This document shows, piece by piece, positions 1 through 64,000 of a stretch of 64,000 nt of DNA (positions are counted from its first letter, which is position 1; every line of letters starts with the position of its first letter). A program made the translations under genes and the position numbers. The DNA comes from Gammaproteobacteria bacterium. Its GTDB lineage: Bacteria; Pseudomonadota; Gammaproteobacteria; Burkholderiales; Nitrosomonadaceae. The notes beneath the pieces were generated by a model, which worked only from the letters and a program-made list of their open reading frames with translations, was not told where the DNA came from and did no database searches. Location: the NCBI GenBank assembly GCA_015709615.1, contig CP054179.1:278785-342784 (forward strand), in the 5' to 3' direction.

Positions 1-43
1 CGAATTTGGATTTACCGCCCTGTTTTTTTGAACATAATGTGTG

Positions 44-937
44 TTATTTCGTTATTTGGGGAAAGCTTTTAACCAAATCATTTAAGTAGGATGAAAATTC
101 CTGCTTAAGCTCAGGATGTTGCAGAGCGAATTCCACAGTAGCCTCCAAGTAACCGGATTTGCTGCCGCAGTCGTAACGCTTGCCGTCAAATTCGTAGCCT
201 AGCACCGATTCTTCTTGCAGCAATTTCGCGATCGCATCCGTCAGCTGAATTTCATTACCGGCACCGCGTTCCGTTTTTTCCAGCAACTTGAAAATGCGCG
301 GTGTCAGGATATAGCGTCCGACCACCGCGAGATCGGATGGCGCCTCATCGACCGGAGGTTTTTCGACGATTGCGTTGACTTTGGACAAGTTATTGGCAAT
401 CGATGCACCGTTGATAATGCCATAACGGTTAACCGTATGATGAGGGACCTTTTCGATTCCCAAGACTGAACAATGGTGCTGCGCGTAAATATCCACCATT
501 TGACTCAAACAACATTGTTTGCCGCCATCGATCAAATCATCCGCCAGTAAAACCGCAAACGGTTCATCGCCGACAACCGATTGTGCGCATAAAACCGCAT
601 GTCCCAGTCCCAGTGCTTCGGCTTGCCGGATATAAACGCAATCGATGCGCGCCGGCAGGATATTGCGGACAATATTCAGCATTTCATGCTTTCTATCCGC
701 TTCCAGTTTCGCTTCCAACTCAAATGCCTTATCGAAGTGATCGGGTATGGAGCTTTTGTTACGCCCGATGATGAAAATCAGTACGTCGATACCCGCGGCA
801 ACCGCTTCTTCCGCAGCAAATTGAATCAACGGCTTATCGACGATCGGCAGCATTTCCTTGGGATTCGCCTTGGTCGCCGGTAAAAAACGTGTACCTAATC
901 CGGCAACAGGAAAAACAGCCTTTCTTATCGCTTTCAT
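44..937 (-). CDS. galU: UTP--glucose-1-phosphate uridylyltransferase
   Basis: 297-aa ORF. N-terminal AVFPVAGLGTRFLPATKANPKEMLP nucleotidyltransferase signature and full-length GalU-like sequence. Confidence 0.93.
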   Translation of the reverse strand: MKAIRKAVFPVAGLGTRFLPATKANPKEMLPIVDKPLIQFAAEEAVAAGIDVLIFIIGRNKSSIPDHFDKAFELEAKLEADRKHEMLNIVRNILPARIDCVYIRQAEALGLGHAVLCAQSVVGDEPFAVLLADDLIDGGKQCCLSQMVDIYAQHHCSVLGIEKVPHHTVNRYGIINGASIANNLSKVNAIVEKPPVDEAPSDLAVVGRYILTPRIFKLLEKTERGAGNEIQLTDAIAKLLQEESVLGYEFDGKRYDCGSKSGYLEATVEFALQHPELKQEFSSYLNDLVKSFPQITK

Positions 938-1010
938 TTAAGTTCTCCTTAATAGTGAGTCGCCACAACCGCCCTCATCCGATTCCGGTAGTCCGGAAAA
1001 GTAGCTCCGG

Positions 1011-2045
1011 TCAGCTTTGATAGCCGCTCGGATTGGTGCTTTGCCAATGCCAACTGCTTGTGCACATTTCATCCAATCCGAGTTTGGCTTGCCAGCCCAG
1101 CAATTCGAAAGCGCGCTTTGGATCCGCATAACAAGCAGCAATATCACCGGAACGCCGGGGAGCGATCTGGTACGGGATCGGCCGTCCGCTTGCCTGTTCG
1201 TAGGCATGCACCACTTCCAATACGCTGTACCCTCGTCCGGTGCCTAGGTTTACGGTCAAACAGCCGGAATATTGACTATCTTGCGTATGACGCGACGCTT
1301 CCAGTACCTCCAGAGCCTTGAGATGCCCCTGTGCCAAATCGACGACGTGAATATAATCGCGCACGCCGGTGCCGTCTGGCGTAGGGTAATCGTTTCCCCA
1401 TACGTTCAAAGTTTCCCTTCGCCCCACCGCGACCTGCGCCACGAAAGGCATCAAGTTATTCGGAATTCCTTGCGGATCTTCGCCGATCAGTCCGCTGGCG
1501 TGCGCCCCCACCGGGTTGAAGTACCGCAATATACCGATCCGGAATGAATTGTCACTGCGCTGTAAATCGCGCAGAATCTCTTCGATCATCAGCTTGCTGC
1601 GTCCGTAGGGATTCGTTGCAGTCAGTGGATGATCTTCCGTTAGCGGCAGGCGTACCGGATCACCATAAACCGTTGCCGAAGAACTGAATACTAATGTTTT
1701 GACATCGCATGCTTGCATCGCTTCCAATAGCCGCAATGTCCCGGCGACGTTATTGTCGTAATAGGAAAGCGGCTGCTCAACCGATTCCCCGACGGCTTTA
1801 AGTCCGGCAAAATGGATAACCGCTTTGGCTTTACTTTGCTGTAACGCTGCCGTCAAGGCGGCCCGATCACGGCAATCGCCGGTAATTAATCCAGGTTTCC
1901 TGCCGGTAATTTTCTGCACGCGCATCAGTGCTTCCGGATTGCTGTTACAAAAATTATCGAAAACCGTAATGTCAAATCCCGCATTTAGCAATTCGACGCA
2001 AGTGTGCGACCCGATGTATCCAGCACCGCCTGTAACAAGAATCAT
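1011..2045 (-). CDS. galE: UDP-glucose 4-epimerase
   Basis: 344-aa ORF. Rossmann motif [13 protein letters not shown], an SDR YGRSK catalytic motif, GalE length. Confidence 0.92.
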
Positions 2046-2264
2046 GATAATTAATCCGATGAAAAGTGATAGATTTGCTCGAACGCTTTACAATTTTTCA
2101 AGCGCACGATGACACTGTGGCATGAAAACGGTTACAAAATGATTTAATGAACCATAAAACTTACGAGTCTAGTCAGAGACTTTGATGTGGCACGGTCATT
2201 CGTTCGCATCGCCGCCAATCGCGCCACACTGATGCATGCGATGATTTATCGGGCAATAGTGCTA

Positions 2265-4148
2265 TTAACTGAGCACGCCCGCTTGCGTCAGGTAACGGAT
2301 GATATGCTCCACCGCCTGCTCAGGGGTCTGAATAGCCCTATCGATACGGATTTCCGGATTATCCGGTGCTTCGCCGGTAGAATTAACTTTGCTGCGATCG
2401 CCTTTTTGCAATTCCTTCAGCTCTCGCGCTTCTGCCGTCTGGATCGTTGCATCGACAAATATTTCAAAAAATTCGCCCTGTGCCACCAATTCACGCGCCA
2501 TTTTACGTTCGTCGGAAAACGGTGAAATCAGAGAAACCAGCACGATTTGTCCGACATCAACCATCAGCTTGGCTACTTCCGCAGTGCGCCGGATATTTTC
2601 AATCCGGTCGGCATCGGTAAAACCGAGATCTTTATTCAAGCCGTGACGAATAGTATCTCCATCCAGCAGATAAGTGTGTTTGCCTAACGAATAAAGCTTT
2701 TTCTCGAGCAAAACAGCGATAGCCGACTTGCTGTTGCCGGATCCGGTAAGCCACAAGATGAACGGTTTTTGTCCCTTGAGGGCGGCGCGCGCTTGTTTAT
2801 TCACACTGACCGTTTGCCACCCGGCGCGGCTGTGCGATTGCTGTACGGCCGAGTGCAGCATGCCCGCCCCTACCGTATTATTGGTCAGGCGATCGATCAT
2901 GATAAAACCACCGGTATCACGATCTTCGCTATACGGATCGAATGCGATCAGTTGATCCGTAGCGAGAGTACAAATGCCGATTTCATTGAGCTCAAGCTGC
3001 GTAGCAGCAATATGCTCGAGCGTATTCACATTGACCTTATGCTGCAACTCGGAAATAGTGGCGGTTACCGTTTTTGCACCAATCTTCATCAAGTACGGCC
3101 TGCCGGGAAGCAGCGGTTCGTCGATCATCCAAACCACAGTCGCTGCAAACTGATTGGCCACGCCGGGCGGTGAATCGGTTGTCGCCAACACATCGCCTCG
3201 GCTGATATCGATCTCATCCGTCAATGTCAGCGTAATCGATTGTCCGCAAACCGCCCGGTCAAGATCGCCGTCTTGGGTGACGATGCGCGCCACCCGGCTT
3301 TCCTTGCCGGATGGCAGAACGCAGACGGGATCGCCAGGCTTGACACTGCCGCGTACCACCATGCCGGAATAACCGCGGAAATCCAGATTGGGACGATTCA
3401 CCCATTGCACCGGCATACGGAAAACGCCGGATTGCTCAGCGGCATCTTCTACCTGCACATTCTCCAGATAGCTCATCAATGTGTCGCCGCTATACCACGG
3501 TGTATTCCTGCTTAACTCGGTAATATTATCGCCTTTCAAAGCCGACATCGGGATGGCGACAATATTTTGCAATCCGACCTTTTTGGCGAATACGCGATAG
3601 TCGTGATCGATCCGGTTAAAAACCTCTTCGGAATATCCCACCATATCGAGCTTATTGATCGCCAGCACCACATGCTTGATGCCGATTAAAGAAACCAAAT
3701 AGCTGTGCCGCCGCGTCTGAGTCAACACCCCTTTGCGCGCATCGATCAGAATAATGGCCACATCAGCGGTCGACGCGCCGGTGATCATGTTGCGCGTATA
3801 CTGTTCGTGCCCGGGTGTGTCGGCAACGATAAACTTGCGCTTGTCGGTAGAAAAAAAGCGGTACGCGACATCAATGGTAATGCCCTGTTCACGTTCCGCC
3901 GCCAGTCCATCAACCAGCAGCGCAAAATCCAGATCGCCCGCTTGCGTACCGACTTTCTTGGAATCAACCTCCAATTGAGTCAATTGATCTTCAAATAACA
4001 TCTTCGATTCATAAAGCAATCGGCCGATCAGAGTGCTTTTTCCGTCATCGACACTGCCGCACGTTATAAACCGGAGCAGACTCTTGTTTTCATGCGTTTT
4101 TAAATACAGCTCGATATCTTCTGCGATCAAATCCGATACGTGCGCCAT
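2265..4148 (-). CDS. cysN: sulfate adenylyltransferase subunit 1 fused to an APS-kinase-like C-terminal domain (CysNC type)
   Basis: 627-aa ORF. GTPase motifs GSVDDGKSTLIGRLL, DTPGHEQYTRNM and NKLD. The C-terminal ~175 aa are APS-kinase-like (LDGDTIRHGLNKDLGF, ENIRR) but the P-loop reads GSGNSKS. Confidence 0.9.
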   Translation of the reverse strand: MAHVSDLIAEDIELYLKTHENKSLLRFITCGSVDDGKSTLIGRLLYESKMLFEDQLTQLEVDSKKVGTQAGDLDFALLVDGLAAEREQGITIDVAYRFFSTDKRKFIVADTPGHEQYTRNMITGASTADVAIILIDARKGVLTQTRRHSYLVSLIGIKHVVLAINKLDMVGYSEEVFNRIDHDYRVFAKKVGLQNIVAIPMSALKGDNITELSRNTPWYSGDTLMSYLENVQVEDAAEQSGVFRMPVQWVNRPNLDFRGYSGMVVRGSVKPGDPVCVLPSGKESRVARIVTQDGDLDRAVCGQSITLTLTDEIDISRGDVLATTDSPPGVANQFAATVVWMIDEPLLPGRPYLMKIGAKTVTATISELQHKVNVNTLEHIAATQLELNEIGICTLATDQLIAFDPYSEDRDTGGFIMIDRLTNNTVGAGMLHSAVQQSHSRAGWQTVSVNKQARAALKGQKPFILWLTGSGNSKSAIAVLLEKKLYSLGKHTYLLDGDTIRHGLNKDLGFTDADRIENIRRTAEVAKLMVDVGQIVLVSLISPFSDERKMARELVAQGEFFEIFVDATIQTAEARELKELQKGDRSKVNSTGEAPDNPEIRIDRAIQTPEQAVEHIIRYLTQAGVLS

Positions 4149-5044
4149 TAGAAATAACCCTCCTGCTTTTTCTTTTCCATCGAACCGGCGGAATCGTGAT
4201 CAATCAACCGGCCTTGCCGCTCGGAGGTTCTTGCCAGCAGCATTTCCTGAATAATCGCCGTCAGCGTATTCGCTTCGCTTTCAATTGCGCCGGTAAGCGG
4301 ATAACAACCCAAGGTGCGGAACCGCACCGTCTTCATCATCGGCTGTTCGCCTTCCCGCATCGGCAAACGTTCGTCATCCACCATGATCAATGTGCCATCG
4401 CGCTCGACGACAGGACGTTCCTTGGCAAAATAAAGCGGTACTATGGGAATGTCATTCAGATAAATATATTGCCAGATATCGAGTTCAGTCCAGTTGGAAA
4501 GCGGGAATACCCGGATACTCTCACCTTTATTCTTACGCGCATTATATAACCGCCACAGTTCCGGCCGTTGCAGCTTGGGATCCCAACGATGTTGCGCCGA
4601 GCGGATGGAAAAAATGCGTTCCTTCGCACGGGATTTCTCTTCATCCCGGCGCGCGCCGCCAAAAGCCACATCGAAACCGTACTTATCCAACGCTTGCTTC
4701 AACCCTTCGGTTTTCCAAATATCCGTATGAACCGCCGAGCCGTGCGTAAACGGATTTATTCCTTTCTCCACACCGCGTGGATTAATATGAACCAGCAATT
4801 CGAGCCCGAGTTTTTTCGCCATGACATCGCGAAATTCAATCATTTCCCTGAATTTCCATGTCGTATCGACATGAAGCAAAGGGAACGGCGGTTTCGAGGG
4901 GTAAAATGCCTTTACCGCCAGATGCAGCATGACAGCGCTGTCTTTACCAATGGAATAAAGCATCACCGGGTGTTCGCACTCCGCGACGACTTCCCGCATG
5001 ATTTGTATGCTCTCCGCTTCTAAGCGCTGCAAATGTGTCAGCAT
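4148..5044 (-). CDS. cysD: sulfate adenylyltransferase subunit 2
   Basis: 298-aa ORF. Full-length CysD-like (PAPS-reductase-fold N-terminus SIGKDSAV, C-terminal [16 protein letters not shown]). Its 3' end overlaps the cysN start by 1 nt. Confidence 0.93.
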
Positions 5045-5409
5045 TATCAGTTACTTTCCTTAATCACAAAAATAGAGTTGATCTACCATTATTCGACTGG
5101 CTTACGGTTTTTTTAAAAATACGAACCGGACTTCCGCTTCCTGTCGCCTTAATGATGCCACTTGATTTCAATACCACTTGTTACTTGTTGATTCTGGCAG
5201 AATAAATACCAGAAGGATATGGATTTGATTTTGTAGCGAGATCATAAAAATTTTATTTTTTATGGCATTGAAATTTACAGTAAATTTCCCGGTAATCCTA
5301 CAGTATTTTTGCATACATTTTATCCAATACTCGCGCTATTGTCAGTGTGCTAGGCATTATAGCCGTATCTCTTATAGCATAAGAACAAACACTCAATCTG
5401 ATAAAGCCA

Positions 5410-5438
5410 TTTCTATCGGTAATTGATTCAGGTATAAT
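5410..5438 (+). promoter_or_regulatory. candidate sigma70 promoter of tRNA-Lys
   Basis: Perfect TATAAT at 5433-5438, 10 nt before the tRNA 5' end, followed by a GC-rich discriminator (GCTGCGC). The -35 is weak (TTTCTA). Confidence 0.4.
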
Positions 5439-5448
5439 GCTGCGCTTC

Positions 5449-5524
5449 GGGTCGTTAGCTCAGCCGGTAGAGCAGCGGACTTTTAATCCGTTGGTCGGCA
5501 GTTCGAATCTGCCACGACCTACCA
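5449..5524 (+). tRNA. tRNA-Lys (anticodon UUU)
   Basis: 76-nt cloverleaf folded by hand: acceptor GGGTCGT/ACGACCT, D arm GCTC..GAGC, anticodon arm GCGGA-CTTTTAA-TCCGT, T arm GGCAG-TTCGAAT-CTGCC, encoded CCA. Confidence 0.93.
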
Positions 5525-5532
5525 ATTAAAAA

Positions 5533-5570
5533 GAAGGGGTTAGCAGCGATGCTCAACCTCTTTCTTTTTT
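5533..5570 (+). terminator. intrinsic terminator downstream of tRNA-Lys
   Basis: About 12-bp imperfect stem (GAAGGGGTTAGC / GCTCAACCTCTT with one bulge and G-U pairs) followed by CTTTTTT. Confidence 0.55.
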
Positions 5571-5591
5571 CCGGGGTTACACCGGGGTTAC
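5571..5591 (+). repeat. two direct 10-bp repeats CCGGGGTTAC separated by 1 nt
   Basis: Read directly: ccggggttac a ccggggttac, about 50 bp from the tRNA 3' end. Possibly integrase arm-type sites. Confidence 0.5.
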
Positions 5592-5762
5592 TTTGCAGAT
5601 TTTTCTTGTGCTTTCATGCTCAAGCATTTATGTCAGTTTGCTTTTTTGGCCTGATTGACAAAACCGCACTTTTTTAGCGAATTGCTTGCGCTGACTTGAT
5701 GCAACTTCAGAAGTGATGTTGATTTTCCATACCTCATTTGTGGTCGAAAAAATCAACATTGG

Positions 5763-5790
5763 TTAATTCCGTCGAATTCGACGGAATTAA
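5763..5790. repeat. perfect 28-bp palindrome (TTAATTCCGTCGAATTCGACGGAATTAA)
   Basis: Exact self-complementarity with no spacer, abutting the terminator of the giant gene. Confidence 0.8.
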
Positions 5791-5810
5791 AAACCCGCCG
5801 GAGCGGGTTT
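5786..5810 (-). terminator. intrinsic terminator of the giant virion gene
   Basis: Minus strand: AAACCCGC-TCCG-GCGGGTTT followed by TTAATT, 12 nt after the stop at 5822. Confidence 0.7.
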
Positions 5811-5821
5811 GTTTGCTGTCA

Positions 5822-8800
5822 TCAATCCAACAATTCCAAGCCTATCCTGCCGCGCATTTCCTTCGGAGAGTCTTTCAGCAGCCGGGTGTTCTTATCGGTA
5901 TTCAACGAGCGAACCCGGTCACGGATTTGATTGCCGTTAATGGCTATCGGGATTCTTGGGTTTTTCTTGTTCCAATCGTCCTGGCGTTTCTTCGCTTCAT
6001 CGATCATGGCCTTGTCATTTTCCATGATTCCGCGCGCCCACTGATTCGCTATGCTGGTTTCGGTGATTTTCTGTAAAGAAATATCCTGCTGTAGCGGCAT
6101 TGTCTTTCTGTGCACATTGGCGATCTTGGTCGGATTGAATCCGGATGCCTTTATTGCAGCATCGCTCAATCCCACGTCAGTCACTTTTCGGCCCTTGAAG
6201 TCGCTGGAATATCCTTTTCGTGCCATTTCTTCGGCAGCAAGAATATCCTTGATAGCCTTGGGCGCGAGATTCTGCAATGCTTTTCCGCTATTTCCCTCGG
6301 TTGCTGCGTCGTATGCATCGCCCAATTGGGATCCCATGCCGGCCGCTGGTCCGAGTAACTCGATTGCGTTGCGGGTGCGCATTTGCTCATCCGATTTTTT
6401 TAGCAATCCAGTGCCCGGTATGAAATTGCCAAGCCCTAACCGGCCAGATACATCCAGCGGCAATTGCGACGATATACCATATAAGAACATATCGCCCAGC
6501 TTGTCGCCCAAGATTTGATACGCTGCTTCGCGCTTATTTCTGCGCATATTGGTGTCCAGCCCGAATAACTGGCCGATGGTATCAATCAGATCATCCAAGT
6601 CTTGCGCAAATGGCAATCCTTCCTCGCCGGACGCCAGCATCAACACCGCCAGCATGATGAGTGCCGCGCGTTTTCCTTCCGGTCCGCCACGCTTCCACAT
6701 GCGCGACAGCATTTCCACGTACATCAAACTGAATTGCTTGAACGTCAGGATAGTGCGCCCTGCTGGATTGCGTGCCCAATTAGGCCGGTTCACTTTATTG
6801 TATATGCCCTGGGTTTCGTTGACCGCCCGGACCGCAAAGGCGTAAGGATTGGCATTTCCTTTTTCTTTGGCCATGTTCCAGGCCGCGATGAACGTCAGCT
6901 TGCGGTTAAATTTCTCCGCCAGCGAGAACATGGAACCCCACAGCGTCAGGAATGCATTGATACGCGCGCGCGCATTGTCGCTACCGGCCTTGATCGCTTT
7001 GCCAGCTCCAGGTATGCGCGATAGCGTGCCGATCAAACCGGATGCGATACTTTGCGCACCCATACTATATAGGTGGAAAATTTCCTGAGCATCGACCACG
7101 CCCTCACGGCTTGCGCGTTGCAGCGCGTCCTTCAGACTTTTATCGGTAATTTCCTTTTTGCCCATAGCGTAAGGAATTGCCTTGGTTAATTCGCTCGTCG
7201 CACTCTTCAATCCGAATTGCGACAGGTACGGACCGGTCATCATAACCGGCTGTGTCATATTGATCATAGCCGCCGCGACTGAACCACCCAAGAACCAGGC
7301 GAACATCACGGTTGATAGCGGCGCGGCAGGATCACCCGGGTCAACAATGAATTTTTTCAGTTGAATCGCCTCATCCTTCACGTCGCCTTTATTCTGCGGG
7401 ATGGTGCGGATGGATTCGTTTAGATCGCGCAGATAGTACCGCTGCGCAGAAAAACGGCCATTGCTGGTAATGAAATTGGACAGCACACGCGGCAAATCCT
7501 GGCTGTAACCCGGAGTGCCTTTTCTTTCCAGGCGGCGCTTCAACGCGCTGCGTTCTGATAATGCGATCTGGTAATATTTATTTGCCACATCACCGGCGCC
7601 AATTGCTTCACCGAACAGCGCAACCGTTTCCGGCGAAATACCGGCATACAGTTGGTGCGAATCTTCGCTATCAATACCAGAATCGACACGAATATCATTG
7701 CGATCCTTGTATTTTTCCTTCATCCGGTCGAGCGCTGCCATAGCTTCGCTTTCGGTATCGAACTTGCCGAAGTAGACCGTTGCCGGGCTGCCGTTCTCAT
7801 CGCGTTCCACTGCACCGGTTTGCGGATCGATTTCCTGTGCCGTCACCGTCCATTTGCCAAAGCGCATCAATGGAGCATAGCCACCTTTCTTTAGCCCGGC
7901 AGCGGTATCGAATATCGTGTTTAGGTTTTTGAGCGTGCTGGCGTAGGATTCCTGCAATGCCGCGAGACGCGCAGCACCTTCATCGTCGCCGCGCTTCCTG
8001 GCGCTTTGTATCGCAATATTGAGCACGTTGGCTTGCCGCTCCACCTCGCTCTTGAGCAATGTACCGGCAATTCCGGGCTCATCGATGATCATGCGGCGCA
8101 TGTCTTTGGGAACAATGTGCTGCGCCATCGCGTACCCTTCCGCCGCCGCCAGCTCGTCGATACTTGCATCGACCGCTGCGCGCGCCTGCCGATAGAGTGA
8201 TATGCCGGTTTTATCCAGACCGAACACGTTTTTAAGCTCGGTATCGTCCCACACGCGCCCGTCGGTTGCGCCTTTACCCGCCAATGTACCGGCAAACATC
8301 GCGTCAGCAACCTTCTTAATGTATTTCTGGTTCTGCGCGCCCTTGAACAATCCTTTTGCTGCGGATTTGACATCATCCACGCGAGGCAATACACCGGGCG
8401 CCAATTCTGACGGCCTGATCGATGCCAGCGAAACATGATTCTGCATGGCATTGGCCAGCGAGAACACTTTCCCGTAATGCTGATCTTTCAGCGCCTTGTG
8501 ATACTGCGTTGACAATGTTTTGTGGTATAAGCCGAAATTCTTTGGAGATTTTTCCTTGCTATTGCCGAAGAAGTTGAATAGCTTTTCCTGCGCGCTATCA
8601 ACCGATGATGAGTAATCATCAGGCTCTTTTCCGCCTTTTCTGAAGAGGATGCTTTCGTCGTTCTCGCTGAATGCGCCGGTGTTACCGGTGGCGGATTTTA
8701 TTTGATTTGGGTGAAAAGCAATGTATTGATTACCAACATGGTAACCGTCATCTGCATTTAAAATAATTAAACCATCATTACCGTTATCTTTTGCTTCTTC

Positions 8801-11800
8801 AATATCAAAATCCTTATCGTTATCTTGCGCCCCTGAGTAATCCGCCACCTCTGGATTTATTATTTTTAGATATGACTCAACGACTCTGTTGCCATAAGGC
8901 TTTGCATTATTAACATCGTCTGAGAAGAATGAATCTTTTTTAAATTCATTAAAGTCTTTATCAGTCCCATGATAAACAACCAGCGGCCTACCTTGATCAT
9001 CGACAACTCGACTGTCACCAAACCACTTCCAGAAGTTACGAATACCTTCAACCGTTGGATAAATTGGCTTGCCGTTGCTGTTGCGCGTTGGCCGATCAAT
9101 GCCGTCGATGGTTATGGTTTCTGTAATGCCGCTCTTCCTATCTCCCATCATCAACGCTGAATCATTGCCACCATCGCCGGTTTTTAACTTCTGCCGTCCC
9201 TGGCGCAATATGTTCAACAGATCGGTTTCACCAAACTCAGCCAGCTTGGCGAATTTGTGATCTCTCAACCATGCCCGGATCATGCCAACGATGGCCTTTA
9301 CCTTATCGCCAAACTTCGGTGTTTGCGCGTAATGAGCGAGCGCTTCATCCATCATGATCTTGATTCTGGTTTCGTTCGGCAGCTCGGTATTCTTGAGCAT
9401 GTCGGCATAATCAACCAGACTACCCGTAATACCACGGTCGTTTGCCAGTTTTATCAATCCTTTTCTGCCGCCGATGGCGATATACAGATCATTCAACTTT
9501 TTTGTGATCTCGCTTCCGTACAGCCTACGGACACCCATGTGCCCCTCGATCTCATGCAGAAGGGTTTGCTCTATGTCGGCTTCACTTTCATTATTATTGG
9601 CGATAACATACACTTTGCCGTTATGAACCAGACCCTTTGCATTCTTGGCGGCATCCTCACCATAGTTTTTTGCTATGTTGTTTTTTACGTTGTCCGGCAG
9701 ATCATCAAACGTCGCAACCGTGGATATATCGATATTCCAGACTTTCTGGTTAGCAGCGACAATCCGATCAACTGTAGACCGGGCGACATCGATCTCGACC
9801 CCCCCAACATTTGCAGGATTTCCAAGAAGAAGTGAAGCCTGATCGGCATTGCTGAGAAGCTCATCCAACGCATCGCCATAGCCTAACGTCCGCAATCTGG
9901 ATTTCTGTTTTTCTATTCCAGCAACAAGCAAAGCTTTCTGTTCATCGGGTACTTGCGGACCCTTGGCCATCAATGCGCGCTGTACGCGCTTATGCTCTTC
10001 CCTGGTTTTCTCAAGATCACCGGCTTGTTGGAATGGTTGCTTGGCTTGTTCTCGCAGCGCGGCCGCATCCTTTATCGATTTATCAGCGTGCGCTTTGGCG
10101 TCCTGAATGGTGTCAGGCAGCCGATCGATATAATTTTTCATGCGCTGCACCATGCCGGACGGAGAGAATGCATCCGACATCATCCATACGCCAGAACTGC
10201 CGGTAGGTGTGCGCAGAATCACAGAACTGGCTAAGTGCTCCAGCCTGAAATCGATACCGCGATATTGAACATCAGCCGTATCGATGATGTGCTCACGCAC
10301 GCTATTGAATGCGCTCGCCAGCTCTTTGTATGCAGATTCCTTGTCTGCTTTTGGTTTTCTGCCCTGAACGGCTATCGGCGAGAATCCTTCGCTATCGAGT
10401 TTGTGTTTCTTGGCTTCATCCAGCAATCCTTGCGCTTCGGAAATAATGCTTGGCGCAGTCTTTTTCGCATAATACTCGGCATCGCGCGCTTTTCTGGTCA
10501 TCGCCAGAACCTCATCGGCATGCGAGGCTTGCAGCTTCTCCAGTCTGCGGACTTCGTTGCGCAGCCGGGTTTCTTCCAGGATCAACGGATCGCCGGAAGC
10601 AGCCGCCTTCATGTCGGCAGCGTTTGCCGCTTCGCCGTCAATGTCCTCGATTTCATTGATCGTGCCGTCGTAATTGCGCAGCTGCTCAATGCCGCGCGCT
10701 TTGTGCTCAAGAATCTGCCAGCGCCGGGTGTCGTAGGTTTGTTCCGTAGCATATCGCCCGATGAAAACCTCAAATCCATCTGGATCGCGCTCATAGAGCT
10801 CGTTGCCGCGGCGGATAATTCTCCCTTCGCGCTGCTCTAGATCGGACGGCCGCCACGGCGCATCGATGTGATGCAAACCCACAAGCCTTTTTTGCACATT
10901 CGTGCCCGCACCCATTTTGGGTGTCGAACCCAACAGAAACCTGATCTCGCCCTCATTGACGGCTTTGAACAATTTGTTCTTGGCTACCGGTGTCGAGTAG
11001 TCATGTATGAACGCAATTTCACGCTCCGGCACGCCCTTGGCAATCAGTTTTTTCTTGATGTCATCGTATACAGAAAACTTCGTAGCTCCGGACATTCCGG
11101 CAATATCTTCTCGGGTGAATAATTCCAGGTTTTCAGTTTCAACTTCATTTTCATTGTTGAAATCGTCTATCGCTTCCTGCTCTATCTCACCGGTAGATTC
11201 ACGCTTGGTAATCCAATCGTTTCGCTTATCATCGTTGGACAGCATGCCGTTGGCTGCATCCATTGCATCCTGTTTGCTGCGGCTGTCGGTCAGTATGGCC
11301 GCACCACTGGCCGCATCGTATACATCAAAGCGTTTTGAATCCTTGCCGCTACCGCGCTGAACGATGAAATAAGGCAAATCTTCGTGTCCCGGCATCGTGT
11401 GCATGGTGCCGCGCTTCATATCCAGTGCACCGGATTCATTGCGGACATACAGCCTGCGCGGTTTGTTCGAGAAACTGGAGCGTGCCGATAGCGGAACGGA
11501 CAGATCGCAAAACACCAGCTGCGTGCCACGATCGGATTGCCACTGCTTGTATATCCGCATCATGTTATCAACGGCCAGATTGATTTTCGATCCCTTAAAA
11601 TCTGGCGCTGACGGATTAATCAGCCGGTAATCAAGCCCGGCTTTATTAGCTTCACCGGTCAAGGATAGTGCGTTAACCTTGCCTTTTGTATCCCTGGTCA
11701 ACTGGCGCAGATTGGCAAAACGCCCAACGATGGAATCCGGATTAACAGACACGACCGGGGATAGCGCCAATTCAGCGATTTTTAACCGTGCATCTTGCTC

Positions 11801-14800
11801 GGTATCGAATTTGCCGACATGATTATCACCAACATAAGCATCGTATTTATCCGACTTCTCATCATGCTGGATTTTGATTTCCTTATTCAGATCGGCGGAA
11901 AACTCGATATTCCCGTTGTCATCTACCTGCGCTCTTGGCACGCCCATCAATGCGGCTACCGCCGGGGAGCGTTTGGCTACGATCAGCGTCGGACGCCCTC
12001 CAGAAATCTTCGGTACCGGAAATCGTTTCCCTTGCGCTTCCTCCTGCACCTTCAGATCGTCCAGCGTGATGGTGTCAGCGAATGTGTTATAGAGCGACAT
12101 CAATGCCGGTAAATTGGTGAATTTGGCAAACCGTGTCGATTGCCGGTAGCCGGATCCGGATGGCGCTACTTCGTAGACGTTTTCCACGCTGCCAAACTGC
12201 TTCGCCCAGGCATCAAACACGTTCAAACCTTCGCGCTTTAATGTTGGATATTGCATGTAGCGCTGCATGTTGAACATCTCAACCAGGGAATTCGATACCG
12301 GTGTTCCGGTCGCAGTCACATAGGGCGCCTTTTCTCCGAAGGTATTAAACAGCCATTGTGTTTTGACGAACAGATCAAAAGCTTTCGATGACCCGGCAGG
12401 GTTGCCCATACCGGGATTGCGGTCCATGGTTGTGTGATAAGCCAAGTTCTTGAACTCGTGCATTTCATCGATCATCATGGCATCGATGCCCAACTCATCA
12501 AACGTCACCACCTTGCTGCGCTCGCCAATCGCGGCCAGCTTATCCTTCATCTTGGCTTCCAGATTCTTCCGGATGCGCTCCATGTCCGCGACAATCCTTC
12601 TATCGCCGCGCGCACGTTTCATTTCCTCGATGGATGCCGCCAGTTCGTCAATCTGTTCTTGCAATACCTCCGACTCGGTTTCCGGTGGCAAGCCGATTTT
12701 CTTCAGGGAAGAATGTCCGACAATGACCGCATCCCAATCGCCGGTAATGATCTTGGCAAACATGCGCTCACGATTATCCTTGCTGAAATCCTCCGGTGTG
12801 GCCGCAAGTACATTCGATCCTGGATACAGGCGCGTGAATTCGTTCATCCACTGCAAGGTAAGATGGTTCGGAACTGCAAAAAACGGCTTGCGCGCAATGC
12901 CAAGCCTGCGCATTTCCATTGCGAGTGCGGTCATGGCAAATGTTTTGCCAGCTCCAACCACATGATCAAAGAGCACCCGGTAAGACTGCAAACCTCGCCA
13001 CACACCGTTTTTCTGATTGCCAAGCAACTCGATGGACGGATTCATGCCGGGGAAGCTCATGTGCGAGCCGTCATATTTGCGCAGCACGATGCGATTCATC
13101 TTGTCGTTATAGATGGAAGCGATCTTGTCGGCACGCTCCGCATCCTGCCACAACCACTTCTGCCATTCCGCCTTGATTGTGTTTTGCTTTTCCCGCGCGG
13201 CTTCGGTTTCTTGTTCCAGTACATAGGTCGTTGTTGATCCGTCAGGATTGCGCACGGTTTTTTTGACTACCGCGCCACGCCCTAGCATCGTCAACTGAAA
13301 TAAGGATATTGCGGGCAAATCAGAAGTGCCGAACTTGGCCGTATTCAATGTGGTATCGCCCTGGTTATTGAGCGCCGTCACCCATTGCCCGGTTGCTTTG
13401 ATGTAGGACACATCAGCATCCACACCGGATATATGCTTGATGAATTGCTGATACACATCGGCCGGCACGAAAGATGCGCCGATACTTACGCTGATTTCGC
13501 TCGGTGTTTTGTCTTTTGGAATTACCTTTTCCAGCGCTTCGACGTTGCGAGTGTATTTCTTGTCGGCCTGCGCAGCGTCTTTGGCTTCCTGCAATTTTGT
13601 CTTAACGTCGCCGGACAGATATTCGTCAGCAGCAACAATCCCTGATTGCGGATCATCGAATACCACATCACCCAACTCCTGAATAATATCCTCTGGCGAT
13701 TTTCCGTATACCTCGGACATGTACGGCAAATCAATGCCGCCGCGATAATTCAGCGATGCAAGCAAGGCATCCTTTGCGGTCGATACCTTCAAGAAATCCT
13801 GCGGCGGAAATGCGACTCTGCGCTTAAATATGTCCGCTTTATTCGCGCTGGGTGCTTTCGGCTCTATCCCTTCCTTTTCGGCTACGGCTTTGCTTATTCC
13901 ACGGTCATAATCGAATTCCAATCCCTGAATCAAGTGCGCTTCGGTATCGTCCAGGAATATGCCGCGATTGGTTACGGTGTTGATGAATTTATATTTCTTG
14001 ATGAAATCGTCATAGACTCGATTGAGTTCGGCGCGATTGTCTTCTATTTCCTGATGGGTGGCATCGGGCGAACGCTCCATGCGCATTTGCGTGCGTAGCG
14101 TGTCGCGGATGGCGATCATGCCTTTCATGCGGCCTAATTGCGCTTCGGATTTTGGCTGCCATGCTTCGGCGGTTTTTTCGCCCATGACATCGGCACCGCG
14201 GCGCATTACTTTGCCGCTTGCATCCACATAGAACGAACCAACCTTGATACCGTCAGGAACGGCCATATCGGTTGATTTTGAATCATTGGTTCTGGCGATG
14301 CTGGTAAATATGTCTTTTGGCAGCGAGTCGACCCATTCGGACAATTGCTTACCGATGTCACCAGTGGATTCCACTGTGTACTCATTGGCCGAGTACATTT
14401 TTCCGGCTGCCGATGGCTTGCCAAGAACGTATTGCGGTTGAGACACGAAGAATTGATTTACTTTGTGCGTTACCGGTTCATCGGTCTTGCTGTTGATATT
14501 CGTCTGGTCGGCAACGTCCTGCCAAGGCGCAGCATTTTTATTCAAGCCGTTCGGATCGTTCTTCTGGAAAACTAGAATATCCGTAACGACCTCAGTACCT
14601 GCATTTTCCTTGAATGCGGTGTTAGGCAAGCGCACGCCACCGATCAGGCTGGCGCGCTCACCAATCCATTTACGCACGCGGCCATCTTGCGCATCCATGA
14701 AATTGTGCGACACGACGACGGCCATAATGCCGCCTGGGCGCAGCTTATCAATGGATTTGGCCAGGAAGTAATTGTGAATACTGAAACCAGAATATGCGCT

Positions 14801-17800
14801 GCGTTCCTTGTCTACGAGCGGCTCGTTACCGAATGGCGGATTGCCTATTACCACGTCGAAATATTCTGACGGAATATCGAAATCCTCAAATCCAGTGCTT
14901 TGCGCAATCTTGGCTTTTGGATACAGCGCCGCGGCTAACCGGCTGGTTAATGAGTCCAACTCTACACCGTGCAACTGCGATGAGTTACGCAAATCCTTCG
15001 GCATCAAACCAAAGAAATTACCAACACCTAATGATGGTTCCAGCAATCGGCCGCCATTGAACCCCAGGCGTTGCAGCGCCGAGTACATGGCGCCGACCGC
15101 TACCGGGCTGGTGTAATGCGCGTTTCTGGTGGATGCGCGAGCGGCTTTGTATTCTGAATCGGTGAGCAGTTCTTTCAGTTCGGCATGTTGTTTTTCCCAT
15201 GCCTTGTTTTCCGGATCAAACGGGCCTTTCATGGCTCCCCATCCGACGTACTTGGCGAGCGTTTTACGCTCTTGCGGAGTGGCTTTCCTGCCCTCGGTTT
15301 CCAGATTCTTGAGAAGCTTTATCGCATCGACATTATCGCGGTATTTCTTGGCAAGACCGCCCTTTCCAATTTCTTCAGCGTCAATCGAATGATCTTGCTC
15401 TACGCTTCCTCGTCCGGCTCCTCGCTCGGTGTCGGCGGCGCTTGCGTCAGCCCCATCACTTCGGCTTTCTCCCAGCTCGACAGGTGATTCAGGCTCGGAT
15501 CGCTGAGTGCTTTTCGCTCGTTTTCTTCCTGCACTGTCAGCGCTTCCAGATACTCCCCGGTCGCTATCAGTGCTTTCACCGTTTTCGGCCACCCCATTAT
15601 CCAGCGGTTTGCTATGTCCGTTGCCAGTGGCGGCATTTTCTGTATCGCCTGCATTATTTCCGGCGGATACGCTTTCGGTTGATATAGGGTTTGCATTCAC
15701 TACCTCCTGTGGTTTGGTAGTATCTTGTAACTGATCGGGTGTTTTTGCAACAGGATTTACTCTGTCGGCAACCTTCTCAACTTCTATGCTGGCTGCATTT
15801 GCCAGTTCTTGATCTGTCATGTTGACCGGCATCCAGCGGTTATTATCTCCGCCGGAAGGATCATTCTCTTTGGTAACGCGCATCATTACCGACACGCCAG
15901 ATTTAGTAGTTGGAACAGTGCCGCGTAAAGATGTTCCGCCGATATGAATGTATATGCCGCGCTGCTTTTCAGGGTTGAACATGGATAATGTCACGTCACC
16001 TGAAACAGCAATGCCGCCCTCGTTCACCGAAACCGGTTTAAGCGCTTTCCCATTTCTCGCGTGAGGCACAAACCCCGCCGCCGCTAGAGACTTCTGAACG
16101 CCTTCAAGGTATTTCTTTGTGTCGCTCAAAAATTGTCTTTTGACAACACCGCTAGCACCCTCGCCGGTTTCGTTGTCATAACCGTCTATGCTGGAAACAC
16201 CGTAATCATTTTTAAGAACCAAGTCTGTTTTCTTGCGCTCTTTGGTACGTTTCTTAGGCTTTTCAATCGTTCCAATGGCGATTTCATTACCTTCTGCTTG
16301 CTTGACGTGGCTTGCGGTTCCCTCTTTTTCCATAAGGTCTAGCTCTGCCGCCGTCGTCATGCCGGTAGTATCAAGCCCCGGATAATGCCGCGCAGCTTCG
16401 TAAAAACTGCGCAGGTACGGGCGCACCTTTTCACCCAGGTCATTAATCATGGCATCGGAATATTCCCCGAACGTCCTGAATCCAGACTCGATATAAGCGC
16501 CAGCCAGCGTTATGCCGTCCTGCAATAACTCAGGGTCAACGCCAGAATTGAGCGTATTTAGTTTTGATTTGAGGCGTGCGCGCGCAGCCGCTACCTTGGC
16601 CGCTGTGAAAATCTTGTTTTTGGCGAATTGCGCAGTGTCTTGTTGCTCGATTGCTACATCTGGCTCTTTTGGCGTTGCTGTCTCTGCTGTTCCCGGCGTT
16701 TCAGTTTGCTTGGTTTCATTGGCTTGAGTTGCATTGCTTATCTCCTTTTGTTTTGCGCGGCGCGCTTTGGATTCTTTCTCGGTTTTTGGCTTGTGTTCTT
16801 CTTTCTTGGTGGCCTTCTTCGTGCCGGTATCGGCAACAACTTTGCTGGTTGATTGCTCTGTGTTTATAGTGTCCTTGATTGGCTTCTTGCGTTCCTTGGC
16901 TTCGCGTTCAGTCTTTGGCTTTGATAGTGGCTTTTGGGTGTTCCCGTTTTGCGCCCACTGTTTGAAATCACTTGCCGACATTGCAGTGACACCGCGACGG
17001 CGTTGCGGTCCGCTACCATCAGAAAAATGCGCGTCATAAACTTTTTGCGCTTCTTCTTGCGTTGATACACCAACAACGGCCTTGTGCTCATCAAACTTGC
17101 CGTCATGGTTGAATTGGTCAAACACATAGACTGGTGAACCAGGAACCGGATTTTCAGGTACATACACGTCCACCTGATCGCCGTCGGCTCCTTCACTGCG
17201 CTTCAAGTAACCGTAATGAGCCGTCATATCGACAGACCACGGTTTGCCGTTTGGATCGGTACCGGATCGTTTTGAACCGGCAGGATTTTCGACGCTTATA
17301 TCCAGGCCATCAAAATTAAGGTGTCCTTTTTTATAGTTACCAGCCTGTTTTTGTGCTTCTGTCGGCTCCGGCCTATCGTTCTCCGGCGACGTTGCTGCCT
17401 CGTGCGCTGCAGCATTTACTTTATTGGCTACATCATGGTGCGCAGCTTCAACGTGCTGAATCGTTTCTTGAGCCTTTTCGATTTGGTCATTTACTCTGGA
17501 ATCGCCGGTTTCGCCGGTTTTTTTCGCCCGCTTCTCTGAAACTGTCACCAAGTTATCGGCTGCCTCACGATCCGATTTTTCCCGGTCACGGTTGCGCAAT
17601 TCTTCAGCGATAGCGTTTCTTACTCTGCCATCGTTGGCATTGCGCATTTGCTGGCGCAAGTCATCCTCGCTGCGATCTGCAACTGGCGCAGACTCTACCG
17701 GATTCAATTTCTTGACCGATTCCGGCTGCTTTTCTTCCGGCGTTTGTTGCGGGTTCAAGCCGTACAAGTCTTTAATGCCTGACACATTGCCGCGCATTGA

Positions 17801-19786
17801 TTGCAGCGCATCCAATTCTTGCTGTTCCTGCGGCGATAAGCCTTGTCCTTCTATCATTTGATCGGACAGACCGTTATCGCCGATGCCCGTCTGGATATGG
17901 CCGTCACGCTTTTCCAATAATTGATTTAAGCGTCCTTCCGCAAAATTCAAAACATCCTTATCAAAACCGGTATTCTGATTCAGTTTTTGTGACAAGTTTT
18001 CCGGTGAAAGCGGCGATTTAGGCAACACTACTTCTTCCGGTATCCCGGCTTGTTGCGCCAGATCGCGCACGATGGAATTGGCTGTCTGCACGGTAGGATG
18101 CTCGCTCGCATCGGCTTGTGGCTGGCTTGGTTCCTGTGTTGCTCCAGGTTGCACCTCCGGCTGTGCTTGCTGAGTCTCGTCCTGCGGATCAACCTGCTGC
18201 TGCTCTGGCTGCTCTGGCTGCTCTGGCTGCCTAAAGGTATTGGCCGCCGACACACCACCTGAAAATGTCGCGCCTGGGCTGGAAGCAATGCCGGTTTCAA
18301 TGATGGTTCTGCCGACATCCTGGCCTAACCTCCGGTTATCGTACTGTCCAGCCATGTAGTTGGTGGCAACCTTCGGCGCAACTTCTTCCAACTGCTCGCC
18401 GCCGAGTTCCGCCGCCGCGCCCTTGGCAAATGCCTTGACTGCGCTCTTCGATGTTCCTTGGCCAAACAGGCTATTTTCCAAACCTGTTTTGCCGCTGACG
18501 AATCCAGCCAAACCGCCGACGGCAGCCGATACCCTGGAATCCTTCAATGCTTCTTCTTCCGCCTGATCAGGGTCCATACCCTGCTTGATCAGCGTTTCTT
18601 TGATGTCGTTGAATGCTTCACCGCGCGCACCACCGGCATTCAATACCGCTCCTGTAGCTCCCGCCGCCGTAGTTGCCAGCGCACCAGCTGTGGCCGCCGA
18701 TGCTCCCCGCGCCTTAGCAGCCATCTGCGTTAATTTTGCTACGCCAATACCGGGAATCATGCTAGGCAGGTTGGTAACGATGAAACGGGCAGCCAGCGCA
18801 GGATCACTGAAATACTGGCCGGCCGCTTCTGCGATCTGCGCCATCACACCGTCTTTGTCCGCTTCTTTTATGGCTGCATCGGCCCGCGCGATTCTCGCTT
18901 TCAAAGGATCGGATTGCAGCTCTTGCGCATCTTTGGATTTCTGATTGAAATACCCGGCTATATCACCTTCAGGAGCGAAAAGGTTCGGAACTGCGCCCAG
19001 TATGTTGTGCATACCCTCAAGCAACTGCGCCCCGGTATCGGACGCAACTTCGCCCATCGTGCGGTCACGCGGCTCATTGGGTGCGGCCATGAATTGTTGC
19101 AGTAGGCTGTCAGCCTGTCCGCCAGCGTGCGGCCGTATGTAATGATCAAAATAGGCCTTCTTTGCAAGCGATTGCTGCTCTTGCGATAGCTTAGAAAACT
19201 CGGGGTTAATGACTATATCAGTCCATTTGGGCGCCTTATCCAGATCAGGCTTGGAAGCTTCTGGCATACTTTCAGCGTGCGCATCCGATACACCGCCCAA
19301 TGCCGCCAGAATATCGCCGACATAGCTCGATACGCGCTTGCCGTTTCCGTCGGCGTGATCTTTTTTGAATGCTTGTCCGCGCTCTTTATTGACATTGCCC
19401 TCGCCGGAGAAATACCCGGTTGCAATCTTCGCCGGGTCATTTCCGAATTTGTCGCCCAAATCCTTGATGATGCGCACACCAACGCGCATATTGTCGTCCG
19501 GGTTGTTGATGGATTCCCCTGGCTTGGCATAACGCTGAAATGTGCCGGGCATGATCTGCATGCCGCCGCGCGCGCCGTCGCTGCTGGTGCGCGCATTTGA
19601 ACCGCTGCCTGATTCTTGGTTGTAGATAGCCTGGATGACTGGCTTTAGATGATCGGCGCCTTCGCTTGTGACGATCTGATTTAGATCGGGAAGCGAAAGC
19701 CCCTTGCTTGGTGTTGACTGTTTTTGTTTTCCGGAACCATCTTGTTTAGAGAAAAAATCGCTTAATCCAATTTCCGATGATCCCAT
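5822..19786 (-). CDS. giant multidomain (polyvalent) virion/ejection protein, 4654 aa
   Basis: Single uninterrupted ORF. Modules recognised: N-terminal lytic transglycosylase (NQESGSG...GGMQIMPGTF); pyrophosphatase-like module (HYGYLKRSEGADGDQVDVYV); gamma-class N6-adenine MTase (LEPSLGVGNFF, VIGNPPFG); SF2/SNF2-type helicase (VGAGKTF, IDEMHEFKN, QREGRIIRRGN); HExxH (LLHEIEGH); ART-like VVYHGTDKDFNEF module; PLxRFG motif (GYAPLMRFGKW); hydrophobic C-terminal region. Confidence 0.9.
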   Translation of the reverse strand: MGSSEIGLSDFFSKQDGSGKQKQSTPSKGLSLPDLNQIVTSEGADHLKPVIQAIYNQESGSGSNARTSSDGARGGMQIMPGTFQRYAKPGESINNPDDNMRVGVRIIKDLGDKFGNDPAKIATGYFSGEGNVNKERGQAFKKDHADGNGKRVSSYVGDILAALGGVSDAHAESMPEASKPDLDKAPKWTDIVINPEFSKLSQEQQSLAKKAYFDHYIRPHAGGQADSLLQQFMAAPNEPRDRTMGEVASDTGAQLLEGMHNILGAVPNLFAPEGDIAGYFNQKSKDAQELQSDPLKARIARADAAIKEADKDGVMAQIAEAAGQYFSDPALAARFIVTNLPSMIPGIGVAKLTQMAAKARGASAATAGALATTAAGATGAVLNAGGARGEAFNDIKETLIKQGMDPDQAEEEALKDSRVSAAVGGLAGFVSGKTGLENSLFGQGTSKSAVKAFAKGAAAELGGEQLEEVAPKVATNYMAGQYDNRRLGQDVGRTIIETGIASSPGATFSGGVSAANTFRQPEQPEQPEQQQVDPQDETQQAQPEVQPGATQEPSQPQADASEHPTVQTANSIVRDLAQQAGIPEEVVLPKSPLSPENLSQKLNQNTGFDKDVLNFAEGRLNQLLEKRDGHIQTGIGDNGLSDQMIEGQGLSPQEQQELDALQSMRGNVSGIKDLYGLNPQQTPEEKQPESVKKLNPVESAPVADRSEDDLRQQMRNANDGRVRNAIAEELRNRDREKSDREAADNLVTVSEKRAKKTGETGDSRVNDQIEKAQETIQHVEAAHHDVANKVNAAAHEAATSPENDRPEPTEAQKQAGNYKKGHLNFDGLDISVENPAGSKRSGTDPNGKPWSVDMTAHYGYLKRSEGADGDQVDVYVPENPVPGSPVYVFDQFNHDGKFDEHKAVVGVSTQEEAQKVYDAHFSDGSGPQRRRGVTAMSASDFKQWAQNGNTQKPLSKPKTEREAKERKKPIKDTINTEQSTSKVVADTGTKKATKKEEHKPKTEKESKARRAKQKEISNATQANETKQTETPGTAETATPKEPDVAIEQQDTAQFAKNKIFTAAKVAAARARLKSKLNTLNSGVDPELLQDGITLAGAYIESGFRTFGEYSDAMINDLGEKVRPYLRSFYEAARHYPGLDTTGMTTAAELDLMEKEGTASHVKQAEGNEIAIGTIEKPKKRTKERKKTDLVLKNDYGVSSIDGYDNETGEGASGVVKRQFLSDTKKYLEGVQKSLAAAGFVPHARNGKALKPVSVNEGGIAVSGDVTLSMFNPEKQRGIYIHIGGTSLRGTVPTTKSGVSVMMRVTKENDPSGGDNNRWMPVNMTDQELANAASIEVEKVADRVNPVAKTPDQLQDTTKPQEVVNANPISTESVSAGNNAGDTENAATGNGHSKPLDNGVAENGESTDSDRGVSGSADSAGRKRAKSTQRSEPESPVELGESRSDGADASAADTERGAGRGSVEQDHSIDAEEIGKGGLAKKYRDNVDAIKLLKNLETEGRKATPQERKTLAKYVGWGAMKGPFDPENKAWEKQHAELKELLTDSEYKAARASTRNAHYTSPVAVGAMYSALQRLGFNGGRLLEPSLGVGNFFGLMPKDLRNSSQLHGVELDSLTSRLAAALYPKAKIAQSTGFEDFDIPSEYFDVVIGNPPFGNEPLVDKERSAYSGFSIHNYFLAKSIDKLRPGGIMAVVVSHNFMDAQDGRVRKWIGERASLIGGVRLPNTAFKENAGTEVVTDILVFQKNDPNGLNKNAAPWQDVADQTNINSKTDEPVTHKVNQFFVSQPQYVLGKPSAAGKMYSANEYTVESTGDIGKQLSEWVDSLPKDIFTSIARTNDSKSTDMAVPDGIKVGSFYVDASGKVMRRGADVMGEKTAEAWQPKSEAQLGRMKGMIAIRDTLRTQMRMERSPDATHQEIEDNRAELNRVYDDFIKKYKFINTVTNRGIFLDDTEAHLIQGLEFDYDRGISKAVAEKEGIEPKAPSANKADIFKRRVAFPPQDFLKVSTAKDALLASLNYRGGIDLPYMSEVYGKSPEDIIQELGDVVFDDPQSGIVAADEYLSGDVKTKLQEAKDAAQADKKYTRNVEALEKVIPKDKTPSEISVSIGASFVPADVYQQFIKHISGVDADVSYIKATGQWVTALNNQGDTTLNTAKFGTSDLPAISLFQLTMLGRGAVVKKTVRNPDGSTTTYVLEQETEAAREKQNTIKAEWQKWLWQDAERADKIASIYNDKMNRIVLRKYDGSHMSFPGMNPSIELLGNQKNGVWRGLQSYRVLFDHVVGAGKTFAMTALAMEMRRLGIARKPFFAVPNHLTLQWMNEFTRLYPGSNVLAATPEDFSKDNRERMFAKIITGDWDAVIVGHSSLKKIGLPPETESEVLQEQIDELAASIEEMKRARGDRRIVADMERIRKNLEAKMKDKLAAIGERSKVVTFDELGIDAMMIDEMHEFKNLAYHTTMDRNPGMGNPAGSSKAFDLFVKTQWLFNTFGEKAPYVTATGTPVSNSLVEMFNMQRYMQYPTLKREGLNVFDAWAKQFGSVENVYEVAPSGSGYRQSTRFAKFTNLPALMSLYNTFADTITLDDLKVQEEAQGKRFPVPKISGGRPTLIVAKRSPAVAALMGVPRAQVDDNGNIEFSADLNKEIKIQHDEKSDKYDAYVGDNHVGKFDTEQDARLKIAELALSPVVSVNPDSIVGRFANLRQLTRDTKGKVNALSLTGEANKAGLDYRLINPSAPDFKGSKINLAVDNMMRIYKQWQSDRGTQLVFCDLSVPLSARSSFSNKPRRLYVRNESGALDMKRGTMHTMPGHEDLPYFIVQRGSGKDSKRFDVYDAASGAAILTDSRSKQDAMDAANGMLSNDDKRNDWITKRESTGEIEQEAIDDFNNENEVETENLELFTREDIAGMSGATKFSVYDDIKKKLIAKGVPEREIAFIHDYSTPVAKNKLFKAVNEGEIRFLLGSTPKMGAGTNVQKRLVGLHHIDAPWRPSDLEQREGRIIRRGNELYERDPDGFEVFIGRYATEQTYDTRRWQILEHKARGIEQLRNYDGTINEIEDIDGEAANAADMKAAASGDPLILEETRLRNEVRRLEKLQASHADEVLAMTRKARDAEYYAKKTAPSIISEAQGLLDEAKKHKLDSEGFSPIAVQGRKPKADKESAYKELASAFNSVREHIIDTADVQYRGIDFRLEHLASSVILRTPTGSSGVWMMSDAFSPSGMVQRMKNYIDRLPDTIQDAKAHADKSIKDAAALREQAKQPFQQAGDLEKTREEHKRVQRALMAKGPQVPDEQKALLVAGIEKQKSRLRTLGYGDALDELLSNADQASLLLGNPANVGGVEIDVARSTVDRIVAANQKVWNIDISTVATFDDLPDNVKNNIAKNYGEDAAKNAKGLVHNGKVYVIANNNESEADIEQTLLHEIEGHMGVRRLYGSEITKKLNDLYIAIGGRKGLIKLANDRGITGSLVDYADMLKNTELPNETRIKIMMDEALAHYAQTPKFGDKVKAIVGMIRAWLRDHKFAKLAEFGETDLLNILRQGRQKLKTGDGGNDSALMMGDRKSGITETITIDGIDRPTRNSNGKPIYPTVEGIRNFWKWFGDSRVVDDQGRPLVVYHGTDKDFNEFKKDSFFSDDVNNAKPYGNRVVESYLKIINPEVADYSGAQDNDKDFDIEEAKDNGNDGLIILNADDGYHVGNQYIAFHPNQIKSATGNTGAFSENDESILFRKGGKEPDDYSSSVDSAQEKLFNFFGNSKEKSPKNFGLYHKTLSTQYHKALKDQHYGKVFSLANAMQNHVSLASIRPSELAPGVLPRVDDVKSAAKGLFKGAQNQKYIKKVADAMFAGTLAGKGATDGRVWDDTELKNVFGLDKTGISLYRQARAAVDASIDELAAAEGYAMAQHIVPKDMRRMIIDEPGIAGTLLKSEVERQANVLNIAIQSARKRGDDEGAARLAALQESYASTLKNLNTIFDTAAGLKKGGYAPLMRFGKWTVTAQEIDPQTGAVERDENGSPATVYFGKFDTESEAMAALDRMKEKYKDRNDIRVDSGIDSEDSHQLYAGISPETVALFGEAIGAGDVANKYYQIALSERSALKRRLERKGTPGYSQDLPRVLSNFITSNGRFSAQRYYLRDLNESIRTIPQNKGDVKDEAIQLKKFIVDPGDPAAPLSTVMFAWFLGGSVAAAMINMTQPVMMTGPYLSQFGLKSATSELTKAIPYAMGKKEITDKSLKDALQRASREGVVDAQEIFHLYSMGAQSIASGLIGTLSRIPGAGKAIKAGSDNARARINAFLTLWGSMFSLAEKFNRKLTFIAAWNMAKEKGNANPYAFAVRAVNETQGIYNKVNRPNWARNPAGRTILTFKQFSLMYVEMLSRMWKRGGPEGKRAALIMLAVLMLASGEEGLPFAQDLDDLIDTIGQLFGLDTNMRRNKREAAYQILGDKLGDMFLYGISSQLPLDVSGRLGLGNFIPGTGLLKKSDEQMRTRNAIELLGPAAGMGSQLGDAYDAATEGNSGKALQNLAPKAIKDILAAEEMARKGYSSDFKGRKVTDVGLSDAAIKASGFNPTKIANVHRKTMPLQQDISLQKITETSIANQWARGIMENDKAMIDEAKKRQDDWNKKNPRIPIAINGNQIRDRVRSLNTDKNTRLLKDSPKEMRGRIGLELLD
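15400..15696 (-). CDS. candidate overlapping gene (+1 frame) inside the giant ORF, 98 aa
   Basis: ATG preceded by AGGAGGT plus a 5-nt spacer (15702-15708). The product looks globular (W, Y and hydrophobic periodicity), while the giant frame here is S/G/D/A/E-rich linker. Confidence 0.4.
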   Translation of the reverse strand: MQTLYQPKAYPPEIMQAIQKMPPLATDIANRWIMGWPKTVKALIATGEYLEALTVQEENERKALSDPSLNHLSSWEKAEVMGLTQAPPTPSEEPDEEA

Positions 19787-19804
19787 GTCATTCCTCTTTC
19801 GTGA

Positions 19805-20839
19805 TTATGGCGGAAGCCCGAGCAGGCTTTTTATCTTGGGATCAAGCTTAGTGGTTTCTGGTGAATTCGATGCTTCTGCTGGCTGCGAGCGGGTGCTATC
19901 GTACAATCTGCCAAAGTTTGCTACATCCTCATCGGATGGTTGTTTTCCTATGGCAATCAAGTCCTGCATGCCTTTCAAAATGAATTGCTCTCGGCTCACG
20001 GTCTTGGATGTGTTCAGGTAGGCAAGCGCATCCCTTTCATTCATGCCGAACCTGGTAGTCAGCATGTTCAGGTTTTGTTCGAGCGATGTTTTCTTGGCAT
20101 TCTTTTGTTGCTGCGATTCTGGTGCGGTGTAAACCGGAGACGCAATACCGTTTCTTGTCTTGACCAGAGTTTGACCCGGTTTCATAACCTTGAAATCATC
20201 CTTGGTTCGTGGACGCACCATGTCATTAATGGATTGCATTTGCGATGCAGTCATCTGCAATAATGGGTTGCCTTGCTTATCCAGCGCTGAAAACAAATAA
20301 TCGCCTGATTGCGGATCGTCGGTCACGGTAACGTTATGCACATCGCCATCTAGTCCAATTTCAGGGTTGGCCTTGCGCATGTCGTTCATGAATTTGATGA
20401 CCTTGCCCTTATCTCCCATCCTCAGCAGGTCGGATAACTTGGCGATACCTGCCATCTGCGCATCCACATTGCTGAATAGGCGTTTGTTCCGATGCTCGGC
20501 CACTACATTCGGGACATCCTCGACAGCGTGATCAGAAAGCACTTTATTAATCAGCGCAGTGTTTGCCTGCGTTGCAAGTTCGTCCGTCTGACGTGCTGCT
20601 GCCGCATCCAATCCGGCGCCTTCATTTTGTAGCTGCTTGAGTGCATTTTGCTCTCGCGGAGCAACCAGATTTAATCCGCTTTGATTGATCGCAGTATTGA
20701 GCCGCGCCCGGCTATTCATTTCTGCGGTTGCGTCAGGTAGCGATGCAACTGCCGCCTTGCGCATCTCATTGGTGTATGCCCGTTCTCTGGCTGCGTCGAT
20801 ACCCTCGAACATTCCGTTTATTAATCCGCCTATTGGCAT
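19805..20839 (-). CDS. hypothetical protein, probable internal virion protein
   Basis: 344-aa ORF between internal-virion-like genes and the giant gene. No domain recognised. Confidence 0.7.
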   Translation of the reverse strand: MPIGGLINGMFEGIDAARERAYTNEMRKAAVASLPDATAEMNSRARLNTAINQSGLNLVAPREQNALKQLQNEGAGLDAAAARQTDELATQANTALINKVLSDHAVEDVPNVVAEHRNKRLFSNVDAQMAGIAKLSDLLRMGDKGKVIKFMNDMRKANPEIGLDGDVHNVTVTDDPQSGDYLFSALDKQGNPLLQMTASQMQSINDMVRPRTKDDFKVMKPGQTLVKTRNGIASPVYTAPESQQQKNAKKTSLEQNLNMLTTRFGMNERDALAYLNTSKTVSREQFILKGMQDLIAIGKQPSDEDVANFGRLYDSTRSQPAEASNSPETTKLDPKIKSLLGLPP

Positions 20840-20856
20840 GTTGTAATCCCCTTTAA

Positions 20857-21423
20857 TTAAGCAGCAAACAAACCGGCTACCTGTCCTCCAGCCTTGCCCA
20901 AATCCTTCGCAAAATTTGTGACTGCACCAAGACCGGCAATCCCTTTGCTGAATTGAGAGTTTGAAATATTTTGCAGGTTGCGTGATGCGTCGCCTGATCC
21001 AGCTATCGATAGTCCAGGTATGCCGCGCCCGATGCCGACAACGGCCGCCCTGCGCTGGAATGCCGTATCCCTGACATTCTGGCGCGCATCGTTCTGCGCC
21101 GCCACATCCGCCAATCCTTGACCGAGGTTTAAATCGGCTAATGCGGCAGTTGCGGCCGGTGAAGATGGGTCAAGCCCAGGCACGCGGCCGAGCCTGTCAT
21201 ACATCTTGCCGAATTGTTGCGCCACAGTACCCGATGCAGTGCTTGCCGCTCGCTCGTAGGCTTCAGGCGTATCGTAATTTTGCACCTGATTGACAAGCTG
21301 CTGTTCTGCTGGTGAGTAAATGTTTTTATACATATCCCACTGTTCTTTTGCTATCTGCGCTTCCAGGTTAGCAGCGTTCTTGGCTGCTTTCTGCGCTTTG
21401 TTGCCACCAAAAATCGACCCCAT
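20857..21423 (-). CDS. hypothetical protein, probable internal virion protein
   Basis: 188-aa Ala/Gly/Gln-rich ORF. ATGA-type junction with the upstream GNAT gene. Confidence 0.7.
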   Translation of the reverse strand: MGSIFGGNKAQKAAKNAANLEAQIAKEQWDMYKNIYSPAEQQLVNQVQNYDTPEAYERAASTASGTVAQQFGKMYDRLGRVPGLDPSSPAATAALADLNLGQGLADVAAQNDARQNVRDTAFQRRAAVVGIGRGIPGLSIAGSGDASRNLQNISNSQFSKGIAGLGAVTNFAKDLGKAGGQVAGLFAA

Positions 21424-21896
21424 TATTTCAGCTCCTTGATGTAGAAAACATCATATGAAATAAATCCTAATTTCTTGTAAATTCTTTCCAGCTTGCTCAT
21501 GTTGTCGTTGAACATGCTGCTGCGCATGCTGAGTTTGTTTCCGCCCTCTTCAGTCGCCCAGCTCACCAGAAAATTAAGCAGTGATCTCCACAGCAACCCG
21601 CGATGGTCTTTATCAACCCACCAAAAAACCTCTTGCGCCACTTTGTAATCCGGATTGAACCATAATTGCATTATTTCACCGGCGATCATGCCGCATAACG
21701 CGCCGTCTTCTTTTTCTGCCACGAACACAACGCCATAACCGCCTGTCGACAGATCGGCAACTTTGCTGATAAAGCTCCTGACATCCAGCGGAATTTCATC
21801 CTTTATGGGTGAAGTTTCGTGCATGGCAAGCGCCATTCTGCATAATTCACTGGTGTCGCTTGGTATGGCCTTTCTGATCGTTATCATAGGCATCAA
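21423..21896 (-). CDS. GNAT-family N-acetyltransferase
   Basis: 157-aa ORF with GNAT-like layout (VFVAEKEDGALCGMIAG..., WVDKDHRG, C-terminal YKKLGF). Confidence 0.7.
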   Translation of the reverse strand: MMPMITIRKAIPSDTSELCRMALAMHETSPIKDEIPLDVRSFISKVADLSTGGYGVVFVAEKEDGALCGMIAGEIMQLWFNPDYKVAQEVFWWVDKDHRGLLWRSLLNFLVSWATEEGGNKLSMRSSMFNDNMSKLERIYKKLGFISYDVFYIKELK

Positions 21897-21899
21897 TAA

Positions 21900-22313
21900 T
21901 TAATTCGATGGCTTTGACGGCCAAACGATGTTCATTGGATCCTGCTGGTTTGTAATATCGCGTAGCTTTTGGCGGTAATCGATCCATGCTTGCATCGTAA
22001 GCGCTGGAACATCGGGTAATTGCGTCCAGTCGCTTTGCTGAAGCAGTGTGTTTCTTTTCATGCGGACATCGCGCCAAGCCAATTCTTCACTAAACACCCA
22101 GGCGGAGCGCACATAATCCCATTCGTGGAACGGTGATGGTTTATCGGTCATGTGCATGATCTGGCCATTACGCACGTACACTTTTTGCACATCATTGACA
22201 GATTCATCAATGATTACGCCAAGTTCATCGGTTTCCAACCTCTCCACATAAAAGGATGTTCCGGATGAGAGCACCTTCCCGGTTTTTTTCTCGTACAGCA
22301 CATACTTTTTCAT
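21900..22313 (-). CDS. tail fibre assembly protein (Tfa-type chaperone)
   Basis: 137 aa. C-terminal RNTLLQQSDWTQLPD...W..YRQKLRDI signature of phage tail-fibre assembly proteins. Directly downstream of a fibre gene. Confidence 0.8.
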   Translation of the reverse strand: MKKYVLYEKKTGKVLSSGTSFYVERLETDELGVIIDESVNDVQKVYVRNGQIMHMTDKPSPFHEWDYVRSAWVFSEELAWRDVRMKRNTLLQQSDWTQLPDVPALTMQAWIDYRQKLRDITNQQDPMNIVWPSKPSN

Positions 22314-23716
22314 CGCTGCAACCCTATTGCAAATAAACCGGTAGCGCCCAGGTTTCTAGCTCCGCCCGATATGCTGTATTGAAATGATATTGAATGCGTC
22401 CCGGCCCCTACATCGTATCCGCCAATGGCAACCGCTGAACCGGAAAACTGATCGGCCATCGATATTCCTACCTCCGGTCCGTAAATGCCATCGCACAATG
22501 TTTTCAAATATCCACTTGCCGCTGCTTCCCCTGGCGGTGAAATCCAGTTCGCCATCGCCAGAACCAGAATTTTACCCGGCTGCCCCATATACAAATAAGC
22601 GGCCGGCGCGTATCCGTAACCGGAACCGCCCACCGGCACGGTTACGGCATTGCCTTTGATGGTCAGCGTATCGACCGCTGCAACACCGATCTTTGCGGTA
22701 TCGATCGTTCCGTCTTTGATCGCTGCACTCTCGATATAAACGCCGGGCTGTACCGTCCGGCCATTGATCACTTGCGGCGTGGTAAGAACGATGAACGGTA
22801 TTCTTATTTTCTGAGCGTTCGGGCTGTTCTTGTTGTAGGTGGGCGATACTATCGAAAATCTGTCTGCACGGATCAGGAAGTCACTGCTGCTATCCGACGA
22901 TGACAAGCCAAACCCGCTGATCAATCCATTTACATCGAGCTTGAGCGTGTATTGAGAAAATAGTTTCCCGTCGGCATCCGCGCGCGCCGTCGATTCTGCG
23001 GCTATGGATGCAGTGTGGCCATTGATGGTTGACTGCATGGTATCTGTCTTGGTGGACAGAGCCGCCACATTGTTTGCTGTCGTGGTTTGTTGGGTCTGAA
23101 TGAGTCCTATATTTTCATTGACGCTTGCGTATTGCGTATTGACATGCTCAGTGATGGCATTGTCGGCATTTACCCGCTGGGTGGTTTCTGATTGGATAGC
23201 CGTTTCCGAGTTATCTACCCGCACCCCGAGATTGTCAATGTTAGTTTGTAGCGCAGTGTCGCCATCAATGCGCGATTGCCGGTCATTATTGGCAACCACT
23301 TCAATTTGACCGATCTGATCGAATATGCCGCCCGGCTTATCGATGTAATCGACGCGCTCACCCAGGTCACGGAATACGGCTGAATTGATGATCTGAGTTT
23401 GCAGATCGGACAATATGCCATCTATGTCACCGGGTTTTATCGATGTGCCGCCGCCGGAATTTCCGGATTGATCATTGCTTACGGTTTGCAGCAGCGATTT
23501 CAGCGTTTGCGCGCTGCCGCCTGAACCGATGCGCAGATTCTCGACATCCTTCTTAGTGATAAAAGCATTGTCGCCGTTACCGGATACGCCATTGCGCACA
23601 TTCCAGCCGTCGGCGATGGCGCGCAGCACGGTGCGCACATTCTCATCGGCAATCGCATTCAGAACACCATCCGGTATTCCAGGTATCCCCTTGAATCTGT
23701 CGGCAAGATCACTCAT
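22310..23716 (-). CDS. tail fibre protein
   Basis: 468-aa ORF with a conserved-looking N-terminus, a coiled/repetitive middle (T/Q/N/A-rich) and a Gly-rich C-terminus. Followed by Tfa. Confidence 0.7.
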   Translation of the reverse strand: MSDLADRFKGIPGIPDGVLNAIADENVRTVLRAIADGWNVRNGVSGNGDNAFITKKDVENLRIGSGGSAQTLKSLLQTVSNDQSGNSGGGTSIKPGDIDGILSDLQTQIINSAVFRDLGERVDYIDKPGGIFDQIGQIEVVANNDRQSRIDGDTALQTNIDNLGVRVDNSETAIQSETTQRVNADNAITEHVNTQYASVNENIGLIQTQQTTTANNVAALSTKTDTMQSTINGHTASIAAESTARADADGKLFSQYTLKLDVNGLISGFGLSSSDSSSDFLIRADRFSIVSPTYNKNSPNAQKIRIPFIVLTTPQVINGRTVQPGVYIESAAIKDGTIDTAKIGVAAVDTLTIKGNAVTVPVGGSGYGYAPAAYLYMGQPGKILVLAMANWISPPGEAAASGYLKTLCDGIYGPEVGISMADQFSGSAVAIGGYDVGAGTHSISFQYSISGGARNLGATGLFAIGLQR

Positions 23717-25680
23717 AGCGCGACCAATTCTTTGAACGTTTGCGCTACACGCAACTCACGAAACCGGCCATTCCCGGTAATCCTGATCCGGTACCGGTCG
23801 GATTCGTACCCTGATGGCAACCTGAAATCCGTTTGACCGGTTGCGACGGCTTGAGAGTGTTTCAATTGATACTCAAAAAATCCGGTTGCATAGTTTTTTA
23901 CATACGCCCAAAACTCGATAGTCCAATTCCCTTCAACGACGGCCTGCGCTGCGCCGAAGTTCAAGGGCTGCAATAAAACCTTTTCTGCCGATTGCCATGT
24001 CGCATTCTGCGACGAACCACCGGCGAACTGATAAAGCTTATTGCCATTGGCATAATAAAACTGGTCGGATACCGGATTGACGAACGAGCACTTGGCCACG
24101 AAATCCGGCAAATCCGTCATGGTTCCACCGGCTTCATCAAACCGGATCATGAACGGCGTAAATGCGTTATCGTGCGAATAAACCACCAGACGGCCATCCC
24201 ATACAGCGAAATGCATGGATGACAATCCACTGCCGTAGCGCTGCCGCCACACTTCCCGCGTAAAAAAGTTCTGGCTTTCGACCAAGCTTCCGGTTACGCC
24301 ATTGATAGACACAATGCCGTCATGACTCGCATACACAATCAAGCCATCCGCCACAGCCATAGACCACTTGGAAACCCCGGCTTGATCGATATTGATCTTA
24401 CTCACCGTCATGGCATCCGGAGACACACCGGACACTAGATAAGGCTGTGACTTGGTTGTCGCAATCGCGCCCGATCCGGCCACGATGAGCCCCATGATTT
24501 CATAAGGCAACGGTTTCGCGTATCCGGGTGGCCATGCCCACGGCTTGTAGGGTTCGGACAGGTATATATTTTTCTGATCGAACGCCATCAATATGCCATT
24601 GGGAAGTATGGATAACCCGCTGACAGGCTGAGGCGCGTAATAATTGGTCGATGACAGCAGTTCATTGAGCATTGCACCGGCAACGTTATCCCTGAACACC
24701 AGCGAGCCGGAATCCGACAACACGTAGAGCGATCCGACATAATAGAAATCGGTGACATCCGCACCCGATGGCGTGCGATAAATGCGTATTTCCTTGATCG
24801 GCGCATAATCTGAAATACTGTCCTTAACAACCGTGACATCCACCTCGAATGTGGGCAGCAGCGTCGTTATCGCGTAACTGCTTGGCGGCCCCTCTTCATT
24901 GTAAATGTTGACGTAGGTGTAAACGTAAGCGCGCGCTTCCTTGTCCGCTTCATTGATCGTCAGCGTTATTTTTGCTGTGTAGGTCGTAACACCGTCGCCT
25001 GGGTCTTTGGTAATGTCGAGCGTGTATAAATTGGTTGAGCTGTCGAATGATGAATTGGTGGTGTAAATATCGAATATCAGCGTGTCGTCTGATTTCCAGC
25101 TGGCTGTCATGCGCAGTACGGGAAAAGCCGTTGATGGCGTGCTCTCATCCCGTGCCGGTGGCGTGAATTGCGCCGTGCTGTCGGATAATATGGTTGGATT
25201 TATCGTCTGTTCCTGGTACTTAACCCCGACAGATTCCCAATGAAACGTAAAAACAATATTGGCTTTGCTCGCGTCGGGCACATTGACCGAAGTAACCAAG
25301 GAAGGTGCAACCGACGGACGTGGAACGCCCACGCGATAAGATGTCGACGGCGGACCTCCGTTGACTCTCGTCCCTGTTCTTGAAGCAACACGGATAAGAT
25401 TGTCTTGTGTGAAATAAACTCGGTCGAATGGATCGTTGACCAGCGGAGAACGCACAGCGTCGGCGTCATTGAGCCACGAATAGAAGGTTAATCCGTTATC
25501 CGTGTATATGCCCTTGGGTGAATTGGATAGCGTCAGGTATTCAAAACCACCTTTGGTATTGCGCAGTTCACCATAGGCAAAATCGCAATTCTTTGCGTCA
25601 GTCGCTTCGTTTTCCTGTAACAGTGATTCCGGCGCGCGTGGCCTTATGCCGGAAAACACATTGAGTTTGAAACCTGCCAT
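23713..25680 (-). CDS. tail-associated structural protein (function uncertain)
   Basis: 655-aa ORF in the tail block. The N-terminus MAGFKLNVFSG...NCDF..GELR resembles podophage tail/stabilisation proteins from memory only. Confidence 0.6.
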   Translation of the reverse strand: MAGFKLNVFSGIRPRAPESLLQENEATDAKNCDFAYGELRNTKGGFEYLTLSNSPKGIYTDNGLTFYSWLNDADAVRSPLVNDPFDRVYFTQDNLIRVASRTGTRVNGGPPSTSYRVGVPRPSVAPSLVTSVNVPDASKANIVFTFHWESVGVKYQEQTINPTILSDSTAQFTPPARDESTPSTAFPVLRMTASWKSDDTLIFDIYTTNSSFDSSTNLYTLDITKDPGDGVTTYTAKITLTINEADKEARAYVYTYVNIYNEEGPPSSYAITTLLPTFEVDVTVVKDSISDYAPIKEIRIYRTPSGADVTDFYYVGSLYVLSDSGSLVFRDNVAGAMLNELLSSTNYYAPQPVSGLSILPNGILMAFDQKNIYLSEPYKPWAWPPGYAKPLPYEIMGLIVAGSGAIATTKSQPYLVSGVSPDAMTVSKINIDQAGVSKWSMAVADGLIVYASHDGIVSINGVTGSLVESQNFFTREVWRQRYGSGLSSMHFAVWDGRLVVYSHDNAFTPFMIRFDEAGGTMTDLPDFVAKCSFVNPVSDQFYYANGNKLYQFAGGSSQNATWQSAEKVLLQPLNFGAAQAVVEGNWTIEFWAYVKNYATGFFEYQLKHSQAVATGQTDFRLPSGYESDRYRIRITGNGRFRELRVAQTFKELVAL

Positions 25681-25699
25681 TGATGCGCTCCTGTGCCAT

Positions 25700-26080
25700 T
25701 TATTGCGGAACGTACGAAAGTATTTGAGTTCTTCTTTCAGGATTTAACAGGCTTTGATCAACCAAGTAATTGAGCATTTCTTGTACAGCAGAAAGAGATA
25801 AATCAACCGTTTCCGTGCGTTGATCATCCAATAGTGCGTAAAAATCCTGGACAACTGCATTCGTCTCCCTGGCTGCATTGATCGCCACTCGCTCTTCTAT
25901 TGTGAAAAGCAATTTGAATTCTATGACCGAAACCTTGGCTGGTAACTTTACCGGTTCGTATTCTGTGCCCGTGGAATCCATTAATCTTTGATTGCCGCAA
26001 TCCCAAACACCATTATGAAAAACAGGAGTGCTGGAAACTTCAATGACTTCTCCAGAGCTGATACGTCTGATTTGTGCCAT
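25700..26080 (-). CDS. hypothetical protein
   Basis: 126-aa ORF in the tail block. Confidence 0.7.
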   Translation of the reverse strand: MAQIRRISSGEVIEVSSTPVFHNGVWDCGNQRLMDSTGTEYEPVKLPAKVSVIEFKLLFTIEERVAINAARETNAVVQDFYALLDDQRTETVDLSLSAVQEMLNYLVDQSLLNPERRTQILSYVPQ

Positions 26081-26084
26081 TTAT

Positions 26085-27650
26085 CTAACCCCCTACTCCT
26101 TTTAATGTAACGCTCAACGGCAAAATTGCACCGGCATTGCCCGTGATTGGATTTGCGGCGTGATTAAAACCGGTCGCAACACCGCCGATAGGATTAATCT
26201 CATAGGCTCCGGCCTCGGAATACATTCTGACGGCCGCATCGGCAGCCACTGAGTTCTGAGCAGCCCCGATGATTGCCGTTCTGGCGTACTTGCCAACACA
26301 TAAATTAGTGGCACCACTGTTTGTGTAGTCATACATGGCGATGAAAGAACGATCTCCGCCCGGTATGACTCTAGGATAAAAGCCGTTTGTAGTGCTTGGC
26401 GCAACACCAAACTTAGTGTCGCTGCTGGCCAATAAACTGCCTGTCTTGGTTGAAATCACCCACATCACGGGAGATAAAGCCGACGATCCGGACATTGAAA
26501 TGGCGCAGATAAGACCGTTTTCATAAAACGCATCCAGATAAAGCCCGTACTGTGATGGCGAAATGGTCGTGATCGTCGTGGTTCCGCCGGTTCCAGTTAC
26601 CGGTAATTTGCTGGTAACACATTTAGAATCAGTGTTGCGATGCCAAATCAGCCAGAAATCAGTTCCGTCCGATAGCAACTTGGTTATATTGGAATTGCCG
26701 CTACCAGCGGTCGATGCGAACGTGAATTCACTGCCTTGCAATACACCTGAATTGTTGAACACATAGGCTTTCTGGTTGGTTCCATTTGGCCTTGAGATGG
26801 CAAAATAACCGTTCATTATCGCCATTTCAGGGAATATTGAAACCGACGTGGTATCCAGTGAAGTGAATGAAAGCACTGACACACCGGCCGTGGTTACAAC
26901 GCCATAATAGAGTCCTATGCTAGAGGATGTGTTAACGCTGGAAACGGCAATTGCTAAGTTGCCATTACTCAGCTGAATCATTTTGTGATATTGGTTCCCG
27001 CTTGCTCCGGTTCTTGTCCATATCGTCGTGGGCGAGAGCACGGCATTGCCTGAATTATCGAACGTCGCCAGCTTGCTGTTCAATGGCGAAGAGCTATCCT
27101 GAAACACAACGGCAAAACCGCCGCCCGATAATGCCACAGCCGAAAAATAGGTATTGTTCGACGCGGTAATGGCGGTTAATGCTTTAACAGTAACAAGATT
27201 TGCATCAAATACCGCTATTTGTATGGATGACGCATCCTTTCCAATGCACGCAATGTTGCCGTTGCTGAGTTTAAGAATATGGTCATTTGTGAATGCCAAA
27301 GCCGATATGGAAACGCTATTGACCAGCGAACCATTGGCGGAAAACTTATTCAACAAAAAAGGATTGGATAGCGTGAATATTTCACCATTCTCGTTATTCA
27401 CGACGGCTTGACGGCTAAAAGCAGCGGTAACAGCAGAAGATACATTGGTTTGCGCAATGATCATTCCCGTGCTGTCATTTGTTTGCTGGGTTCCCAAGTC
27501 AACATTGCCGACAGCCGCAAAGTTGGCTATTGCCGCTTTTCTGCCTTTGCCGTCGGTCGCATCCAGATAGACCAAATCCTTGAAGGTCAATGATTCGCCC
27601 GCAATCAAGCCGCTCGTGTTCTTTATTGGATTGAAATCTGACAATTGCAT
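26085..27650 (-). CDS. hypothetical tail/fibre-like protein with repeated beta-strand motifs
   Basis: 521 aa with recurring LSNGN/ LSGGG / LSDG motifs that suggest a propeller-like repeat. Confidence 0.65.
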   Translation of the reverse strand: MQLSDFNPIKNTSGLIAGESLTFKDLVYLDATDGKGRKAAIANFAAVGNVDLGTQQTNDSTGMIIAQTNVSSAVTAAFSRQAVVNNENGEIFTLSNPFLLNKFSANGSLVNSVSISALAFTNDHILKLSNGNIACIGKDASSIQIAVFDANLVTVKALTAITASNNTYFSAVALSGGGFAVVFQDSSSPLNSKLATFDNSGNAVLSPTTIWTRTGASGNQYHKMIQLSNGNLAIAVSSVNTSSSIGLYYGVVTTAGVSVLSFTSLDTTSVSIFPEMAIMNGYFAISRPNGTNQKAYVFNNSGVLQGSEFTFASTAGSGNSNITKLLSDGTDFWLIWHRNTDSKCVTSKLPVTGTGGTTTITTISPSQYGLYLDAFYENGLICAISMSGSSALSPVMWVISTKTGSLLASSDTKFGVAPSTTNGFYPRVIPGGDRSFIAMYDYTNSGATNLCVGKYARTAIIGAAQNSVAADAAVRMYSEAGAYEINPIGGVATGFNHAANPITGNAGAILPLSVTLKGVGG

Positions 27651-27651
27651 T

Positions 27652-28275
27652 TTAGATAGCCCTCCAGCCTGATGCTGTGTAGATGAACGATAAAGTCAGA
27701 CCTGCAACGTTGAGAATGAAGTTTTCAGCCTGAGAATTGCCAAAAGGATCGACAAAATTCGATCCGTTGCGATTGAGAGTTACCGGATTTGCCGCCCAGC
27801 TGGACAAAGCGTCCGATAATTCAACGATGTCGCCAAGCGACGGTGATGACGGCATATTGACAGCAAAACTGCCAGATGTTGAATCGATAAAGTAATGTAT
27901 CTTTGGCGCCAGCGTAGCCGATGAATTGACATAAGCCATCGCGTTATTGCTGCTGGTGGCGATGTTGCTCAACGTGCCCGCTGTAATTCTCATTTCAATG
28001 CGCGCACCAGCAGACCACGCGACGGCCGTGGTTCCTTCCTGGCCGCGCACAACCGTCAATCCATCGGTAGCCCGCGCGGTTACTTTGACAATCTCCCAGG
28101 CGTTTTCTGCGCCGTTGCCGTCAACACCGATCAATGTTGCAAGAAAATAATCACCGCCGGTTGGAGACGGAAAACGCGCACCTTGTCCTGTTGCCAATGA
28201 GATCACGGTCGATGAATCCGATATGCCGCCAGACAAAGAACCGAATGCATTGTTTTTGTATAGCTGTTGTCCCAT
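27652..28275 (-). CDS. tail fibre N-terminal-domain protein
   Basis: 207 aa. LATGQGARFPSP...YFLATL...WEIVKVTARATDGLTVVRGQEGT pattern common at fibre N-termini. Confidence 0.6.
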   Translation of the reverse strand: MGQQLYKNNAFGSLSGGISDSSTVISLATGQGARFPSPTGGDYFLATLIGVDGNGAENAWEIVKVTARATDGLTVVRGQEGTTAVAWSAGARIEMRITAGTLSNIATSSNNAMAYVNSSATLAPKIHYFIDSTSGSFAVNMPSSPSLGDIVELSDALSSWAANPVTLNRNGSNFVDPFGNSQAENFILNVAGLTLSFIYTASGWRAI

Positions 28276-28277
28276 TT

Positions 28278-28556
28278 TTAGGTGTCTTTAACCGTTATCT
28301 TAAATTCATCCTGCTTGACGCGGCCATCCGCCGTTGTCGTTGTGATGGTGAGCTTGTATTTCGATCCGCTCGCGCCGCCGGATACCCAAATTTTCACCTT
28401 TGGATCGTTGACGAATATCGATTCAACGGTTAATCCGTCCGGGGTTACTGAAACCCTCGCAGATTCGACGTTATCCCCGGAGGTCAACCACTGACTGTAA
28501 TCAACGTCGTAATCGGTGACATCGATCGGCTGTTTCGTAAAGCTTCCTAGATTCAT
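28278..28556 (-). CDS. hypothetical small structural protein
   Basis: 92-aa ORF whose start overlaps the upstream gene's stop by 4 nt (28553-28556). Confidence 0.65.
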   Translation of the reverse strand: MNLGSFTKQPIDVTDYDVDYSQWLTSGDNVESARVSVTPDGLTVESIFVNDPKVKIWVSGGASGSKYKLTITTTTADGRVKQDEFKITVKDT

Positions 28557-29740
28557 GCGGCCACCAACATGGTTCTATCATCGGGATCAATAATCATGGT
28601 GCGATCAACGGGATCAACAATCATATAGCGGTCGTCCGGCGCGCTTATCTCCGAGTTGGCAATACCGTAGGCTCTGCCCACGATAGCCGTGGCCAATGCT
28701 GCCGTGACACTTCCATATTGAATGACCGTTGCATTGCAATTTGATATAACCGCCCCTGCTTGATTGCTCGCGTTGCTGTAAAACAGTTTCCCGCCGAGCG
28801 CATTTACCGCCACGGCATTTGCTGATGCGTTGACCAACCCGGCATACTTCATCTTGGCCTTTGGCCTGTTCGCTGTGGCTGCGGCACCTGCGGATACGGT
28901 CGGCATTACCATGCGCACACCGTTTGCATTGATTACCGCGGCCTGAGCGGTAGCCGATACCGTCGGGAAGAATCGCATAGTGGCAACCGTAGGCTGTGCG
29001 GTGCTTGATGCATTTGCACTCGCGGCCCCAGGATGGACAATGTGCGCATTGGCATTAAAAGCATCGGAATTGCCGAAACTGAATACCCCAAGCGTCGTTG
29101 ATACGCTCGTTTTCGTGCCGTCGATTGTTGCCGTAGCTGAAGCAATGGCGTTGCAATAACCGTCGTTGCGATAAAAACTATCGCCACTGAGCTTTATTGA
29201 AGCATCGATGCTGGCAATGAGTGCATTGCAGTTTGCCGAGACGCTGCCGTATCGGGTGACATCAGCCCCGGATACTGTTCCTGTTGCGGATGCCGTGACA
29301 CTGGACGCTCCCGGTTTTACTCTGTGCGCATCGGCATTAATGACCGAACAGCCACAAGTAACTGAGGCTTCGCCGAGCTCCTGCGCAACCAGCGCATAAC
29401 CGTCGGCTGTTGCGTTTCCGCTCGCTTCTGCCAGTAATGTCCGCAATGCAAAAACATTACTTGTTGCGGTAGCCGTCGCATTTACAGATCCCGCGTAAGT
29501 AACATTAGGATCAATATCAGCTGATGCCGTAGCATTTCCAACCGCAAAACCATGAACGATTTTATTTTCGCTGACAGTAACCGTTACCGCAGCATTGGCC
29601 AATACGGAAGCATATGCGGTGCGCTTGGGCTCTATGCTGACGGCCGTGGCTGTAGCAATGGCGACAGCAGCGGCATGGATCACCCAAGAAGGCGATCCAT
29701 TGCCGTTAACTGAAAAACCATTGATGCTTTTGCTATTCAC
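28553..29740 (-). CDS. Ala/Ser/Thr/Asn-rich repeat protein
   Basis: 395-aa low-complexity ORF with C-terminal DRYMIVDPVDRTMIIDPDDRTMLV repeats. Confidence 0.65.
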   Translation of the reverse strand: MNSKSINGFSVNGNGSPSWVIHAAAVAIATATAVSIEPKRTAYASVLANAAVTVTVSENKIVHGFAVGNATASADIDPNVTYAGSVNATATATSNVFALRTLLAEASGNATADGYALVAQELGEASVTCGCSVINADAHRVKPGASSVTASATGTVSGADVTRYGSVSANCNALIASIDASIKLSGDSFYRNDGYCNAIASATATIDGTKTSVSTTLGVFSFGNSDAFNANAHIVHPGAASANASSTAQPTVATMRFFPTVSATAQAAVINANGVRMVMPTVSAGAAATANRPKAKMKYAGLVNASANAVAVNALGGKLFYSNASNQAGAVISNCNATVIQYGSVTAALATAIVGRAYGIANSEISAPDDRYMIVDPVDRTMIIDPDDRTMLVAA

Positions 29741-29751
29741 GGCCGATCGCC

Positions 29752-30150
29752 TTAATCAAGCCCGAATACCAGCGCATTGGCAGCAAAAGCCAGAACATCT
29801 CCAGGAGCCAATGTTTTTGGCGCGTTCATCTGTGCATATAGCAAACGATTACCGGCCGTTGCAGCGTCGTACACTACAATATGTGTAATTGTAACGCTCG
29901 CCGACGCATTGCCGTTAGCCGGGAATGTGACCACGCCGGAATTCTTGGTTTGTCCGTTCACATCAATTGCGGTCCATGCCGCTGATTGCCGCGCGTATCC
30001 GGTATAAGCCGTTTCAGTTCCTCCGGATGCTTCGCCAGGATCAGACTCGAAGAGCGCTATATACACGGTTGAAGGCGGAGTAATGGCGTTATTTCTTAGG
30101 AAGTGCTCGACTATCTTCTCTTCCAGGTAATTTGTAAAAGCACCGGGCAT
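29752..30150 (-). CDS. hypothetical structural protein
   Basis: 132-aa ORF in the virion module. Confidence 0.7.
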   Translation of the reverse strand: MPGAFTNYLEEKIVEHFLRNNAITPPSTVYIALFESDPGEASGGTETAYTGYARQSAAWTAIDVNGQTKNSGVVTFPANGNASASVTITHIVVYDAATAGNRLLYAQMNAPKTLAPGDVLAFAANALVFGLD

Positions 30151-30162
30151 GGCGTGTCTCCT

Positions 30163-30831
30163 TTATTTCGCGGTGGTGGATAAATGGGTGTTAGGGCTGG
30201 CGCCGATCTCTGACTTGATTTTTCCGGTCAGTGACGCGATGTAGTTCTGTTGATGTAATCCGGCCTTGGTCTGGTCTGCTAACTCTGATTCCTTGCTGAA
30301 TGCGCGGAACAGGATGTAATCGAGCAATGCATTCTGGTAGATGTCATCAAGCGAGATGACGCTTGCCAAAACAGCATCGTCCGGTATCGCGCCATAGACG
30401 ATTTCCACGTAGTTCTGATTGACCGTAGGCTGCGGCGGATAAACATAGAAATGCTTAGGATCAAGCACCGAGTACATGAAATGTTTTACTTCCGCACTGG
30501 CGGTTTGCTGGTGCCAATTCGGCACTTGCGCGTCCATGATCTTTTGATCCGTGATGCGGATCGGCCGCCCTGGTGTAGAACCGCTCTCGCCCATGTTGCG
30601 CACGATGTCGATCAGCTGGGCTGCATTGGATGGCAATCCCTGTTTCGTGCCGGCCGCAAGTTTCATGGTCGTGTTGATCACGAATGCATTGGGTTTTAAA
30701 ACCACTATTTCGCGCTGTCCGTCATTCAGCCAGCCGAGCAATTCCGCATCCGGCCAACGAACGCCGGTGGTGTCCTGCAATGGGATTTGCGCTTTGTCTA
30801 CGATTGATTGTGCTGTTATGGTGGTGGCCAT
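30163..30831 (-). CDS. probable head-tail adaptor/connector protein
   Basis: 222 aa, positioned between the capsid and tail blocks. Family assignment from memory only. Confidence 0.5.
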   Translation of the reverse strand: MATTITAQSIVDKAQIPLQDTTGVRWPDAELLGWLNDGQREIVVLKPNAFVINTTMKLAAGTKQGLPSNAAQLIDIVRNMGESGSTPGRPIRITDQKIMDAQVPNWHQQTASAEVKHFMYSVLDPKHFYVYPPQPTVNQNYVEIVYGAIPDDAVLASVISLDDIYQNALLDYILFRAFSKESELADQTKAGLHQQNYIASLTGKIKSEIGASPNTHLSTTAK

Positions 30832-30845
30832 GACTCTGATCGCAC

Positions 30846-31487
30846 CTATGAGAAGTAAGCAGTGGTTCTGATCGCGCCACGGCCGAGCGCTTTGGCTGAA
30901 GATGCATTGGCGCCAGATATTGCCGCATCAAACAGCGATTTCCGGTATGTGCCATTCTGCGGATCGGTCCATCCTTTGCCGGACATCAGCATCAGATTCG
31001 CGGCCGCGCCATTGGCGATGTCGTACAGATATTTGCTGGCAATCCATTTGGGGAAACTCACGGAAGTAATGCTCGGCTTCAAAGCCAGGGTCAGCACCAA
31101 GCCACCGGCAATGGTGGAATCTGGCACTGGTGCCAATAGGATTTGCTCGGTGTCTATCTGTGTGTAGTATTTTGGCTGTGCGCTATCAGTGCGCCAGCGC
31201 GGCGATTCTTGATCAAGCCACTCGGTCGATTGAGGTTTTAATTTATAGCCATCGAAAGCTGCGTTAAGTACAACGGCCAGTTCGGACCCTGGCGGCAAAT
31301 CAATGGTGTATCCGTTTTCGCCTGCATCAATATCGATTGGATCGGGCAGGTGCTTCCAAATCCACGATCTTGCGCAAAACTCGATGATCGCGTGCTTGGT
31401 TGCGCTTTCAACGGTTGGGTCAGGCGGATACGCGGCAAGCAGCCCTAGAACCTCGCTCGTAATGTCGGAATATTTTGTGGTAGCCAT
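30846..31487 (-). CDS. hypothetical structural (head completion-like) protein
   Basis: 213-aa ORF, first gene after a strong terminator. Confidence 0.65.
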   Translation of the reverse strand: MATTKYSDITSEVLGLLAAYPPDPTVESATKHAIIEFCARSWIWKHLPDPIDIDAGENGYTIDLPPGSELAVVLNAAFDGYKLKPQSTEWLDQESPRWRTDSAQPKYYTQIDTEQILLAPVPDSTIAGGLVLTLALKPSITSVSFPKWIASKYLYDIANGAAANLMLMSGKGWTDPQNGTYRKSLFDAAISGANASSAKALGRGAIRTTAYFS

Positions 31488-31534
31488 AATTTGAAATTAT
31501 GGAATCCGCTTTTCAATTCGACCTTTTGCGAGAA

Positions 31535-31568
31535 AACAAAAAAGCCGCTAAAGAGCGGCCTTTTATTT
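31535..31568. terminator. bidirectional intrinsic terminator
   Basis: GCCGCT-AAAG-AGCGGC flanked by an A-run (AACAAAAAA) and CTTTTATTT. Confidence 0.75.
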
Positions 31569-31583
31569 GGGCTTAAGAGGAAA

Positions 31584-31952
31584 CTAGGCGGGTGCCGTTT
31601 CTGGTGCTGGCTCAGGTGCAGGTGTAAATTCTGCGGCAGGTGCCGGTTCCGGTGCTGGGGCTGGCGCCTCATCAGGAATCTCAGCATCAGCAACATCCAA
31701 ATTCCCGATCAGACGATTAGCGGCTTCTGCGATTTGTGGAGAAACGTTATCAGCGTTTTCCACTGCCGTTTTCAGCATCCGTATTTCACTAACAATCTTC
31801 TCTGATTTCGCATTTGCGTCGTTCAGTTTGTCCAATAATTCTTGCTGATTCATAGCAATTTTCCTCAGTAAACGTTCCTGCCGTAGTAATACATTAATCA
31901 CAACGGCGGCAGTGACCGCTATGATTTGTTTCTTTCTGCTCTTTTCGCTCAT
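31584..31952 (-). CDS. membrane-anchored coiled-coil protein with Pro/Ala/Glu-rich tail (start uncertain)
   Basis: The 122-aa form has an N-terminal hydrophobic segment (IIAVTAAVVINVLL) and a GGGAG RBS. An alternative ATG at 31853 has a GAGGA RBS and gives 89 aa. Confidence 0.6.
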   Translation of the reverse strand: MSEKSRKKQIIAVTAAVVINVLLRQERLLRKIAMNQQELLDKLNDANAKSEKIVSEIRMLKTAVENADNVSPQIAEAANRLIGNLDVADAEIPDEAPAPAPEPAPAAEFTPAPEPAPETAPA

Positions 31953-32412
31953 GATTCAATCTCCCAGTCTTGATGTGTATCACCGGCCGCCTGTCATGAA
32001 TAAATCTGCATCCAAAATCGTGCACCGCATCATAAAAATACTCAGCACGGAATCGCGTAATCGCTTGAATTAATCCCTTTGCAGTACCTTGATAATTGTA
32101 CGAATCCTCAATAATCAATTCTTTCAGCAACCGGTCAAACTGATCTTTGAATGAATCCGGCAAATGCCCTTCACGGATCAGCTGATACCCGGCATCGTGC
32201 ACGAGCGATGCGGCCATCGTGCTCGCTGTATCGATTGTCGGACCGCTCGGGCCGTCCCAGGCATAACCGGCCTCTATAATGAGCAGACCGGACATCAGCA
32301 GCGTAATGTACGGCGTGACAATATCGTGCTGTGGACAAATATCTGTTTGGATGATGTATCGGCGCTGAAGCTGGTACTTATAACCACCCTTGTAATAAAG
32401 ATCGGTTCTCAT
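31894..32412 (-). CDS. DUF1353-like protein
   Basis: 172 aa with the AGYAWDGPSGP motif characteristic of DUF1353 as I recall it. Confidence 0.6.
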   Translation of the reverse strand: MRTDLYYKGGYKYQLQRRYIIQTDICPQHDIVTPYITLLMSGLLIIEAGYAWDGPSGPTIDTASTMAASLVHDAGYQLIREGHLPDSFKDQFDRLLKELIIEDSYNYQGTAKGLIQAITRFRAEYFYDAVHDFGCRFIHDRRPVIHIKTGRLNHERKEQKETNHSGHCRRCD

Positions 32413-32415
32413 CGC

Positions 32416-32940
32416 TTATGGGACAACCGTCACATGATTTTTAAGTTCAGTCACACATGCGTTGTAAGCAATTACGGTTTCTTGAGCAAGCTCGGCGATT
32501 TCTTCAAGAGATCGCTCAACATCTGCGGGAAGTCGTATTTGTTCTCTTCCACCAGACTCGCCGGAACCGTCGGTTTTTCCTCGCACGCGCACGGCTTCAC
32601 TATCATCGCAGGCTTGGGCGGTGATCCACATGCCGCCAGAAGAAGCGCGCTGAGCACGCATATCGCTTTTAAGCTTTGCAATCGCTTTGTCTTTTTCATT
32701 TATTACCCCCATTGTGTGATTAATATCCTGCTTGCTTTGAGCGGCAACACGCGCCATAGCTTCGCTCAGTTCCTTTGCTTGAGCCGTAATCCGTTCGTTG
32801 TCTCTTTCCATCCAGATGGCGCGCTCAACCTTGCGGCCGTTTTCGTGGATGCCGTGACCGATGAACCAGATAAGCCCGAGGATTGCCGCGATTCCGATGA
32901 TAGTTGGCAGTTCTTTGATTAAAAGTTCTGGCATTTTCAA
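32416..32940 (-). CDS. i-spanin (Rz-like)
   Basis: 174 aa. N-terminal TM helix (LPTIIGIAAILGLIWFIGHGI), then a charged coiled-coil. Carries an embedded lipoprotein ORF. Confidence 0.8.
   Translation of the reverse strand: MKMPELLIKELPTIIGIAAILGLIWFIGHGIHENGRKVERAIWMERDNERITAQAKELSEAMARVAAQSKQDINHTMGVINEKDKAIAKLKSDMRAQRASSGGMWITAQACDDSEAVRVRGKTDGSGESGGREQIRLPADVERSLEEIAELAQETVIAYNACVTELKNHVTVVP
32472..32699 (-). CDS. o-spanin (Rz1-like lipoprotein) embedded in the i-spanin gene
   Basis: 75 aa in an alternative frame. Signal peptide plus lipobox LLAAC, Pro-rich mature part. Confidence 0.75.
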   Translation of the reverse strand: MKKTKRLQSLKAICVLSALLLAACGSPPKPAMIVKPCACEEKPTVPASLVEENKYDFPQMLSDLLKKSPSLLKKP

Positions 32941-32952
32941 TCCCTTTAATAG

Positions 32953-34044
32953 TTACGCCTGAATAAACGGACATTTGTTCCAAATTCGATGACCCGCTGC
33001 TGTTGTGATGCGCTGAAATGACGATGCGGAATAAACCGATTGCACGATAAACCGGCCAATCGGCAAATTGAGCGCACCCATATGCCGTCCACCGATCTTG
33101 TCGATTATTTTTGTGCGTACCATTGTTGCCATATCAGTCACGGCCATCCATGTTCGACCACTTGTCAGATCATCATAATTAGCCGCGCGGATATGTTCGA
33201 TTTCAATTTTTAGCCATGTGCCAATCTGGGGCGAATATGCTACGGCGCTTGCGGATGGATACGGCGCTGTGTACTCCTGCCAGTATGTAATTAACGGTAA
33301 TGTAGGGTGGTTTGCGTTGCTATCCATTTTTAGCGACAGATATAGATTCCCGCCAGAATCTTTGAACAATTCGGTTATTAGCCTCAGGTCTCCCCAGCCG
33401 TATTGATAAATACCATTTGCAGAATCGTACGCACCGTTTGTTTTAAACTCTATCGCCGGGTTCATCCAATTGTTACTCGGATAAGCGAGTTTTGCTCCCA
33501 AGTCAGCATCTAGCTTTATGTAGCCGACGTAATAAAACCTGGGAATATCCTGCACTTGCGATGCGTAGTATCCTCGTCCGTTGACCATGATCAGCGGCGA
33601 TTGCGGTCTGCCATTTGCAGATGTCCCGCCGTCATTATCAATATGGATCGTCAGCGCGTACGGCGATATCCCTTTTTCCGCAAACTCTATTAGTAGATTG
33701 TCGGCGTCGGCAGTACCACCTGATATTTCTGCGATAGTGTTGTAACTATATGAACTTAGTTTAGGTGTGCCGCCCTCGCTATCTAAATATAGATTTTGCG
33801 ATGTCAGAATTTGCGAAAACAATTCTGCGTGCGGGCCAAAATTGTCGGCAATGGCAGAAGGGAATGCCACGCCACCAATGCTACCCGTGCCAGTAATATG
33901 AGATTCAAAATCCTTCAAGCTACCAGCGGTATGCGAGACTGGCGCAAAGTCTACTCCGTTGCCAAGATCGCCCAGGTCTAAAAGCAGTTTTGCAGGGGCG
34001 CTATTTACCTGATAATTTGAGAGCACGCTAAATCCGTCAGCCAT
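32953..34044 (-). CDS. hypothetical tail-associated protein
   Basis: 363-aa ORF. I have only a weak impression of a jelly-roll glycan-binding or lyase-like fold. Confidence 0.6.
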   Translation of the reverse strand: MADGFSVLSNYQVNSAPAKLLLDLGDLGNGVDFAPVSHTAGSLKDFESHITGTGSIGGVAFPSAIADNFGPHAELFSQILTSQNLYLDSEGGTPKLSSYSYNTIAEISGGTADADNLLIEFAEKGISPYALTIHIDNDGGTSANGRPQSPLIMVNGRGYYASQVQDIPRFYYVGYIKLDADLGAKLAYPSNNWMNPAIEFKTNGAYDSANGIYQYGWGDLRLITELFKDSGGNLYLSLKMDSNANHPTLPLITYWQEYTAPYPSASAVAYSPQIGTWLKIEIEHIRAANYDDLTSGRTWMAVTDMATMVRTKIIDKIGGRHMGALNLPIGRFIVQSVYSASSFQRITTAAGHRIWNKCPFIQA

Positions 34045-34050
34045 GATGTC

Positions 34051-35010
34051 CTAAGCGCCTCCGGTAAATATTTCTATTTGCCCTGAATTTAGGGTGATCG
34101 TGTCGGTATTGCCATTGCAAGCCACCGAGAACCCGAAATAAAATGGCGCCGAATCCATGCTGCCGGATAATGTAATAGGTGATCCAAGCACAGGGTTTGG
34201 AGATGTCACTAACACATACCCGGAATACGAATTTGTTGATACGTATCCTGTTCTGAGTAGCCTTGAATTACCTCCGGAATCCGACAAACGCTGGAACATT
34301 ACGCGTTCCGCAAAACAGAATCCACCACTGCCGCCGGTAGTTGCCCCGCTGTCATAGACGGCAGTATCCCCAGAATTTCCATTTACGCCGCAGCGGTACC
34401 GTATAGTTGCTGCATTCACGCTCCCGGCTTTCCCAAGTGACGGCATTAGTATGAGATGATCCCCAGGCTGCAATAATGATTTACCGTTGTTCACCGGTAT
34501 GATCGTTTGCAACGGGAATTCTTCTGCAGTGCCTGTTTTAGTCCAGCCTGAATATACTTTTTCAGCGAACATCCAATTATTGTCCGGGCGCCATCTTATG
34601 CCGTCACAATAAAACCCCTGGCCGTCGATGCCTACAGTTGGGTCCCAGCAGCGCCATCCTTTCCTGGCCGCATTCGCAGCAGGGAAACCACTAAAACCGC
34701 TGAAAACAATATGTCCGCCGCTTACCTGCTGAAATTTAGCAGGAACAACGGTTGAATCTCCGACGAATAGCACACCACCAGCAAGATTAAGAGATGAGTG
34801 TTTATCGATAATGCGGATAAACTTGCCGCCAAAATTGGCAGCATCGAGACTAAGAAAGTCACTCCACAGATATTCTGCCACCGAAGCCGCTGGCTGCCCG
34901 GTAGCTGGGTCTATTAAGCCGACAGGAACACCCAAAATATAATACCAGCGAGGGATACCGAGTTCTTTTGTCTCTTCGTCAACGTCAACGTACTGGAATG
35001 ATCCGACCAT
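34051..35010 (-). CDS. hypothetical tail-associated protein
   Basis: 319-aa Gly/Ser-rich ORF. Confidence 0.65.
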   Translation of the reverse strand: MVGSFQYVDVDEETKELGIPRWYYILGVPVGLIDPATGQPAASVAEYLWSDFLSLDAANFGGKFIRIIDKHSSLNLAGGVLFVGDSTVVPAKFQQVSGGHIVFSGFSGFPAANAARKGWRCWDPTVGIDGQGFYCDGIRWRPDNNWMFAEKVYSGWTKTGTAEEFPLQTIIPVNNGKSLLQPGDHLILMPSLGKAGSVNAATIRYRCGVNGNSGDTAVYDSGATTGGSGGFCFAERVMFQRLSDSGGNSRLLRTGYVSTNSYSGYVLVTSPNPVLGSPITLSGSMDSAPFYFGFSVACNGNTDTITLNSGQIEIFTGGA

Positions 35011-35012
35011 TT

Positions 35013-35306
35013 CTATCTTCTCCCAACCCAGTGGTATTCAAGAGTTCCAGTAGTTGCACCTGCTGCCGCAATTACTGCTATCTTGTATTGATGTCCTACG
35101 GAAAATAAATCCGAGCGGCCTTTTTTGAAAAAAATGCCCTTTGTTGTGTTTAATCCTGTTTGTGGATCAACTGCACCGATTCTTATCCTGCAGTCACAAT
35201 CGACGCTAATTTGATAAACGCCCATTTCAAGCGCAGGAGATTGCGCTGCAGAGCTTGAGATAGACAAAGTACCAGGATCATGATCAACAATATCCAAAGC
35301 GTCCAT
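35013..35306 (-). CDS. hypothetical protein
   Basis: 97-aa ORF, tightly spaced with the downstream gene. Confidence 0.6.
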   Translation of the reverse strand: MDALDIVDHDPGTLSISSSAAQSPALEMGVYQISVDCDCRIRIGAVDPQTGLNTTKGIFFKKGRSDLFSVGHQYKIAVIAAAGATTGTLEYHWVGRR

Positions 35307-35425
35307 AATCGATTTCCCAGATAAATTAATGCGATTGATTATGGTATCGCTGCAACAATTCGACCTTTACCGGGTCAATATGAATATGATCTGTTGATAC
35401 TTGCTTTGAGCGATGAGGTAAAAAA

Positions 35426-35851
35426 ATGAAATTCTTGCTGATACTACTGATTCTTTTCCCCAGTTTGTCGCATGCCGATGAATACCTCGGTCAATATAGC
35501 GTGAATCAATTTTTACCTGCCGCGATAGCGAATCAGTACGGTGCAGGCAGTCAATTTGACCCGCGCAGCGTGTTAAATCAGTTCGGGGAATACGGTAGCA
35601 GGTACAGCAACCAATCGACAAACAATCCCAATGCAACCGATGCGCCGCGGCTGTATGACAGTCAAGGAAATTACCGGGGACAACTAAGTTCCAATCAATA
35701 CGATCCTGAATCCATATCGAACCAATTTGGCCGTTTTGGCAGTCAGTTCAGTCCTGAATCGGTCCATAATGAATTTGGTGCGGGGAATAGATTTGATCCC
35801 GATAGCCCGAACAATCAATTTGGTTACGGGCTGCGGGTATATGGCAGGTAA
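35426..35851 (+). CDS. secreted NQ(F/Y)G-repeat protein (moron)
   Basis: 141 aa on the opposite strand to all neighbours. Signal peptide MKFLLILLILFPSLSHA and repeated NQFG..GS.F.P.S units. Confidence 0.75.
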   Translation: MKFLLILLILFPSLSHADEYLGQYSVNQFLPAAIANQYGAGSQFDPRSVLNQFGEYGSRYSNQSTNNPNATDAPRLYDSQGNYRGQLSSNQYDPESISNQFGRFGSQFSPESVHNEFGAGNRFDPDSPNNQFGYGLRVYGR

Positions 35852-36271
35852 TTAACCGAGATCGGCTTTTAGCGCTTCCAGTTCATCGATCAGCTGCTTC
35901 TTGGTCATGGTTTCCGGCAAGTCTTTACCGTACTTTGCTTTTGCTAGTACGATCAATTCATCCTTGGTCATTTTCTCAAGTGGAATCGATGTGTCAACGG
36001 TGTTTGATTGACCGTCATCCTGATTGCCATCGTCATCATTACCGTTGTCATTACCATCTCCACCATCATTGTAGCCGCCGTTTTCATCCTGTTGCTCAGG
36101 TGGCTCTTCCATCTTCGCCCATTGATCAGGATACTTCAGAAGTATTGCGGCCTGTTCCTTCGTCACTTCCTGAATATCGCCATTCCCTGCCCAGGTTTTG
36201 CCAGAGCGTGCAACGTTATCGAATGCGCTGGGTTTCTTTCCTACATAAATTATTTTCACCATTTTAGCCAT
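35852..36271 (-). CDS. hypothetical protein with acidic D/N/G linker and C-terminal HeH/SAP-like motif
   Basis: 139 aa. C-terminus MTKDELIVLAKAKYGKDLPETMTKKQLIDELE. Confidence 0.7.
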   Translation of the reverse strand: MAKMVKIIYVGKKPSAFDNVARSGKTWAGNGDIQEVTKEQAAILLKYPDQWAKMEEPPEQQDENGGYNDGGDGNDNGNDDDGNQDDGQSNTVDTSIPLEKMTKDELIVLAKAKYGKDLPETMTKKQLIDELEALKADLG

Positions 36272-36292
36272 TGTCTTTTTCCTCTTTGGTTA

Positions 36293-36320
36293 GAAAAAAG
36301 GCGACCATAAAGATCGCCCT
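36293..36320 (-). terminator. intrinsic terminator after the decoration-like gene
   Basis: Minus strand: GGCGA-loop-TCGCC followed by TTTTTTC. Confidence 0.5.
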
Positions 36321-36341
36321 TTCGTTCAAGCACGCAACAGA

Positions 36342-36746
36342 TTACTTTCCTCTGAATTCAAAGGTAATAACACTGTCGATTTGACCGGTTGCAGCCGCAC
36401 CCTTGATGGTTGCGATGATGTATGCGTCGTATAGCAGTGTAACCGGCGCGGAAGCGGAACGATTCGCGCCAGCAGACGTTGCCGCAGCTGCGGTTAACCA
36501 CTGAGTTGCGCTTCCCCCAGCTTCTCCGTTGACGTACTCAAAACCAAGATCAACGGTAGCGCCCGATCCAAGCGCTCCGGTAATCAGCTTAGCATCAAAA
36601 ACTTTCGTACCGGCGTAGAGTTTACTTAGCCGCACTTTGTCATTGATCTGTGCCGCCGCCAGCGTTGTTTTGCCGTGTTGCGCCGCCAGAGGGCAATCAC
36701 CGGAATATGCAATATCTTGCAAGGTTGATGCGTTTATAATTGCCAT
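36342..36746 (-). CDS. probable head decoration/cement protein
   Basis: 134-aa ORF immediately downstream of the major capsid gene. Confidence 0.55.
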   Translation of the reverse strand: MAIINASTLQDIAYSGDCPLAAQHGKTTLAAAQINDKVRLSKLYAGTKVFDAKLITGALGSGATVDLGFEYVNGEAGGSATQWLTAAAATSAGANRSASAPVTLLYDAYIIATIKGAAATGQIDSVITFEFRGK

Positions 36747-36772
36747 TTCAGTATTCCTTGTAAGTTAATGAT

Positions 36773-36794
36773 GATGGGGCGATTAAACCCCATC
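36773..36794 (-). promoter_or_regulatory. 7-bp stem-loop just downstream of the capsid gene
   Basis: GATGGGG-8 nt-CCCCATC with no U-run. Possibly a transcript-stabilising or attenuating hairpin. Confidence 0.35.
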
Positions 36795-36811
36795 AGCCAT
36801 TATTGGTTTGA

Positions 36812-38092
36812 TTACGATCCTAACAGCGTTCTACCGGCAGAAGATGCAGGGCTAGGCGCGTAACTGTCGACTACCGCAACACCGAAATCCGTATCAGCAT
36901 CGTCGATTCTGAATCGGATTTTTGCGCAACCGCCCATTGATGCGGCCACTGTCTCGACGCTGTTGCCATGATCCACGGACTCTTCCGACCAATCGTAGAA
37001 ATAATCGGAATTAGATTTGCCGTATGCTTTCGCCAGCGCTTGCGCACCTACGATAATGGCGCGATCAACGTCGTTATCGGTAGTTGAAGAAACAGCTACG
37101 GTGCTTTCCGTGTAGGTGTTTCCGTCAGTACCGCCGGTATCGACGATTACGTTTGAACCGGCAGTAAATCGGATCGCATACCGATTCAATCGTTTGATCA
37201 GCACACCGTTCCACATGATCGTTTCGTATGCATCGAACAATGGATGTTTCACGCCCGGCGATTTGCGCTCATAGGCATTCTGCAATGCAGTGCGCCATGT
37301 GGTTTGGCTGGTTCTGCTTTGCAGATACAACCATTGCCGTTCGGTAACGAACATGACCCAAAGCGGTTCATTCCATGCGCGATCATCGCCTTTGATCTTG
37401 ATAGGCTGAAGAACGGATGGAGATTCACGCAGCTGGGAAACAATCCGGTCAACGTCTTGTAACGTTAATGCATCGTTGGAACCGATGGTGTCCGGTCCGG
37501 TGGCGTCATTAGCAGCGAAATAACGGTTTTTAGTAGGTGCTTTTACCGTATTGACCATAATTTCCGCGAAATCAGCATCGGCTTGCAATGGTATTACCCA
37601 ATCGCTAGTTTGCTGATAACCACGGGCACCGGCCAAATGCACGAGCGACGCCTGATCTTCCATGCGCTGCATCCACGCCTGCAGACCCATCATACTGATG
37701 TTTCGCAAGTTATGAACCGTGCGCTTTTGTGTCATGCGGCCACCGGAATCAGCACCAGCACGGCATTGGTTGATCAAGACATCCATGCTCGAATAGGTCA
37801 GCGGCATCATACGCCCGGCGATACGTTTATCGCCCATGACTGGCTTGCCTTGCAGGATATTGAACAGATCGATCGATACCGTATCGCCAGCGCCTTTGGA
37901 CAGATCACCCGCTTTAACAATCGGATAATCCGGTGAAGTTTGGCCTTTCGATTTGGATGCGAATGATCCTTCTTTGGGCATTTCACCGCTAATTAGATTC
38001 ATGAAACCAGGGGTGTGCTGTACACGGGTGAAAAGCCCAACAGAGTAAGCTTTTCGCGCTAGTGCAGAACCCACAGGGATAGAAGTTGGCAT
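36812..38092 (-). CDS. major capsid protein (N4-gp56-like family)
   Basis: 426 aa following the scaffold gene. N-terminal ...YPIVKAGDLSKGAGDTVSIDLFN... pattern typical of this capsid family from memory. Confidence 0.85.
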   Translation of the reverse strand: MPTSIPVGSALARKAYSVGLFTRVQHTPGFMNLISGEMPKEGSFASKSKGQTSPDYPIVKAGDLSKGAGDTVSIDLFNILQGKPVMGDKRIAGRMMPLTYSSMDVLINQCRAGADSGGRMTQKRTVHNLRNISMMGLQAWMQRMEDQASLVHLAGARGYQQTSDWVIPLQADADFAEIMVNTVKAPTKNRYFAANDATGPDTIGSNDALTLQDVDRIVSQLRESPSVLQPIKIKGDDRAWNEPLWVMFVTERQWLYLQSRTSQTTWRTALQNAYERKSPGVKHPLFDAYETIMWNGVLIKRLNRYAIRFTAGSNVIVDTGGTDGNTYTESTVAVSSTTDNDVDRAIIVGAQALAKAYGKSNSDYFYDWSEESVDHGNSVETVAASMGGCAKIRFRIDDADTDFGVAVVDSYAPSPASSAGRTLLGS

Positions 38093-38113
38093 TTTTTAAT
38101 CCTCTATGATTTT

Positions 38114-39157
38114 TTACAATGATTGAAGGTATTCATCCATTTGCTCTGCCGACATTCCTGCAAACTTTTCAGCGAGTTGCAGTGTCGTCATGTTTTCTAG
38201 CGCTGATCTTTCATCCGCTGCCGCATGTGTTCCGGCTGGGAATTCGGATAGGGAAGTTGGCACGTTGGATTTGCTTGCTGCGGCCATGCTTGCAGCCTTA
38301 TCCCGTGCGGCTTTCGCCATTTGTTCAGCGCTCATAGAGTTGGTTTTATTGCTGCCGGGTACTTCGATAGTTCTACCGAGTGCGTTTTCAACCATTTCAG
38401 CTACTTTGTTGAAGCGTTCTGTCAGCGGTTTATCTTCCCAAAACGGCTGATTTCTCAAGGTTTTGTCAAACTGCTGCGCTAACTCAAATGCTTCTGCGTC
38501 GGTTGCCTGAATGTGGGCAATCTTGGGAACGGCGTCGATAGCGTCCTGAACATCCTGCTTGGTTGTTCGCTGGCTTACCTCCTCCATTTCCTTTACTGAT
38601 TGCTCTACCGGGTTCAATTTGGCTTCAAGCTGCGCGGTTTTGGCCATCGCGGCTTGGTATGCTTTGTAGACAGTCGGAAAATCCTCCTTCAAAGCTTCCA
38701 AATCTTCGGCTGATAAATCCTCGGTTGCCTGATTCTGATCGTCGGCGCGGACGTTCTCGCCGGTGTTCGTCCCTGATGCGTTGGCTTGCTGTTTTGCTTC
38801 TAAGTCCGCTAATTTTTGCTGCGTTTCCTTGAGCAATTGCTCGGCTCGCGCAGCTTTGTCGCGTTCACTCTTCAGCACTGAGTACGGAATGACATGCTTG
38901 CCATCTTTCGTGGCTACGCCATCCGGCTCATTGTTCTGCTCTCCAACCTGATCATTGTCTGGCTTCTTATCGTTGTCCTGCTTTACGCTGTCATTAGCAT
39001 CAGATTTGCTTTCCTGTGTTTCCTCGGTTTTGGTTTCTTGCTTTTGTTCTTTGTCGGCATCGGGCGGCAATGCTTCCCCTGCTTCCAGTTGATTAAAAGC
39101 CTTCATCCATTCTTCCGGATCATCAGAAACGTTATTGATGTCAAATTCAGTGCTCAT
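38114..39157 (-). CDS. scaffolding protein
   Basis: 347-aa acidic, Gln/Glu/Lys/Ala-rich predicted coiled-coil between portal and capsid. Confidence 0.75.
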   Translation of the reverse strand: MSTEFDINNVSDDPEEWMKAFNQLEAGEALPPDADKEQKQETKTEETQESKSDANDSVKQDNDKKPDNDQVGEQNNEPDGVATKDGKHVIPYSVLKSERDKAARAEQLLKETQQKLADLEAKQQANASGTNTGENVRADDQNQATEDLSAEDLEALKEDFPTVYKAYQAAMAKTAQLEAKLNPVEQSVKEMEEVSQRTTKQDVQDAIDAVPKIAHIQATDAEAFELAQQFDKTLRNQPFWEDKPLTERFNKVAEMVENALGRTIEVPGSNKTNSMSAEQMAKAARDKAASMAAASKSNVPTSLSEFPAGTHAAADERSALENMTTLQLAEKFAGMSAEQMDEYLQSL

Positions 39158-39292
39158 AAAACTTTCTCTCCACGTTGTCGAAGTAGGTTTCGGAATACCG
39201 TCTAGCCGCTGCGCCTTATCCCAGGCGGGGAATCAGCGGCTTGCAGGTGTGAGGAAAGTTTCGGGCATGAAAAGTAATTCGACCTTTTTGCA

Positions 39293-39318
39293 AATGAAAA
39301 ACCCGCTTCAAGGCGGGC
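39293..39318 (-). terminator. weak intrinsic terminator between portal and scaffold genes
   Basis: Minus strand: CCCGC-CTTGAA-GCGGG followed by TTTTTCATTT. Confidence 0.45.
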
Positions 39319-39343
39319 TTTGTGGGTGAAGTGCTACGATTCT

Positions 39344-41371
39344 TTATTTCTTGGTGAGCAAATAATCTGCCTTGGCGTTTGTCTCGCGGATTTTGGCGGC
39401 CTTCTCTGCCGCTGCGAGTGCGATCATCTTGTCCTGCGTTTCTTTCTGCTGCGCCATTTCCTGCTGCTGCTGCATCAGCATGGCTTGCTTTTGCTCGGGG
39501 TCTTGATCTTGTATTCCCAGCGCGTCGCGTATCGTCTCGGCCACCTCGAAGCGATCCGGCATGTCGGTTGATTCGATAATGAATGGGGTGAGTAACGCTT
39601 GAACTTGCGGCGGCAAGCTGCTGGCGACTGCGGTGATCATTTGCAGCTGTTGCAAACGGAATGATGAGGATGTCGGGATGTCATCCAGCACGACCTTGGC
39701 ATTCACCGCGGATACGTCATTGAGCACGACGGGTTCCCCGGTTTCCGGGTCTGCCGATTGCTGGTTGAGCACGACAACCTTTTTATTCTTGCCGTTGCCG
39801 ATGCTGACAACCTGCTGGCCATTGGACAAATCCTCTTTCAGCATCTCAAACATGAGCTCTCCGACCATTCTGCGACCGAATCTAAAATTGTCGTTGATCT
39901 CGCCGGTTGAGTTTGATCCCTGTTCTGCCAATGAATTAATGGCCAATCCGGATTTTGCTCCGGTTTGTTGCCCCATCATGGTTTTGTGTATTCCGGATGT
40001 TTCGGCGATTTCCTGCTTGCTTTCCTGCATCAAAAGGAATTGCTGCTGCGCCAGTTCTCCCCCTGCGTCAACCATGAACTTGCTGTTTGGGTTGCGTTTG
40101 GCGTTCAGAATGATGTATGAGTCCGGCCTTGCTATTTCTTGCGCTGCGAGATCGTGATCTTCAACCGCGTCAGAATCAGTGATTACACGACGGCTGTTCA
40201 GAATCCATTGCGCTTTTGACCGGCGTGCATTGATTTCATCTTGTGGCGACAGCATTGCCCGGATCATGCCGTAAGGTGCATTGGTTTGATCTTCCCGGTA
40301 ACCGAAAAACGGCACATACGGGAAGTAATTGTGCTTATACGGGCTGGGCACATCATAGAGAAAGTGCGGACCCGCATACCAAGCCAGCCGAACCTTTTGG
40401 AATGTTGCCTGACTGACTTGCGCAACACCTCCCAATATGACCATGCTGTGCTTTGGATTGTTGAAATCCGCTTCTATCACTCTGCCGTTTGGCAGTTTCA
40501 AGACATACGCCCTAACCCATTTGCGATACCAAATTTCGGATAGGCATATGCGCTGACGCTGAATGTCGCGCCAGTCGTTGTATGACAGCTTGGTGTCCCG
40601 CTCAACTTGAAACGACTGGCTGAGTCCTGTGCTTTGATCGACGATTGGATCGTATCCGGACCATCCGTTAGCAGTCATTCTGAACAATGTCGCGTATTGC
40701 TGCATCATCGCTACGGCGTGATCGAGTTCCAGCCATCGCTTGCGGATCAGATAGGCTGCATCGGACAAATCCGGTTGTTCTGATCGCCAATCCCAAAAGA
40801 TTTCGCGGCGGTGCACGTATTTGATGCGGTATGGACATTTAAAAGGATCGGTTTCGCGCGATACTTCAACCCAACCCAAACCGGCTTTTAATTGCGCTGC
40901 GTAGGCATCCGAGCAAGCCCTATCGGCTCTGCTTTCAACTTCGGCGCGTTTTAGTTTTAACGACAAGGCTTCCGCCAAATCGTCGCTACATGAACCGTCG
41001 TCGTCCGGCATTACTTTCCAATCGGTGCGTGATTTGGCTTCTATGCCCAGCAGGGTGTCAACGGTTGGCTTTATTAAATTGCTGATTATCGCTGGCTGCT
41101 TGCGTTCATCCAGGGTTGCTAATGTCTCTTCGGATAGTTGATTGCCATCGTAATAATCCGAACACTTGTCCGCTTCCCGGCGCCAGCTTGGCTGGTGCAT
41201 GATCTCGAACATGAAACTTTCCACCTGCTCGCGTGCCAGTGGCTTATCTTGCAGCTCTTCCGGAGTGGCATTTATTGGGTCTGTGGGCTGTTCTCCAACA
41301 CTCTCATATTGATCGTTATCGCCATCCTGATCGATCATGGCAGCGCTGCTTAACTGTATATCTCCCGGCAT
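39344..41371 (-). CDS. portal protein
   Basis: 675-aa ORF directly downstream of the large terminase, with size and position typical of a portal. Confidence 0.85.
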   Translation of the reverse strand: MPGDIQLSSAAMIDQDGDNDQYESVGEQPTDPINATPEELQDKPLAREQVESFMFEIMHQPSWRREADKCSDYYDGNQLSEETLATLDERKQPAIISNLIKPTVDTLLGIEAKSRTDWKVMPDDDGSCSDDLAEALSLKLKRAEVESRADRACSDAYAAQLKAGLGWVEVSRETDPFKCPYRIKYVHRREIFWDWRSEQPDLSDAAYLIRKRWLELDHAVAMMQQYATLFRMTANGWSGYDPIVDQSTGLSQSFQVERDTKLSYNDWRDIQRQRICLSEIWYRKWVRAYVLKLPNGRVIEADFNNPKHSMVILGGVAQVSQATFQKVRLAWYAGPHFLYDVPSPYKHNYFPYVPFFGYREDQTNAPYGMIRAMLSPQDEINARRSKAQWILNSRRVITDSDAVEDHDLAAQEIARPDSYIILNAKRNPNSKFMVDAGGELAQQQFLLMQESKQEIAETSGIHKTMMGQQTGAKSGLAINSLAEQGSNSTGEINDNFRFGRRMVGELMFEMLKEDLSNGQQVVSIGNGKNKKVVVLNQQSADPETGEPVVLNDVSAVNAKVVLDDIPTSSSFRLQQLQMITAVASSLPPQVQALLTPFIIESTDMPDRFEVAETIRDALGIQDQDPEQKQAMLMQQQQEMAQQKETQDKMIALAAAEKAAKIRETNAKADYLLTKK

Positions 41372-41429
41372 AACTCACACCCTGAAATCGTTGATTGGTG
41401 TATTTTGTAATGCGTGGAGTTATTCGACC

Positions 41430-42917
41430 TTAGCCGGTGCGCCAGTTGTATCCTCTGTTTGGGTTCAGTGCTTTTTTCTGTGGGTCTGGAGGCTCGATGG
41501 CATAGCGCAGCATGACATAGCCATAGCGTGTTGCACTCATGATGTCGTCTTGCAGCTTAACGATCTTGCCATCCTTGCGATGGTATAGCCTGAATTCCTC
41601 GAACCAGCTTGATAACCCTGCGAATACCTTGAAGCGGCCTTCTTGCATAGCCGTCAACATAAGACTTATCCCAGCTTCAACGCTGGTTCTGCTGACTTTG
41701 TGCCCTTGTTCGTCACCGGTTTCAGGCAGTTGCGCCATTTCGTGCAGCATGCTGACGCCTTGATCGCGGTATTGCTGCGCGAGCTGGATCCCGCTGCCTT
41801 TTTCTGTCTGCAATCCATCATGCGGCCAAGCCACGGGAATCCATTCGCCGCGTTGTTTGATCAGTGGCGCAACATGCGGAGGTGTTGCATCTGGTACGCC
41901 TCGCTTTGATTCAATGTCGTATACGTAAACCGTATCACTATCACGATCCCATGCCAGCCACACCAAAGCCGTTGGATGATCAATACCGAAATCGATGCCG
42001 CAGATACGCGGCCACAAATCCGGCAATTGAAACGGTGGAACCGTAATCACTGATTCGGCAATCGGGAAAATGCGGCCGCTGCCGAGTACCGGAATTCCGT
42101 TTGTGCGCGCTTCCTTCTCATGCGCTGGGTAGCTGGCAATGATGCGTTCTTTCTCTTCCTTGGTGTAATGCAGTACATCATCGATGGTCATGCAAATGTC
42201 GGCGCGATCTTTTGTCCGCTCTTTCTCATCCAGGAACATGCGCACGACCTCGGACATGCCGAGCAATGGCGTGAATGTGATCCATACCATTCCGCCGGTG
42301 GCGTTGGTCCTGGTCAATACCTCGGTGTAAATATCGAGCGGCGGCTCTTCGTCTAGCGCGGCGTAATCAAGCGTCTCGCCTTGTAGTTTGCTTCGGCCCT
42401 TCTCGTAGGATTTGAAATAGATGCGGGATATGCCGCCGGAAATGTGCCGGACAAAGATACAGTCAACGGAATCGGCAATACCTTGTGCGCGCGTGATCTT
42501 GATGATCGATTTTTCTGGAATGGTGCCGGTCCCCCATTCACCAGGGCGGCCAAGAATCAAACGCTGCAAAGTATCTCGCGTTGACTCCATTGATTCTCCT
42601 AATGCCCAGCCGGTAGTTGCGCGTGCCCAGCGTCTACCTTTCCACCAATCCGGATATTTTCCGGTGGCGTGATAGGCTACTTCGTGGGCTGATGATAGGG
42701 TCTTGCCGAGTTGGTTGCCGGCGCGGAACAATCTTTCACGGAAGGTTTCCCCGGCAGTGTGAAAATCAATCTGTTTCGGGTAGGGCTTGTATCTCGATAA
42801 TTTGTTTTTGTCCTGGCGATTCTTGAGTGCCCTCATCACTTTCAAGCATGCCAGTCTGGGCGGCAAGTTCTCTAGCGAGCTGGGCAAGTTCTTCGTCTGA
42901 AAGCTGGTCAAACTCAT
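41430..42917 (-). CDS. terminase large subunit
   Basis: 495 aa. Walker A-like RAGNQLGKT, a C-terminal nuclease-like region. The start may be the ATG at 42836. Confidence 0.88.
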   Translation of the reverse strand: MSLTSFQTKNLPSSLENLPPRLACLKVMRALKNRQDKNKLSRYKPYPKQIDFHTAGETFRERLFRAGNQLGKTLSSAHEVAYHATGKYPDWWKGRRWARATTGWALGESMESTRDTLQRLILGRPGEWGTGTIPEKSIIKITRAQGIADSVDCIFVRHISGGISRIYFKSYEKGRSKLQGETLDYAALDEEPPLDIYTEVLTRTNATGGMVWITFTPLLGMSEVVRMFLDEKERTKDRADICMTIDDVLHYTKEEKERIIASYPAHEKEARTNGIPVLGSGRIFPIAESVITVPPFQLPDLWPRICGIDFGIDHPTALVWLAWDRDSDTVYVYDIESKRGVPDATPPHVAPLIKQRGEWIPVAWPHDGLQTEKGSGIQLAQQYRDQGVSMLHEMAQLPETGDEQGHKVSRTSVEAGISLMLTAMQEGRFKVFAGLSSWFEEFRLYHRKDGKIVKLQDDIMSATRYGYVMLRYAIEPPDPQKKALNPNRGYNWRTG

Positions 42918-43437
42918 CGTCTGGTTTTTCTTCTTTCTTATTGAATAATCCGATCACGTCTCCAAGCTTTGTCAGTGCCGTGTTTGCGCCCTGTGCGTCG
43001 AATCTGTATTCTCCGATCTCAACCAATTCGCCTTCCACCATCTTCATGACCGGTTCGGCCTGCATGCACCTCTCGACGATCCGCATGTACCTGGAAATAA
43101 CCCACTCTCGATTTAATCCGGTACGCAGTATTGCGTTCTTGCTCGCTATCTCGGATAGCGTGTTGATGCGTTTTACGACGTCCTTGTTGTAACCGGCTTC
43201 GCCCGGCCTCTCCCATCCGAGAGCGGTTCTTCTTTTTATTTTTGCCCCTGATGCGATCAGCGCTTCATCAATCGACATGCCAGCGGCACGGCAGCGGCAA
43301 TAGGCTTCTTGCTCTACCGTTAGTCCGCTATCAAGTCGAGAATGCTTAACATGCCGCTCAGGTTTCGGCCTTTTTGCTTTACGGTCCAATTTTTGTAGTG
43401 ATGTATGAAACCATACCAGCCCAAGCTGCGTAAGCAA
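42766..43437 (-). CDS. terminase small subunit (start uncertain)
   Basis: 223 aa. HTH-like GLTVEQEAYCRCRAAGMSIDEALIASG and an acidic C-terminus. Overlaps the TerL ORF by 71-152 nt. Confidence 0.7.
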   Translation of the reverse strand: MLTQLGLVWFHTSLQKLDRKAKRPKPERHVKHSRLDSGLTVEQEAYCRCRAAGMSIDEALIASGAKIKRRTALGWERPGEAGYNKDVVKRINTLSEIASKNAILRTGLNREWVISRYMRIVERCMQAEPVMKMVEGELVEIGEYRFDAQGANTALTKLGDVIGLFNKKEEKPDDEFDQLSDEELAQLARELAAQTGMLESDEGTQESPGQKQIIEIQALPETD

Positions 43438-43672
43438 ATGCCGCTGATGCTACGGCGATGAATGCCAAAGATCCATGGCCAGCAGCCTTACGCATCTTCT
43501 TCCCAAATCTCAAATCTTCCCTGAATTCTTCCACGCTTTCCGGTCGATCAATGTCGACTCCGAGTATTGCAAAAACCTTTTTAACCGCGTGTTCTGCTGC
43601 CTCTTCAGACAGTTTTTCTGAATACTCGCACCGTCCTTGCTTTCTTCTCTCTAGCTGATTGTCGCCGTGCAT
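43379..43672 (-). CDS. small membrane protein (C-terminal TM helix)
   Basis: 97 aa. C-terminal GSLAFIAVASAAFAYAAWAGMVSYI. Confidence 0.6.
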   Translation of the reverse strand: MHGDNQLERRKQGRCEYSEKLSEEAAEHAVKKVFAILGVDIDRPESVEEFREDLRFGKKMRKAAGHGSLAFIAVASAAFAYAAWAGMVSYITTKIGP

Positions 43673-43710
43673 TTCTCATTCCCCAGGTAAATTAATTCGG
43701 TGATCTGAGT

Positions 43711-44061
43711 TTATTTGCCGGGCGGTAATTCGATTTGATCTTTCCTTAAGCGTCTTCTTCTCATGATCCAGAATGCCACATTTAGCCAGCGGTAAACATC
43801 CACGGGTTTCCTGTTCTCTATCCTCATCCAGCGCGTATTGAATTTTTTCCCGATACGGAGAATGCGGCCGTAATTGTTCAGCGCGTCCAGCGCGTCTATT
43901 GTCTGCTTGTAATCGAGTCCTGCTCGTTTTGCTATTTCTATCCCGGTCAGTTTCACCGGGGAATCGTTGACTACTGCGAGCACTTTGTCTCGCAACTTTG
44001 TACTTTCCTGATCAACTTTTTTTCTGAGCAATCTGCTATTTCCCAAATATTTCCCGCACAA
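43711..44061 (-). CDS. winged-helix DNA-binding protein, possible late-gene regulator
   Basis: 116 aa, LTGIEIAKRAGLDYKQTIDALDAL. First gene of the leftward block after an AT-rich divergent region. Confidence 0.55.
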   Translation of the reverse strand: MCGKYLGNSRLLRKKVDQESTKLRDKVLAVVNDSPVKLTGIEIAKRAGLDYKQTIDALDALNNYGRILRIGKKFNTRWMRIENRKPVDVYRWLNVAFWIMRRRRLRKDQIELPPGK

Positions 44062-44122
44062 GAATTTTATTTTTTATAGTCTTTTGTTATTATTTACATA
44101 TATTTATTCAAAACTTTGGAAT

Positions 44123-44434
44123 ATGTTCATTTCAGTCAAAGAGCTCGCGGAACACAGAGGCGTAACGCCTAGAACAATCATAAGCTGGTGCCATAAGGGT
44201 TACTTCGATGGCGATGCCGTATTTCATAGCGGACGATGGATCATATTCATATCTGATTTTCTTCTAGTCTCTCTTCCAAAATTCAAATCTGGAAGGAAGC
44301 AAGGCGGCAAGAACAAAAAACCATACACCAGAAGATCCAGCACTGAACCAATCATCAAGCCACCTGAAGTTCAACCAGTTCGCGCACGATTACTACCACC
44401 CCGGGTGTCTCGGCGTAACGTTTCTTCTGCGTAG
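44123..44434 (+). CDS. MerR/excisionase-type HTH protein (extent uncertain)
   Basis: ISVKELAEHRGVTPRTIISWCHKGY. The only plus-strand ORF in this block, and its 3' part runs antisense into rusA. Confidence 0.45.
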   Translation: MFISVKELAEHRGVTPRTIISWCHKGYFDGDAVFHSGRWIIFISDFLLVSLPKFKSGRKQGGKNKKPYTRRSSTEPIIKPPEVQPVRARLLPPRVSRRNVSSA

Positions 44435-44792
44435 ATTCTACGACCTGCCCATCGTCGCGCCACACAACGCCATTCATGCCATCAAAAATGGATTTGGTGA
44501 TATTGTCGATGTCGCTTTTTTTCGTTGCGGCCAATTTTCCGGTAATAGCCAATAACTGTTTTTTCTTGGACCATGACGGCGGTATCTCTAAGCGGATGTC
44601 CAACTCAACCGATACTGCGCCGGTAATCATCTCCCTTCCGGACATTGCGAAGTGTGCTGAATGTGCTACCAAACCTTCATAGTTCGCCGTTTTCTCTGGC
44701 GTATACATGGCAATATGTTTGCCGCGCCTTGCTGCTTTGTGTCGCGCTTTCGGAACCGGTTGCCCTGGAACCGTAAAAATAATCTCGCCCAT
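44355..44792 (-). CDS. rusA: Holliday-junction resolvase RusA
   Basis: 145 aa. VPGQPVPKARHK..., DIDNITKSIFDGMNGVVWRDDGQV RusA signature. Confidence 0.9.
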   Translation of the reverse strand: MGEIIFTVPGQPVPKARHKAARRGKHIAMYTPEKTANYEGLVAHSAHFAMSGREMITGAVSVELDIRLEIPPSWSKKKQLLAITGKLAATKKSDIDNITKSIFDGMNGVVWRDDGQVVESTQKKRYAETPGVVVIVRELVELQVA

Positions 44793-44909
44793 CTATCCCA
44801 AACCTCTCACCAAAAACCCAGCGACAAAACCAGCCGATGCACCTATCGACAACATGGCCACAAGCATTTGCATGAAACGAAATTCGGTTATTTTTACTTC
44901 TTTGTTCAT
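44793..44909 (-). CDS. 38-aa hydrophobic peptide
   Basis: Hand translation MNKEVKITEFRFMQMLVAMLSIGASAGFVAGFLVRGLG. GGAGGGG RBS, TAATG coupling upstream, and its TAG stop directly abuts the rusA ATG. Confidence 0.55.
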   Translation of the reverse strand: MNKEVKITEFRFMQMLVAMLSIGASAGFVAGFLVRGLG

Positions 44910-45151
44910 TATTTCCCCTCCTTCATCTTCCATTGCCTGTTAACCTCTTCAATAAATTTTTTCGTGTTTTCTTCGCCGTGCTTTTCTGCGAACATTGCGT
45001 AATATCTTAATTTCCGCTCTTCTGGCCATACCATCACTTCACGCGCCTTCTCCTGGTATCTTTTCCGGTGGCGCTTCAGGCATTCTTGCTTGAATGATTC
45101 GGTGTATGTTGGCGCTGGCGTTTTTGTGCATTGCTCGCATTGGCATGGCAT
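44909..45151 (-). CDS. hypothetical protein
   Basis: 80-aa ORF, translationally coupled on both sides. Confidence 0.65.
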   Translation of the reverse strand: MPCQCEQCTKTPAPTYTESFKQECLKRHRKRYQEKAREVMVWPEERKLRYYAMFAEKHGEENTKKFIEEVNRQWKMKEGK

Positions 45152-45624
45152 TAAAAATCACCAGGAGCCACCTGCAAGCAAGTGATTCCTCTTCTTCTCC
45201 ACATATTTACCACTCTGTCACGATCATCGAAAACCGCAACAAGCCTTTTTTTATCATCTTCAAGCATATTGTCTAACCAGCTTTCCTTTAAAACATCATC
45301 CGGCGTGTAATCCATAGCTGGCCGCATTGTCAAAAGATGCTCGTAATTCAAATTGAATGACATGAATGCTGTGTGTTCAGCTATCCACGCCACTGTTTTG
45401 TCACGTACCTCTTCGCTTCTTCCGCTAAACAGCCACACATCAGCGCCAGATAGCATCAAGTTATTCATTATGAAAATTACTGGTTTATTTGGCTCATCCC
45501 TGTCGCAAGCAGCATAAAAATCACGCCATCTGTTAGGGTTATCTTTATCTTCAAGAATACTAACCCTATGATTTATAATCGCCAGTGTTCCATCAATATC
45601 AAATATGTACAGAGGTCTATTCAT
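45151..45624 (-). CDS. HAD-family phosphatase resembling phage polynucleotide 3'-phosphatase domains
   Basis: 157 aa. DIDGTL motif I at the N-terminus, FSGR, FDDRDRVVNMWRRRGITCLQV C-terminal motifs. Confidence 0.7.
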   Translation of the reverse strand: MNRPLYIFDIDGTLAIINHRVSILEDKDNPNRWRDFYAACDRDEPNKPVIFIMNNLMLSGADVWLFSGRSEEVRDKTVAWIAEHTAFMSFNLNYEHLLTMRPAMDYTPDDVLKESWLDNMLEDDKKRLVAVFDDRDRVVNMWRRRGITCLQVAPGDF

Positions 45625-45772
45625 AGCGCATCAACCATTTCGTCAAAGTTTTCACCGCGCAGATTGCGTTCATACAATTCAGCAAATTGCTGCCGTTTTC
45701 TTTCATAATCTTAATTTTATTTTCTAAGTTTTTGATTATTCTTTCTCTTATTCCGCAAGCCCATTTAGTCAT
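45617..45772 (-). CDS. hypothetical small protein (weak call)
   Basis: The ORF is open to 45805 (GTG). The ATG at 45772 has no clear RBS. Confidence 0.3.
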   Translation of the reverse strand: MTKWACGIRERIIKNLENKIKIMKENGSNLLNCMNAICAVKTLTKWLMRYE

Positions 45773-45875
45773 ATCAGTACCATAAAAACCAACGCGGCTG
45801 GGCACTTGCTACATGCAGGCTTGCTTGTGCCGTTCGTATCAAATGAGTGCAACAAGTGCCCATGCGGGTTAGCTT

Positions 45876-46052
45876 TTAATCCTCCATTGATTCGCACGGC
45901 TTCTGCATCCTTTTTCTAGTCGCTTCGTTATTTAGCGCAACCAAACCACAGCCAGAGCAGTAAACATATGAACATATCTTTTTAGTAAAACTATGCTGTG
46001 TTGTTTTGAATGCTTTTTGCTTCGCTTCGTAAACCTGCCGTTTTGTTGCCAT
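45876..46052 (-). CDS. small Cys-rich (zinc-ribbon-like) protein
   Basis: MATKRQ... with CSGCG and C..C spacing. GAGGTG RBS before the ATG at 46052. Confidence 0.55.
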   Translation of the reverse strand: MATKRQVYEAKQKAFKTTQHSFTKKICSYVYCSGCGLVALNNEATRKRMQKPCESMED

Positions 46053-46237
46053 ACTCACCTCAAATTTAAAAACCAAGTCAGAAGCTGGCCAGATTGGTTA
46101 CTGGCAATAACAGGCGTTCCAACGTCCATTTGCAGCGCGTATCCTGTCAAGTTATTCATGGCTGCTTTCAGACTCCACTTCGCTGTCCTATCCAGCGTGC
46201 AGCTTCCTTTTTGGCCACCGTGTAGCCGGTGGAACGC

Positions 46238-46462
46238 TTAAAATGTTTCTGGTTTAGCTACAGAACGAATTGCCCACATAAAACCTTGCTGCAAGTTAGT
46301 TTTTCCCAGTGCTACATTACGTTTGTCGGTTGAGTCTATATCTTCCAATTTCTGTATAAATTGCCCGCATTGTTCTGCAAGCGCTTTGCCTTCATTAATC
46401 AGATCGATTTCTTCCTGAGTTAAATCTCTGTAACCTTTAATATGCTTATGCTGATTGTCCAT
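46238..46462 (-). CDS. small protein resembling the Acb2/Tad1-hairpin family (assignment from memory)
   Basis: 74 aa. GYRDLTQEEIDLINEGK...ALGKTNLQQGFMWAIRSVAKPETF pattern. GGAGAA RBS. Confidence 0.45.
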   Translation of the reverse strand: MDNQHKHIKGYRDLTQEEIDLINEGKALAEQCGQFIQKLEDIDSTDKRNVALGKTNLQQGFMWAIRSVAKPETF

Positions 46463-47130
46463 CTATCATTCTCCAAGTTATTAAATCCCAGGGCACTTAC
46501 GCGACCCTGGTTACGTTCATTGAATCCAGAAATTCATCTGGTTGTTAGTGGCCGGAGCTGTACATCTTTACCCGACATGTTTGCGTTACAAGGTAAGTTG
46601 CGATCTTTTCCTATCAAACGGAGGTTCCTTCTGCACGTCAGCTTAATCGTGCATTCACTAACAAGTCATATGCTCTAAAGGCGGAAAGCGGTTCCGGTAT
46701 CTTGGACAGTCCCAAAGTCACGTAGGGCATTGCGCCGACGTGCTGCCGGTGCGATCTTCTCGGCTTGTGACAAGAGCACATGCTTCTTAATGCTGCATTC
46801 ACTAACAATTAAGGCGGCTGGGCTTGATACCAGCTATGCCTAGTCTTATTGCTTGCAGCATCGAAACAAGCCGCTACCGCTTGTGATCATCTGCCGAGTG
46901 TCCTATCCACGCCGCGCCTTAATTGTTAGTCCTAGCTCTTACCCGGCTAGGTTAGGTGTTGATTTGAAGTTCCTATGATTTACTAAAGGGCTCTAGAACC
47001 TTTCGGGACTGCCCTGACTTTCATCATAGCCATCACCAACATAGAAACGGAATCACCCTGCGACTGCGAGCCAGTCAGTAATTCCATGTTGCTCGCTTCT
47101 ATGTTAGCTCTACATTAGGGCAGTAGACGC

Positions 47131-47265
47131 CTATTGTCTGTTAAAATAACAATCAGATAAACCGCTGAATACTAATAGAATCCCAAAAACTGGCCCCCCT
47201 ATACCTATAATCACAGATAGCATCCACCAAGCATCCTGAAATTTTTCCTTTTCTTTTATGTTCAT
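47131..47265 (-). CDS. 44-aa single-TM hydrophobic peptide
   Basis: Hand translation MNIKEKEKFQDAWWMLSVIIGIGGPVFGILLVFSGLSDCYFNRQ. Weak GAGAA RBS. Confidence 0.4.
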   Translation of the reverse strand: MNIKEKEKFQDAWWMLSVIIGIGGPVFGILLVFSGLSDCYFNRQ

Positions 47266-47338
47266 ATTGTGCGTTCTCTAAGATCAATTTTATTAATTAA
47301 TTAACAACATGTTAGCCATCCGTAACGTGGATGAGACG

Positions 47339-47384
47339 TGTTAGCCCTTGGAATCGAACCAAGCTACACCGGTGCGGTGCCGGT
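47339..47384 (-). other. tRNA-like 3'-half mimic (anticodon-like arm + variable + T arm + acceptor-like strand)
   Basis: Minus strand: ACCGG-CACCGCA-CCGGT GTAG CTTGG-TTCGATT-CCAAG GGCTAAC-A. No matching 5' acceptor strand or D arm. Confidence 0.5.
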
Positions 47385-47632
47385 CGTGTCACGCCAGATA
47401 CAACTTACTTAACTCGAGTATTTTCGTCGTACCCTCAACACTATCATCACCAGATTGATAGACTAACAAGTGATTGAGACTGATGTTGCAGCCTGGATTT
47501 GGACACCTTCCAACTCGGCACCAGGCCACAGAAGAAATCACCTTCTGTCTTGTCCTTTCCGTCGCTGATTAGGCGATCCGTAGAGGTTGGCTATTTCGCT
47601 CACAATCTCAATCCTTGTTAGTGCCTGATACC

Positions 47633-47860
47633 TCACAGGCTCTTTGTTAAACAAGTCTCACCAACTGGAAACCAAGGCGTATCTGAATCAGATAAAAAAT
47701 ATCGAACGCGATTATCGCCGTGGTATTCCTCCCATATTTCGATACCAAGAATTTTGCGTTTTCCAAAATCGACACCCTGCGGGTTTGTGTAATTAACTTC
47801 ATCTCCGATTGAGAACTTTGGATTAATCGCCGCTATCACTTTTTTTACTATCTTGATCAT
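47633..47860 (-). CDS. hypothetical protein
   Basis: 75-aa ORF. Confidence 0.65.
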   Translation of the reverse strand: MIKIVKKVIAAINPKFSIGDEVNYTNPQGVDFGKRKILGIEIWEEYHGDNRVRYFLSDSDTPWFPVGETCLTKSL

Positions 47861-47868
47861 GTTTTCTC

Positions 47869-48516
47869 CTATGCAACCTCAGTTTTATCAATCAATCGAA
47901 GATCAGGAACAGCTTTGCTTGCCTGCTGAAATCCGATCAGCGGCTTATCCGTTCCGCCGGTGATCACACGCTGGCATTTATCCGTGTCTCCAATCATCAC
48001 GAACGGTTCCAATTTCAAGCCTTTGCTGCTGTTGTAGGCATTGGCTATTCCGGTCAATACAGCCGGATATTCCGGAATTTCGCTACGTTCACGGAATCCC
48101 CGGTACCGGTTTTCAAATTCCTTCGCTACGAAAGGCCATTCATCCTCGTTTTTTTGTCCCAACGGTATCCATCCGCCCATGTCATGCAATACCCGGTGAA
48201 TCAGTGGATCATCGAAAACAACGTCGACGTAGCAGCCCTTGTGACGAACCGCTTTGTCGACCTTCGCCCAGGCGATCAATGCCGCGTCTTGCGTTGATCC
48301 TTGCAGCATGCGGATGATGTCGGCAGGCTTCGGTAACCACTTCCCGGATTCCGTGTTAACCACGTGCCGGCCGAATGCTTGCGTAATCGCCGCTAGGTCG
48401 TACTGTTTCAACGCATTCCACCAAAGATCGAGAGCAAAATCATTGATTTCTTTATCGTAAAAACTGTAAACACCTACCAAGCCATCATGGAATTTTTGAA
48501 AGTCATGTTCCGTCAT
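47869..48516 (-). CDS. replication accessory protein (helicase-loader-like)
   Basis: 215 aa immediately after, and overlapping, the initiator gene. The N-terminal region resembles G39P-type loader/inhibitor proteins from memory. Confidence 0.55.
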   Translation of the reverse strand: MTEHDFQKFHDGLVGVYSFYDKEINDFALDLWWNALKQYDLAAITQAFGRHVVNTESGKWLPKPADIIRMLQGSTQDAALIAWAKVDKAVRHKGCYVDVVFDDPLIHRVLHDMGGWIPLGQKNEDEWPFVAKEFENRYRGFRERSEIPEYPAVLTGIANAYNSSKGLKLEPFVMIGDTDKCQRVITGGTDKPLIGFQQASKAVPDLRLIDKTEVA

Positions 48517-49408
48517 TTTGTGCCCTCAGTTCGGGTGGTTTCCAATTCCTCGTCGATTCTTTGTTTCGATTCAAAAGCGCATCCGCCTTGTTTTGAATCG
48601 TGCCTTGCAGCACCTTGTCCTTTGCCTGAGCTGCTTCGGTGCGCTGGCCTTCCACGATGCCCAGGACGTACTTGAACCCCTTCTGCTTGTCCTTCGCGGT
48701 CCGTGCTGCGTGCATGAATTCGTCAATCGTTGCACCGGATTCGATCAGCATCAAAAGCTTAGGGTGTGCCGGGTTTAAATCGATAATTCCAACTTTTTTG
48801 AGTTCAAGACACACGCTTGCGCCCGGTGTTGGTTCCCTACTCTGTTGGGAGGGATAGACAGTGTGTGTTATTACAGTATCTTTGGAATCAGGAATCAGAG
48901 AATCAGGAATCAGAGAATCAGCAGGGCTTGCATGGTGCTGATCATGTGCTTGCACTGTGCTTGCACTGTGCTTGCATTGTGCTTGTTCAGTTTTTGTGCT
49001 TGATTCATTGTTAACCAATGACTTAACCAGTGAATACTCACCGGTTACCATGTCATTTTTACGCGTATTTACTTTGTAATATCCGTTCTCATCAGGCAAT
49101 ACGCTGTCTTGTTCTCTGCCGTGCGGATTTTGGTGTTCAAGAAACTGAGGAATACTTATTACTTTTTTGTTGTCTGCCGTATACCGTTTTATAAATCCTC
49201 GACACTCTAGCTCACCAAGCAACTCGTCAATGTCGATTGTGTCAGCAGGGAAAATTGCCATTTTTATTTTTTTCGGCCTATCCTCTAATCTACCTTCTCT
49301 GTCAGCTAGCATCCATAAACCTGGAAAAATCAGGCGCGCTGCATATGAGCATTCAACCAAATCCTCGTTTGTAAAAAACCCTGGCTTTATATTGCGAGCT
49401 CTAGCCAT
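48503..49408 (-). CDS. replication initiator (lambda O-like organisation)
   Basis: 301 aa. MARARNIKPGFFTNEDL N-terminus. Two families of tandem iterons sit in the central linker-coding part. Confidence 0.7.
   Translation of the reverse strand: MARARNIKPGFFTNEDLVECSYAARLIFPGLWMLADREGRLEDRPKKIKMAIFPADTIDIDELLGELECRGFIKRYTADNKKVISIPQFLEHQNPHGREQDSVLPDENGYYKVNTRKNDMVTGEYSLVKSLVNNESSTKTEQAQCKHSASTVQAHDQHHASPADSLIPDSLIPDSKDTVITHTVYPSQQSREPTPGASVCLELKKVGIIDLNPAHPKLLMLIESGATIDEFMHAARTAKDKQKGFKYVLGIVEGQRTEAAQAKDKVLQGTIQNKADALLNRNKESTRNWKPPELRAQNDGT
48886..49006. repeat. putative replication-origin iterons inside the initiator gene
   Basis: GAATCAG five times (48886-48922, alternating 7/8-nt spacing) and TGTGCTTGCAC-like 11-mers at 48946, 48957, 48968, 48979 and 48996. 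Confidence 0.65.
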
Positions 49409-49414
49409 TCTTAC

Positions 49415-50233
49415 TTACCAAAAAAAACAGCCAGCGGCAAAGGTGAGTAAGCCACTGGCTGTATAATGCGCACAGCGTGGTGCGCTGGTCCTCGTCATAA
49501 TCTGGCCAAATGACCAACCGGAACAGTTAGGGAATCCGGCTGGCCTTTGGGTTAAATTGCAATCACGTTTCAACACACCGACCAGCTTCGAGCTGATTCT
49601 GACACCGGACTCGGCCGGCGCACGCGATAAGTGGTTTCCTTTCATTAAAAGGAGGGCCGTACGAAATCTATTCATTTTTTTTGATTTTGGCTTCTCGTGC
49701 ATTGATTTGACCTTGCTCTTAAGTTCCATCAAGCTGGCAATGCACTGTTGAATATCATTCTCTGTTTGATTCAATTCCTCTGAATCAATGATTCCATCGT
49801 TTTCGAGAGCATTTTTTAGGTTGTTCGCTAAGATGCCTTTCTTGCTGATGATTTTTAATATCTGAGCAAGCAATGCATCATCATTAATATCATCGGAATC
49901 ACCTGGAATTCGATACGCCACATAACCGTGGCGCCACATAAACGACCTTATAGCCAGATCAACCATTTGATCGCGCCCGGAATCGGAGAGCAATTCAATG
50001 ATTTGAGATGCTTCCTCGTAATTCAGGTGATGAGAATCGACCGCGCGCCGAAGTTTTTTGTAAAGCACGTTGGGCGAAATCCCCATGCGTGCCGCTAAAG
50101 CTTCAACCCCACCAGGATAAGACCTGGCGGCGATATAAAGCGCATCGTGCTTATTCAATTCGTTGTATTTGCAAGTCATTGGCAAAACCTCTTTTCTATT
50201 GCCGTATTCATATAATGTTTTTCGTGCAAGCAT
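49415..50233 (-). CDS. CII-like phage regulatory protein (C-terminal ~85 codons doubtful)
   Basis: The N-terminal ~185 aa resemble CP76/CII-type regulators (ALYIAARSYPGGVEALAARMGISPNVLYKKL). The remainder is Cys/Trp/Arg-rich and runs through the terminator. The likely start is the ATG at 50179. Confidence 0.6.
   Translation of the reverse strand: MLARKTLYEYGNRKEVLPMTCKYNELNKHDALYIAARSYPGGVEALAARMGISPNVLYKKLRRAVDSHHLNYEEASQIIELLSDSGRDQMVDLAIRSFMWRHGYVAYRIPGDSDDINDDALLAQILKIISKKGILANNLKNALENDGIIDSEELNQTENDIQQCIASLMELKSKVKSMHEKPKSKKMNRFRTALLLMKGNHLSRAPAESGVRISSKLVGVLKRDCNLTQRPAGFPNCSGWSFGQIMTRTSAPRCAHYTASGLLTFAAGCFFW
49421..49461 (-). terminator. strong intrinsic terminator immediately upstream of the initiator gene
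   Basis: Minus strand: CAGCCAGTGG-14 nt-CCGCTGGCTG followed by TTTTTTT, 12 nt before the ATG at 49408. Confidence 0.7.
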
Positions 50234-50259
50234 GTAACCATAGAATTATCGGGGGATTG

Positions 50260-50520
50260 TCATGCTGCTTTTTTTGAGTCTTGTTTTAATTCTGGCCACC
50301 ATTTTTGCCAGTCGTCCGGGCGCAGATCGATCCGCGTCATTGGATCGAGTGTGTCAGCCAGCATTGATTCGATCCTTCTGCAATGTTCGCTTGGTATTCC
50401 GCTAACACCCCAAGAATGAATAGCTCCTTTAGACACATTGAACATTTTTGCCAGATCGGTTTTTCTGATCCCGAGAGCGGTAACTATCCGATTAACAATA
50501 ATTTTTTTACTTTTGCTCAT
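50260..50520 (-). CDS. Cro/YdaS-like HTH regulator
   Basis: 86 aa. LGIRKTDLAKMFNVSKGAIHSWGVSGIPSEHCRRIE. Divergent from the CI-like gene. Confidence 0.8.
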   Translation of the reverse strand: MSKSKKIIVNRIVTALGIRKTDLAKMFNVSKGAIHSWGVSGIPSEHCRRIESMLADTLDPMTRIDLRPDDWQKWWPELKQDSKKAA

Positions 50521-50555
50521 GATTAATTCTTTGAATATTCAAAACACACAGGCAA

Positions 50556-50584
50556 AGGATAGTTTTTCTATACCTAGAAGTCAA
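50556..50584 (-). promoter_or_regulatory. PR-like promoter for the Cro-like operon
   Basis: Minus strand: TTGACT-17 nt-TATCCT. Overlapped by operator-like site O1. Confidence 0.6.
50557..50573. promoter_or_regulatory. operator-like 17-mer O1 (GGATAGTTTTTCTATAC)
   Basis: Matches the pattern G(G/T)(A/T)TA-N7-TATAC shared with two other sites. Confidence 0.5.
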
Positions 50585-50603
50585 GAAAAAATAGATTGCA
50601 ATC

Positions 50604-50620
50604 GTTTAGAATATCTATAC
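50604..50620. promoter_or_regulatory. operator-like 17-mer O2 (GTTTAGAATATCTATAC)
   Basis: Same pattern, 10 nt upstream of the CI-like ATG. Confidence 0.5.
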
Positions 50621-50629
50621 ATTAACCAC

Positions 50630-50998
50630 ATGAATGACATTGCAATCAATATCCCGGACTTCATTAAAGCGGTTAGGGCAAAGCTCGGATTGACACAGCT
50701 TCAGCTCGCCGATCTGATGAATTGCACGAAAGGGAATATCAATTCATGGGAAAAAGGACGGCACGAACCTTCTTACAGTCAGCTTGTAAAGCTCTCAAGA
50801 AAATCAGGGATCCCATTGCCGCACGATCAGGACAATCAATTGGCTTTAATGCTTGGTGTTAACCTGGATGAACTGGATATGGATCAAGTAGAAATAATAA
50901 AAAGTACAACCAAAATTCCAAAGGGAAACAGACTCCAGGCACGAAAAATCATTGGAACTTTTACTGAGGATGATCTCGAAAAAGAACTCAATAAATGA
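50630..50998 (+). CDS. CI-like XRE-family repressor (no peptidase domain)
   Basis: 122 aa from the ATG at 50630. LGLTQLQLADLMNCTKGNINSWEKGRHEPS HTH. The longer upstream ORF portion overlaps cro and looks spurious. Confidence 0.75.
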   Translation: MNDIAINIPDFIKAVRAKLGLTQLQLADLMNCTKGNINSWEKGRHEPSYSQLVKLSRKSGIPLPHDQDNQLALMLGVNLDELDMDQVEIIKSTTKIPKGNRLQARKIIGTFTEDDLEKELNK

Positions 50999-51064
50999 AG
51001 ATGTTGTATTTCTTTCTGACTGGTGCAAAGTAGAACGATGCAGATGCAAAACAGGCAATGAGAA

Positions 51065-51445
51065 ATGAAGAACATCGCAAAACAAATCACAGCGATTATT
51101 TTGATCTTAATTACCCCTGGCTGCGTTTCGATGTATGCAGATCCCGCTACGCGCCAGATACAGAATAAGCAAACATCAAATTATGGCCTGTGCGAGAAAT
51201 TAACTATGGCGACACTGGCGCCAGCGGTAATAAGGGAAGAGTGGGCTAAGGAATTGGAGAGCCGTGGAGAAGATTGCAGCAAGCATGCCGCGACATTGAA
51301 CAATGTACTGATGAGAAAAAAACAGCTCTCTGATAGCGGCACAAGGAACTACGTTCAGCCTGTTTTCCCGCTGTCCGGAACCGGACCGCAAATACACACA
51401 AACTGCAATCAACTCGGAAACTTTGTTAACTGCACCTCGCAGTAA
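51065..51445 (+). CDS. lipoprotein (moron)
   Basis: 126 aa. Signal peptide with lipobox LITPGC. Confidence 0.75.
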   Translation: MKNIAKQITAIILILITPGCVSMYADPATRQIQNKQTSNYGLCEKLTMATLAPAVIREEWAKELESRGEDCSKHAATLNNVLMRKKQLSDSGTRNYVQPVFPLSGTGPQIHTNCNQLGNFVNCTSQ

Positions 51446-51460
51446 AATATTAGGAGCGAT

Positions 51461-52090
51461 ATGATGAATAACAAAAAAATATTATTACGATCTTTAAATG
51501 CCGCGTTGCTTAGCGCGATTTCCTTTAATGCATGTGCCGATCTCATCACTTTCGATGACATAGATACGTCGATAAGTTCTGCGTTGGTGCCGGACAATTA
51601 TCGCGGTTTTGAGTGGAGCAATACTTTTGTGGCGATAAACGGAACTAAGCCACTATGGGTGGGAACGGGTTATGAGCATGGCATGGTATCCGGACCAAAT
51701 GTCGGCGTAAATGGCGGCGGTGATTCGGTCTACTTTTCAAGCAAAACCCCGTTTGATTTACATTCTATGTACGTCACAAAGGCATGGCATGACGGAATTA
51801 CTCATTTTGATGGATATATTGGAACAACGCTCACCTACTCTGTAGATGTATTTTCAACAACACTAGCACCAACTTTCGTCACATTCGATTGGAGCGGAAT
51901 CAATAAAGTGGTTATGTCGGACGGCGATTACACCATGCAATCGGCCATTGACAACATAGATTATGTATTGCTTGACCCGATTCCGGATCCTGCTCCAAAT
52001 CCAGTTCCAGAACCACAAACTTACGCAATGCTTATAGCTGGTATAGGAATACTAGGCATCGCGCGAACGTATCGAATAAAAGCGTCATAG
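51461..52090 (+). CDS. PEP-CTERM-anchored secreted protein (moron)
   Basis: 209 aa. N-terminal signal peptide. C-terminus VPEPQTYAMLIAGIGILGIARTYRIKAS, i.e. PEP motif, TM helix and basic tail. Confidence 0.8.
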   Translation: MMNNKKILLRSLNAALLSAISFNACADLITFDDIDTSISSALVPDNYRGFEWSNTFVAINGTKPLWVGTGYEHGMVSGPNVGVNGGGDSVYFSSKTPFDLHSMYVTKAWHDGITHFDGYIGTTLTYSVDVFSTTLAPTFVTFDWSGINKVVMSDGDYTMQSAIDNIDYVLLDPIPDPAPNPVPEPQTYAMLIAGIGILGIARTYRIKAS

Positions 52091-52111
52091 AAACGCTTAC
52101 TCATCCAAATT

Positions 52112-52137
52112 AAACCCGCTTCGGCGGGTTTTTTATT
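52112..52137 (+). terminator. intrinsic terminator ending the repressor-moron transcript
   Basis: AAACCCGC-TTCG-GCGGGTTT followed by TTTATT. Confidence 0.8.
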
Positions 52138-52187
52138 GCCTAAATTTTAATCGAATAAGAAACCGTAAGCAGGAAGTATATTTTTTC

Positions 52188-52217
52188 TTGACTTTATTTG
52201 TATATATTTTCTATACT
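52188..52217 (+). promoter_or_regulatory. PL-like promoter with operator-like site O3
   Basis: TTGACT-18 nt-TATACT. The 17-mer GTATATATTTTCTATAC (52200-52216) shares TTTTCTATAC with O1. Confidence 0.6.
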
Positions 52218-52290
52218 ATAAACATCAACCAGCCACCATAAGTCGTGAAAGCAGGTGAGGTTGATAATCAAAACTACTTTGGAGAATCTC

Positions 52291-52593
52291 ATGAAAAAAA
52301 TTGTAATTGCTTTATTGATGTTGATTGCCGCGCCGGTTATGGCGGCTGACTACTGGAAAATGACCGGTGTCATGGCGGTTTATTCCGGCCAGTTTGGCAG
52401 TCCTTACTCAGCGCCAATAGTTAACGAAACACGCTATAAATCAGAAAAACTGTGCGATGCGGCAATCAACCAGATCACCCAGTCTCACCCGAGATACACA
52501 TCAATAAACAGCGAAGGCGTGATGCTGCCAGCAAGTAAAGCCACCAACGGCTGGGTTGCTGTCGCGGCTGCTTGCATCAAACAGACTGAATAA
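52291..52593 (+). CDS. small secreted protein
   Basis: 100 aa from the ATG at 52291 (GGAGAA RBS). Signal peptide MKKIVIALLMLIAAPVMA. Confidence 0.7.
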   Translation: MKKIVIALLMLIAAPVMAADYWKMTGVMAVYSGQFGSPYSAPIVNETRYKSEKLCDAAINQITQSHPRYTSINSEGVMLPASKATNGWVAVAAACIKQTE

Positions 52594-52678
52594 TCCCAAG
52601 GCTACCTCCTTAAGCCGTGCACTCGGTGGGGCCTGTGGAATCCAGGCGAACGAATCAACTAACAGCGTGAGGTAAGAG

Positions 52679-53254
52679 ATGATCAAGTGCAGGGTGCAAG
52701 TGATAACAAAAGATTTTAGATACCACTATTCCGGAATATTTCAATCAACGTGGCATGCGATGGTGGATGCCGCGGCAAAGGTAACCAATCCCGTGCGATT
52801 GATAACTGTGCAGGTGATCCGGAATATTTCAATCAACGTGGCATGCGATGGTGGATGCCGCGGCAAAGGTAACCAATCCCGTGCGATTGATAACTGTGCA
52901 GGTGATCAAATGAGCATGCCAGTCATGAAATTATCACAGCAAGCCGTGGCGCTTCGCATCCGCGAAAACGAGTGGGACGCCTTGGAGCGTGATCTGGATA
53001 ATCTGGTGTTAAACCGCAGCTATCCACTAGATATTCCAAAAATGCTTGAGTGTATCCAGGAATCGCTAACAAAGCGGCAAGGATTCATACCGGCAAACAC
53101 TATTGAGCACGTCAATATTCAGCAGGATGTAAACGTGCTCGAAGCGCTAATTAACAACATGACGCTGAATCATGAAACGGATGGTTTGATGCAGCGCGCA
53201 GTGAAGCTGGAAGATTTAAAAATCGCCGTTTCAAAGGTTGGACTGACGGCATGA
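52679..53254 (+). CDS. hypothetical protein; 5' part disrupted or created by an 89-bp tandem duplication
   Basis: 191-aa ORF. The two repeat copies are read in different frames. A more conservative start is the ATG at 52910 (MSMPVMKLSQQ...). Confidence 0.5.
   Translation: MIKCRVQVITKDFRYHYSGIFQSTWHAMVDAAAKVTNPVRLITVQVIRNISINVACDGGCRGKGNQSRAIDNCAGDQMSMPVMKLSQQAVALRIRENEWDALERDLDNLVLNRSYPLDIPKMLECIQESLTKRQGFIPANTIEHVNIQQDVNVLEALINNMTLNHETDGLMQRAVKLEDLKIAVSKVGLTA
52731..52908 (+). repeat. perfect 89-bp tandem duplication (2 copies)
   Basis: 52731-52819 and 52820-52908 are identical base for base. Confidence 0.95.
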
Positions 53255-53334
53255 AAAACGATTTTAAATCATTGGTTGATGCGGTTTTTGCGATCTGCGC
53301 GCTGTTCTTTGCTTTATCACTGACACATGACTAA
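53251..53334 (+). CDS. 27-aa hydrophobic peptide
   Basis: MKNDFKSLVDAVFAICALFFALSLTHD, with ATGA overlap with the upstream stop. Confidence 0.35.
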   Translation: MKNDFKSLVDAVFAICALFFALSLTHD

Positions 53335-53500
53335 GCAACTATCCAATGCTGACCATGCTTTCAAACATGGTGTTGCAGCATATGACAATGGCTGCCCAAT
53401 AAGCAGCAATCCGTACGATAGAGAGCATGAAACAGAATTGTTCGTTTCATGGCTGGACGGATGGCGGCATGAACGAAATTATTATGAGGGGGAATTGTGA
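53327..53500 (+). CDS. Rmf/CrpP-fold-like small protein
   Basis: 57 aa by hand translation. GVAAYDNGCPISSNPY...FVSWLDGW pattern. GTGA coupling to the exonuclease gene. Confidence 0.45.
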   Translation: MTKQLSNADHAFKHGVAAYDNGCPISSNPYDREHETELFVSWLDGWRHERNYYEGEL

Positions 53501-54471
53501 ACGCACAAATTGAAGAAGTTTTGGAGATGGATCGCCGGACATACATCGGCGGCAGCGATGTTGCGGCTATTCTTGGCGTATCGCCGTGGAAGTCAAAATT
53601 TGCGCTGTATCAGCAAAAAATAAGTGAATGGCAGGATGAAATTACGCCACAGAAAGAACGGATTTTTGCTCGCGGCAAGCGCTGGGAACCGGTCGTAATG
53701 GAAATGCTGATCGATGAGCTGGAGGATCGCGGCCATGAGGTTCGTGTAGTGGCGCGAAACAACCGGATTAAAGACATCGATCATGATTTCATCGCGGCAG
53801 AAATCGATATGGAATTAATGGTTGATGGCGAATTGATCAACGGTGAAATGAAAACCGTACACCCGTTCGCTGCGAAAGATTGGGGAGAGCCTGGAACCGA
53901 TGAAATACCGATTTACTACACGGCACAAGTGCTACACGGGCAGATGGTGGCACGCAGGAGCAAAACCGTTGTTGCTGCGCTGATTGGTGCCGACGACCTG
54001 AGGGTTCACTTCGTCAATCGTGACGAAGAGATGATCAACATTATCCGGAACGCTGAAGTTGAGTTCTGGAACATGGTGCAAAACCGTATTTCGCCTGATC
54101 CGGTGACTATCGATGACATTAACCGGTTATACCGGATCGACTCGGGGAAAATCATTGAGGCTGATACAGAGTTGTTTACGCTATACACCGAGCTGGTGCA
54201 TGTAAATGAAGATTTGAAAGCCAATGATGCGCACGCTGAAACGCTTAAATCACGCATCAAGGCACGAATGGGTGAAGCGGCATTGTTGATGCATAACGGG
54301 CAAAAGCTGGTGTCGTGGAAAACTAACAAGGAAAGCAGCAAAACTGATTGGAAGCAAGCATTTAATTTCGCGTTCTCATCTCCAGAATTTGCACAAGGAT
54401 TAGGAAGAGATGAAGTTATAAAAAGATTCACTGACACAAAACCCGGCGCAAGACCATTTTTGTTGAAATAA
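53497..54471 (+). CDS. YqaJ-type viral recombinase exonuclease
   Basis: 324 aa. RTYIGGSDVAAILGVSPWKSKFALY and PD-(D/E)xK-like core. Precedes recT. Confidence 0.88.
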   Translation: MNAQIEEVLEMDRRTYIGGSDVAAILGVSPWKSKFALYQQKISEWQDEITPQKERIFARGKRWEPVVMEMLIDELEDRGHEVRVVARNNRIKDIDHDFIAAEIDMELMVDGELINGEMKTVHPFAAKDWGEPGTDEIPIYYTAQVLHGQMVARRSKTVVAALIGADDLRVHFVNRDEEMINIIRNAEVEFWNMVQNRISPDPVTIDDINRLYRIDSGKIIEADTELFTLYTELVHVNEDLKANDAHAETLKSRIKARMGEAALLMHNGQKLVSWKTNKESSKTDWKQAFNFAFSSPEFAQGLGRDEVIKRFTDTKPGARPFLLK

Positions 54472-54485
54472 ATTAAGGAAAAATC

Positions 54486-55439
54486 ATGAGTACAGCAGCA
54501 TTAAAAACAGCAGTTAAAGGCGAAGTTTTAGACAAACCAAAAGACATCGGTGAGTTATCGAAATTTCTGGCAGGACGCCTTGGACAAATAAAATCGGTTG
54601 TAGCAAGCAATGTAACACCTGAAAAAATGGCCCGGATTGCGCTGAACGAATTACGCAGCAATTCCTATCTGGCAAAAATAGCATTGCAGAACCCTGCAAG
54701 CTTTGTGAATGCTGTCCTGCAAGCCTCTCACCTAGGACTTGAAATTGGTGGAGCGCTTGGCCAAGCGTATCTTGTCCCATACAAGGGCGAAATAAAAATG
54801 ATGCCTGGGTATCGCGGACTTATATCGCTATCCAGAAGATCGGGAGAGATCAGCAACATCAATGCCTATGTTGTGTACGAGCATGATGAGTTTGACATGG
54901 AACTCGGGCTTGAAATCAAAGTACGCCACAAGCCAAAAATTACAGGTGCGCGCGGAGAACCAGTACTGGTTTACATGATTGCTCACTTTAAGGATGGCGG
55001 AAATCACTTTGAATGGATGACCATCGATGAGGTTATGAGCATTAAGGCGCGTAGTTCTGCGGTGAAATCTGGCGGACAAACACCGTGGGACACTGACCGC
55101 GATGAAATGATTAAAAAAACCGTAATCCGTCGCGGCTGGAAGTATCTTCCAATGTCGATTGAAATGATGAATCTTGAGAAGATCGAAGCAGCAACAGAGC
55201 AAGATAAAAACGTAATTATTGACGGAGATTCTTTCATTATCGATGGATCAACAGGCGAAATAGTTGAAACAAAACCAACCGACGAACCAAAGCAAATCAC
55301 ACACGATCAGCCAATTGTAACCGGCGAAATACCTTCGGAGGAAGAGCAGGAAGCCATTAAGCGGAAATTGATCGCCGAAGCAGAAGCAGAAAAAGCAGCG
55401 GGCGATAAAAAATCAAAGCAAAGTTTTAACGTGGAGTGA
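54486..55439 (+). CDS. recT: RecT single-strand annealing protein
   Basis: 317 aa. LQASHLGLEIGGALGQAYLVPYKGEIKMMPGYRGL typical of RecT. Confidence 0.88.
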   Translation: MSTAALKTAVKGEVLDKPKDIGELSKFLAGRLGQIKSVVASNVTPEKMARIALNELRSNSYLAKIALQNPASFVNAVLQASHLGLEIGGALGQAYLVPYKGEIKMMPGYRGLISLSRRSGEISNINAYVVYEHDEFDMELGLEIKVRHKPKITGARGEPVLVYMIAHFKDGGNHFEWMTIDEVMSIKARSSAVKSGGQTPWDTDRDEMIKKTVIRRGWKYLPMSIEMMNLEKIEAATEQDKNVIIDGDSFIIDGSTGEIVETKPTDEPKQITHDQPIVTGEIPSEEEQEAIKRKLIAEAEAEKAAGDKKSKQSFNVE

Positions 55440-55445
55440 TCTACC

Positions 55446-56198
55446 GTGAGCATGCAACAACAAAACAAACTGCTTCAATGGTTCGGAATATGCCCACCTG
55501 GATTTTCTCCTGATGTAAAATCAGTCTCGCGCAAAGGTAACTGCATCATAGAAGATCGACTGAAGCCAACACGGGATTTAAGAAAAGATATTCAGGCAAA
55601 GATAGAGAGCGGAATTGTCGGGCGCGGAATTATTTACAAAGAGCTTTTGAAAGAAGGGAAAATTCCGGTTAAAGACGGCAAGCCAATGGAAATAAAAGCA
55701 TTCGGATTGCATCTTGCAAAGGTAATTAAAAAACTGGAAGAAACGCGCAATTTTGACAAAAATTCACTTCCGTCTGGGAAAAAAGCAAAAGAAATATTGA
55801 GGCTATTTGATAGCGGAGTTTCAGAAATCGACATTATGCATGTTCACGGATTCGCGCGATGCACCACTTACGCAACCCTTGTTAAATTTGGACGAATCAA
55901 GAAAAGAAATCATGCAAACAGCATCAGAAAAGACCGGCAAAAAATGCCTAAAATAACTCAAATGCTTAAAGATGGCCGCAATATAACTGACATTTGCAAT
56001 CAGTTGGGCACATCAAGGAAATACGTTAACGATGTGATCAGGTATCGCAGAAAAGCGTTCAGATTGCTCGAAAACGAATCAGCGAAAAACGCTCTCGAGC
56101 TTTGCCAGCTTATTCCGCTAAGCAATGTATATGCTGAGTCATTGATAAGAGAATTCCTGGAGCTAAAAAATGAGCCAGCAAGTACAAGACCTGTTTGA
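55446..56198 (+). CDS. hypothetical protein with two Hin-like HTH motifs
   Basis: 250 aa. ILRLFDSGVSEIDIMHVHGFARCTTY and MLKDGRNITDICNQLGTSRKYV. Confidence 0.6.
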   Translation: MSMQQQNKLLQWFGICPPGFSPDVKSVSRKGNCIIEDRLKPTRDLRKDIQAKIESGIVGRGIIYKELLKEGKIPVKDGKPMEIKAFGLHLAKVIKKLEETRNFDKNSLPSGKKAKEILRLFDSGVSEIDIMHVHGFARCTTYATLVKFGRIKKRNHANSIRKDRQKMPKITQMLKDGRNITDICNQLGTSRKYVNDVIRYRRKAFRLLENESAKNALELCQLIPLSNVYAESLIREFLELKNEPASTRPV

Positions 56199-56370
56199 TG
56201 ATGAGGCGGAATTTCAGGAATTACTAGATACCGCAAAAAATAATGCAGCAAACGATTGGGAGGAAAATTTCATTGCACAGCAAATAGACAAATTCTCGCA
56301 GTTTGGGCGGCGGATGTATTTATCGGACTTGCAGCTTGAGCACATAAACCGCATTGCCGGTGATCAGTAA
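56170..56370 (+). CDS. hypothetical protein
   Basis: 66-aa acidic ORF. Confidence 0.55.
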   Translation: MSQQVQDLFDDEAEFQELLDTAKNNAANDWEENFIAQQIDKFSQFGRRMYLSDLQLEHINRIAGDQ

Positions 56371-56403
56371 CGATAGATTACAACTTAACAAGGACAAAGA
56401 ATC

Positions 56404-57447
56404 ATGAAAAATTTAACGATATTTAGCAATCATCCAAGTTGGATACCAGATTTTAGCTTGCTCGATAAAAATTTATCGATACCAGGAAAGCTTGGTTATT
56501 CGTGGAAAGTTTTACGTGATGGTTTGCCATACATCAGAATTGGAGAAAACATTATTTTGACGTGTGAGCTACAGAAAAAGCTGATACCGGCTCAGGTAGT
56601 AGCTGATGAAGTCAAGAAAAGATTAGCAGAATTAAAAAAAGAACAAGGTTTCAAGCCAGGTAAGAAGCAAGCGCAAGACGTAAAAGAAGCAATTCTCATC
56701 AAACTGCATGAACAAGCATTTGTGACGAGTAAGTTGATAAATGTATGGATAAACGAAAAGCACAAAACGTTATGCGTTGAATCAACTAGCAAAGGTTTGG
56801 TTGACGATGTAATTAAACGTTTGGTAAGGGATATTGAATATCACGGCAAACCAATCGAAGTTAGTAATAGTGTGATTGGTTTTATGCGCAAGATTATCTT
56901 AGATGATCATGCGATGGCAGGATCAATACTCAGAATCGGAAGCAATCTTGTGTTGCAAGATGATGAGAACAAAAAGCAGATTAGCTATAAAAATGAAGAT
57001 ATTGTGACTGAAGAAATAAAAAATCATTTATTCCAAGGGAAAACTCCAAAAAGAATAGAACTTGAAATAATGAGGAAATGCGTTTCTTTTGAAATTGATG
57101 AGAACCTTATCATCAGCAAAATCAATATTGATGACGTAAAAATCGAAAGATCAGATTATGAAAATGAAGATGATTATTTTGATTCGTTATTTGCGATGCA
57201 TTCGGCTCAATGCATGGAAATAATCACATCGCTTTTGGATGTTTTGGGTGAAGTTGATCAATTCCAAGAAGCAGAAACAACCGAAGAGGAAATGCAGCAA
57301 TCGTATGAAGATGGTTACTTAGCAGCGGCGCAAGGCAAGCAGAAAAGTGATTGCCCTATCATCCGCTCGGAATTGGTTGCTGAATGGGTGCGCGGCTTTG
57401 ATACGTGGCATGAAGAAAACCAAGCCACACAGGAAGAGGTTGCTTAA
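56404..57447 (+). CDS. rdgC: RdgC-like recombination-associated protein
   Basis: 347 aa, collinear with E. coli RdgC in the central region (KKLIPAQVV...RLAELKKEQGFKPGKKQ...). Confidence 0.75.
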   Translation: MKNLTIFSNHPSWIPDFSLLDKNLSIPGKLGYSWKVLRDGLPYIRIGENIILTCELQKKLIPAQVVADEVKKRLAELKKEQGFKPGKKQAQDVKEAILIKLHEQAFVTSKLINVWINEKHKTLCVESTSKGLVDDVIKRLVRDIEYHGKPIEVSNSVIGFMRKIILDDHAMAGSILRIGSNLVLQDDENKKQISYKNEDIVTEEIKNHLFQGKTPKRIELEIMRKCVSFEIDENLIISKINIDDVKIERSDYENEDDYFDSLFAMHSAQCMEIITSLLDVLGEVDQFQEAETTEEEMQQSYEDGYLAAAQGKQKSDCPIIRSELVAEWVRGFDTWHEENQATQEEVA

Positions 57448-57449
57448 TC

Positions 57450-59189
57450 ATGAAAATCAACAAAATATCATCATTCGGAAATGTGGCAGTGCGCAATGCT
57501 GAGATTAACCTACGCGCACCGATCGCACTGATCTGCGGCAGCAACCGGGCCGGGAAAACCAGCCTAAGAAACGGCATTATCCACGCTCTTACCGGCAAAA
57601 CGGATACGGTATCGCTCAAGAAAGACTGGCCGCTGCTGATCAATAAGCATGACAATAATTTGATCGGCTACACACTGGTAAATTTCGACGACGACAAAAC
57701 CGCTTGCATCAATCTGCACAACGGCGTTCATGAGCTAAAAACACCGCTGCATTCCGCCTTGCCATACGTGCTTAATCCGTCGCTGTTCGGCAGCATCACA
57801 CCGGATGAGCGGCGCAGTCTTCTGTTCGATCTAGGAAACCTGCGCAGCGACGGATCGGAAGTAAAGCAAAAGCTTCTTGATCGCGGTTGCGATCCGGCCA
57901 AGGTTGATCAGGTGTTGCCATTCCTGAAATCAAGCTTCGACAGCGCGGCAAAGCATGCGGAAGAAAACGTAAAGCAAGCGCGCGCTAATTGGAAAGCTGT
58001 CACCGGGGAGATTTACGGCGACAAAAAGGCGGAAGGATGGAAAGCACCGCAGCCACCAGCTATTGATAATGTCTCGAAAGAAGAAGTCTCCGATTACTTG
58101 TTAAAAATAGACGCTGAACTGGACGCTGCAAATCAAGAGCTGGGGAAACTGCAAGCACAATTCAACGGTGCGGCAGCCCGCAACGCTGAAATTGTAAGAC
58201 TGCGTACCGAGCACGAAAAATTTGACCGGATCAGAACCAAGCTGGACAAAGACCGGCAGGAAGTGGCTATGTGGATGGTCAAAGTTGATGACACGCGCTT
58301 GATAGCCAATGGATCAAAACCAGGTGCAATTTCTTGCTCATGCCCATCTTGCGGAACTGAGCTCGTATTTGATGGTGAAAAACTGATCGAGCGCGGCGGC
58401 GATTTGCATGGTGATGAAGATGCTGCCATGAACTTGAAAACGTATGAAGCAACTCTCGAATTGCTCAAAAAATCTGTGGCAAGCGGTGAGCGCGATCTTG
58501 TAACCGCGACTGCAGCCGGTGAAAGAATTGCGGTAATGGAAGCCGAGAACAAATCCGCTCCAGATGAACAGGCATTGGTAGCGCTTAAAGCCAATATAGA
58601 AGTAATGAAAACATCGCGCAAAGATGCTAAAACAAAGCTGGATGAAATAGAAAGAAATGTGAGACTGGCCAGCGAAGCTGAAGCAAAAACAAAAAAAGCG
58701 GCAGAGCACCATGTCAGCTTGCAGGAATGGGACAAAATAGCCTCAGCACTGGCGCCGAATGGGATCCCAAGTGAAATGCTTAGTGCATCACTTGATCCAA
58801 TAAACAAAAGGATTACAGAAAGCGTAAAAAGACTCGGATTTTACGGTGATGTTTTCATCACTCCTGATATGACGATTTTGGAGGATGATTGCAAGCTGTA
58901 CTCGCTGAGTTCAAAAGCTACGCGCTTGCTGATCGATTCAATGATTGCCGAGGCAATTAGCCATGTATCAGGGATCAAGTTCTTTATGGTCGACGAATTT
59001 GACCTGCTGGACATGCAAAGCCGCAGCAATTACCTGAATTGGCTGATTGAGCTGGCAGAGAAAAATGAAATAGACACGGCGATCATCTTCGGCACGCTGA
59101 AGCAACCTCCAAAACTTCCGCCGCAATTCTCGGTGCATTGGTTGCAGGATGGGGTTATTGCCGGTCATGTTGCTGAGGTGGCGGCATGA
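57450..59189 (+). CDS. SMC/SbcC-like AAA ATPase
   Basis: 579 aa. Walker A GSNRAGKTS, a long central coiled-coil with a CxxC (CSCPSCG) hook-like motif, C-terminal Walker B-like FFMVDEFDLLD. Confidence 0.75.
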   Translation: MKINKISSFGNVAVRNAEINLRAPIALICGSNRAGKTSLRNGIIHALTGKTDTVSLKKDWPLLINKHDNNLIGYTLVNFDDDKTACINLHNGVHELKTPLHSALPYVLNPSLFGSITPDERRSLLFDLGNLRSDGSEVKQKLLDRGCDPAKVDQVLPFLKSSFDSAAKHAEENVKQARANWKAVTGEIYGDKKAEGWKAPQPPAIDNVSKEEVSDYLLKIDAELDAANQELGKLQAQFNGAAARNAEIVRLRTEHEKFDRIRTKLDKDRQEVAMWMVKVDDTRLIANGSKPGAISCSCPSCGTELVFDGEKLIERGGDLHGDEDAAMNLKTYEATLELLKKSVASGERDLVTATAAGERIAVMEAENKSAPDEQALVALKANIEVMKTSRKDAKTKLDEIERNVRLASEAEAKTKKAAEHHVSLQEWDKIASALAPNGIPSEMLSASLDPINKRITESVKRLGFYGDVFITPDMTILEDDCKLYSLSSKATRLLIDSMIAEAISHVSGIKFFMVDEFDLLDMQSRSNYLNWLIELAEKNEIDTAIIFGTLKQPPKLPPQFSVHWLQDGVIAGHVAEVAA

Positions 59190-59392
59190 GAAAAGTAAAT
59201 GCACGCGACTGGAAAACCGGTGAATTAATCCATGAAAACGTTACTTTTCATCAGTTCGGCCTTGAACTTGTAGAGTACGACACAGGTGGCCAAAGCTGCA
59301 GCGTAGCAATTCTTGAATTGCACGATGGGACTGTTACCACATGGTCACCCAATCATATTCAATTCATCGAACCTGCGTCGAGCGAATCATGA
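59186..59392 (+). CDS. hypothetical protein
   Basis: 68-aa ORF, ATGA-coupled on both sides. Confidence 0.6.
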   Translation: MRKVNARDWKTGELIHENVTFHQFGLELVEYDTGGQSCSVAILELHDGTVTTWSPNHIQFIEPASSES

Positions 59393-60066
59393 GCACACCA
59401 AAAGAACGCTCAATTCTGTTTTCTCAGCCGATGGTACTGGCTATTCTGGATGACAGAAAAACCCATACTCGCCGGATCGTTAGAAACCAGCCAGTAATTG
59501 ATGAGAATGGTTACATTCGTGACAGCTATTGGCTTAATAAACCTTTTGATGGCCTGTTGCTACCAAAAATAGATGATCTCGTCATGTACTGCCCGTACGG
59601 CAAACCAGGTGACAGGCTTTGGGTGAGGGAGACATTTCAGCCATTGTTTGCCGAAGGCATTGAATATCATTCCGAAACAAACTTTAAAACCGGGGACGGA
59701 TACAAAATAAGTTATCCGGCGACAGATGGAATCCTGGAATTTGTCGACCCAGACGACAACATAAGTACCGCATGCATGCCATCAATCCATATGCCGCGCT
59801 GGGCAAGCCGTATCTCGCTCGAAATAACCGGTATCCGTGTTGAGCGGTTGCAGGATATTAGTGAAGATGATGCAAAATCTGAAGGCAGTTATGTTTGCGA
59901 TTACCACGGAAGAATTATGCTTGATCAGCGCAGCAATCAGGGCTGCTACAAATGGGGCTATCGATCGTTATGGGAATCAATCAACGGCAAAGGATCGTGG
60001 GATCTGAATCCTTTTGTTTGGGTGGTTGAGTTTAAAAGGATTAAGTCTGATCGGGAGGCGGTATGA
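59389..60066 (+). CDS. ASCH-like domain protein
   Basis: ILFSQPMVLAILDDRKTHTRR N-terminal motif. Start at the ATG at 59389, overlapping the upstream stop. Confidence 0.6.
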   Translation: MSTPKERSILFSQPMVLAILDDRKTHTRRIVRNQPVIDENGYIRDSYWLNKPFDGLLLPKIDDLVMYCPYGKPGDRLWVRETFQPLFAEGIEYHSETNFKTGDGYKISYPATDGILEFVDPDDNISTACMPSIHMPRWASRISLEITGIRVERLQDISEDDAKSEGSYVCDYHGRIMLDQRSNQGCYKWGYRSLWESINGKGSWDLNPFVWVVEFKRIKSDREAV

Positions 60067-60475
60067 ACAACGGTCCTATAATTTACGTAGCGTCACGAGC
60101 CAGCATTCCAGAACGTCCGGCTATGTGGCGCGCACTTCGCGCTCAAGGATTAAGAATTTCTTCGTCATGGATTGACGAAGCAGAGGAAGGTCAAACTGAT
60201 GACTTCGCCGATTTGTGGCATCGAATAGAATCTGAAATACGCAGCAGCAACGGGCTTATCCTATACGCCGAAAAAAATGATTTCCCGCTCAAGGGAGCAT
60301 TGATCGAAGCTGGAATGGCGATAGGCATGGGAAAACCAGTAGCCGTAGTTCTGCCGGGAGAGCCTTTCTTTGAACCACCTACTTACCGCCCAATTGGATC
60401 ATATGGTTGCATCATGATAGATGCGAGATATTTTGGACTATAGAGCAGGCCATCGCGTGGATCTCTAAACAATGA
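60063..60475 (+). pseudogene. nucleoside 2-deoxyribosyltransferase-like protein with apparent frameshift near 60402
   Basis: The annotated frame ends RPIGSYGCIMIDARYFGL*. The other frame gives WLHHDRCEIFWTIEQAIAWISKQ* and ends in ATGA coupling with the next gene. Confidence 0.5.
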
Positions 60476-60933
60476 TCAAAGAAACCATATTTTCACCCTG
60501 CCGCAATTACCGGTACACGCTTTACCGGGAATGGGCTCCGGGCGACAAGGTTGTGATGTTCGTGGGCTTAAACCCATCAACGGCCGACGAGGTGCAAAAC
60601 GATCCTACCGTAAGGCGGTGCATCAACTACGCAAAAGGATGGGGATACGACGGCATGTACATGGCCAACATATTCGCGTTTCGAGCCACCGATCCGGCTG
60701 TAATGAAAGCGCATCATGAGCCGGTTGGAAGGGAAAATGATCATTACCTTCAGCAAATGGCGCAGAGCTCCAGCGTGATCGTGGCAGCCTGGGGTACTCA
60801 CGGCGCCCACCTTGGGCGTGGCGATGAAGTAAAGAAATTAATCCGTGGTCTGCATTGCTTGAGATTGACTAAAGACGGGCATCCTGGGCACCCGCTTTAT
60901 TTGCCGAAAAATTTGATGCCGGTTAAGTTTTAA
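60472..60933 (+). CDS. DUF1643 domain protein
   Basis: 153 aa. FVGLNPSTADEVQNDPTVRRC...NIFAFRATDP...AAWG...GHPLY pattern. Confidence 0.75.
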   Translation: MIKETIFSPCRNYRYTLYREWAPGDKVVMFVGLNPSTADEVQNDPTVRRCINYAKGWGYDGMYMANIFAFRATDPAVMKAHHEPVGRENDHYLQQMAQSSSVIVAAWGTHGAHLGRGDEVKKLIRGLHCLRLTKDGHPGHPLYLPKNLMPVKF

Positions 60934-61116
60934 ATGATCTGCTACCGAGACAGGCGATTTTGCAGCCAACAATGCGCCAATCGTGAATGCTCTCGCAATT
61001 TCAACGATGACGTGCTGGCTCGCGCAAAAGCGTGGTGGTGCGGCGACAATCCACCGATAGATTTTGCTGATTTAAAAACTGATGATTGTGGGTTTGTGGA
61101 GGTGGAACATGGATGA
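60934..61116 (+). CDS. small Cys-rich protein
   Basis: 60-aa ORF with C..C..C spacing. Confidence 0.5.
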   Translation: MICYRDRRFCSQQCANRECSRNFNDDVLARAKAWWCGDNPPIDFADLKTDDCGFVEVEHG

Positions 61117-61360
61117 AATTGCAGAAATGATGCTTGACGGCTCTTTGTGCAAAGAATGCGGTGCTGTTATTGGCGACGGCAATGGCGAAGGATTCGCGGT
61201 CACTTGCAGTAATTGCTTAAAAGGTAATGGCAATCCAGAAGCCAAGCAAAGAAGTAAAAAACCGAAATCAAAAATGAAACGGTATCCATGCAAGATATGC
61301 GGAAAATCATTCGCCGTAATGTCTCAGCACTTGCATCACGCACACGGGATTAAATCATGA
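61109..61360 (+). CDS. zinc-finger protein
   Basis: MDEIAEMMLDGSLCKECG...CSNC...CKICGKSF...HLHHAH, i.e. CxxC pairs plus a C2H2-like finger. Confidence 0.6.
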   Translation: MDEIAEMMLDGSLCKECGAVIGDGNGEGFAVTCSNCLKGNGNPEAKQRSKKPKSKMKRYPCKICGKSFAVMSQHLHHAHGIKS

Positions 61361-61590
61361 ATAAATTGCATGTGCTGCCGAATGGTAACGGAATTAATAT
61401 AAGCCTTGTTACTGGCGTAATTTATGAGCCATCATCCGATTTGGTGTTAGGTTGTCGTTCAAAAGCCGCCGTGAGAATTGAATATGGTGATTCTGTAACC
61501 TATGTGATATTTGATGCGGACGCGGAAGCAATTAAATTCCGCGATGAGTTAATTGCGCTGGTTAATAGCCAACGGGAGCAAGAAAAGTGA
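61357..61590 (+). CDS. hypothetical protein
   Basis: 77-aa ORF with a 4-nt overlap with its neighbours. Confidence 0.6.
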   Translation: MNKLHVLPNGNGINISLVTGVIYEPSSDLVLGCRSKAAVRIEYGDSVTYVIFDADAEAIKFRDELIALVNSQREQEK

Positions 61591-62009
61591 CCACATTAGA
61601 TAGCACCACTGAAAGATGGGTAGATAGTTTAGGTAAAGGAAAACTTATTCTTTGCTGGGTGTGGAACTATGAAGATCAGAAACAGTATCAATTTACAGAT
61701 CTAATAAAATGTTACAGAAAAGACTCAAATTATCATTATATTCCACTGAACGGAGTGGGATGGATTCATGCAAGACCTATAAAACTAGAAGAAATTAAGC
61801 CATGCTTACTAGAATTTCCCATAGAAATACAGACTATAGTTCCAGGTCAAATATTTAAGCATCCAAATTTCGGCCTGGTTAAATTTAAAAGATTGGATTA
61901 TTACCACGGTGAATGTACTGCGGAATTGGAAGGAATTGAATTCCATAGAACTTACTACCAGAAAATTGAGTTAATGATGGAACTTGGTTTTACTATTATG
62001 GATAAATAA
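61587..62009 (+). CDS. hypothetical protein (AT-rich island)
   Basis: 140-aa ORF. Confidence 0.6.
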   Translation: MTTLDSTTERWVDSLGKGKLILCWVWNYEDQKQYQFTDLIKCYRKDSNYHYIPLNGVGWIHARPIKLEEIKPCLLEFPIEIQTIVPGQIFKHPNFGLVKFKRLDYYHGECTAELEGIEFHRTYYQKIELMMELGFTIMDK

Positions 62010-62010
62010 G

Positions 62011-62439
62011 ATGAACAGGGTAAAGCGAGATTACTGCTCAAAAAACCATCATCCACGATGGAAGGCATGGACAGCAAAGTACGAATCAACCTTGAATGCA
62101 AGACTCATCGGCTATTTATGCGATTTCTGTGGGCAGAAAATTAACGATACAGTGGCGTATGGTGTTACAAATAACAATTTTATTCACCTTGGCTGGATAC
62201 GCATCGTAAGCAATAGGAAAGTTGGCTATCAAGAGCACGAAGCTGCACAAAAAAGGTATCTAAAATATCTTGAAAGACGGCACGCACTGATTAGGAATCT
62301 AAGGATAAAAGGAAATCATTATGCATCAAGAACAAGTTTCACTCCACACGGACCACTTAAAATAGAACAAACACAACCTCCATCTTTATATGACAAATCA
62401 ACCCATTTATATCACCAAGCAATGAGATTAGGGGATTAG
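62011..62439 (+). CDS. hypothetical protein (AT-rich island)
   Basis: 142 aa from the ATG at 62011. Confidence 0.6.
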   Translation: MNRVKRDYCSKNHHPRWKAWTAKYESTLNARLIGYLCDFCGQKINDTVAYGVTNNNFIHLGWIRIVSNRKVGYQEHEAAQKRYLKYLERRHALIRNLRIKGNHYASRTSFTPHGPLKIEQTQPPSLYDKSTHLYHQAMRLGD

Positions 62440-62441
62440 AA

Positions 62442-62861
62442 ATGAACCAAACAGAAATCGGAGAGGTAATAAAAAAAGCAATCATATTCTTACGGCTTAA
62501 AAATGCCATTCAATGGCTATCTTCACTATTTGACCAAGAATTAAATGAAGAAAATAATGACATTAAATTATATGTTGGTATGTGCGGGTCGAAATATGAG
62601 TGCAGCTACCGCGGATACGAGAGACTTCAGGTAAAGTTTCGGCTTTATGGGGATGTATATAAAAACATAGAGGATATAATCTTCTCTCCATTAATTGGCA
62701 GCCCGTTAAAAATTGAATATTTTATTTTATCTAGAAATAAATTAGGCGCTATAGTGTTCTGCGTACCCATCTCACCTTACGAGAACATCTCACTTTGCAA
62801 TGGCGATAATGTTGCTGTAAGACCAGGATCATTATCTTTTAATAGAAAATTTTTGAATTAA
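62442..62861 (+). CDS. hypothetical protein (AT-rich island)
   Basis: 139-aa ORF. Local GC is about 32 percent in the stretch I counted. Confidence 0.6.
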   Translation: MNQTEIGEVIKKAIIFLRLKNAIQWLSSLFDQELNEENNDIKLYVGMCGSKYECSYRGYERLQVKFRLYGDVYKNIEDIIFSPLIGSPLKIEYFILSRNKLGAIVFCVPISPYENISLCNGDNVAVRPGSLSFNRKFLN

Positions 62862-62876
62862 CGTATTCATTAAATA

Positions 62877-63086
62877 ATGGTTGAAACAGCAATGAGCGAG
62901 ATCATTAAAAAAACAGATCTGTTAACTACAGACGAAGCCGCTGAAATGGTTGGTGTAAAGCCTGGAACACTGGTTAATTGGCGCTGCACCAAGAAGGAAA
63001 ACATTCCTTACGTTAAAATCGGCAGCAAGGTTTTTTACAGAGAAAAAGATATTCTTGATTATATTGATCAGCAGCGGGTTGCTTAA
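62877..63086 (+). CDS. xis: excisionase/AlpA-type HTH protein
   Basis: 69 aa. LTTDEAAEMVGVKPGTLVNWRC...IPYVKIGSKVFYREKDILDYI. Confidence 0.75.
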   Translation: MVETAMSEIIKKTDLLTTDEAAEMVGVKPGTLVNWRCTKKENIPYVKIGSKVFYREKDILDYIDQQRVA

Positions 63087-63091
63087 TCATT

Positions 63092-63670
63092 ATGAGAGTT
63101 TGCGGCATATATATGATTAAGCATGTCCAATCAGGAAAGATGTATATCGGTCAATCACGGAATATTTCTAAAAGATGGAATGATCACCTCCGTTACGGGA
63201 ATTCCCGCATCGGAAAAGCGATAAGGAAGTACGGGAAAGAACGATTTTATTTTGAGGTTTTAGAATTGTGTCATCCGAATGATCTTAACGACAAAGAAAT
63301 TTACTACATAGGTAAATTTGATTCTGTCAGGAATGGCTACAACATATTGCCTGGTGGCGGACAGTTCGATATGCCGGAATCTGTGAAGATCAGAATAGGG
63401 AATTCCCAAAGAAAACGATACGCCAAAAGACCGCCAAAGTGCTTTGTTACGTTTTCAGGTGGAAAGCAAAATGCTATGCCATTAAACGTCAGGCCAAAAA
63501 TTCTCAGTACCGATCAAGTAGTGTTTTCAGATTACCAAGCAAGAATAATAATCGATCATATGTTTAAGCCACATTATCGAGATAACAAGATTGGTGCTGA
63601 ACTTTGGAATATCGATGGCGCTGACAAGGAAATGGTTATAAACGCACTATTCAGATCACAACTAGCTTAG
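63092..63670 (+). CDS. GIY-YIG nuclease (free-standing homing-endonuclease-like)
   Basis: 192 aa. CGIYMIKHVQSGKMYIGQS...R...H, NGYNILPGG motifs. Confidence 0.8.
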   Translation: MRVCGIYMIKHVQSGKMYIGQSRNISKRWNDHLRYGNSRIGKAIRKYGKERFYFEVLELCHPNDLNDKEIYYIGKFDSVRNGYNILPGGGQFDMPESVKIRIGNSQRKRYAKRPPKCFVTFSGGKQNAMPLNVRPKILSTDQVVFSDYQARIIIDHMFKPHYRDNKIGAELWNIDGADKEMVINALFRSQLA

Positions 63671-64000
63671 TTATTATTCTGTTTCTTCCTGATTTTTATC
63701 ACCTCGGCGGCATCCTTCAACCCAGCAGCAGTTAACATAGCGCTTGTTGCTGTATTCACGCTCTCACGCACCGGATCAAGATCAAGCCGGGCATAAATAG
63801 CCGTTGTGTTTTGGTGCTTATGATTCAGTGATTTCCCTATAATAGCCAGAGACGCACCGGTTTTAGCCTGCCAGCTACCGAGTGTACGGCGAAGATCATG
63901 GATTCTTAGGTTATCGATTCCAGATCGAGCGAGTATCCTTGCCCACCCTTTTCGTGGTTCAGCTAAGTGCCCATTCTTACCGGTCCCCGGAAAAACAAAC
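63667..64000 (-). CDS. int: tyrosine integrase, C-terminal part (5' end outside the window)
   Basis: Hand translation of the minus strand: ...IHDLRRTLGSWQAKTGASLAIIGKSLNHKHQNTTAIYARLDLDP...KKQNNN*. Shows the HxLRxT and H..(x)..Y catalytic motifs. The stop at 63667-63669 overlaps the GIY-YIG gene's stop. Confidence 0.85.
   Translation of the reverse strand, partial: FVFPGTGKNGHLAEPRKGWARILARSGIDNLRIHDLRRTLGSWQAKTGASLAIIGKSLNHKHQNTTAIYARLDLDPVRESVNTATSAMLTAAGLKDAAEVIKIRKKQNNN

What the first reader, a model, noticed from the sequence alone, without database searches (positions are those of the whole stretch)
46463..47632. 1.17-kb ORF-poor, densely self-complementary block in the early operon: candidate large structured RNA or other unclassified cis element
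The rest of the prophage is almost entirely coding, yet this block has no ORF of 60 codons or more on either strand. I found only one 44-codon ORF. It contains many long-range complementarities that I checked base by base.
- 46542-46550 pairs with 46656-46664 (9 bp).
- 46801-46816 pairs with 46915-46930 (16 bp, perfect) and encloses hairpins 46817-21/46830-34 and 46851-55/46867-71.
- A nested stack runs 47008-15/47117-24 (8 bp), then 47038-46/47097-105 (9 bp), then 47049-53/47081-85, then 47062-66/47072-76.
- 47462-47479 pairs with 47606-47622 (17 bp, one bulge) and encloses 47491-96/47521-26 and 47529-34/47542-47.
- Further hairpins lie at 46488-93/46505-10, 46632-37/48-53, 46931-36/46-51 and 47317-21/29-33.
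The flanking genes are all on the minus strand and the next gene's RBS follows directly, so the block is probably transcribed as part of the early-right transcript. Large prophage-borne structured RNAs such as GOLLD and ROOL are often linked to tRNA-like sequences and offer a precedent. I cannot assign this block to any family from the sequence alone.
Basis: partly seen in the sequence, partly recalled or inferred. Interest (0 to 1): 0.8.

Follow-up and report, generated by a model that had tools for sequence, protein, structure and literature searches.

The report
Phage array of tRNA-derived RNA hairpins
The gene-poor 1.17-kb block is a string of short hairpin and tRNA-shaped modules, not one big RNA; the modules all close with the same 8-9-base helix, recur in about a dozen Nitrosomonas-type phages next to anti-defence genes, match no described RNA family, and have no known function.

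Summary
The block has no supported gene, and the listed pairings exist (a perfect 16-bp inverted repeat, several 9-20-bp stems).

The "one large structured RNA" reading does not hold. On the gene-sense (minus) strand the block is an array of modules built on one core pair: (R)CUAACAA ("L", usually preceded by a small hairpin) and UUGUUAGUG ("R"). These are the two strands of a tRNA-type acceptor stem.
- Four long hairpins (C, E, B, D) close L…R.
- Two tRNA-shaped folds close R…hairpin-L: a degenerate tRNA-Arg(CCG)-like element and unit A.
- A window-specific insert of about 380 nt carries the unsupported 44-codon ORF and contains unit E.

Twelve metagenomic phage contigs carry the same module ends at 90-100% identity, with different interiors and different neighbouring genes. 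Stems keep pairing through compensatory changes. G·U pairs lie almost only on the sense strand (18 versus 2). This favours RNA over a DNA site.

There is no Rfam hit and no CRISPR-repeat mimicry. The replication origin lies elsewhere, and no segments are inverted between relatives.

Neighbours include Acb2/Tad1, Tad2 and a PNKP-type phosphatase. A Nitrosomonas CRISPR spacer matches unit A.

Function is inferred: RNA modules processed from the early transcript, possibly counter-defence decoys, whose shared core also acts as a recombination linker.

The parts
47623..47640 (-). Small hairpin GCCUG-UGAGGUAU-CAGGC at the stop of the 75-aa ORF. It directly precedes the first L core.
   Evidence: The same hairpin-plus-L layout recurs at most L sites in all the loci.
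47462..47622 (-). Unit C. A long irregular hairpin closed by L (ACUAACAAGGAUUGAGAUUG) and R (CAGUCUCAAUCACUUGUUAGU), about 20 bp with a 1x2 internal loop.
   Evidence: The ends are conserved in L011, L084/L098 and L092, and L097 shows a compensatory AUCGA/UCGAU change. z = -3.6.
47339..47467 (-). tRNA-shaped module TLS-1. Acceptor 5' strand GUUAGUC (which is also the R arm of unit C), U8, a D-arm-like AUCA/AUCUGGUGA/UGAU, about 57 extra nt, ACCGG-CACCGCA-CCGGU, GUAG, a canonical T arm CUUGG-UUCGAUU-CCAAG, acceptor 3' strand GGCUAAC, then A73.
   Evidence: ARAGORN at 95% of its threshold calls tRNA-Arg(CCG) at 47338-47408 (-). That was the only extra call in the window plus nine relatives; the fold is shown. 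With the ~57 nt removed, default ARAGORN calls a 73-nt tRNA-Arg(CCG). It is not called at default settings or by the Rfam tRNA model.
47300..47333 (-). Module H. Hairpin CAUCC-ACGUUAC-GGAUG, then G, then L core CUAACA, followed directly by an R-like UGUUGUUAA. This is an "empty" unit.
   Evidence: (repeats D6, I2, I4). In L084/L098 the same hairpin leads straight into unit B (GGAUGG CUAACAAUUAAGGCG).
46931..47309 (-). Insert specific to this prophage, bounded by CTAACA direct repeats. It holds an AT-rich stretch, a promoter-like site (47315-47287), the 44-codon ORF (47265-47131) and unit E.
   Evidence: None of the 12 related loci matches it. Promoter-like CTAACA-17-TAAAAT. The ORF has no homologue.
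47008..47124 (-). An L…R hairpin with a variant core (CUAACAUAGAA / UUCUAUGUUGG, U·G on the sense strand), plus an outer helix 47124-17 / 47015-08.
   Evidence: (I5). Sense z = -2.6 versus antisense -0.3.
46801..46951 (-). Hairpin CCUAGC…GCUAGG followed by unit B. P1 is 16-17 bp (ACUAACAAUUAAGGCG / CGCCUUAAUUGUUAGU). P2 is a hairpin with loop GA(A/U)RGGA. The interior is variable. The 3' hairpin GCUGG-UAUCAAGC-CCAGC abuts the P1 3' strand.
   Evidence: (I1). In 7 relatives P1 is kept, its first pair is A-U or G·U, and the 3' hairpin shows a G-C to A-U compensatory change. A U-A to G-C change in the P2 stem (GCGUU/AACGC to GCGUG/CACGC) was read from the sequences; it lies just outside the 4-bp P2 helix that one search scored. 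Five different interiors occur.
46656..46792 (-). Unit D. L' (CAUUAAGAAGCAUGUGCUC) pairs with R (GAGCAUAUGACUUGUUAGUG), about 19 bp, with U·G and G·U wobbles, one G×G mismatch and one bulged A.
   Evidence: The stem extensions differ completely yet stay complementary in the window, L098-type, L082 and L089. Sense z = -3.5 versus antisense -1.2. Unit D is absent in L091 and L092.
46542..46664 (-). Unit A (TLS-2), a cloverleaf-like fold. P1 is UUGUUAGUG / CACUAACAA, and its 5' strand is the R arm of unit D. Then AA, then P2 GCACG-AUUAAGCUGA-CGUGC, a variable domain, and a 3' hairpin GYCGG…CCGGY that abuts the P1 3' strand. The P2 loop AGCUGA can pair with the 3'-hairpin loop UCAGCU.
   Evidence: The 5' 33 nt are identical in nearly all the loci (one substitution in L011). 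The diverged copy A2 in L098/L084 has 4 compensatory pairs (GUUGGUU / AACCAAC). L092 has UCAGUU, which gives a G·U in the loop-loop pairing. A CRISPR spacer in Nitrosomonas MAG L078 equals 46664-46631.
46463..46541 (-). Two 3' hairpins (CCAGA…UCUGG and CCAGGG…CCCUGG), then AUUUAAU and the GGAG ribosome-binding site of the Acb2/Tad1-hairpin gene.
   Evidence: matches in L097 and L092. L092 has compensatory stems CCGGA/UCCGG and GCUGGC/GCCAGC. Sense z = -3.0.

Best explanation
The block is a mosaic array of short structured-RNA modules, read on the minus (gene-sense) strand and co-transcribed with the early-right operon.

Anatomy. All modules reuse one sequence pair. L is (G/A)CUAACAA, usually just after a 5-7-bp hairpin. 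R is UUGUUAGUG. Together they are the two strands of a tRNA-type acceptor stem.
- L…R closes long hairpins with 16-22-bp stems (C, E, B, D).
- R…hairpin-L closes tRNA-shaped folds (a degenerate tRNA-Arg(CCG)-like element and unit A).
- Each R can pair with the L on either side of it, so a long hairpin and the tRNA-like fold next to it exclude each other.

Shown:
- the anatomy above;
- conservation of the module ends across phages;
- compensatory changes in the stems;
- the sense-strand bias of wobble pairs;
- exchange of modules and small genes exactly at the core.

Inferred:
- The stems are cut by host RNases that act on double-stranded or tRNA-like RNA (RNase III, RNase P/Z). This would release stable 60-170-nt RNAs and uncouple the upstream replication cistrons from the downstream accessory cistrons.
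- The shared core doubles as a short-homology linker. The phage's own RecT/exonuclease pair, or general recombination, could use it to shuffle modules and morons.
- Judging by the neighbouring genes, the released RNAs may act in counter-defence, for example as tRNA-like decoys.
For: Family and conservation:
- Twelve independent loci carry the same module ends at 90-100% identity while interiors and flanking genes differ (L011 from IMG/VR, 11 from metagenomes).
- A covariance model of unit A finds it in all of them and finds nothing comparable in about 45 unrelated loci. The one other strong hit is the CRISPR spacer in L078.

Pairing is maintained:
- Unit A: 4 pairs with changes on both sides.
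- Unit B: a compensatory pair in the 3' hairpin (G-C to A-U) and in one interior helix. A U-A to G-C change at the top of P2 is read from the sequences.
- Units C and D: the stem extensions differ between loci yet stay complementary.
- Small hairpins upstream of L differ in sequence but keep pairing.

Which strand folds:
- The 14 distinct closing stems have 18 G·U pairs on the sense strand and 2 on the antisense strand. Summed energy is -363 versus -311 kcal/mol.
- In unit B the first P1 pair is A-U in four relatives and G·U in three.
- Units D, E and the 3' hairpins are stable only on the sense strand.
- In all loci the array points the same way as the flanking ORFs.
- There is no sense-strand terminator-like site.

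tRNA ancestry.

Exchange at the core:
- Inserts in the window, L082 and L011 are flanked by CTAACA or (T)GTTAG direct repeats.
- Unit D is missing cleanly in L091 and L092.
- Homology ends exactly after CACTAACAA.
- The phage encodes RecT and a YqaJ exonuclease.

Context:
- The Acb2/Tad1-hairpin gene is directly downstream, and a PNKP-type phosphatase follows two genes further downstream.
- A Tad2-like gene is directly upstream of the array in L096.
Against: - There are no expression or processing data of any kind.
- The relatives are few and closely related at the conserved ends, so covariation rests on a handful of events. The 18:2 wobble count includes shared ancestry, leaving roughly 8 independent events.
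- Unit A and the 47454-47300 segment are no more stable than shuffled sequence.
- The sharp homology breaks at the core also fit a DNA-level recombination site.
- Sister phages with the same replication module lack the array, so it is dispensable.
- RNase III or RNase P cleavage and any decoy role are inference only.
Confidence: 0.5

Rival explanations
1. The core is a DNA-level recombination site, working like integron attC or Xer/pdif modules. Each L…R palindrome would be a folded or duplex site for a tyrosine recombinase, and the modules and small genes would be cassettes moved by site-specific recombination.
For: - L (GACTAAC/GGCTAAC) and R (GTTAGTG/GTTAGTC) match the attC R'' RYYYAAC and R' GTTRRRY consensus at about 6 of 7 positions. 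The consensus is quoted from my own knowledge.
- Units are 77-182 nt, with conserved ends and variable centres.
- Indels and gene-bearing inserts are bounded by direct repeats of the core.
- Core copies alternate in orientation.
Against: - Wobble pairs favour the gene-sense (top) strand (18 versus 2). attC sites fold on the bottom strand.
- The stems show no consistent unpaired central spacer or extrahelical bases. Unit B is a perfect 16 bp.
- Units abut each other with only 8-11 nt between them, with no cassette ORF.
- Junctions occur at both L-type and R-type copies.
- No tyrosine recombinase was found among the 30 window ORFs scanned.
- No interior segment is inverted between loci.
- Interior helices also covary, which a crossover site does not need.
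Confidence: 0.15
2. The block is an evolutionary scar with no function of its own. It would be a decayed phage tRNA gene cluster plus palindromic debris, kept only because it lies in a recombination-prone accessory region.
For: - TLS-1 is a sub-threshold tRNA with A33/C37 and a ~57-nt interruption.
- The array is absent from sister phages.
- Gene remnants lie nearby in relatives: a lysozyme stub and a rusA pseudogene.
- Unit A is not unusually stable.
Against: - Module ends are 90-100% identical across phages whose surrounding genes differ.
- Unit A's 5' 33 nt are identical in nearly all the loci.
- Compensatory substitutions preserve helices.
- The strand bias of wobble pairs points to selection on an RNA.
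Confidence: 0.13
3. The modules are trans-acting counter-defence RNAs. tRNA-like and hairpin RNAs released from the early transcript would titrate a host defence nuclease or sensor, for example an anticodon nuclease. The PNKP-type phosphatase would work alongside them. This is a more specific version of the best explanation.
For: - tRNA-shaped modules.
- Hypervariable interiors on a fixed scaffold.
- The immediate neighbours are sponge-type anti-defence genes: Acb2/Tad1 in the window, Tad2 in L096.
- A stand-alone polynucleotide-kinase-type phosphatase lies nearby.
Against: - No target is known.
- None of the interiors I inspected (the window and L092 copies of unit A) shows a normal anticodon stem-loop.
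- The association with anti-defence genes rests on two loci.
- There is no similarity to the available CRISPR repeats.
Confidence: 0.17
4. The block is one large structured RNA of the GOLLD/ROOL type.
For: A long non-coding stretch in a prophage with many helices and a tRNA-like sequence.
Against: - No Rfam match at E<=10 in the window or in relatives.
- Relatives hold different subsets and orders of the modules, and genes sit between them.
- One third of the block is specific to this lineage.
Confidence: 0.03

Closest known systems
RNase III processing hairpins between the early genes of phage T7/T3 (own knowledge)
   Same: Sense-strand hairpins of about 20 bp, some with an internal loop, sit between cistrons of a phage early operon. 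Copies within one genome share sequence.
   Different: - Here several units follow each other with no cistron between them.
- The interiors are large (60-170 nt) multi-helix domains that covary.
- All units share an acceptor-stem-like 8-mer.
- Cleavage is untested.
Phage tRNA gene clusters and tRNA-like structures, such as the P4 CI and P1 C4 RNAs matured by RNase P (own knowledge)
   Same: - TLS-1 has a canonical T arm, a D-loop-like AUCUGGUGA and a 7-bp acceptor stem.
- Unit A has tRNA connectivity: acceptor, 2 nt, hairpin, variable domain, hairpin, acceptor.
- As with P4 seqA/B/C, one sequence is complementary to copies both upstream and downstream on the same transcript.
   Different: - ARAGORN at default settings does not call it.
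- The Rfam tRNA and C4 models do not match it.
- The anticodon loop has A33 and C37.
- No CCA end.
- Unit A's hairpin loops are not D- or T-loops.
PeSL (promoter-early stem-loop) cassettes of T4-type phages (own knowledge: Arbiol et al. 2010)
   Same: Repeated conserved stem-loop elements flank accessory ORFs in a hyperplastic region and mark the points where modules are shuffled between phages.
   Different: PeSLs carry an early promoter in each copy, are about 70 bp, and are not tRNA-like. Here only one promoter-like site was found.
Integron attC sites / CALIN arrays
   Same: Imperfect palindromes of similar length, with conserved AAC…GTT-containing ends and variable centres. Indels are bounded by the core.
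   Different: - The better-folding strand is the coding strand.
- No consistent extrahelical bases or unpaired central spacer.
- No cassette ORFs between most units.
- No integron integrase was seen.
RNA anti-CRISPRs (Racr; PMC10651486)
   Same: Small non-coding RNAs in phage anti-defence neighbourhoods. The hairpin followed by CUAAGAAG superficially recalls the type I-F repeat hairpin followed by CUAAGAAA (the I-F repeat is quoted from memory).
   Different: The defining high identity to a cognate CRISPR repeat is absent. Alignment scores equal those of shuffled sequence. The hairpins differ from one another.

Membership tests
GOLLD / ROOL and other large Rfam RNAs | Match to the family covariance model | tested here: not met
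   cmscan of the whole window at gathering score finds only tRNA-Lys at 5449-5521. Scanning 46200-47900 at E<=10 gives only a chance mir-217 hit. Seven relatives at E<=1 give nothing.
GOLLD / ROOL and other large Rfam RNAs | One conserved multi-domain RNA with a fixed order of domains | tested here: not met
   Relatives carry different subsets and orders of the modules, and genes sit between modules.
tRNA (element at 47467/47408-47338, minus strand) | Cloverleaf that passes the standard detectors | tested here: inconclusive
   ARAGORN at default settings finds nothing. At 95% of its threshold it calls tRNA-Arg(CCG), the only extra call in about 140 kb. After removing ~57 nt, default ARAGORN calls it. 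The Rfam tRNA model gives no hit at E<=10.
tRNA (element at 47467/47408-47338, minus strand) | Canonical T arm and T-loop, U8, D-loop GG, 7-bp acceptor stem | tested here: met
   CUUGG-UUCGAUU-CCAAG; GUUAGUC/GGCUAAC with one U·G pair; U8; AUCUGGUGA.
tRNA (element at 47467/47408-47338, minus strand) | U33 and a purine at position 37 in a 7-nt anticodon loop; contiguous body | tested here: not met
   The loop CACCGCA has A33 and C37. About 57 nt separate the good 5' half from the anticodon arm.
Integron attC | R'' RYYYAAC and R' GTTRRRY at the two ends of a 57-141-nt palindrome | tested here: inconclusive
   GACTAAC/GGCTAAC and GTTAGTG/GTTAGTC match about 6 of 7 positions; units are 77-182 nt. 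No attC covariance model was available.
Integron attC | Bottom-strand fold with an unpaired central spacer and extrahelical bases | tested here: not met
   18 G·U pairs on the top (coding) strand versus 2 on the bottom strand. Unit B's stem is a perfect 16 bp. Bulges differ from unit to unit.
Integron attC | Cassette ORFs between sites, with an IntI integrase nearby | tested here: not met
   Units B, D and A are separated by 0-11 nt. No tyrosine recombinase was found among the 30 ORFs scanned. The structural genes were not scanned.
RNA anti-CRISPR (Racr) | High sequence and structure identity to a cognate CRISPR repeat (PMC10651486) | tested here: not met
   The best local alignment to the Nitrosomonas MAG repeat (L078) scores 9, and to a type I-F repeat scores 10. 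Shuffled sequence gives 9.2-9.3 +/- 1.1-1.2. Other host repeat types could not be tested.
RNase III processing hairpins | Sense-strand double-stranded stem of about two helical turns within the transcript | tested here: met
   Closing stems have 16-22 Watson-Crick pairs plus up to 4 G·U pairs, at -19 to -31 kcal/mol.
RNase III processing hairpins | Staggered cleavage by RNase III | not testable with these tools
   Needs an in vitro cleavage assay or in vivo end mapping.
P4 CI / P1 C4 antisense RNA (Rfam C4) | Match to the covariance model | tested here: not met
   No hit at E<=10.
Replication origin | Iterons for the phage initiator; co-inherited with the initiator gene | tested here: not met
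   The iterons lie inside the initiator gene at 48884-48985. Relatives with the same initiator and DUF6475 genes lack the array.
Shufflon / invertible segments | Segments found in both orientations among relatives | tested here: not met
   Opposite-strand blastn among 10 arrays finds no inverted interior.
Type I toxin-antitoxin (44-codon ORF) | A conserved small hydrophobic toxin gene with an antisense RNA | tested here: inconclusive
   The ORF encodes one predicted transmembrane stretch and has a promoter-like site. It has no homologue among 5.8 billion proteins, and gene callers do not call it.

The most novel reading that the evidence does not exclude
The array is an RNA arm of a phage anti-defence island. 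A set of tRNA-acceptor-derived modules (two tRNA mimics and four long hairpins) would be excised from the early transcript. They would act as decoys or inhibitors of host RNA-targeting or tRNA-targeting immunity. Their interiors would diversify on a fixed scaffold and be swapped between phages at the shared 8-mer.
Probability: 0.17. Interest if true: 0.8.

Novelty: new variant of a known kind. Interest (0 to 1): 0.55.

Why it matters
If the modules are functional RNAs, this is an undescribed family of phage non-coding elements in ammonia-oxidiser (Nitrosomonas-type) phages. It has an unusual grammar. One acceptor-stem sequence is reused as the closing helix of both long hairpins and tRNA mimics, so neighbouring folds compete for it. 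The same sequence also marks the break-points of module exchange.

Its position next to Acb2/Tad1, Tad2 and a PNKP-type phosphatase makes an RNA-based counter-defence role testable.

If it turns out to be only a processing or recombination linker, it would still be a clear temperate-phage counterpart of the T4 PeSL shuffling cassettes.

Tried and rejected
Searches that found nothing:
- Rfam at permissive thresholds on the window and on relatives.
- ARAGORN at default settings on the relatives.
- megablast against E. coli genomes and sensitive blastn against the phage and plasmid collections. An 8-kb query around the block hit only the replication-region genes and Acb2.
- The 15-nt core pattern in IMG/VR gave 77 hits, of which only L011 is real. 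Two further IMG/VR patterns found only L011 again.
- The genome-contig scan gave three chance hits plus the CRISPR spacer. It did not find the host genome itself.
- Following homologues of the replication initiator into other contigs (L102-L109) found no array. One gene-free gap there is a rusA pseudogene.
- Literature searches turned up no described equivalent.

Readings rejected:
- Replication origin. The iterons are inside the initiator gene.
- Shufflon-type inversion.
- CRISPR-repeat mimicry.
- CsrA or GGA sponge. GGA-containing words are not among the k-mers enriched in the arrays; only the core is.
- Base-pairing to another part of the window. Only chance-level 12-14-mers were found.
- rrn/lambda boxA. 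L lacks the GCUCUU part (read from the sequence; boxA consensus from my own knowledge).
- MITE or REP elements. Core copies are confined to the block, the hairpin sequences differ from one another, and the end orientation is inconsistent.
- A conserved partner protein. Small Cys-rich ORFs lie near some arrays but belong to two unrelated families.

Full report
**Observation**

The block lies on the minus-strand early-right operon. The gene order is:
- cII-like regulator (49415-50233);
- replication initiator (48503-49408);
- DUF6475 protein, a possible helicase loader (47869-48516);
- a 75-aa ORF (47633-47860);
- the block;
- Acb2/Tad1-hairpin protein (46238-46462);
- a 66-aa ORF;
- PNKP-type HAD phosphatase (45151-45624);
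- an 80-aa ORF;
- RusA (44355-44792).

No ORF in the block has support. The 44-codon ORF has no homologue. Gene callers on three identical public copies of the prophage call nothing in the 1170 nt.

Fold stability is moderate. Single units reach z of about -2.5 to -3.6. Unit A and the 47454-47300 segment are no better than shuffled sequence.

**What the stems are made of**

Nearly all the long stems use one 8-mer, ACTAACAA/TTGTTAGT. Six of its 8 copies in the 64-kb window lie in the block, and 9 of the 21 CTAACA/TGTTAG copies do (0.6 expected).

I define two site types on the minus strand:
- **L** is (G/A)CUAACAA, almost always preceded by a 5-7-bp hairpin whose sequence differs from copy to copy.
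- **R** is (C)UUGUUAGUG.

Reading 5' to 3' on the minus strand, the block contains:
- hairpin + L…R = unit C (47622-47462);
- R…T-arm + L = a tRNA-shaped module, TLS-1 (47467-47339);
- hairpin + L directly followed by an R-like copy = module H (47333-47300);
- hairpin + unit B (46951-46801);
- unit D (46792-46656);
- unit A (46664-46542), closed R…hairpin + L;
- two further hairpins and the ribosome-binding site of the Acb2 gene (46541-46463).

Each R can pair with the L on either side. Units C and TLS-1, and units D and A, therefore share a strand and exclude each other.

**tRNA ancestry**

TLS-1 has:
- a perfect T arm (CUUGG-UUCGAUU-CCAAG) followed directly by GGCUAAC + A;
- a 5' strand GUUAGUC;
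- U8;
- a D-arm-like AUCA/AUCUGGUGA/UGAU;
- an anticodon-arm-like ACCGG-CACCGCA-CCGGU.

ARAGORN at default settings misses it. At 95% of its threshold ARAGORN calls tRNA-Arg(CCG) at 47338-47408 (-). That was the only extra call in the window plus nine related loci. With about 57 intervening nucleotides removed, the default program calls a 73-nt tRNA-Arg(CCG).

The loop has A33 and C37, so this is not a normal decoding tRNA. L and R are therefore the 3' and 5' strands of a tRNA-type acceptor stem.

Unit A has the same connectivity: 9-bp stem, AA, hairpin, variable domain, hairpin abutting the 3' strand. Its first hairpin loop (AGCUGA) is complementary to the loop of the last hairpin (UCAGCU). 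In L092 that loop is UCAGUU, which gives a G·U pair.

**Relatives**

Pattern scans found one IMG/VR contig (L011) and eleven metagenomic contigs with the same elements. Between them and the window, only the module ends are conserved (90-100% identity). Interiors fall into several unrelated families, and the flanking genes differ.

Arrays differ in composition:
- C-A in L092;
- D-A in L089;
- B-A in L091;
- B-D-A in L096;
- A2-C-H-B-D-A in L098.

Gene-bearing inserts are flanked by direct repeats of the core: 313 nt in L082, about 830 nt with a lysozyme gene in L011, and about 380 nt in the window. Homology to the right of unit A stops exactly after CACTAACAA.

The window's genome is a MAG labelled Gammaproteobacteria. 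The closest homologues of its replication initiator are in Nitrosomonas. A CRISPR array in a Nitrosomonas MAG carries a spacer identical to 46664-46631, and L098-type phages have a TTC PAM in front of that sequence. Sister phages with the same replication genes lack the array, so it is an accessory element.

**RNA or DNA?**

Several observations favour a folded sense-strand RNA:
- **Compensatory changes.** Unit A has four pairs changed on both sides (GUUAGUG/CACUAAC to GUUGGUU/AACCAAC, and in P2). Unit B has compensatory pairs in its 3' hairpin and in an interior helix; a U-A to G-C change at the top of P2 is read from the sequences. L097's unit C has AUCGA/UCGAU in place of AUUGA/UCAAU. Unit D's stem extensions differ completely in four loci yet stay complementary. 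The interior helix of unit A changes from GUUUG/CAAAC to GAUGG/CCAUC (sequences).
- **Strand asymmetry.** The 14 distinct closing stems hold 18 G·U pairs on the sense strand and 2 on the antisense strand. Summed energy is -363 versus -311 kcal/mol. Units D, E and the 3' hairpins are stable only on the sense strand.
- **Orientation.** Every array points the same way as its neighbouring genes. No sense-strand terminator-like site is present.

DNA-level alternatives were tested:
- **Origin of replication.** The iterons lie inside the initiator gene at 48884-48985, and the array is not inherited together with that gene.
- **Invertible segments.** No interior segment is inverted between loci.
- **attC-like site.** The ends resemble RYYYAAC/GTTRRRY. 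However, the better-folding strand is the coding strand, the bulges are inconsistent, the units abut without cassettes, junctions occur at both L and R copies, and no tyrosine recombinase was found among the 30 ORFs scanned.

I keep a DNA recombination role as a rival at 0.15. Short-homology exchange at the core, helped by the phage RecT/YqaJ pair, is part of the main explanation.

**Comparison with known families**

- No Rfam family matches.
- The hairpin + CUAAGAAG layout recalls a type I-F CRISPR repeat. But similarity to that repeat, and to the one Nitrosomonas repeat in hand, is at the level of shuffled sequence. Racrs are defined by high identity to a cognate repeat (PMC10651486).
- No k-mer other than the core is enriched.
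- There is no complementarity to the rest of the window.
- The closest analogues by mechanism are T7-type RNase III processing hairpins, RNase P-matured tRNA-like phage RNAs (P4 CI, P1 C4), and the T4 PeSL shuffling cassettes. These three comparisons rest on my own knowledge. The element is a member of none of them.

**Function**

The context is an accessory, anti-defence hot spot:
- Acb2/Tad1 directly downstream, and a PNKP-type phosphatase two genes further downstream;
- a Tad2-like gene directly upstream of the array in L096;
- a PAPS-reductase-like gene downstream in L098.

My best account (confidence 0.5) has three parts:
- The array is transcribed with the early operon and folds into modules.
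- The 16-22-bp stems and tRNA-like folds are cut by RNase III and RNase P/Z. This would release structured RNAs and separate the cistrons.
- The shared core mediates module exchange.

A decoy or counter-defence role for the released RNAs is the most interesting reading that the evidence does not exclude (probability about 0.17). None of the processing or functional steps is shown. They need end-mapping, in vitro cleavage and genetics.

**Verdict**

The feature is real, but the "single large RNA" label is wrong. It is an undescribed, narrowly distributed family of tRNA-acceptor-derived RNA modules. Interest is moderate to high, and function is unresolved.

Noticed in passing
window 48884-48985: Tandem repeats inside the replication-initiator gene: GGAATCA x5 and TGTGCTTGCAC x3.7. 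This is probably the phage origin of replication (iterons within the initiator gene, as in lambda O).
   Followed up: partly
L078 4471-4551 (Nitrosomonas sp. MAG NZ_QPHG01000014.1): A CRISPR array with the 37-nt repeat GTAGCGCCCGGCTCCAAAGCCGGGCGAGGATTGAAAC has a spacer identical to window 46664-46631 (unit A's 5' end). L098-type relatives have a TTC PAM in front of that sequence. This links the phage group to Nitrosomonas hosts.
   Followed up: yes
window 46238-46462 (-); L096 1501-1737: An Acb2/Tad1-hairpin gene lies directly downstream of the array in the window (PF24729, E=5e-19). A Tad2-like gene lies directly upstream of the array in L096 (PF11195, E=8e-19). The arrays therefore sit in anti-defence neighbourhoods.
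   Followed up: partly
window 45151-45624 (-): A stand-alone polynucleotide-kinase-type HAD phosphatase domain (PF25109), with no kinase or ligase partner nearby. It may take part in RNA or tRNA end repair.
   Followed up: no
window 52730-52907: A perfect 88-bp tandem duplication (2.0 copies, 100% identical) inside ORF 52679-53254.
   Followed up: no
window 5822-19786 (-), next to tRNA-Lys 5449-5524: A single 4654-aa ORF at the prophage edge beside the tRNA-Lys gene. No integrase was seen among the ORFs I scanned, and the prophage seems to run past the right end of the window.
   Followed up: no
L011 1823-2257; L098 about 2115-2173; L085 (oriented) about 5382-5440: A 144-aa lysozyme gene sits inside the array region of L011. 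In L098 and L085 it is reduced to a short in-frame stub that joins its first and last codons (MKLSDKGRALLI…LWEGVA). This shows rapid gene loss in this hot spot.
   Followed up: no
L102 6630-7085: The gene-free gap downstream of the DUF6475 gene in a Nitrosomonas sp. chromosome (CP091135.1) is a frameshifted rusA pseudogene, not an array.
   Followed up: yes
window 56404-57447 (+) and 51461-52090 (+): An RdgC-domain ORF with a weak, sub-threshold C-terminal match to ribosome-modulation-factor (RMF), and a PEP-CTERM-tagged protein, both in the early-left operon. PEP-CTERM-like secreted proteins also follow the arrays in L085, L086 and L088.
   Followed up: no
window 44909-45151 (-); L098 1801-2010; L096 1194-1475: Two unrelated families of small Cys-rich basic proteins lie close to the arrays in several loci: an 80/69-aa family and a 93-aa family. 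No Pfam or PHROG match was found for the members scanned. They might bind nucleic acid.
   Followed up: partly

What the first reader, a model, noticed from the sequence alone, without database searches (positions are those of the whole stretch)
46542..47622. Three independent long-range helices are closed by the same sequence (CACTAACAA / TTGTTAGTG), and the TGTTAG/CTAACA hexamer occurs nine times
The closing stems of three otherwise unrelated domains share the core ACTAACAA(G/T) paired with its complement. The pairs are 46542/46656, 46800/46922 and 47462/47614. TGTTAG also occurs at 47102, 47310 and 47339. That gives nine occurrences of the hexamer or its complement in 1170 nt, where I estimate about 0.6 by chance. 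RNA structure alone does not require identical stem sequences. The sharing therefore suggests sequence-specific recognition of a stem by a protein, a nuclease or a guide-like pairing. The alternative is a set of DNA-level inverted repeats, such as invertible segments or recombinase or regulator binding sites. The interiors of the three domains are not similar, so recent duplication is unlikely. ACTAACA also appears once at 52659-52665, just upstream of the early-left ORF, and CACTAACAAT appears at 31787-31796. Either of these may be coincidence.
Basis: seen in the sequence. Interest (0 to 1): 0.7.

Follow-up and report, generated by a model that had tools for sequence, protein, structure and literature searches.

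The report
Modular small-RNA array in Nitrosomonas prophage
The repeated CACTAACAA/TTGTTAGTG sequence is real: it forms the shared end-helix of a chain of hairpin and tRNA-like small RNA modules in a 1.1-kb untranslated stretch of a Nitrosomonas prophage, a conserved but undescribed RNA family whose modules are swapped between related phages at exactly this sequence.

Summary
Nine TGTTAG/CTAACA hexamers lie within 1.08 kb. No more than 5 occurred in any of 500 shuffles, and Poisson P is about 2e-12.

The region (46470-47630) lies between the replication genes and an Acb2/Tad1-like gene of a lambdoid/P22-like prophage. Read on the minus strand, which is the gene direction, it is a chain of modules:
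- four long hairpins, U1-U4;
- two supported tRNA-like cloverleaf elements, T1 and T2, plus a tentative third, T3.

Every hexamer is a helix arm. Each TTGTTAG strand can pair with either an upstream or a downstream CTAACA, so one strand serves two competing helices. That sharing largely explains why all the stems carry the same sequence.

About 20 related metagenomic phage contigs carry the same grammar. Helices show compensatory changes and minus-strand G.U pairs. Module bodies occur as discrete, unalignable alleles between identical ends. In two relatives, bona fide two-piece tmRNA genes sit in the array in the same orientation.

I found no inversion, no recombinase and no consistently linked protein. 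A Nitrosomonas CRISPR spacer matches 46631-46664 exactly.

Most likely this is a stable-RNA island. The common helix would be an acceptor-stem-like processing signal and also a recombination joint. Function is untested and there is no Rfam match.

The parts
47623..47640 (-). Small hairpin GCCUG-N8-CAGGC directly abutting the first CUAACA arm, in the 'T-arm position'. It overlaps the stop codon of the 75-aa ORF.
   Evidence: Sequence; fold. The equivalent hairpins in relatives covary (GCCUG/CAGGC, CCCAG/CUGGG, CCCCG/CGGGG, CCUAGC/GCUAGG). 25 of 46 CUAAC sites have such an abutting hairpin, against 24% of control positions.
47461..47623 (-). It is closed by ACUAACAAG-GAUUGAGAUUG / CAGUCUCAAUC-A-CUUGUUAGU.
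   Evidence: MFE -63.2 kcal/mol, z = -5.1, 0 of 200 shuffles fold as well. The same stem with different bodies occurs in L012, L074, L097 and L103.
47339..47468 (-). T1: a tRNA-like cloverleaf. Its features:
- acceptor-like stem GUUAGUC/GGCUAAC followed by A;
- a D-like arm;
- a 5-bp stem carrying a 39-nt inserted hairpin with the conserved loop GAAAAUACUCGAGUUAAGUA;
- a 7-nt loop CUGGCGU;
- an extra hairpin;
- a canonical T arm, CUUGG-UUCGAUU-CCAAG.
Its 5' strand is also the 3' arm of U1.
   Evidence: Fold. ARAGORN with the intron option calls 47467-47338 tRNA-Ala(GGC) i(32,39). An alignment with the L111 variant gives 37 pairs, 5 of them with double compensatory changes, and many G.U pairs. 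It is not called by default ARAGORN or by Rfam.
47308..47346 (-). Two copies of GGCUAACA(C/U)G flanking the hairpin CAUCCACGUUACGGAUG. The first copy is the T1 3' strand. The second is a module joint: in L097 it leads directly into a U3-type module.
   Evidence: D9; L097/L106 comparison.
47131..47265 (-). A 44-aa hydrophobic ORF cassette inside the array.
   Evidence: No family match. Weak promoter-like CTAACA-17-TAAAAT upstream.
47036..47107 (-). U2: a 72-nt hairpin module closed by GCUAACAUAGAAGCG / CGUUUCUAUGUUGGUG. The pairing needs U.G on the minus strand, which would be C.A on the plus strand.
   Evidence: I7; MFE -32.4 kcal/mol, z = -4.96, 0 of 200 shuffles.
46925..47040 (-). T3 (tentative): GUUGGUG ... 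[hairpin CCUAGC-N9-GCUAGG] ACUAAC. This is a possible third tRNA-like closure using the U2 3' arm and the U3 5' arm.
   Evidence: Read from the sequence and the fold. No sequence variation was available to test it.
46800..46931 (-). Two internal hairpins have conserved loops, GAAGGA and UAUCAAGC. The central body is variable.
   Evidence: I1; z = -3.1. Eight distinct alleles share the scaffold, with compensatory changes GCGUG/CACGC<->GCGUU/AACGC and GCUGG/CCAGC<->CCGG/CCGG<->GCUGA/UCAGC.
46656..46792 (-). U4: a hairpin module closed by AUUAAGAAGCAUGUGCUC / GAGCAUAUGACUUGUUAG.
   Evidence: MFE -46.8 kcal/mol, z = -2.5. The L109 homologue has the intact CUAAGAAG arm. Pairing needs G.U on the minus strand.
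46542..46664 (-). Its features:
- acceptor-like helix UUGUUAGUG/CACUAACAA;
- 2 nt;
- hairpin UGCACG-N10-CGUGCA;
- a variable body;
- a 5-bp hairpin abutting the 3' strand.
Its 5' strand is also the 3' arm of U4.
   Evidence: 33 pairs; 7 with double compensatory changes, 2 of them in the closing helix. The covariance model R1 finds one full-length copy in every family locus and none in controls.
46631..46664 (.). Protospacer: 34/34 identical to spacer 25 of the CRISPR array of Nitrosomonas sp. MAG CP45.
46488..46541 (-). Two leader hairpins (CCAGAUGAAUUUCUGG and CCAGGGUCGCGUAAGUGCCCUGG) between T2 and the Acb2/Tad1-like gene. They travel with that gene in L109-L111.

Best explanation
The 1.1-kb untranslated stretch is a phage stable-RNA island transcribed on the window's minus strand together with the flanking genes.

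Structure. It is a chain of modules: long hairpins (U1-U4) alternating with tRNA-shaped elements (T1, T2, perhaps T3). The repeated sequence is the terminal helix of every module. CUAAC(A/G)A is a 5' hairpin arm and also the 3' acceptor-like strand of the preceding tRNA-like element. UGUUAG is a 3' hairpin arm and also the 5' acceptor-like strand of the following tRNA-like element.

Why the stems are identical. Each strand must be able to pair with two neighbours, so the same sequence is propagated along the whole chain. This part is shown at the sequence and covariation level.

Inferred function. The common 7-9-bp helix, stacked on a T-arm-like hairpin, would act as a universal acceptor-stem-like punctuation signal. 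Host RNase P would use it, and RNase III would cut the 16-22-bp hairpin stems. Together they would cut the long untranslated transcript into individual small RNAs and separate it from the flanking mRNAs, as happens for tRNA and tmRNA precursors.

Second role. The same conserved sequences serve as joints at which whole modules are exchanged between related phages by homologous recombination (RNA bodies, tmRNA genes, small ORF or lysis cassettes). This phage encodes RecT and YqaJ.

Unknown. What the individual small RNAs do. Their position next to Acb2/Tad1-like, PNKP and RtcB genes suggests a role in translation, RNA repair or counter-defence.
For: - Motif clustering is far beyond chance.
- All nine hexamers are arms of predicted helices.
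- The minus strand folds better than the plus strand (-373.6 vs -337.2 kcal/mol).
- Helices need G.U on the minus strand, which would be A.C on the plus strand (10 G.U vs 3 A.C).
- The canonical T arm GGUUCGAUUCC and the ARAGORN intron-mode tRNA call occur only on the minus strand.
- Bona fide permuted tmRNA genes sit in the same arrays, in the same orientation, in L089 and L109.
- T2 closing helix covaries: GUUAGUG/CACUAAC, GUUGGUG/CGCCAAC, GUUGGUU/AACCAAC, with 7 of 33 pairs compensatory.
- T1 has 5 of 37 pairs compensatory, with its loop conserved.
- U3 internal hairpins show compensatory changes.
- In U helices, CCAAG pairs with UUGG in 4 units, against CUAA with UUAG elsewhere (read).
- In every locus T2 is immediately preceded by a hairpin that shares the CUUGUUAGUG strand.
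- The two competing closures are close in energy: -66.6 vs -68.0 and -97.4 vs -90.1 kcal/mol.
- Hairpins abut the motif about twice as often as at control positions.
- Model R1 finds one T2 per family locus and none in controls.
- Ends are identical while bodies are discrete, unalignable alleles.
- Homology breakpoints fall at the motif: 139 of 385 vs 31 expected.
- RecT and YqaJ are present in the phage.
- No linked recombinase or partner protein was found.
Against: - There are no expression or RNA-end data.
- No Rfam family matches, even at E<=10.
- T1 and T2 do not fold significantly better than shuffles (z = -1.3 and -1.5).
- T1 is called a tRNA only with the intron option, and its L111 variant is not called at all.
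- The covariation rests on 2-4 related sequences per element.
- U3 and U4 abut with only an 8-nt linker, so the hairpin / tRNA-like alternation is not strict.
- For U1-T1 the hairpin closure is 7 kcal/mol more stable than the tRNA-like closure, so T1 may need prior cleavage in order to form.
- RNase P or RNase III cleavage is pure inference.
- Breakpoints at the motif fit a DNA-level recombination site equally well, and the breakpoint count is inflated by paralogous hits.
Confidence: 0.55

Rival explanations
1. An integron-like or other site-specific DNA recombination system. The hairpins are attC-like folded single-stranded DNA sites (CTAAC...GTTAG resembles the R''/R' boxes). A recombinase uses them to insert and excise cassettes.
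For: - The core CTAAC/GTTAG, with the conserved AAC/GTT triplets, has attC-like polarity in U1-U4.
- Ends are conserved and centres variable.
- ORF, lysozyme and tmRNA cassettes sit between the sites.
- Indels between loci are bounded by direct copies of the motif, for example L102 vs L104 and L074 vs the window.
- Breakpoints are enriched at the motif.
- A constant G.G mismatch sits at the G of G|TT in many units.
Against: - No integrase or recombinase appears among about 140 neighbouring ORFs, and no protein is consistently linked.
- The stems are continuous, near-perfect 14-22-bp helices. They lack the unpaired central spacer and extrahelical bases that define attC.
- The flanks of the boxes do not fit RYYYAAC/GTTRRRY.
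- Breakpoints are not confined to G|TT; in L098 the joint lies after ATTAAGG.
- Internal hairpins have conserved loops, there is a canonical T loop, and the array is co-oriented with tmRNA genes. These all point to RNA.
- T1 and T2 use the motif in the opposite polarity, which attC never does.
Confidence: 0.1
2. A cis/trans antisense control system like P4 CI RNA or P1/P7 C4 RNA. A processed tRNA-like RNA carrying UGUUAG pairs with the CUAACA copies on nascent transcripts, upstream and downstream of it and ahead of cassette ORFs. This terminates or silences expression of downstream (late or accessory) genes.
For: - The arrangement target - antisense - target (CUAACA ... UGUUAG ... CUAACA) is the same as seqA-seqB-seqC of P4 (established knowledge).
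- The most conserved 34 nt of the family is the UGUUAG-bearing 5' end of T2.
- Solo CUAACA copies lie 15-45 nt upstream of cassette ORFs in the window, L012 and L074.
- The arrays sit at the early/late boundary: before the terminase in L089 and before the capsid gene in L109.
Against: - Complementarity at the solo sites is only 6-7 nt and does not cover ribosome-binding sites.
- There is no Rfam C4 hit.
- No intrinsic terminators follow the modules on the minus strand.
- The UGUUAG strand is predicted to be paired intramolecularly in either state.
Confidence: 0.12
3. Double-stranded DNA binding sites for a phage regulator, replication initiator (iterons/origin) or terminase. Alternatively, inverted repeats flanking invertible segments (shufflon-like).
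For: - There are nine copies in both orientations within 1.1 kb, immediately downstream of the replication initiator and helicase-loader genes.
- The order of orientations resembles a shufflon.
Against: - Eleven phages with 72-88% identical replication genes lack the array.
- The arrays occur in unrelated gene contexts.
- No inverted homologous segment is found between 16 arrays, and there is no invertase.
- Partner arms covary within one array (CCAA with UUGG, CUAA with UUAG). A common protein site would not do this.
- The strand asymmetry of G.U pairs is unexplained by duplex DNA sites.
Confidence: 0.04
4. Selfish palindromic repeat elements (MITE-, REP- or Correia-like) that have piled up in an intergenic hotspot. 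They would have no RNA function beyond incidental mRNA stabilisation.
For: - The units are 60-180-nt palindromic elements with conserved termini, stacked in tandem in an accessory region.
- Their number differs between near-identical phages.
Against: - Only the terminal 9-16 nt are shared between units, not the whole element.
- No dispersed copies occur elsewhere in the 64-kb window.
- The exact 20-mer anchor occurs in none of 185,579 representative genomes except as a CRISPR spacer.
- Internal hairpins keep their loops and covary.
- The tRNA-like elements and tmRNA genes are part of the same grammar.
Confidence: 0.06

Closest known systems
Phage tRNA/tmRNA gene clusters and tRNA-like stable RNAs, for example the T4 tRNA cluster with its species 1 and 2 RNAs, and tRNA genes downstream of the late promoter in lambdoid Stx phages (from established knowledge). 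A phage-borne two-piece tmRNA is reported for an OM43 methylophage (PMC9004378, seen in the listing).
   Same: An untranslated cluster of structured RNAs inside a phage operon near the early/late boundary. Elements have acceptor-like terminal stems and T-arm-like hairpins. Relatives carry real tmRNA genes in the same slots.
   Different: The elements are not detectable tRNAs. All share one terminal helix sequence. Hairpins alternate with tRNA-like elements on shared strands. Bodies occur as discrete interchangeable alleles.
P4 CI RNA and P1/P7 C4 antisense RNAs (Rfam C4 family). These are tRNA-like, RNase P-processed immunity RNAs flanked by copies of their own target sequence.
   Same: One sequence lies between two copies of its complement on the same transcript. 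The RNA has a cloverleaf-like shape. RNase P processing is plausible.
   Different: No Rfam match. The complementary sequence forms the terminal stem rather than lying in exposed loops. The modules are many and tandem. The solo sites show only 6-9 nt of complementarity.
Integron attC sites and CALIN arrays.
   Same: CTAAC...GTTAG inverted core, conserved ends with a variable centre, tandem arrangement with cassettes between sites, and all in one orientation.
   Different: No unpaired spacer or extrahelical bases, no integrase, imprecise joints, opposite-polarity helices (T1, T2), and RNA-type features (T loop, conserved hairpin loops).
tRNA punctuation of polycistronic transcripts (mitochondria), and RNase P / RNase III processing of bacterial and T7 polycistronic RNAs.
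   Same: Repeated structured elements between functional units could define cleavage points. 16-22-bp stems suit RNase III. An acceptor helix stacked on a T-stem suits RNase P.
   Different: Here the punctuation marks share one sequence and compete for strands. Processing is not demonstrated.
Mobile regulatory cassettes (promoter-early stem-loops, PeSL) that mediate modular shuffling in T4-type phages (from memory: Arbiol, Comeau and Krisch 2010).
   Same: Short conserved stem-loop-containing sequences flank variable cassettes in a hyperplastic region and coincide with recombination joints.
   Different: PeSLs are promoter plus small stem-loop units flanking ORFs. Here the conserved sequences close large structured RNA bodies and tRNA-like elements.

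Membership tests
tRNA (Rfam RF00005 / ARAGORN) | Match to the tRNA covariance model, or a default ARAGORN call. | tested here: not met
   There is no hit in 46300-47800 even at E<=10. Default ARAGORN finds only tRNA-Lys at 5449.
tRNA (Rfam RF00005 / ARAGORN) | Cloverleaf with a 7-bp acceptor stem, D arm, 5-bp anticodon stem with 7-nt loop, and a T arm with a UUCGAnn loop. | tested here: inconclusive
   T1 has the acceptor stem, a D-like arm and a canonical T arm, plus a 7-nt loop CUGGCGU. However, a 39-nt hairpin is inserted at position 32. ARAGORN calls it only with the intron option and does not call the L111 variant. T2 has the shape but no T-loop consensus.
Two-piece (permuted) tmRNA, Rfam RF01850/RF04321 | Covariance-model match with a tag reading frame. 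| tested here: not met
   The window has no match. Relatives L089 (127.9 and 136 bits; tag ANDEVYDNRLAA) and L109 (103.8 and 118 bits; tag ADYNAFELKAA) do match, inside the same kind of array.
Integron attC site | R''=RYYYAAC and R'=GTTRRRY boxes in 5'-R''...R'-3' polarity. | tested here: inconclusive
   The core CTAAC/GTTAG and the polarity fit for U1-U4. The flanking R/Y positions do not fit (CACTAAC, GTTAGTG). Many units have CTAAG. T1 and T2 have the reverse polarity.
Integron attC site | Unpaired central spacer and extrahelical bases between the R and L boxes. | tested here: not met
   The closing stems are continuous for 14-22 bp, with at most one mismatch.
Integron attC site | An integron integrase nearby (or an array of ORF cassettes each ending in an attC). 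| tested here: not met
   No tyrosine recombinase appears in the Pfam scans of about 140 neighbouring ORFs. The window ends before the prophage's own integrase, so a distant one is not excluded. Most 'cassettes' hold no ORF.
Invertible DNA segment / shufflon | The same segment is found in both orientations in a population. | tested here: not met
   There are no inverted homologous hits between 16 arrays, apart from one self-palindrome.
Invertible DNA segment / shufflon | A dedicated invertase or recombinase gene adjacent. | tested here: not met
C4 / CI antisense RNA (P1, P7, P4) | Match to the Rfam C4 model. | tested here: not met
   No match at E<=1-10 in the window or in 14 related loci.
C4 / CI antisense RNA (P1, P7, P4) | An antisense segment flanked by two copies of its target on one transcript, with RNase P processing. 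| tested here: inconclusive
   The CUAACA-UGUUAG-CUAACA arrangement is present. Processing and trans pairing cannot be tested with these tools.
Replication origin iterons of the adjacent initiator | Co-inheritance with the initiator gene. | tested here: not met
   L001-L011 have homologous rep/DUF6475 genes but no array. The arrays also occur without these genes.
Intrinsic terminators | A GC-rich hairpin followed by a U tract on the transcribed strand. | tested here: not met
   No terminator-like site falls at the modules on the minus strand. The arms are followed by GAAUGCA, not by U runs.
MITE / REP-type dispersed repeat | Many dispersed, full-length similar copies in the genome. | tested here: not met
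   The motif is not enriched outside the array. Model R1 has a single hit in the window. The 20-mer anchor is absent from representative genomes except as a CRISPR spacer.

The most novel reading that the evidence does not exclude
The array is an RNA-level cassette system. A constant, tRNA-like or hairpin scaffold with one universal terminal helix presents interchangeable bodies, and phages swap these bodies as discrete alleles. The bodies would act as decoys or sponges for host nucleases that target tRNA, tmRNA or the acceptor stem, or as guides. The shared helix would be both the processing signal and the recombination joint. In effect this would be an RNA analogue of an integron inside a counter-defence island.
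Probability: 0.15. Interest if true: 0.85.

Novelty: new variant of a known kind. Interest (0 to 1): 0.6.

Why it matters
- It would add an undescribed family of phage small RNAs, with no Rfam match, in viruses of ammonia-oxidising Nitrosomonas. These bacteria are a key group in wastewater treatment and the nitrogen cycle, and their phages are little known.
- The architecture is unusual. Hairpins alternate with tRNA-shaped elements, and neighbouring elements compete for the same strand. This gives a simple structural reason why many helices carry one sequence.
- Discrete, unalignable body alleles between identical ends point to rapid modular exchange of RNA genes. Real two-piece tmRNA genes occupy equivalent slots. 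Both features are typical of arms-race loci.
- The neighbours are Acb2/Tad1-like, Tad2-like, PNKP and RtcB genes. This makes testable the idea that phages deploy tRNA-like RNAs as counter-defence or translation-rescue tools.

Tried and rejected
- Chance clustering: rejected.
- Known RNA families: none found in the window or in 14 related loci, apart from tmRNA in L089 and L109.
- Ordinary tRNA genes: not called.
- GenBank phages: no similarity to the array. Only the Acb2-like gene matches Pseudomonas and Vibrio phages.
- Plus-strand RNA: disfavoured, because the fold is weaker and the mismatches are A.C.
- Origin or iterons of the adjacent initiator: rejected, because relatives with the same replication genes lack the array.
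- Invertible segments: no inverted homology.
- Integron: no integrase, and the stem anatomy is wrong.
- Promoters or terminators: nothing beyond chance (6 promoter-like sites vs 8.7 expected; no minus-strand terminators at the modules).
- Guide or antisense targets: the module bodies and the T1 loop have no complementary site in the window or in any fetched locus.
- Dedicated partner protein: no ORF family is linked to more than 6 of 18 arrays.
- The 15-mer scan of viral contigs gave 77 loci, almost all of them chance hits in coding sequence. The pattern AACAAGYGATTGAGACT gave four chance hits.
- A T7/T3-type promoter reading of TCACTAA, and a boxA reading of UAACAA, were considered from memory and dropped for lack of the other conserved positions.
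Full report
**1. Observation**

The hexamer TGTTAG/CTAACA occurs 21 times in the 64-kb window, where 18 are expected. Nine of those copies lie between 46543 and 47621. In 500 dinucleotide-preserving shuffles, no 1.1-kb stretch held more than 5. Against the background rate, the Poisson probability of nine is 1.8e-12.

The isolated copies at 31787 and 52659 have no partner and fit chance.
- The first pair is 5'-TTGTTAGTG...CACTAACAA-3'. The other two are 5'-CACTAACAA...TTGTTAGTG-3'. This difference in topology holds on either strand.
- Two more helices of the second kind were missed: 46656/46792 and 47036/47107.
- The 'solo' hexamers also turn out to be helix strands.

**2. Context**

Window 1-5400 is host DNA, with CysN/C-like and sugar-nucleotide enzyme genes. 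A tRNA-Lys at 5449-5524 marks the junction with a lambdoid/P22-like prophage.

On the minus strand the gene order is:
- cII-like gene, 49415-50233
- replication initiator, 48503-49408
- DUF6475/helicase-loader-like gene, 47869-48516
- a 75-aa ORF, 47633-47860
- about 1.15 kb with no convincing gene except a 44-aa hydrophobic ORF
- an Acb2/Tad1-hairpin protein, 46238-46462
- PNKP-type phosphatase, 45151-45624
- RusA, 44355-44792
- terminase and portal genes

The divergent plus-strand operon holds a CI-like repressor, YqaJ, RecT and RdgC.

**3. Anatomy on the minus strand**

The minus strand folds better than the plus strand, -373.6 against -337.2 kcal/mol. Read 5' to 3' on the minus strand, the region is a chain of modules:
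- a small hairpin, 47640-47623
- U1, 47623-47461, a 163-nt hairpin (z = -5.1)
- T1, 47468-47339
- a hairpin between two GGCUAACA(C/U)G copies
- the 44-aa ORF
- U2, 47107-47036 (z = -5.0)
- a possible T3
- U3, 46931-46800 (z = -3.1)
- U4, 46792-46656 (z = -2.5)
- T2, 46664-46542

T1 folds as a cloverleaf. It has a 7-bp acceptor-like stem (GUUAGUC/GGCUAAC, then A), a D-like arm, an extra hairpin and a textbook T arm (CUUGG-UUCGAUU-CCAAG). With its intron option, ARAGORN calls it tRNA-Ala(GGC) with a 39-nt insertion. Default ARAGORN and Rfam do not call it. I therefore describe it only as tRNA-like.

T2 has the same layout. It has a 9-bp terminal helix, 2 nt, a hairpin in the D-arm position, a variable body, and a 5-bp hairpin abutting the 3' strand.

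The key point concerns shared strands. The 5' strand of T1 is the 3' arm of U1. The 5' strand of T2 is the 3' arm of U4. So each UGUUAG strand can pair with the CUAACA upstream, closing a hairpin, or with the CUAACA downstream, closing a tRNA-like element. The two states are close in energy: U4/T2 gives -66.6 vs -68.0 kcal/mol, and U1/T1 gives -97.4 vs -90.1. In a chain where every strand must fit two neighbours, all helices must carry the same sequence.

**4. Related sequences**

GenBank phages contain nothing similar. Eleven IMG/VR phages with 62-88% identical DUF6475/rep genes lack the array, so it is not the origin or an operator set of those genes.

Related arrays were recovered in two ways:
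- Exact-word scans with conserved pieces found viral contigs L012, L074, L089 and L090 and eleven metagenome contigs L096-L106.
- Look-ups of the Acb2-like and 75-aa proteins found L107-L119. Several of these are identical to the window. Others (L109, L110, L111) have rearranged arrays.

All of them show the same grammar. Hairpins are closed by CUAA(C/G)AAG...CUUGUUAG. T2 is always the last element, and it is always preceded by a hairpin sharing CUUGUUAGUGAAUGCA. Small hairpins abut the CUAAC strands at 25 of 46 sites, against 24% of control positions. A covariance model of T2 (R1) finds exactly one full-length copy per family locus, two in L097/L106. It finds none in 18 control loci or elsewhere in the window.

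**5. Evidence that the helices are selected, and on which strand**

- The T2 closing helix occurs as GUUAGUG/CACUAAC, GUUGGUG/CGCCAAC and GUUGGUU/AACCAAC.
- In RNAalifold, 7 of 33 T2 pairs have double compensatory changes.
- T1 in L111 has a completely different 8-bp stem (CGCAUAGG/CCUGUGUG vs GGUACGAC/GUUGUAUC) and a different D-arm stem, around an unchanged 20-nt loop. Five of 37 pairs are compensatory.
- U3-type modules keep two internal hairpins with conserved loops and compensated stems.
- Within a single array (L097), CCAA arms pair with UUGG arms and CUAA arms with UUAG arms. This argues for pairing, not mere homogenisation.
- Mismatches are G.U on the minus strand (10) rather than A.C (3). 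T1 has at least 7 G.U pairs.
- L089 and L109 carry bona fide permuted betaproteobacterial tmRNA genes inside their arrays, in the same orientation (RF01850 at 127.9 and 103.8 bits; tags ANDEVYDNRLAA and ADYNAFELKAA).

Together these show a single-stranded, minus-sense, most probably RNA-level structure. The caveats are small sample sizes and related sequences. The fold z-scores of T1 and T2 alone are also unimpressive, at -1.3 and -1.5.

**6. Modularity**

Between phages, the ends of a module can be 100% identical over 19-53 nt while the body is unalignable. T2 has at least five body alleles and U3 at least seven. Each allele is stable across several contigs, and none matches anything else in the held sequence.

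Whole modules come and go between direct copies of the motif:
- L102 vs L104.
- L074 joins T2 directly to a U1-type hairpin.
- L089 and L102 join T2 to a U3-type hairpin.
- L111 replaces U1.

ORF cassettes sit in the same slots, including a lysozyme with small partner ORFs in L012 and the tmRNA genes. Homology breakpoints fall within 4 nt of the motif 139 times out of 385, against 31 expected. This figure is inflated by paralogous hits.

The joints are not always at the same nucleotide; in L098 the joint lies after ATTAAGG. That fits homologous exchange on short conserved sequences better than a precise site-specific cut. The phage encodes RecT and YqaJ.

**7. DNA-level rivals**

- No segment is inverted between any two of 16 arrays.
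- No integrase, invertase or transposase appears in Pfam scans of about 140 flanking ORFs.
- No ORF family accompanies more than 6 of 18 arrays.
- The CTAAC...GTTAG core recalls integron attC R boxes. However, the stems lack the unpaired spacer and extrahelical bases, the box flanks do not fit, and T1 and T2 use the reverse polarity.
- No promoter or terminator signal exceeds chance.

**8. Host**

The only hit to the 20-mer anchor among 185,579 representative genomes is a spacer in a 44-repeat CRISPR array of Nitrosomonas sp. MAG CP45. That spacer is 34/34 identical to window 46631-46664. At least eight other spacers of the same array hit other contigs of this phage family. The phages therefore infect Nitrosomonas, and the invariant 5' end of T2 is a target for host immunity.

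**9. Interpretation**

Shown:
- The region is a conserved, modular array of structured, minus-sense elements.
- The motif is their common terminal helix.
- Strands are shared between neighbouring helices.
- Modules are exchanged at the motif.

Inferred:
- The helix stacked on a T-arm-like hairpin acts as an acceptor-stem-like punctuation signal for host RNase P. RNase III would cut the 16-22-bp hairpin stems. This would release the small RNAs and free the shared strand for the tRNA-like fold.
- The absence of any linked phage protein favours host enzymes.
- The neighbourhood holds Acb2/Tad1-like, Tad2-like, PNKP and RtcB genes, and relatives carry tmRNA genes. This suggests a role in translation rescue, RNA repair or counter-defence, but that is speculation.

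A P4/P1-type antisense circuit and an integron-like DNA system remain possible at lower probability.

**10. Novelty and score**

No Rfam family matches, and two literature searches surfaced no description of such arrays. Phage clusters of tRNA, tmRNA and tRNA-like RNAs are a known kind of feature. The shared-strand chain, the single universal helix and the discrete body alleles are new variants on it. I score interest at 0.6: the family is real, conserved and unusual, but its function is unknown.

Noticed in passing
window 5822-19786 (-): A 4,654-aa ORF at the prophage end next to tRNA-Lys. It is a 'polyvalent' multidomain protein carrying SLT transglycosylase, InPase, Eco57I-type methylase, ResIII/Helicase_C and ART-PolyVal domains. 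It is probably an injected counter-defence protein.
   Followed up: partly
L089 3426-3751; L109 256-670: Phage-borne permuted (two-piece) betaproteobacterial tmRNA genes with tags ANDEVYDNRLAA and ADYNAFELKAA. They sit inside the same kind of RNA array.
   Followed up: yes
L095 2760-5878 (Nitrosomonas sp. MAG CP45, NZ_QPHG01000014.1): A CRISPR array with 44 repeats (GTTTCAATCCTCGCCCGGCTTTGGAGCCGGGCGCTAC). At least 9 of its 43 spacers match this phage family. Spacer 25 equals window 46631-46664.
   Followed up: yes
window 46238-46462 (-), 45151-45624 (-); L074 7398-8612; L110/L111: Counter-defence and RNA-repair genes cluster around the arrays: Acb2/Tad1-hairpin proteins (two copies in L110/L111), a PNKP-type phosphatase, RtcB ligase in L074, and a Tad2-like protein in one relative.
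   Followed up: partly
window 47131-47265 (-): A 44-aa hydrophobic ORF (MNIKEKEKFQDAWWMLSVIIGIGGPVFGILLVFSGLSDCYFNRQ) inside the RNA array, with no family match. A CTAACA-17-TAAAAT promoter-like site lies upstream.
   Followed up: partly
window 46765-46779 (-); L109 homologue: The U4 body contains UGCUCUUGUCACAAG (UGCUCUUAUUACAAG in L109). From memory this resembles the rrn/lambda boxA antitermination element UGCUCUUUAACAA. It was not tested, and it lies within a predicted stem.
   Followed up: no
L074 4657-4745 (minus strand of the locus): The body of the U1-type hairpin in L074 looks like a decayed tRNA, with a D-arm-like GCGGUAGAG, a loop CUUGGGUA and GGGUUCGAUCCCC. ARAGORN and Rfam do not call it.
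   Followed up: partly
L012 1674-2412: A lysis cassette (a lysozyme of 144 aa plus two ORFs of about 50 aa) sits between two RNA modules of the array.
   Followed up: partly
window 53497-57447 (+), 63092-63670 (+): The early-left operon carries YqaJ exonuclease, RecT, RdgC and an AAA_23 protein, plus a free-standing GIY-YIG endonuclease.
   Followed up: no
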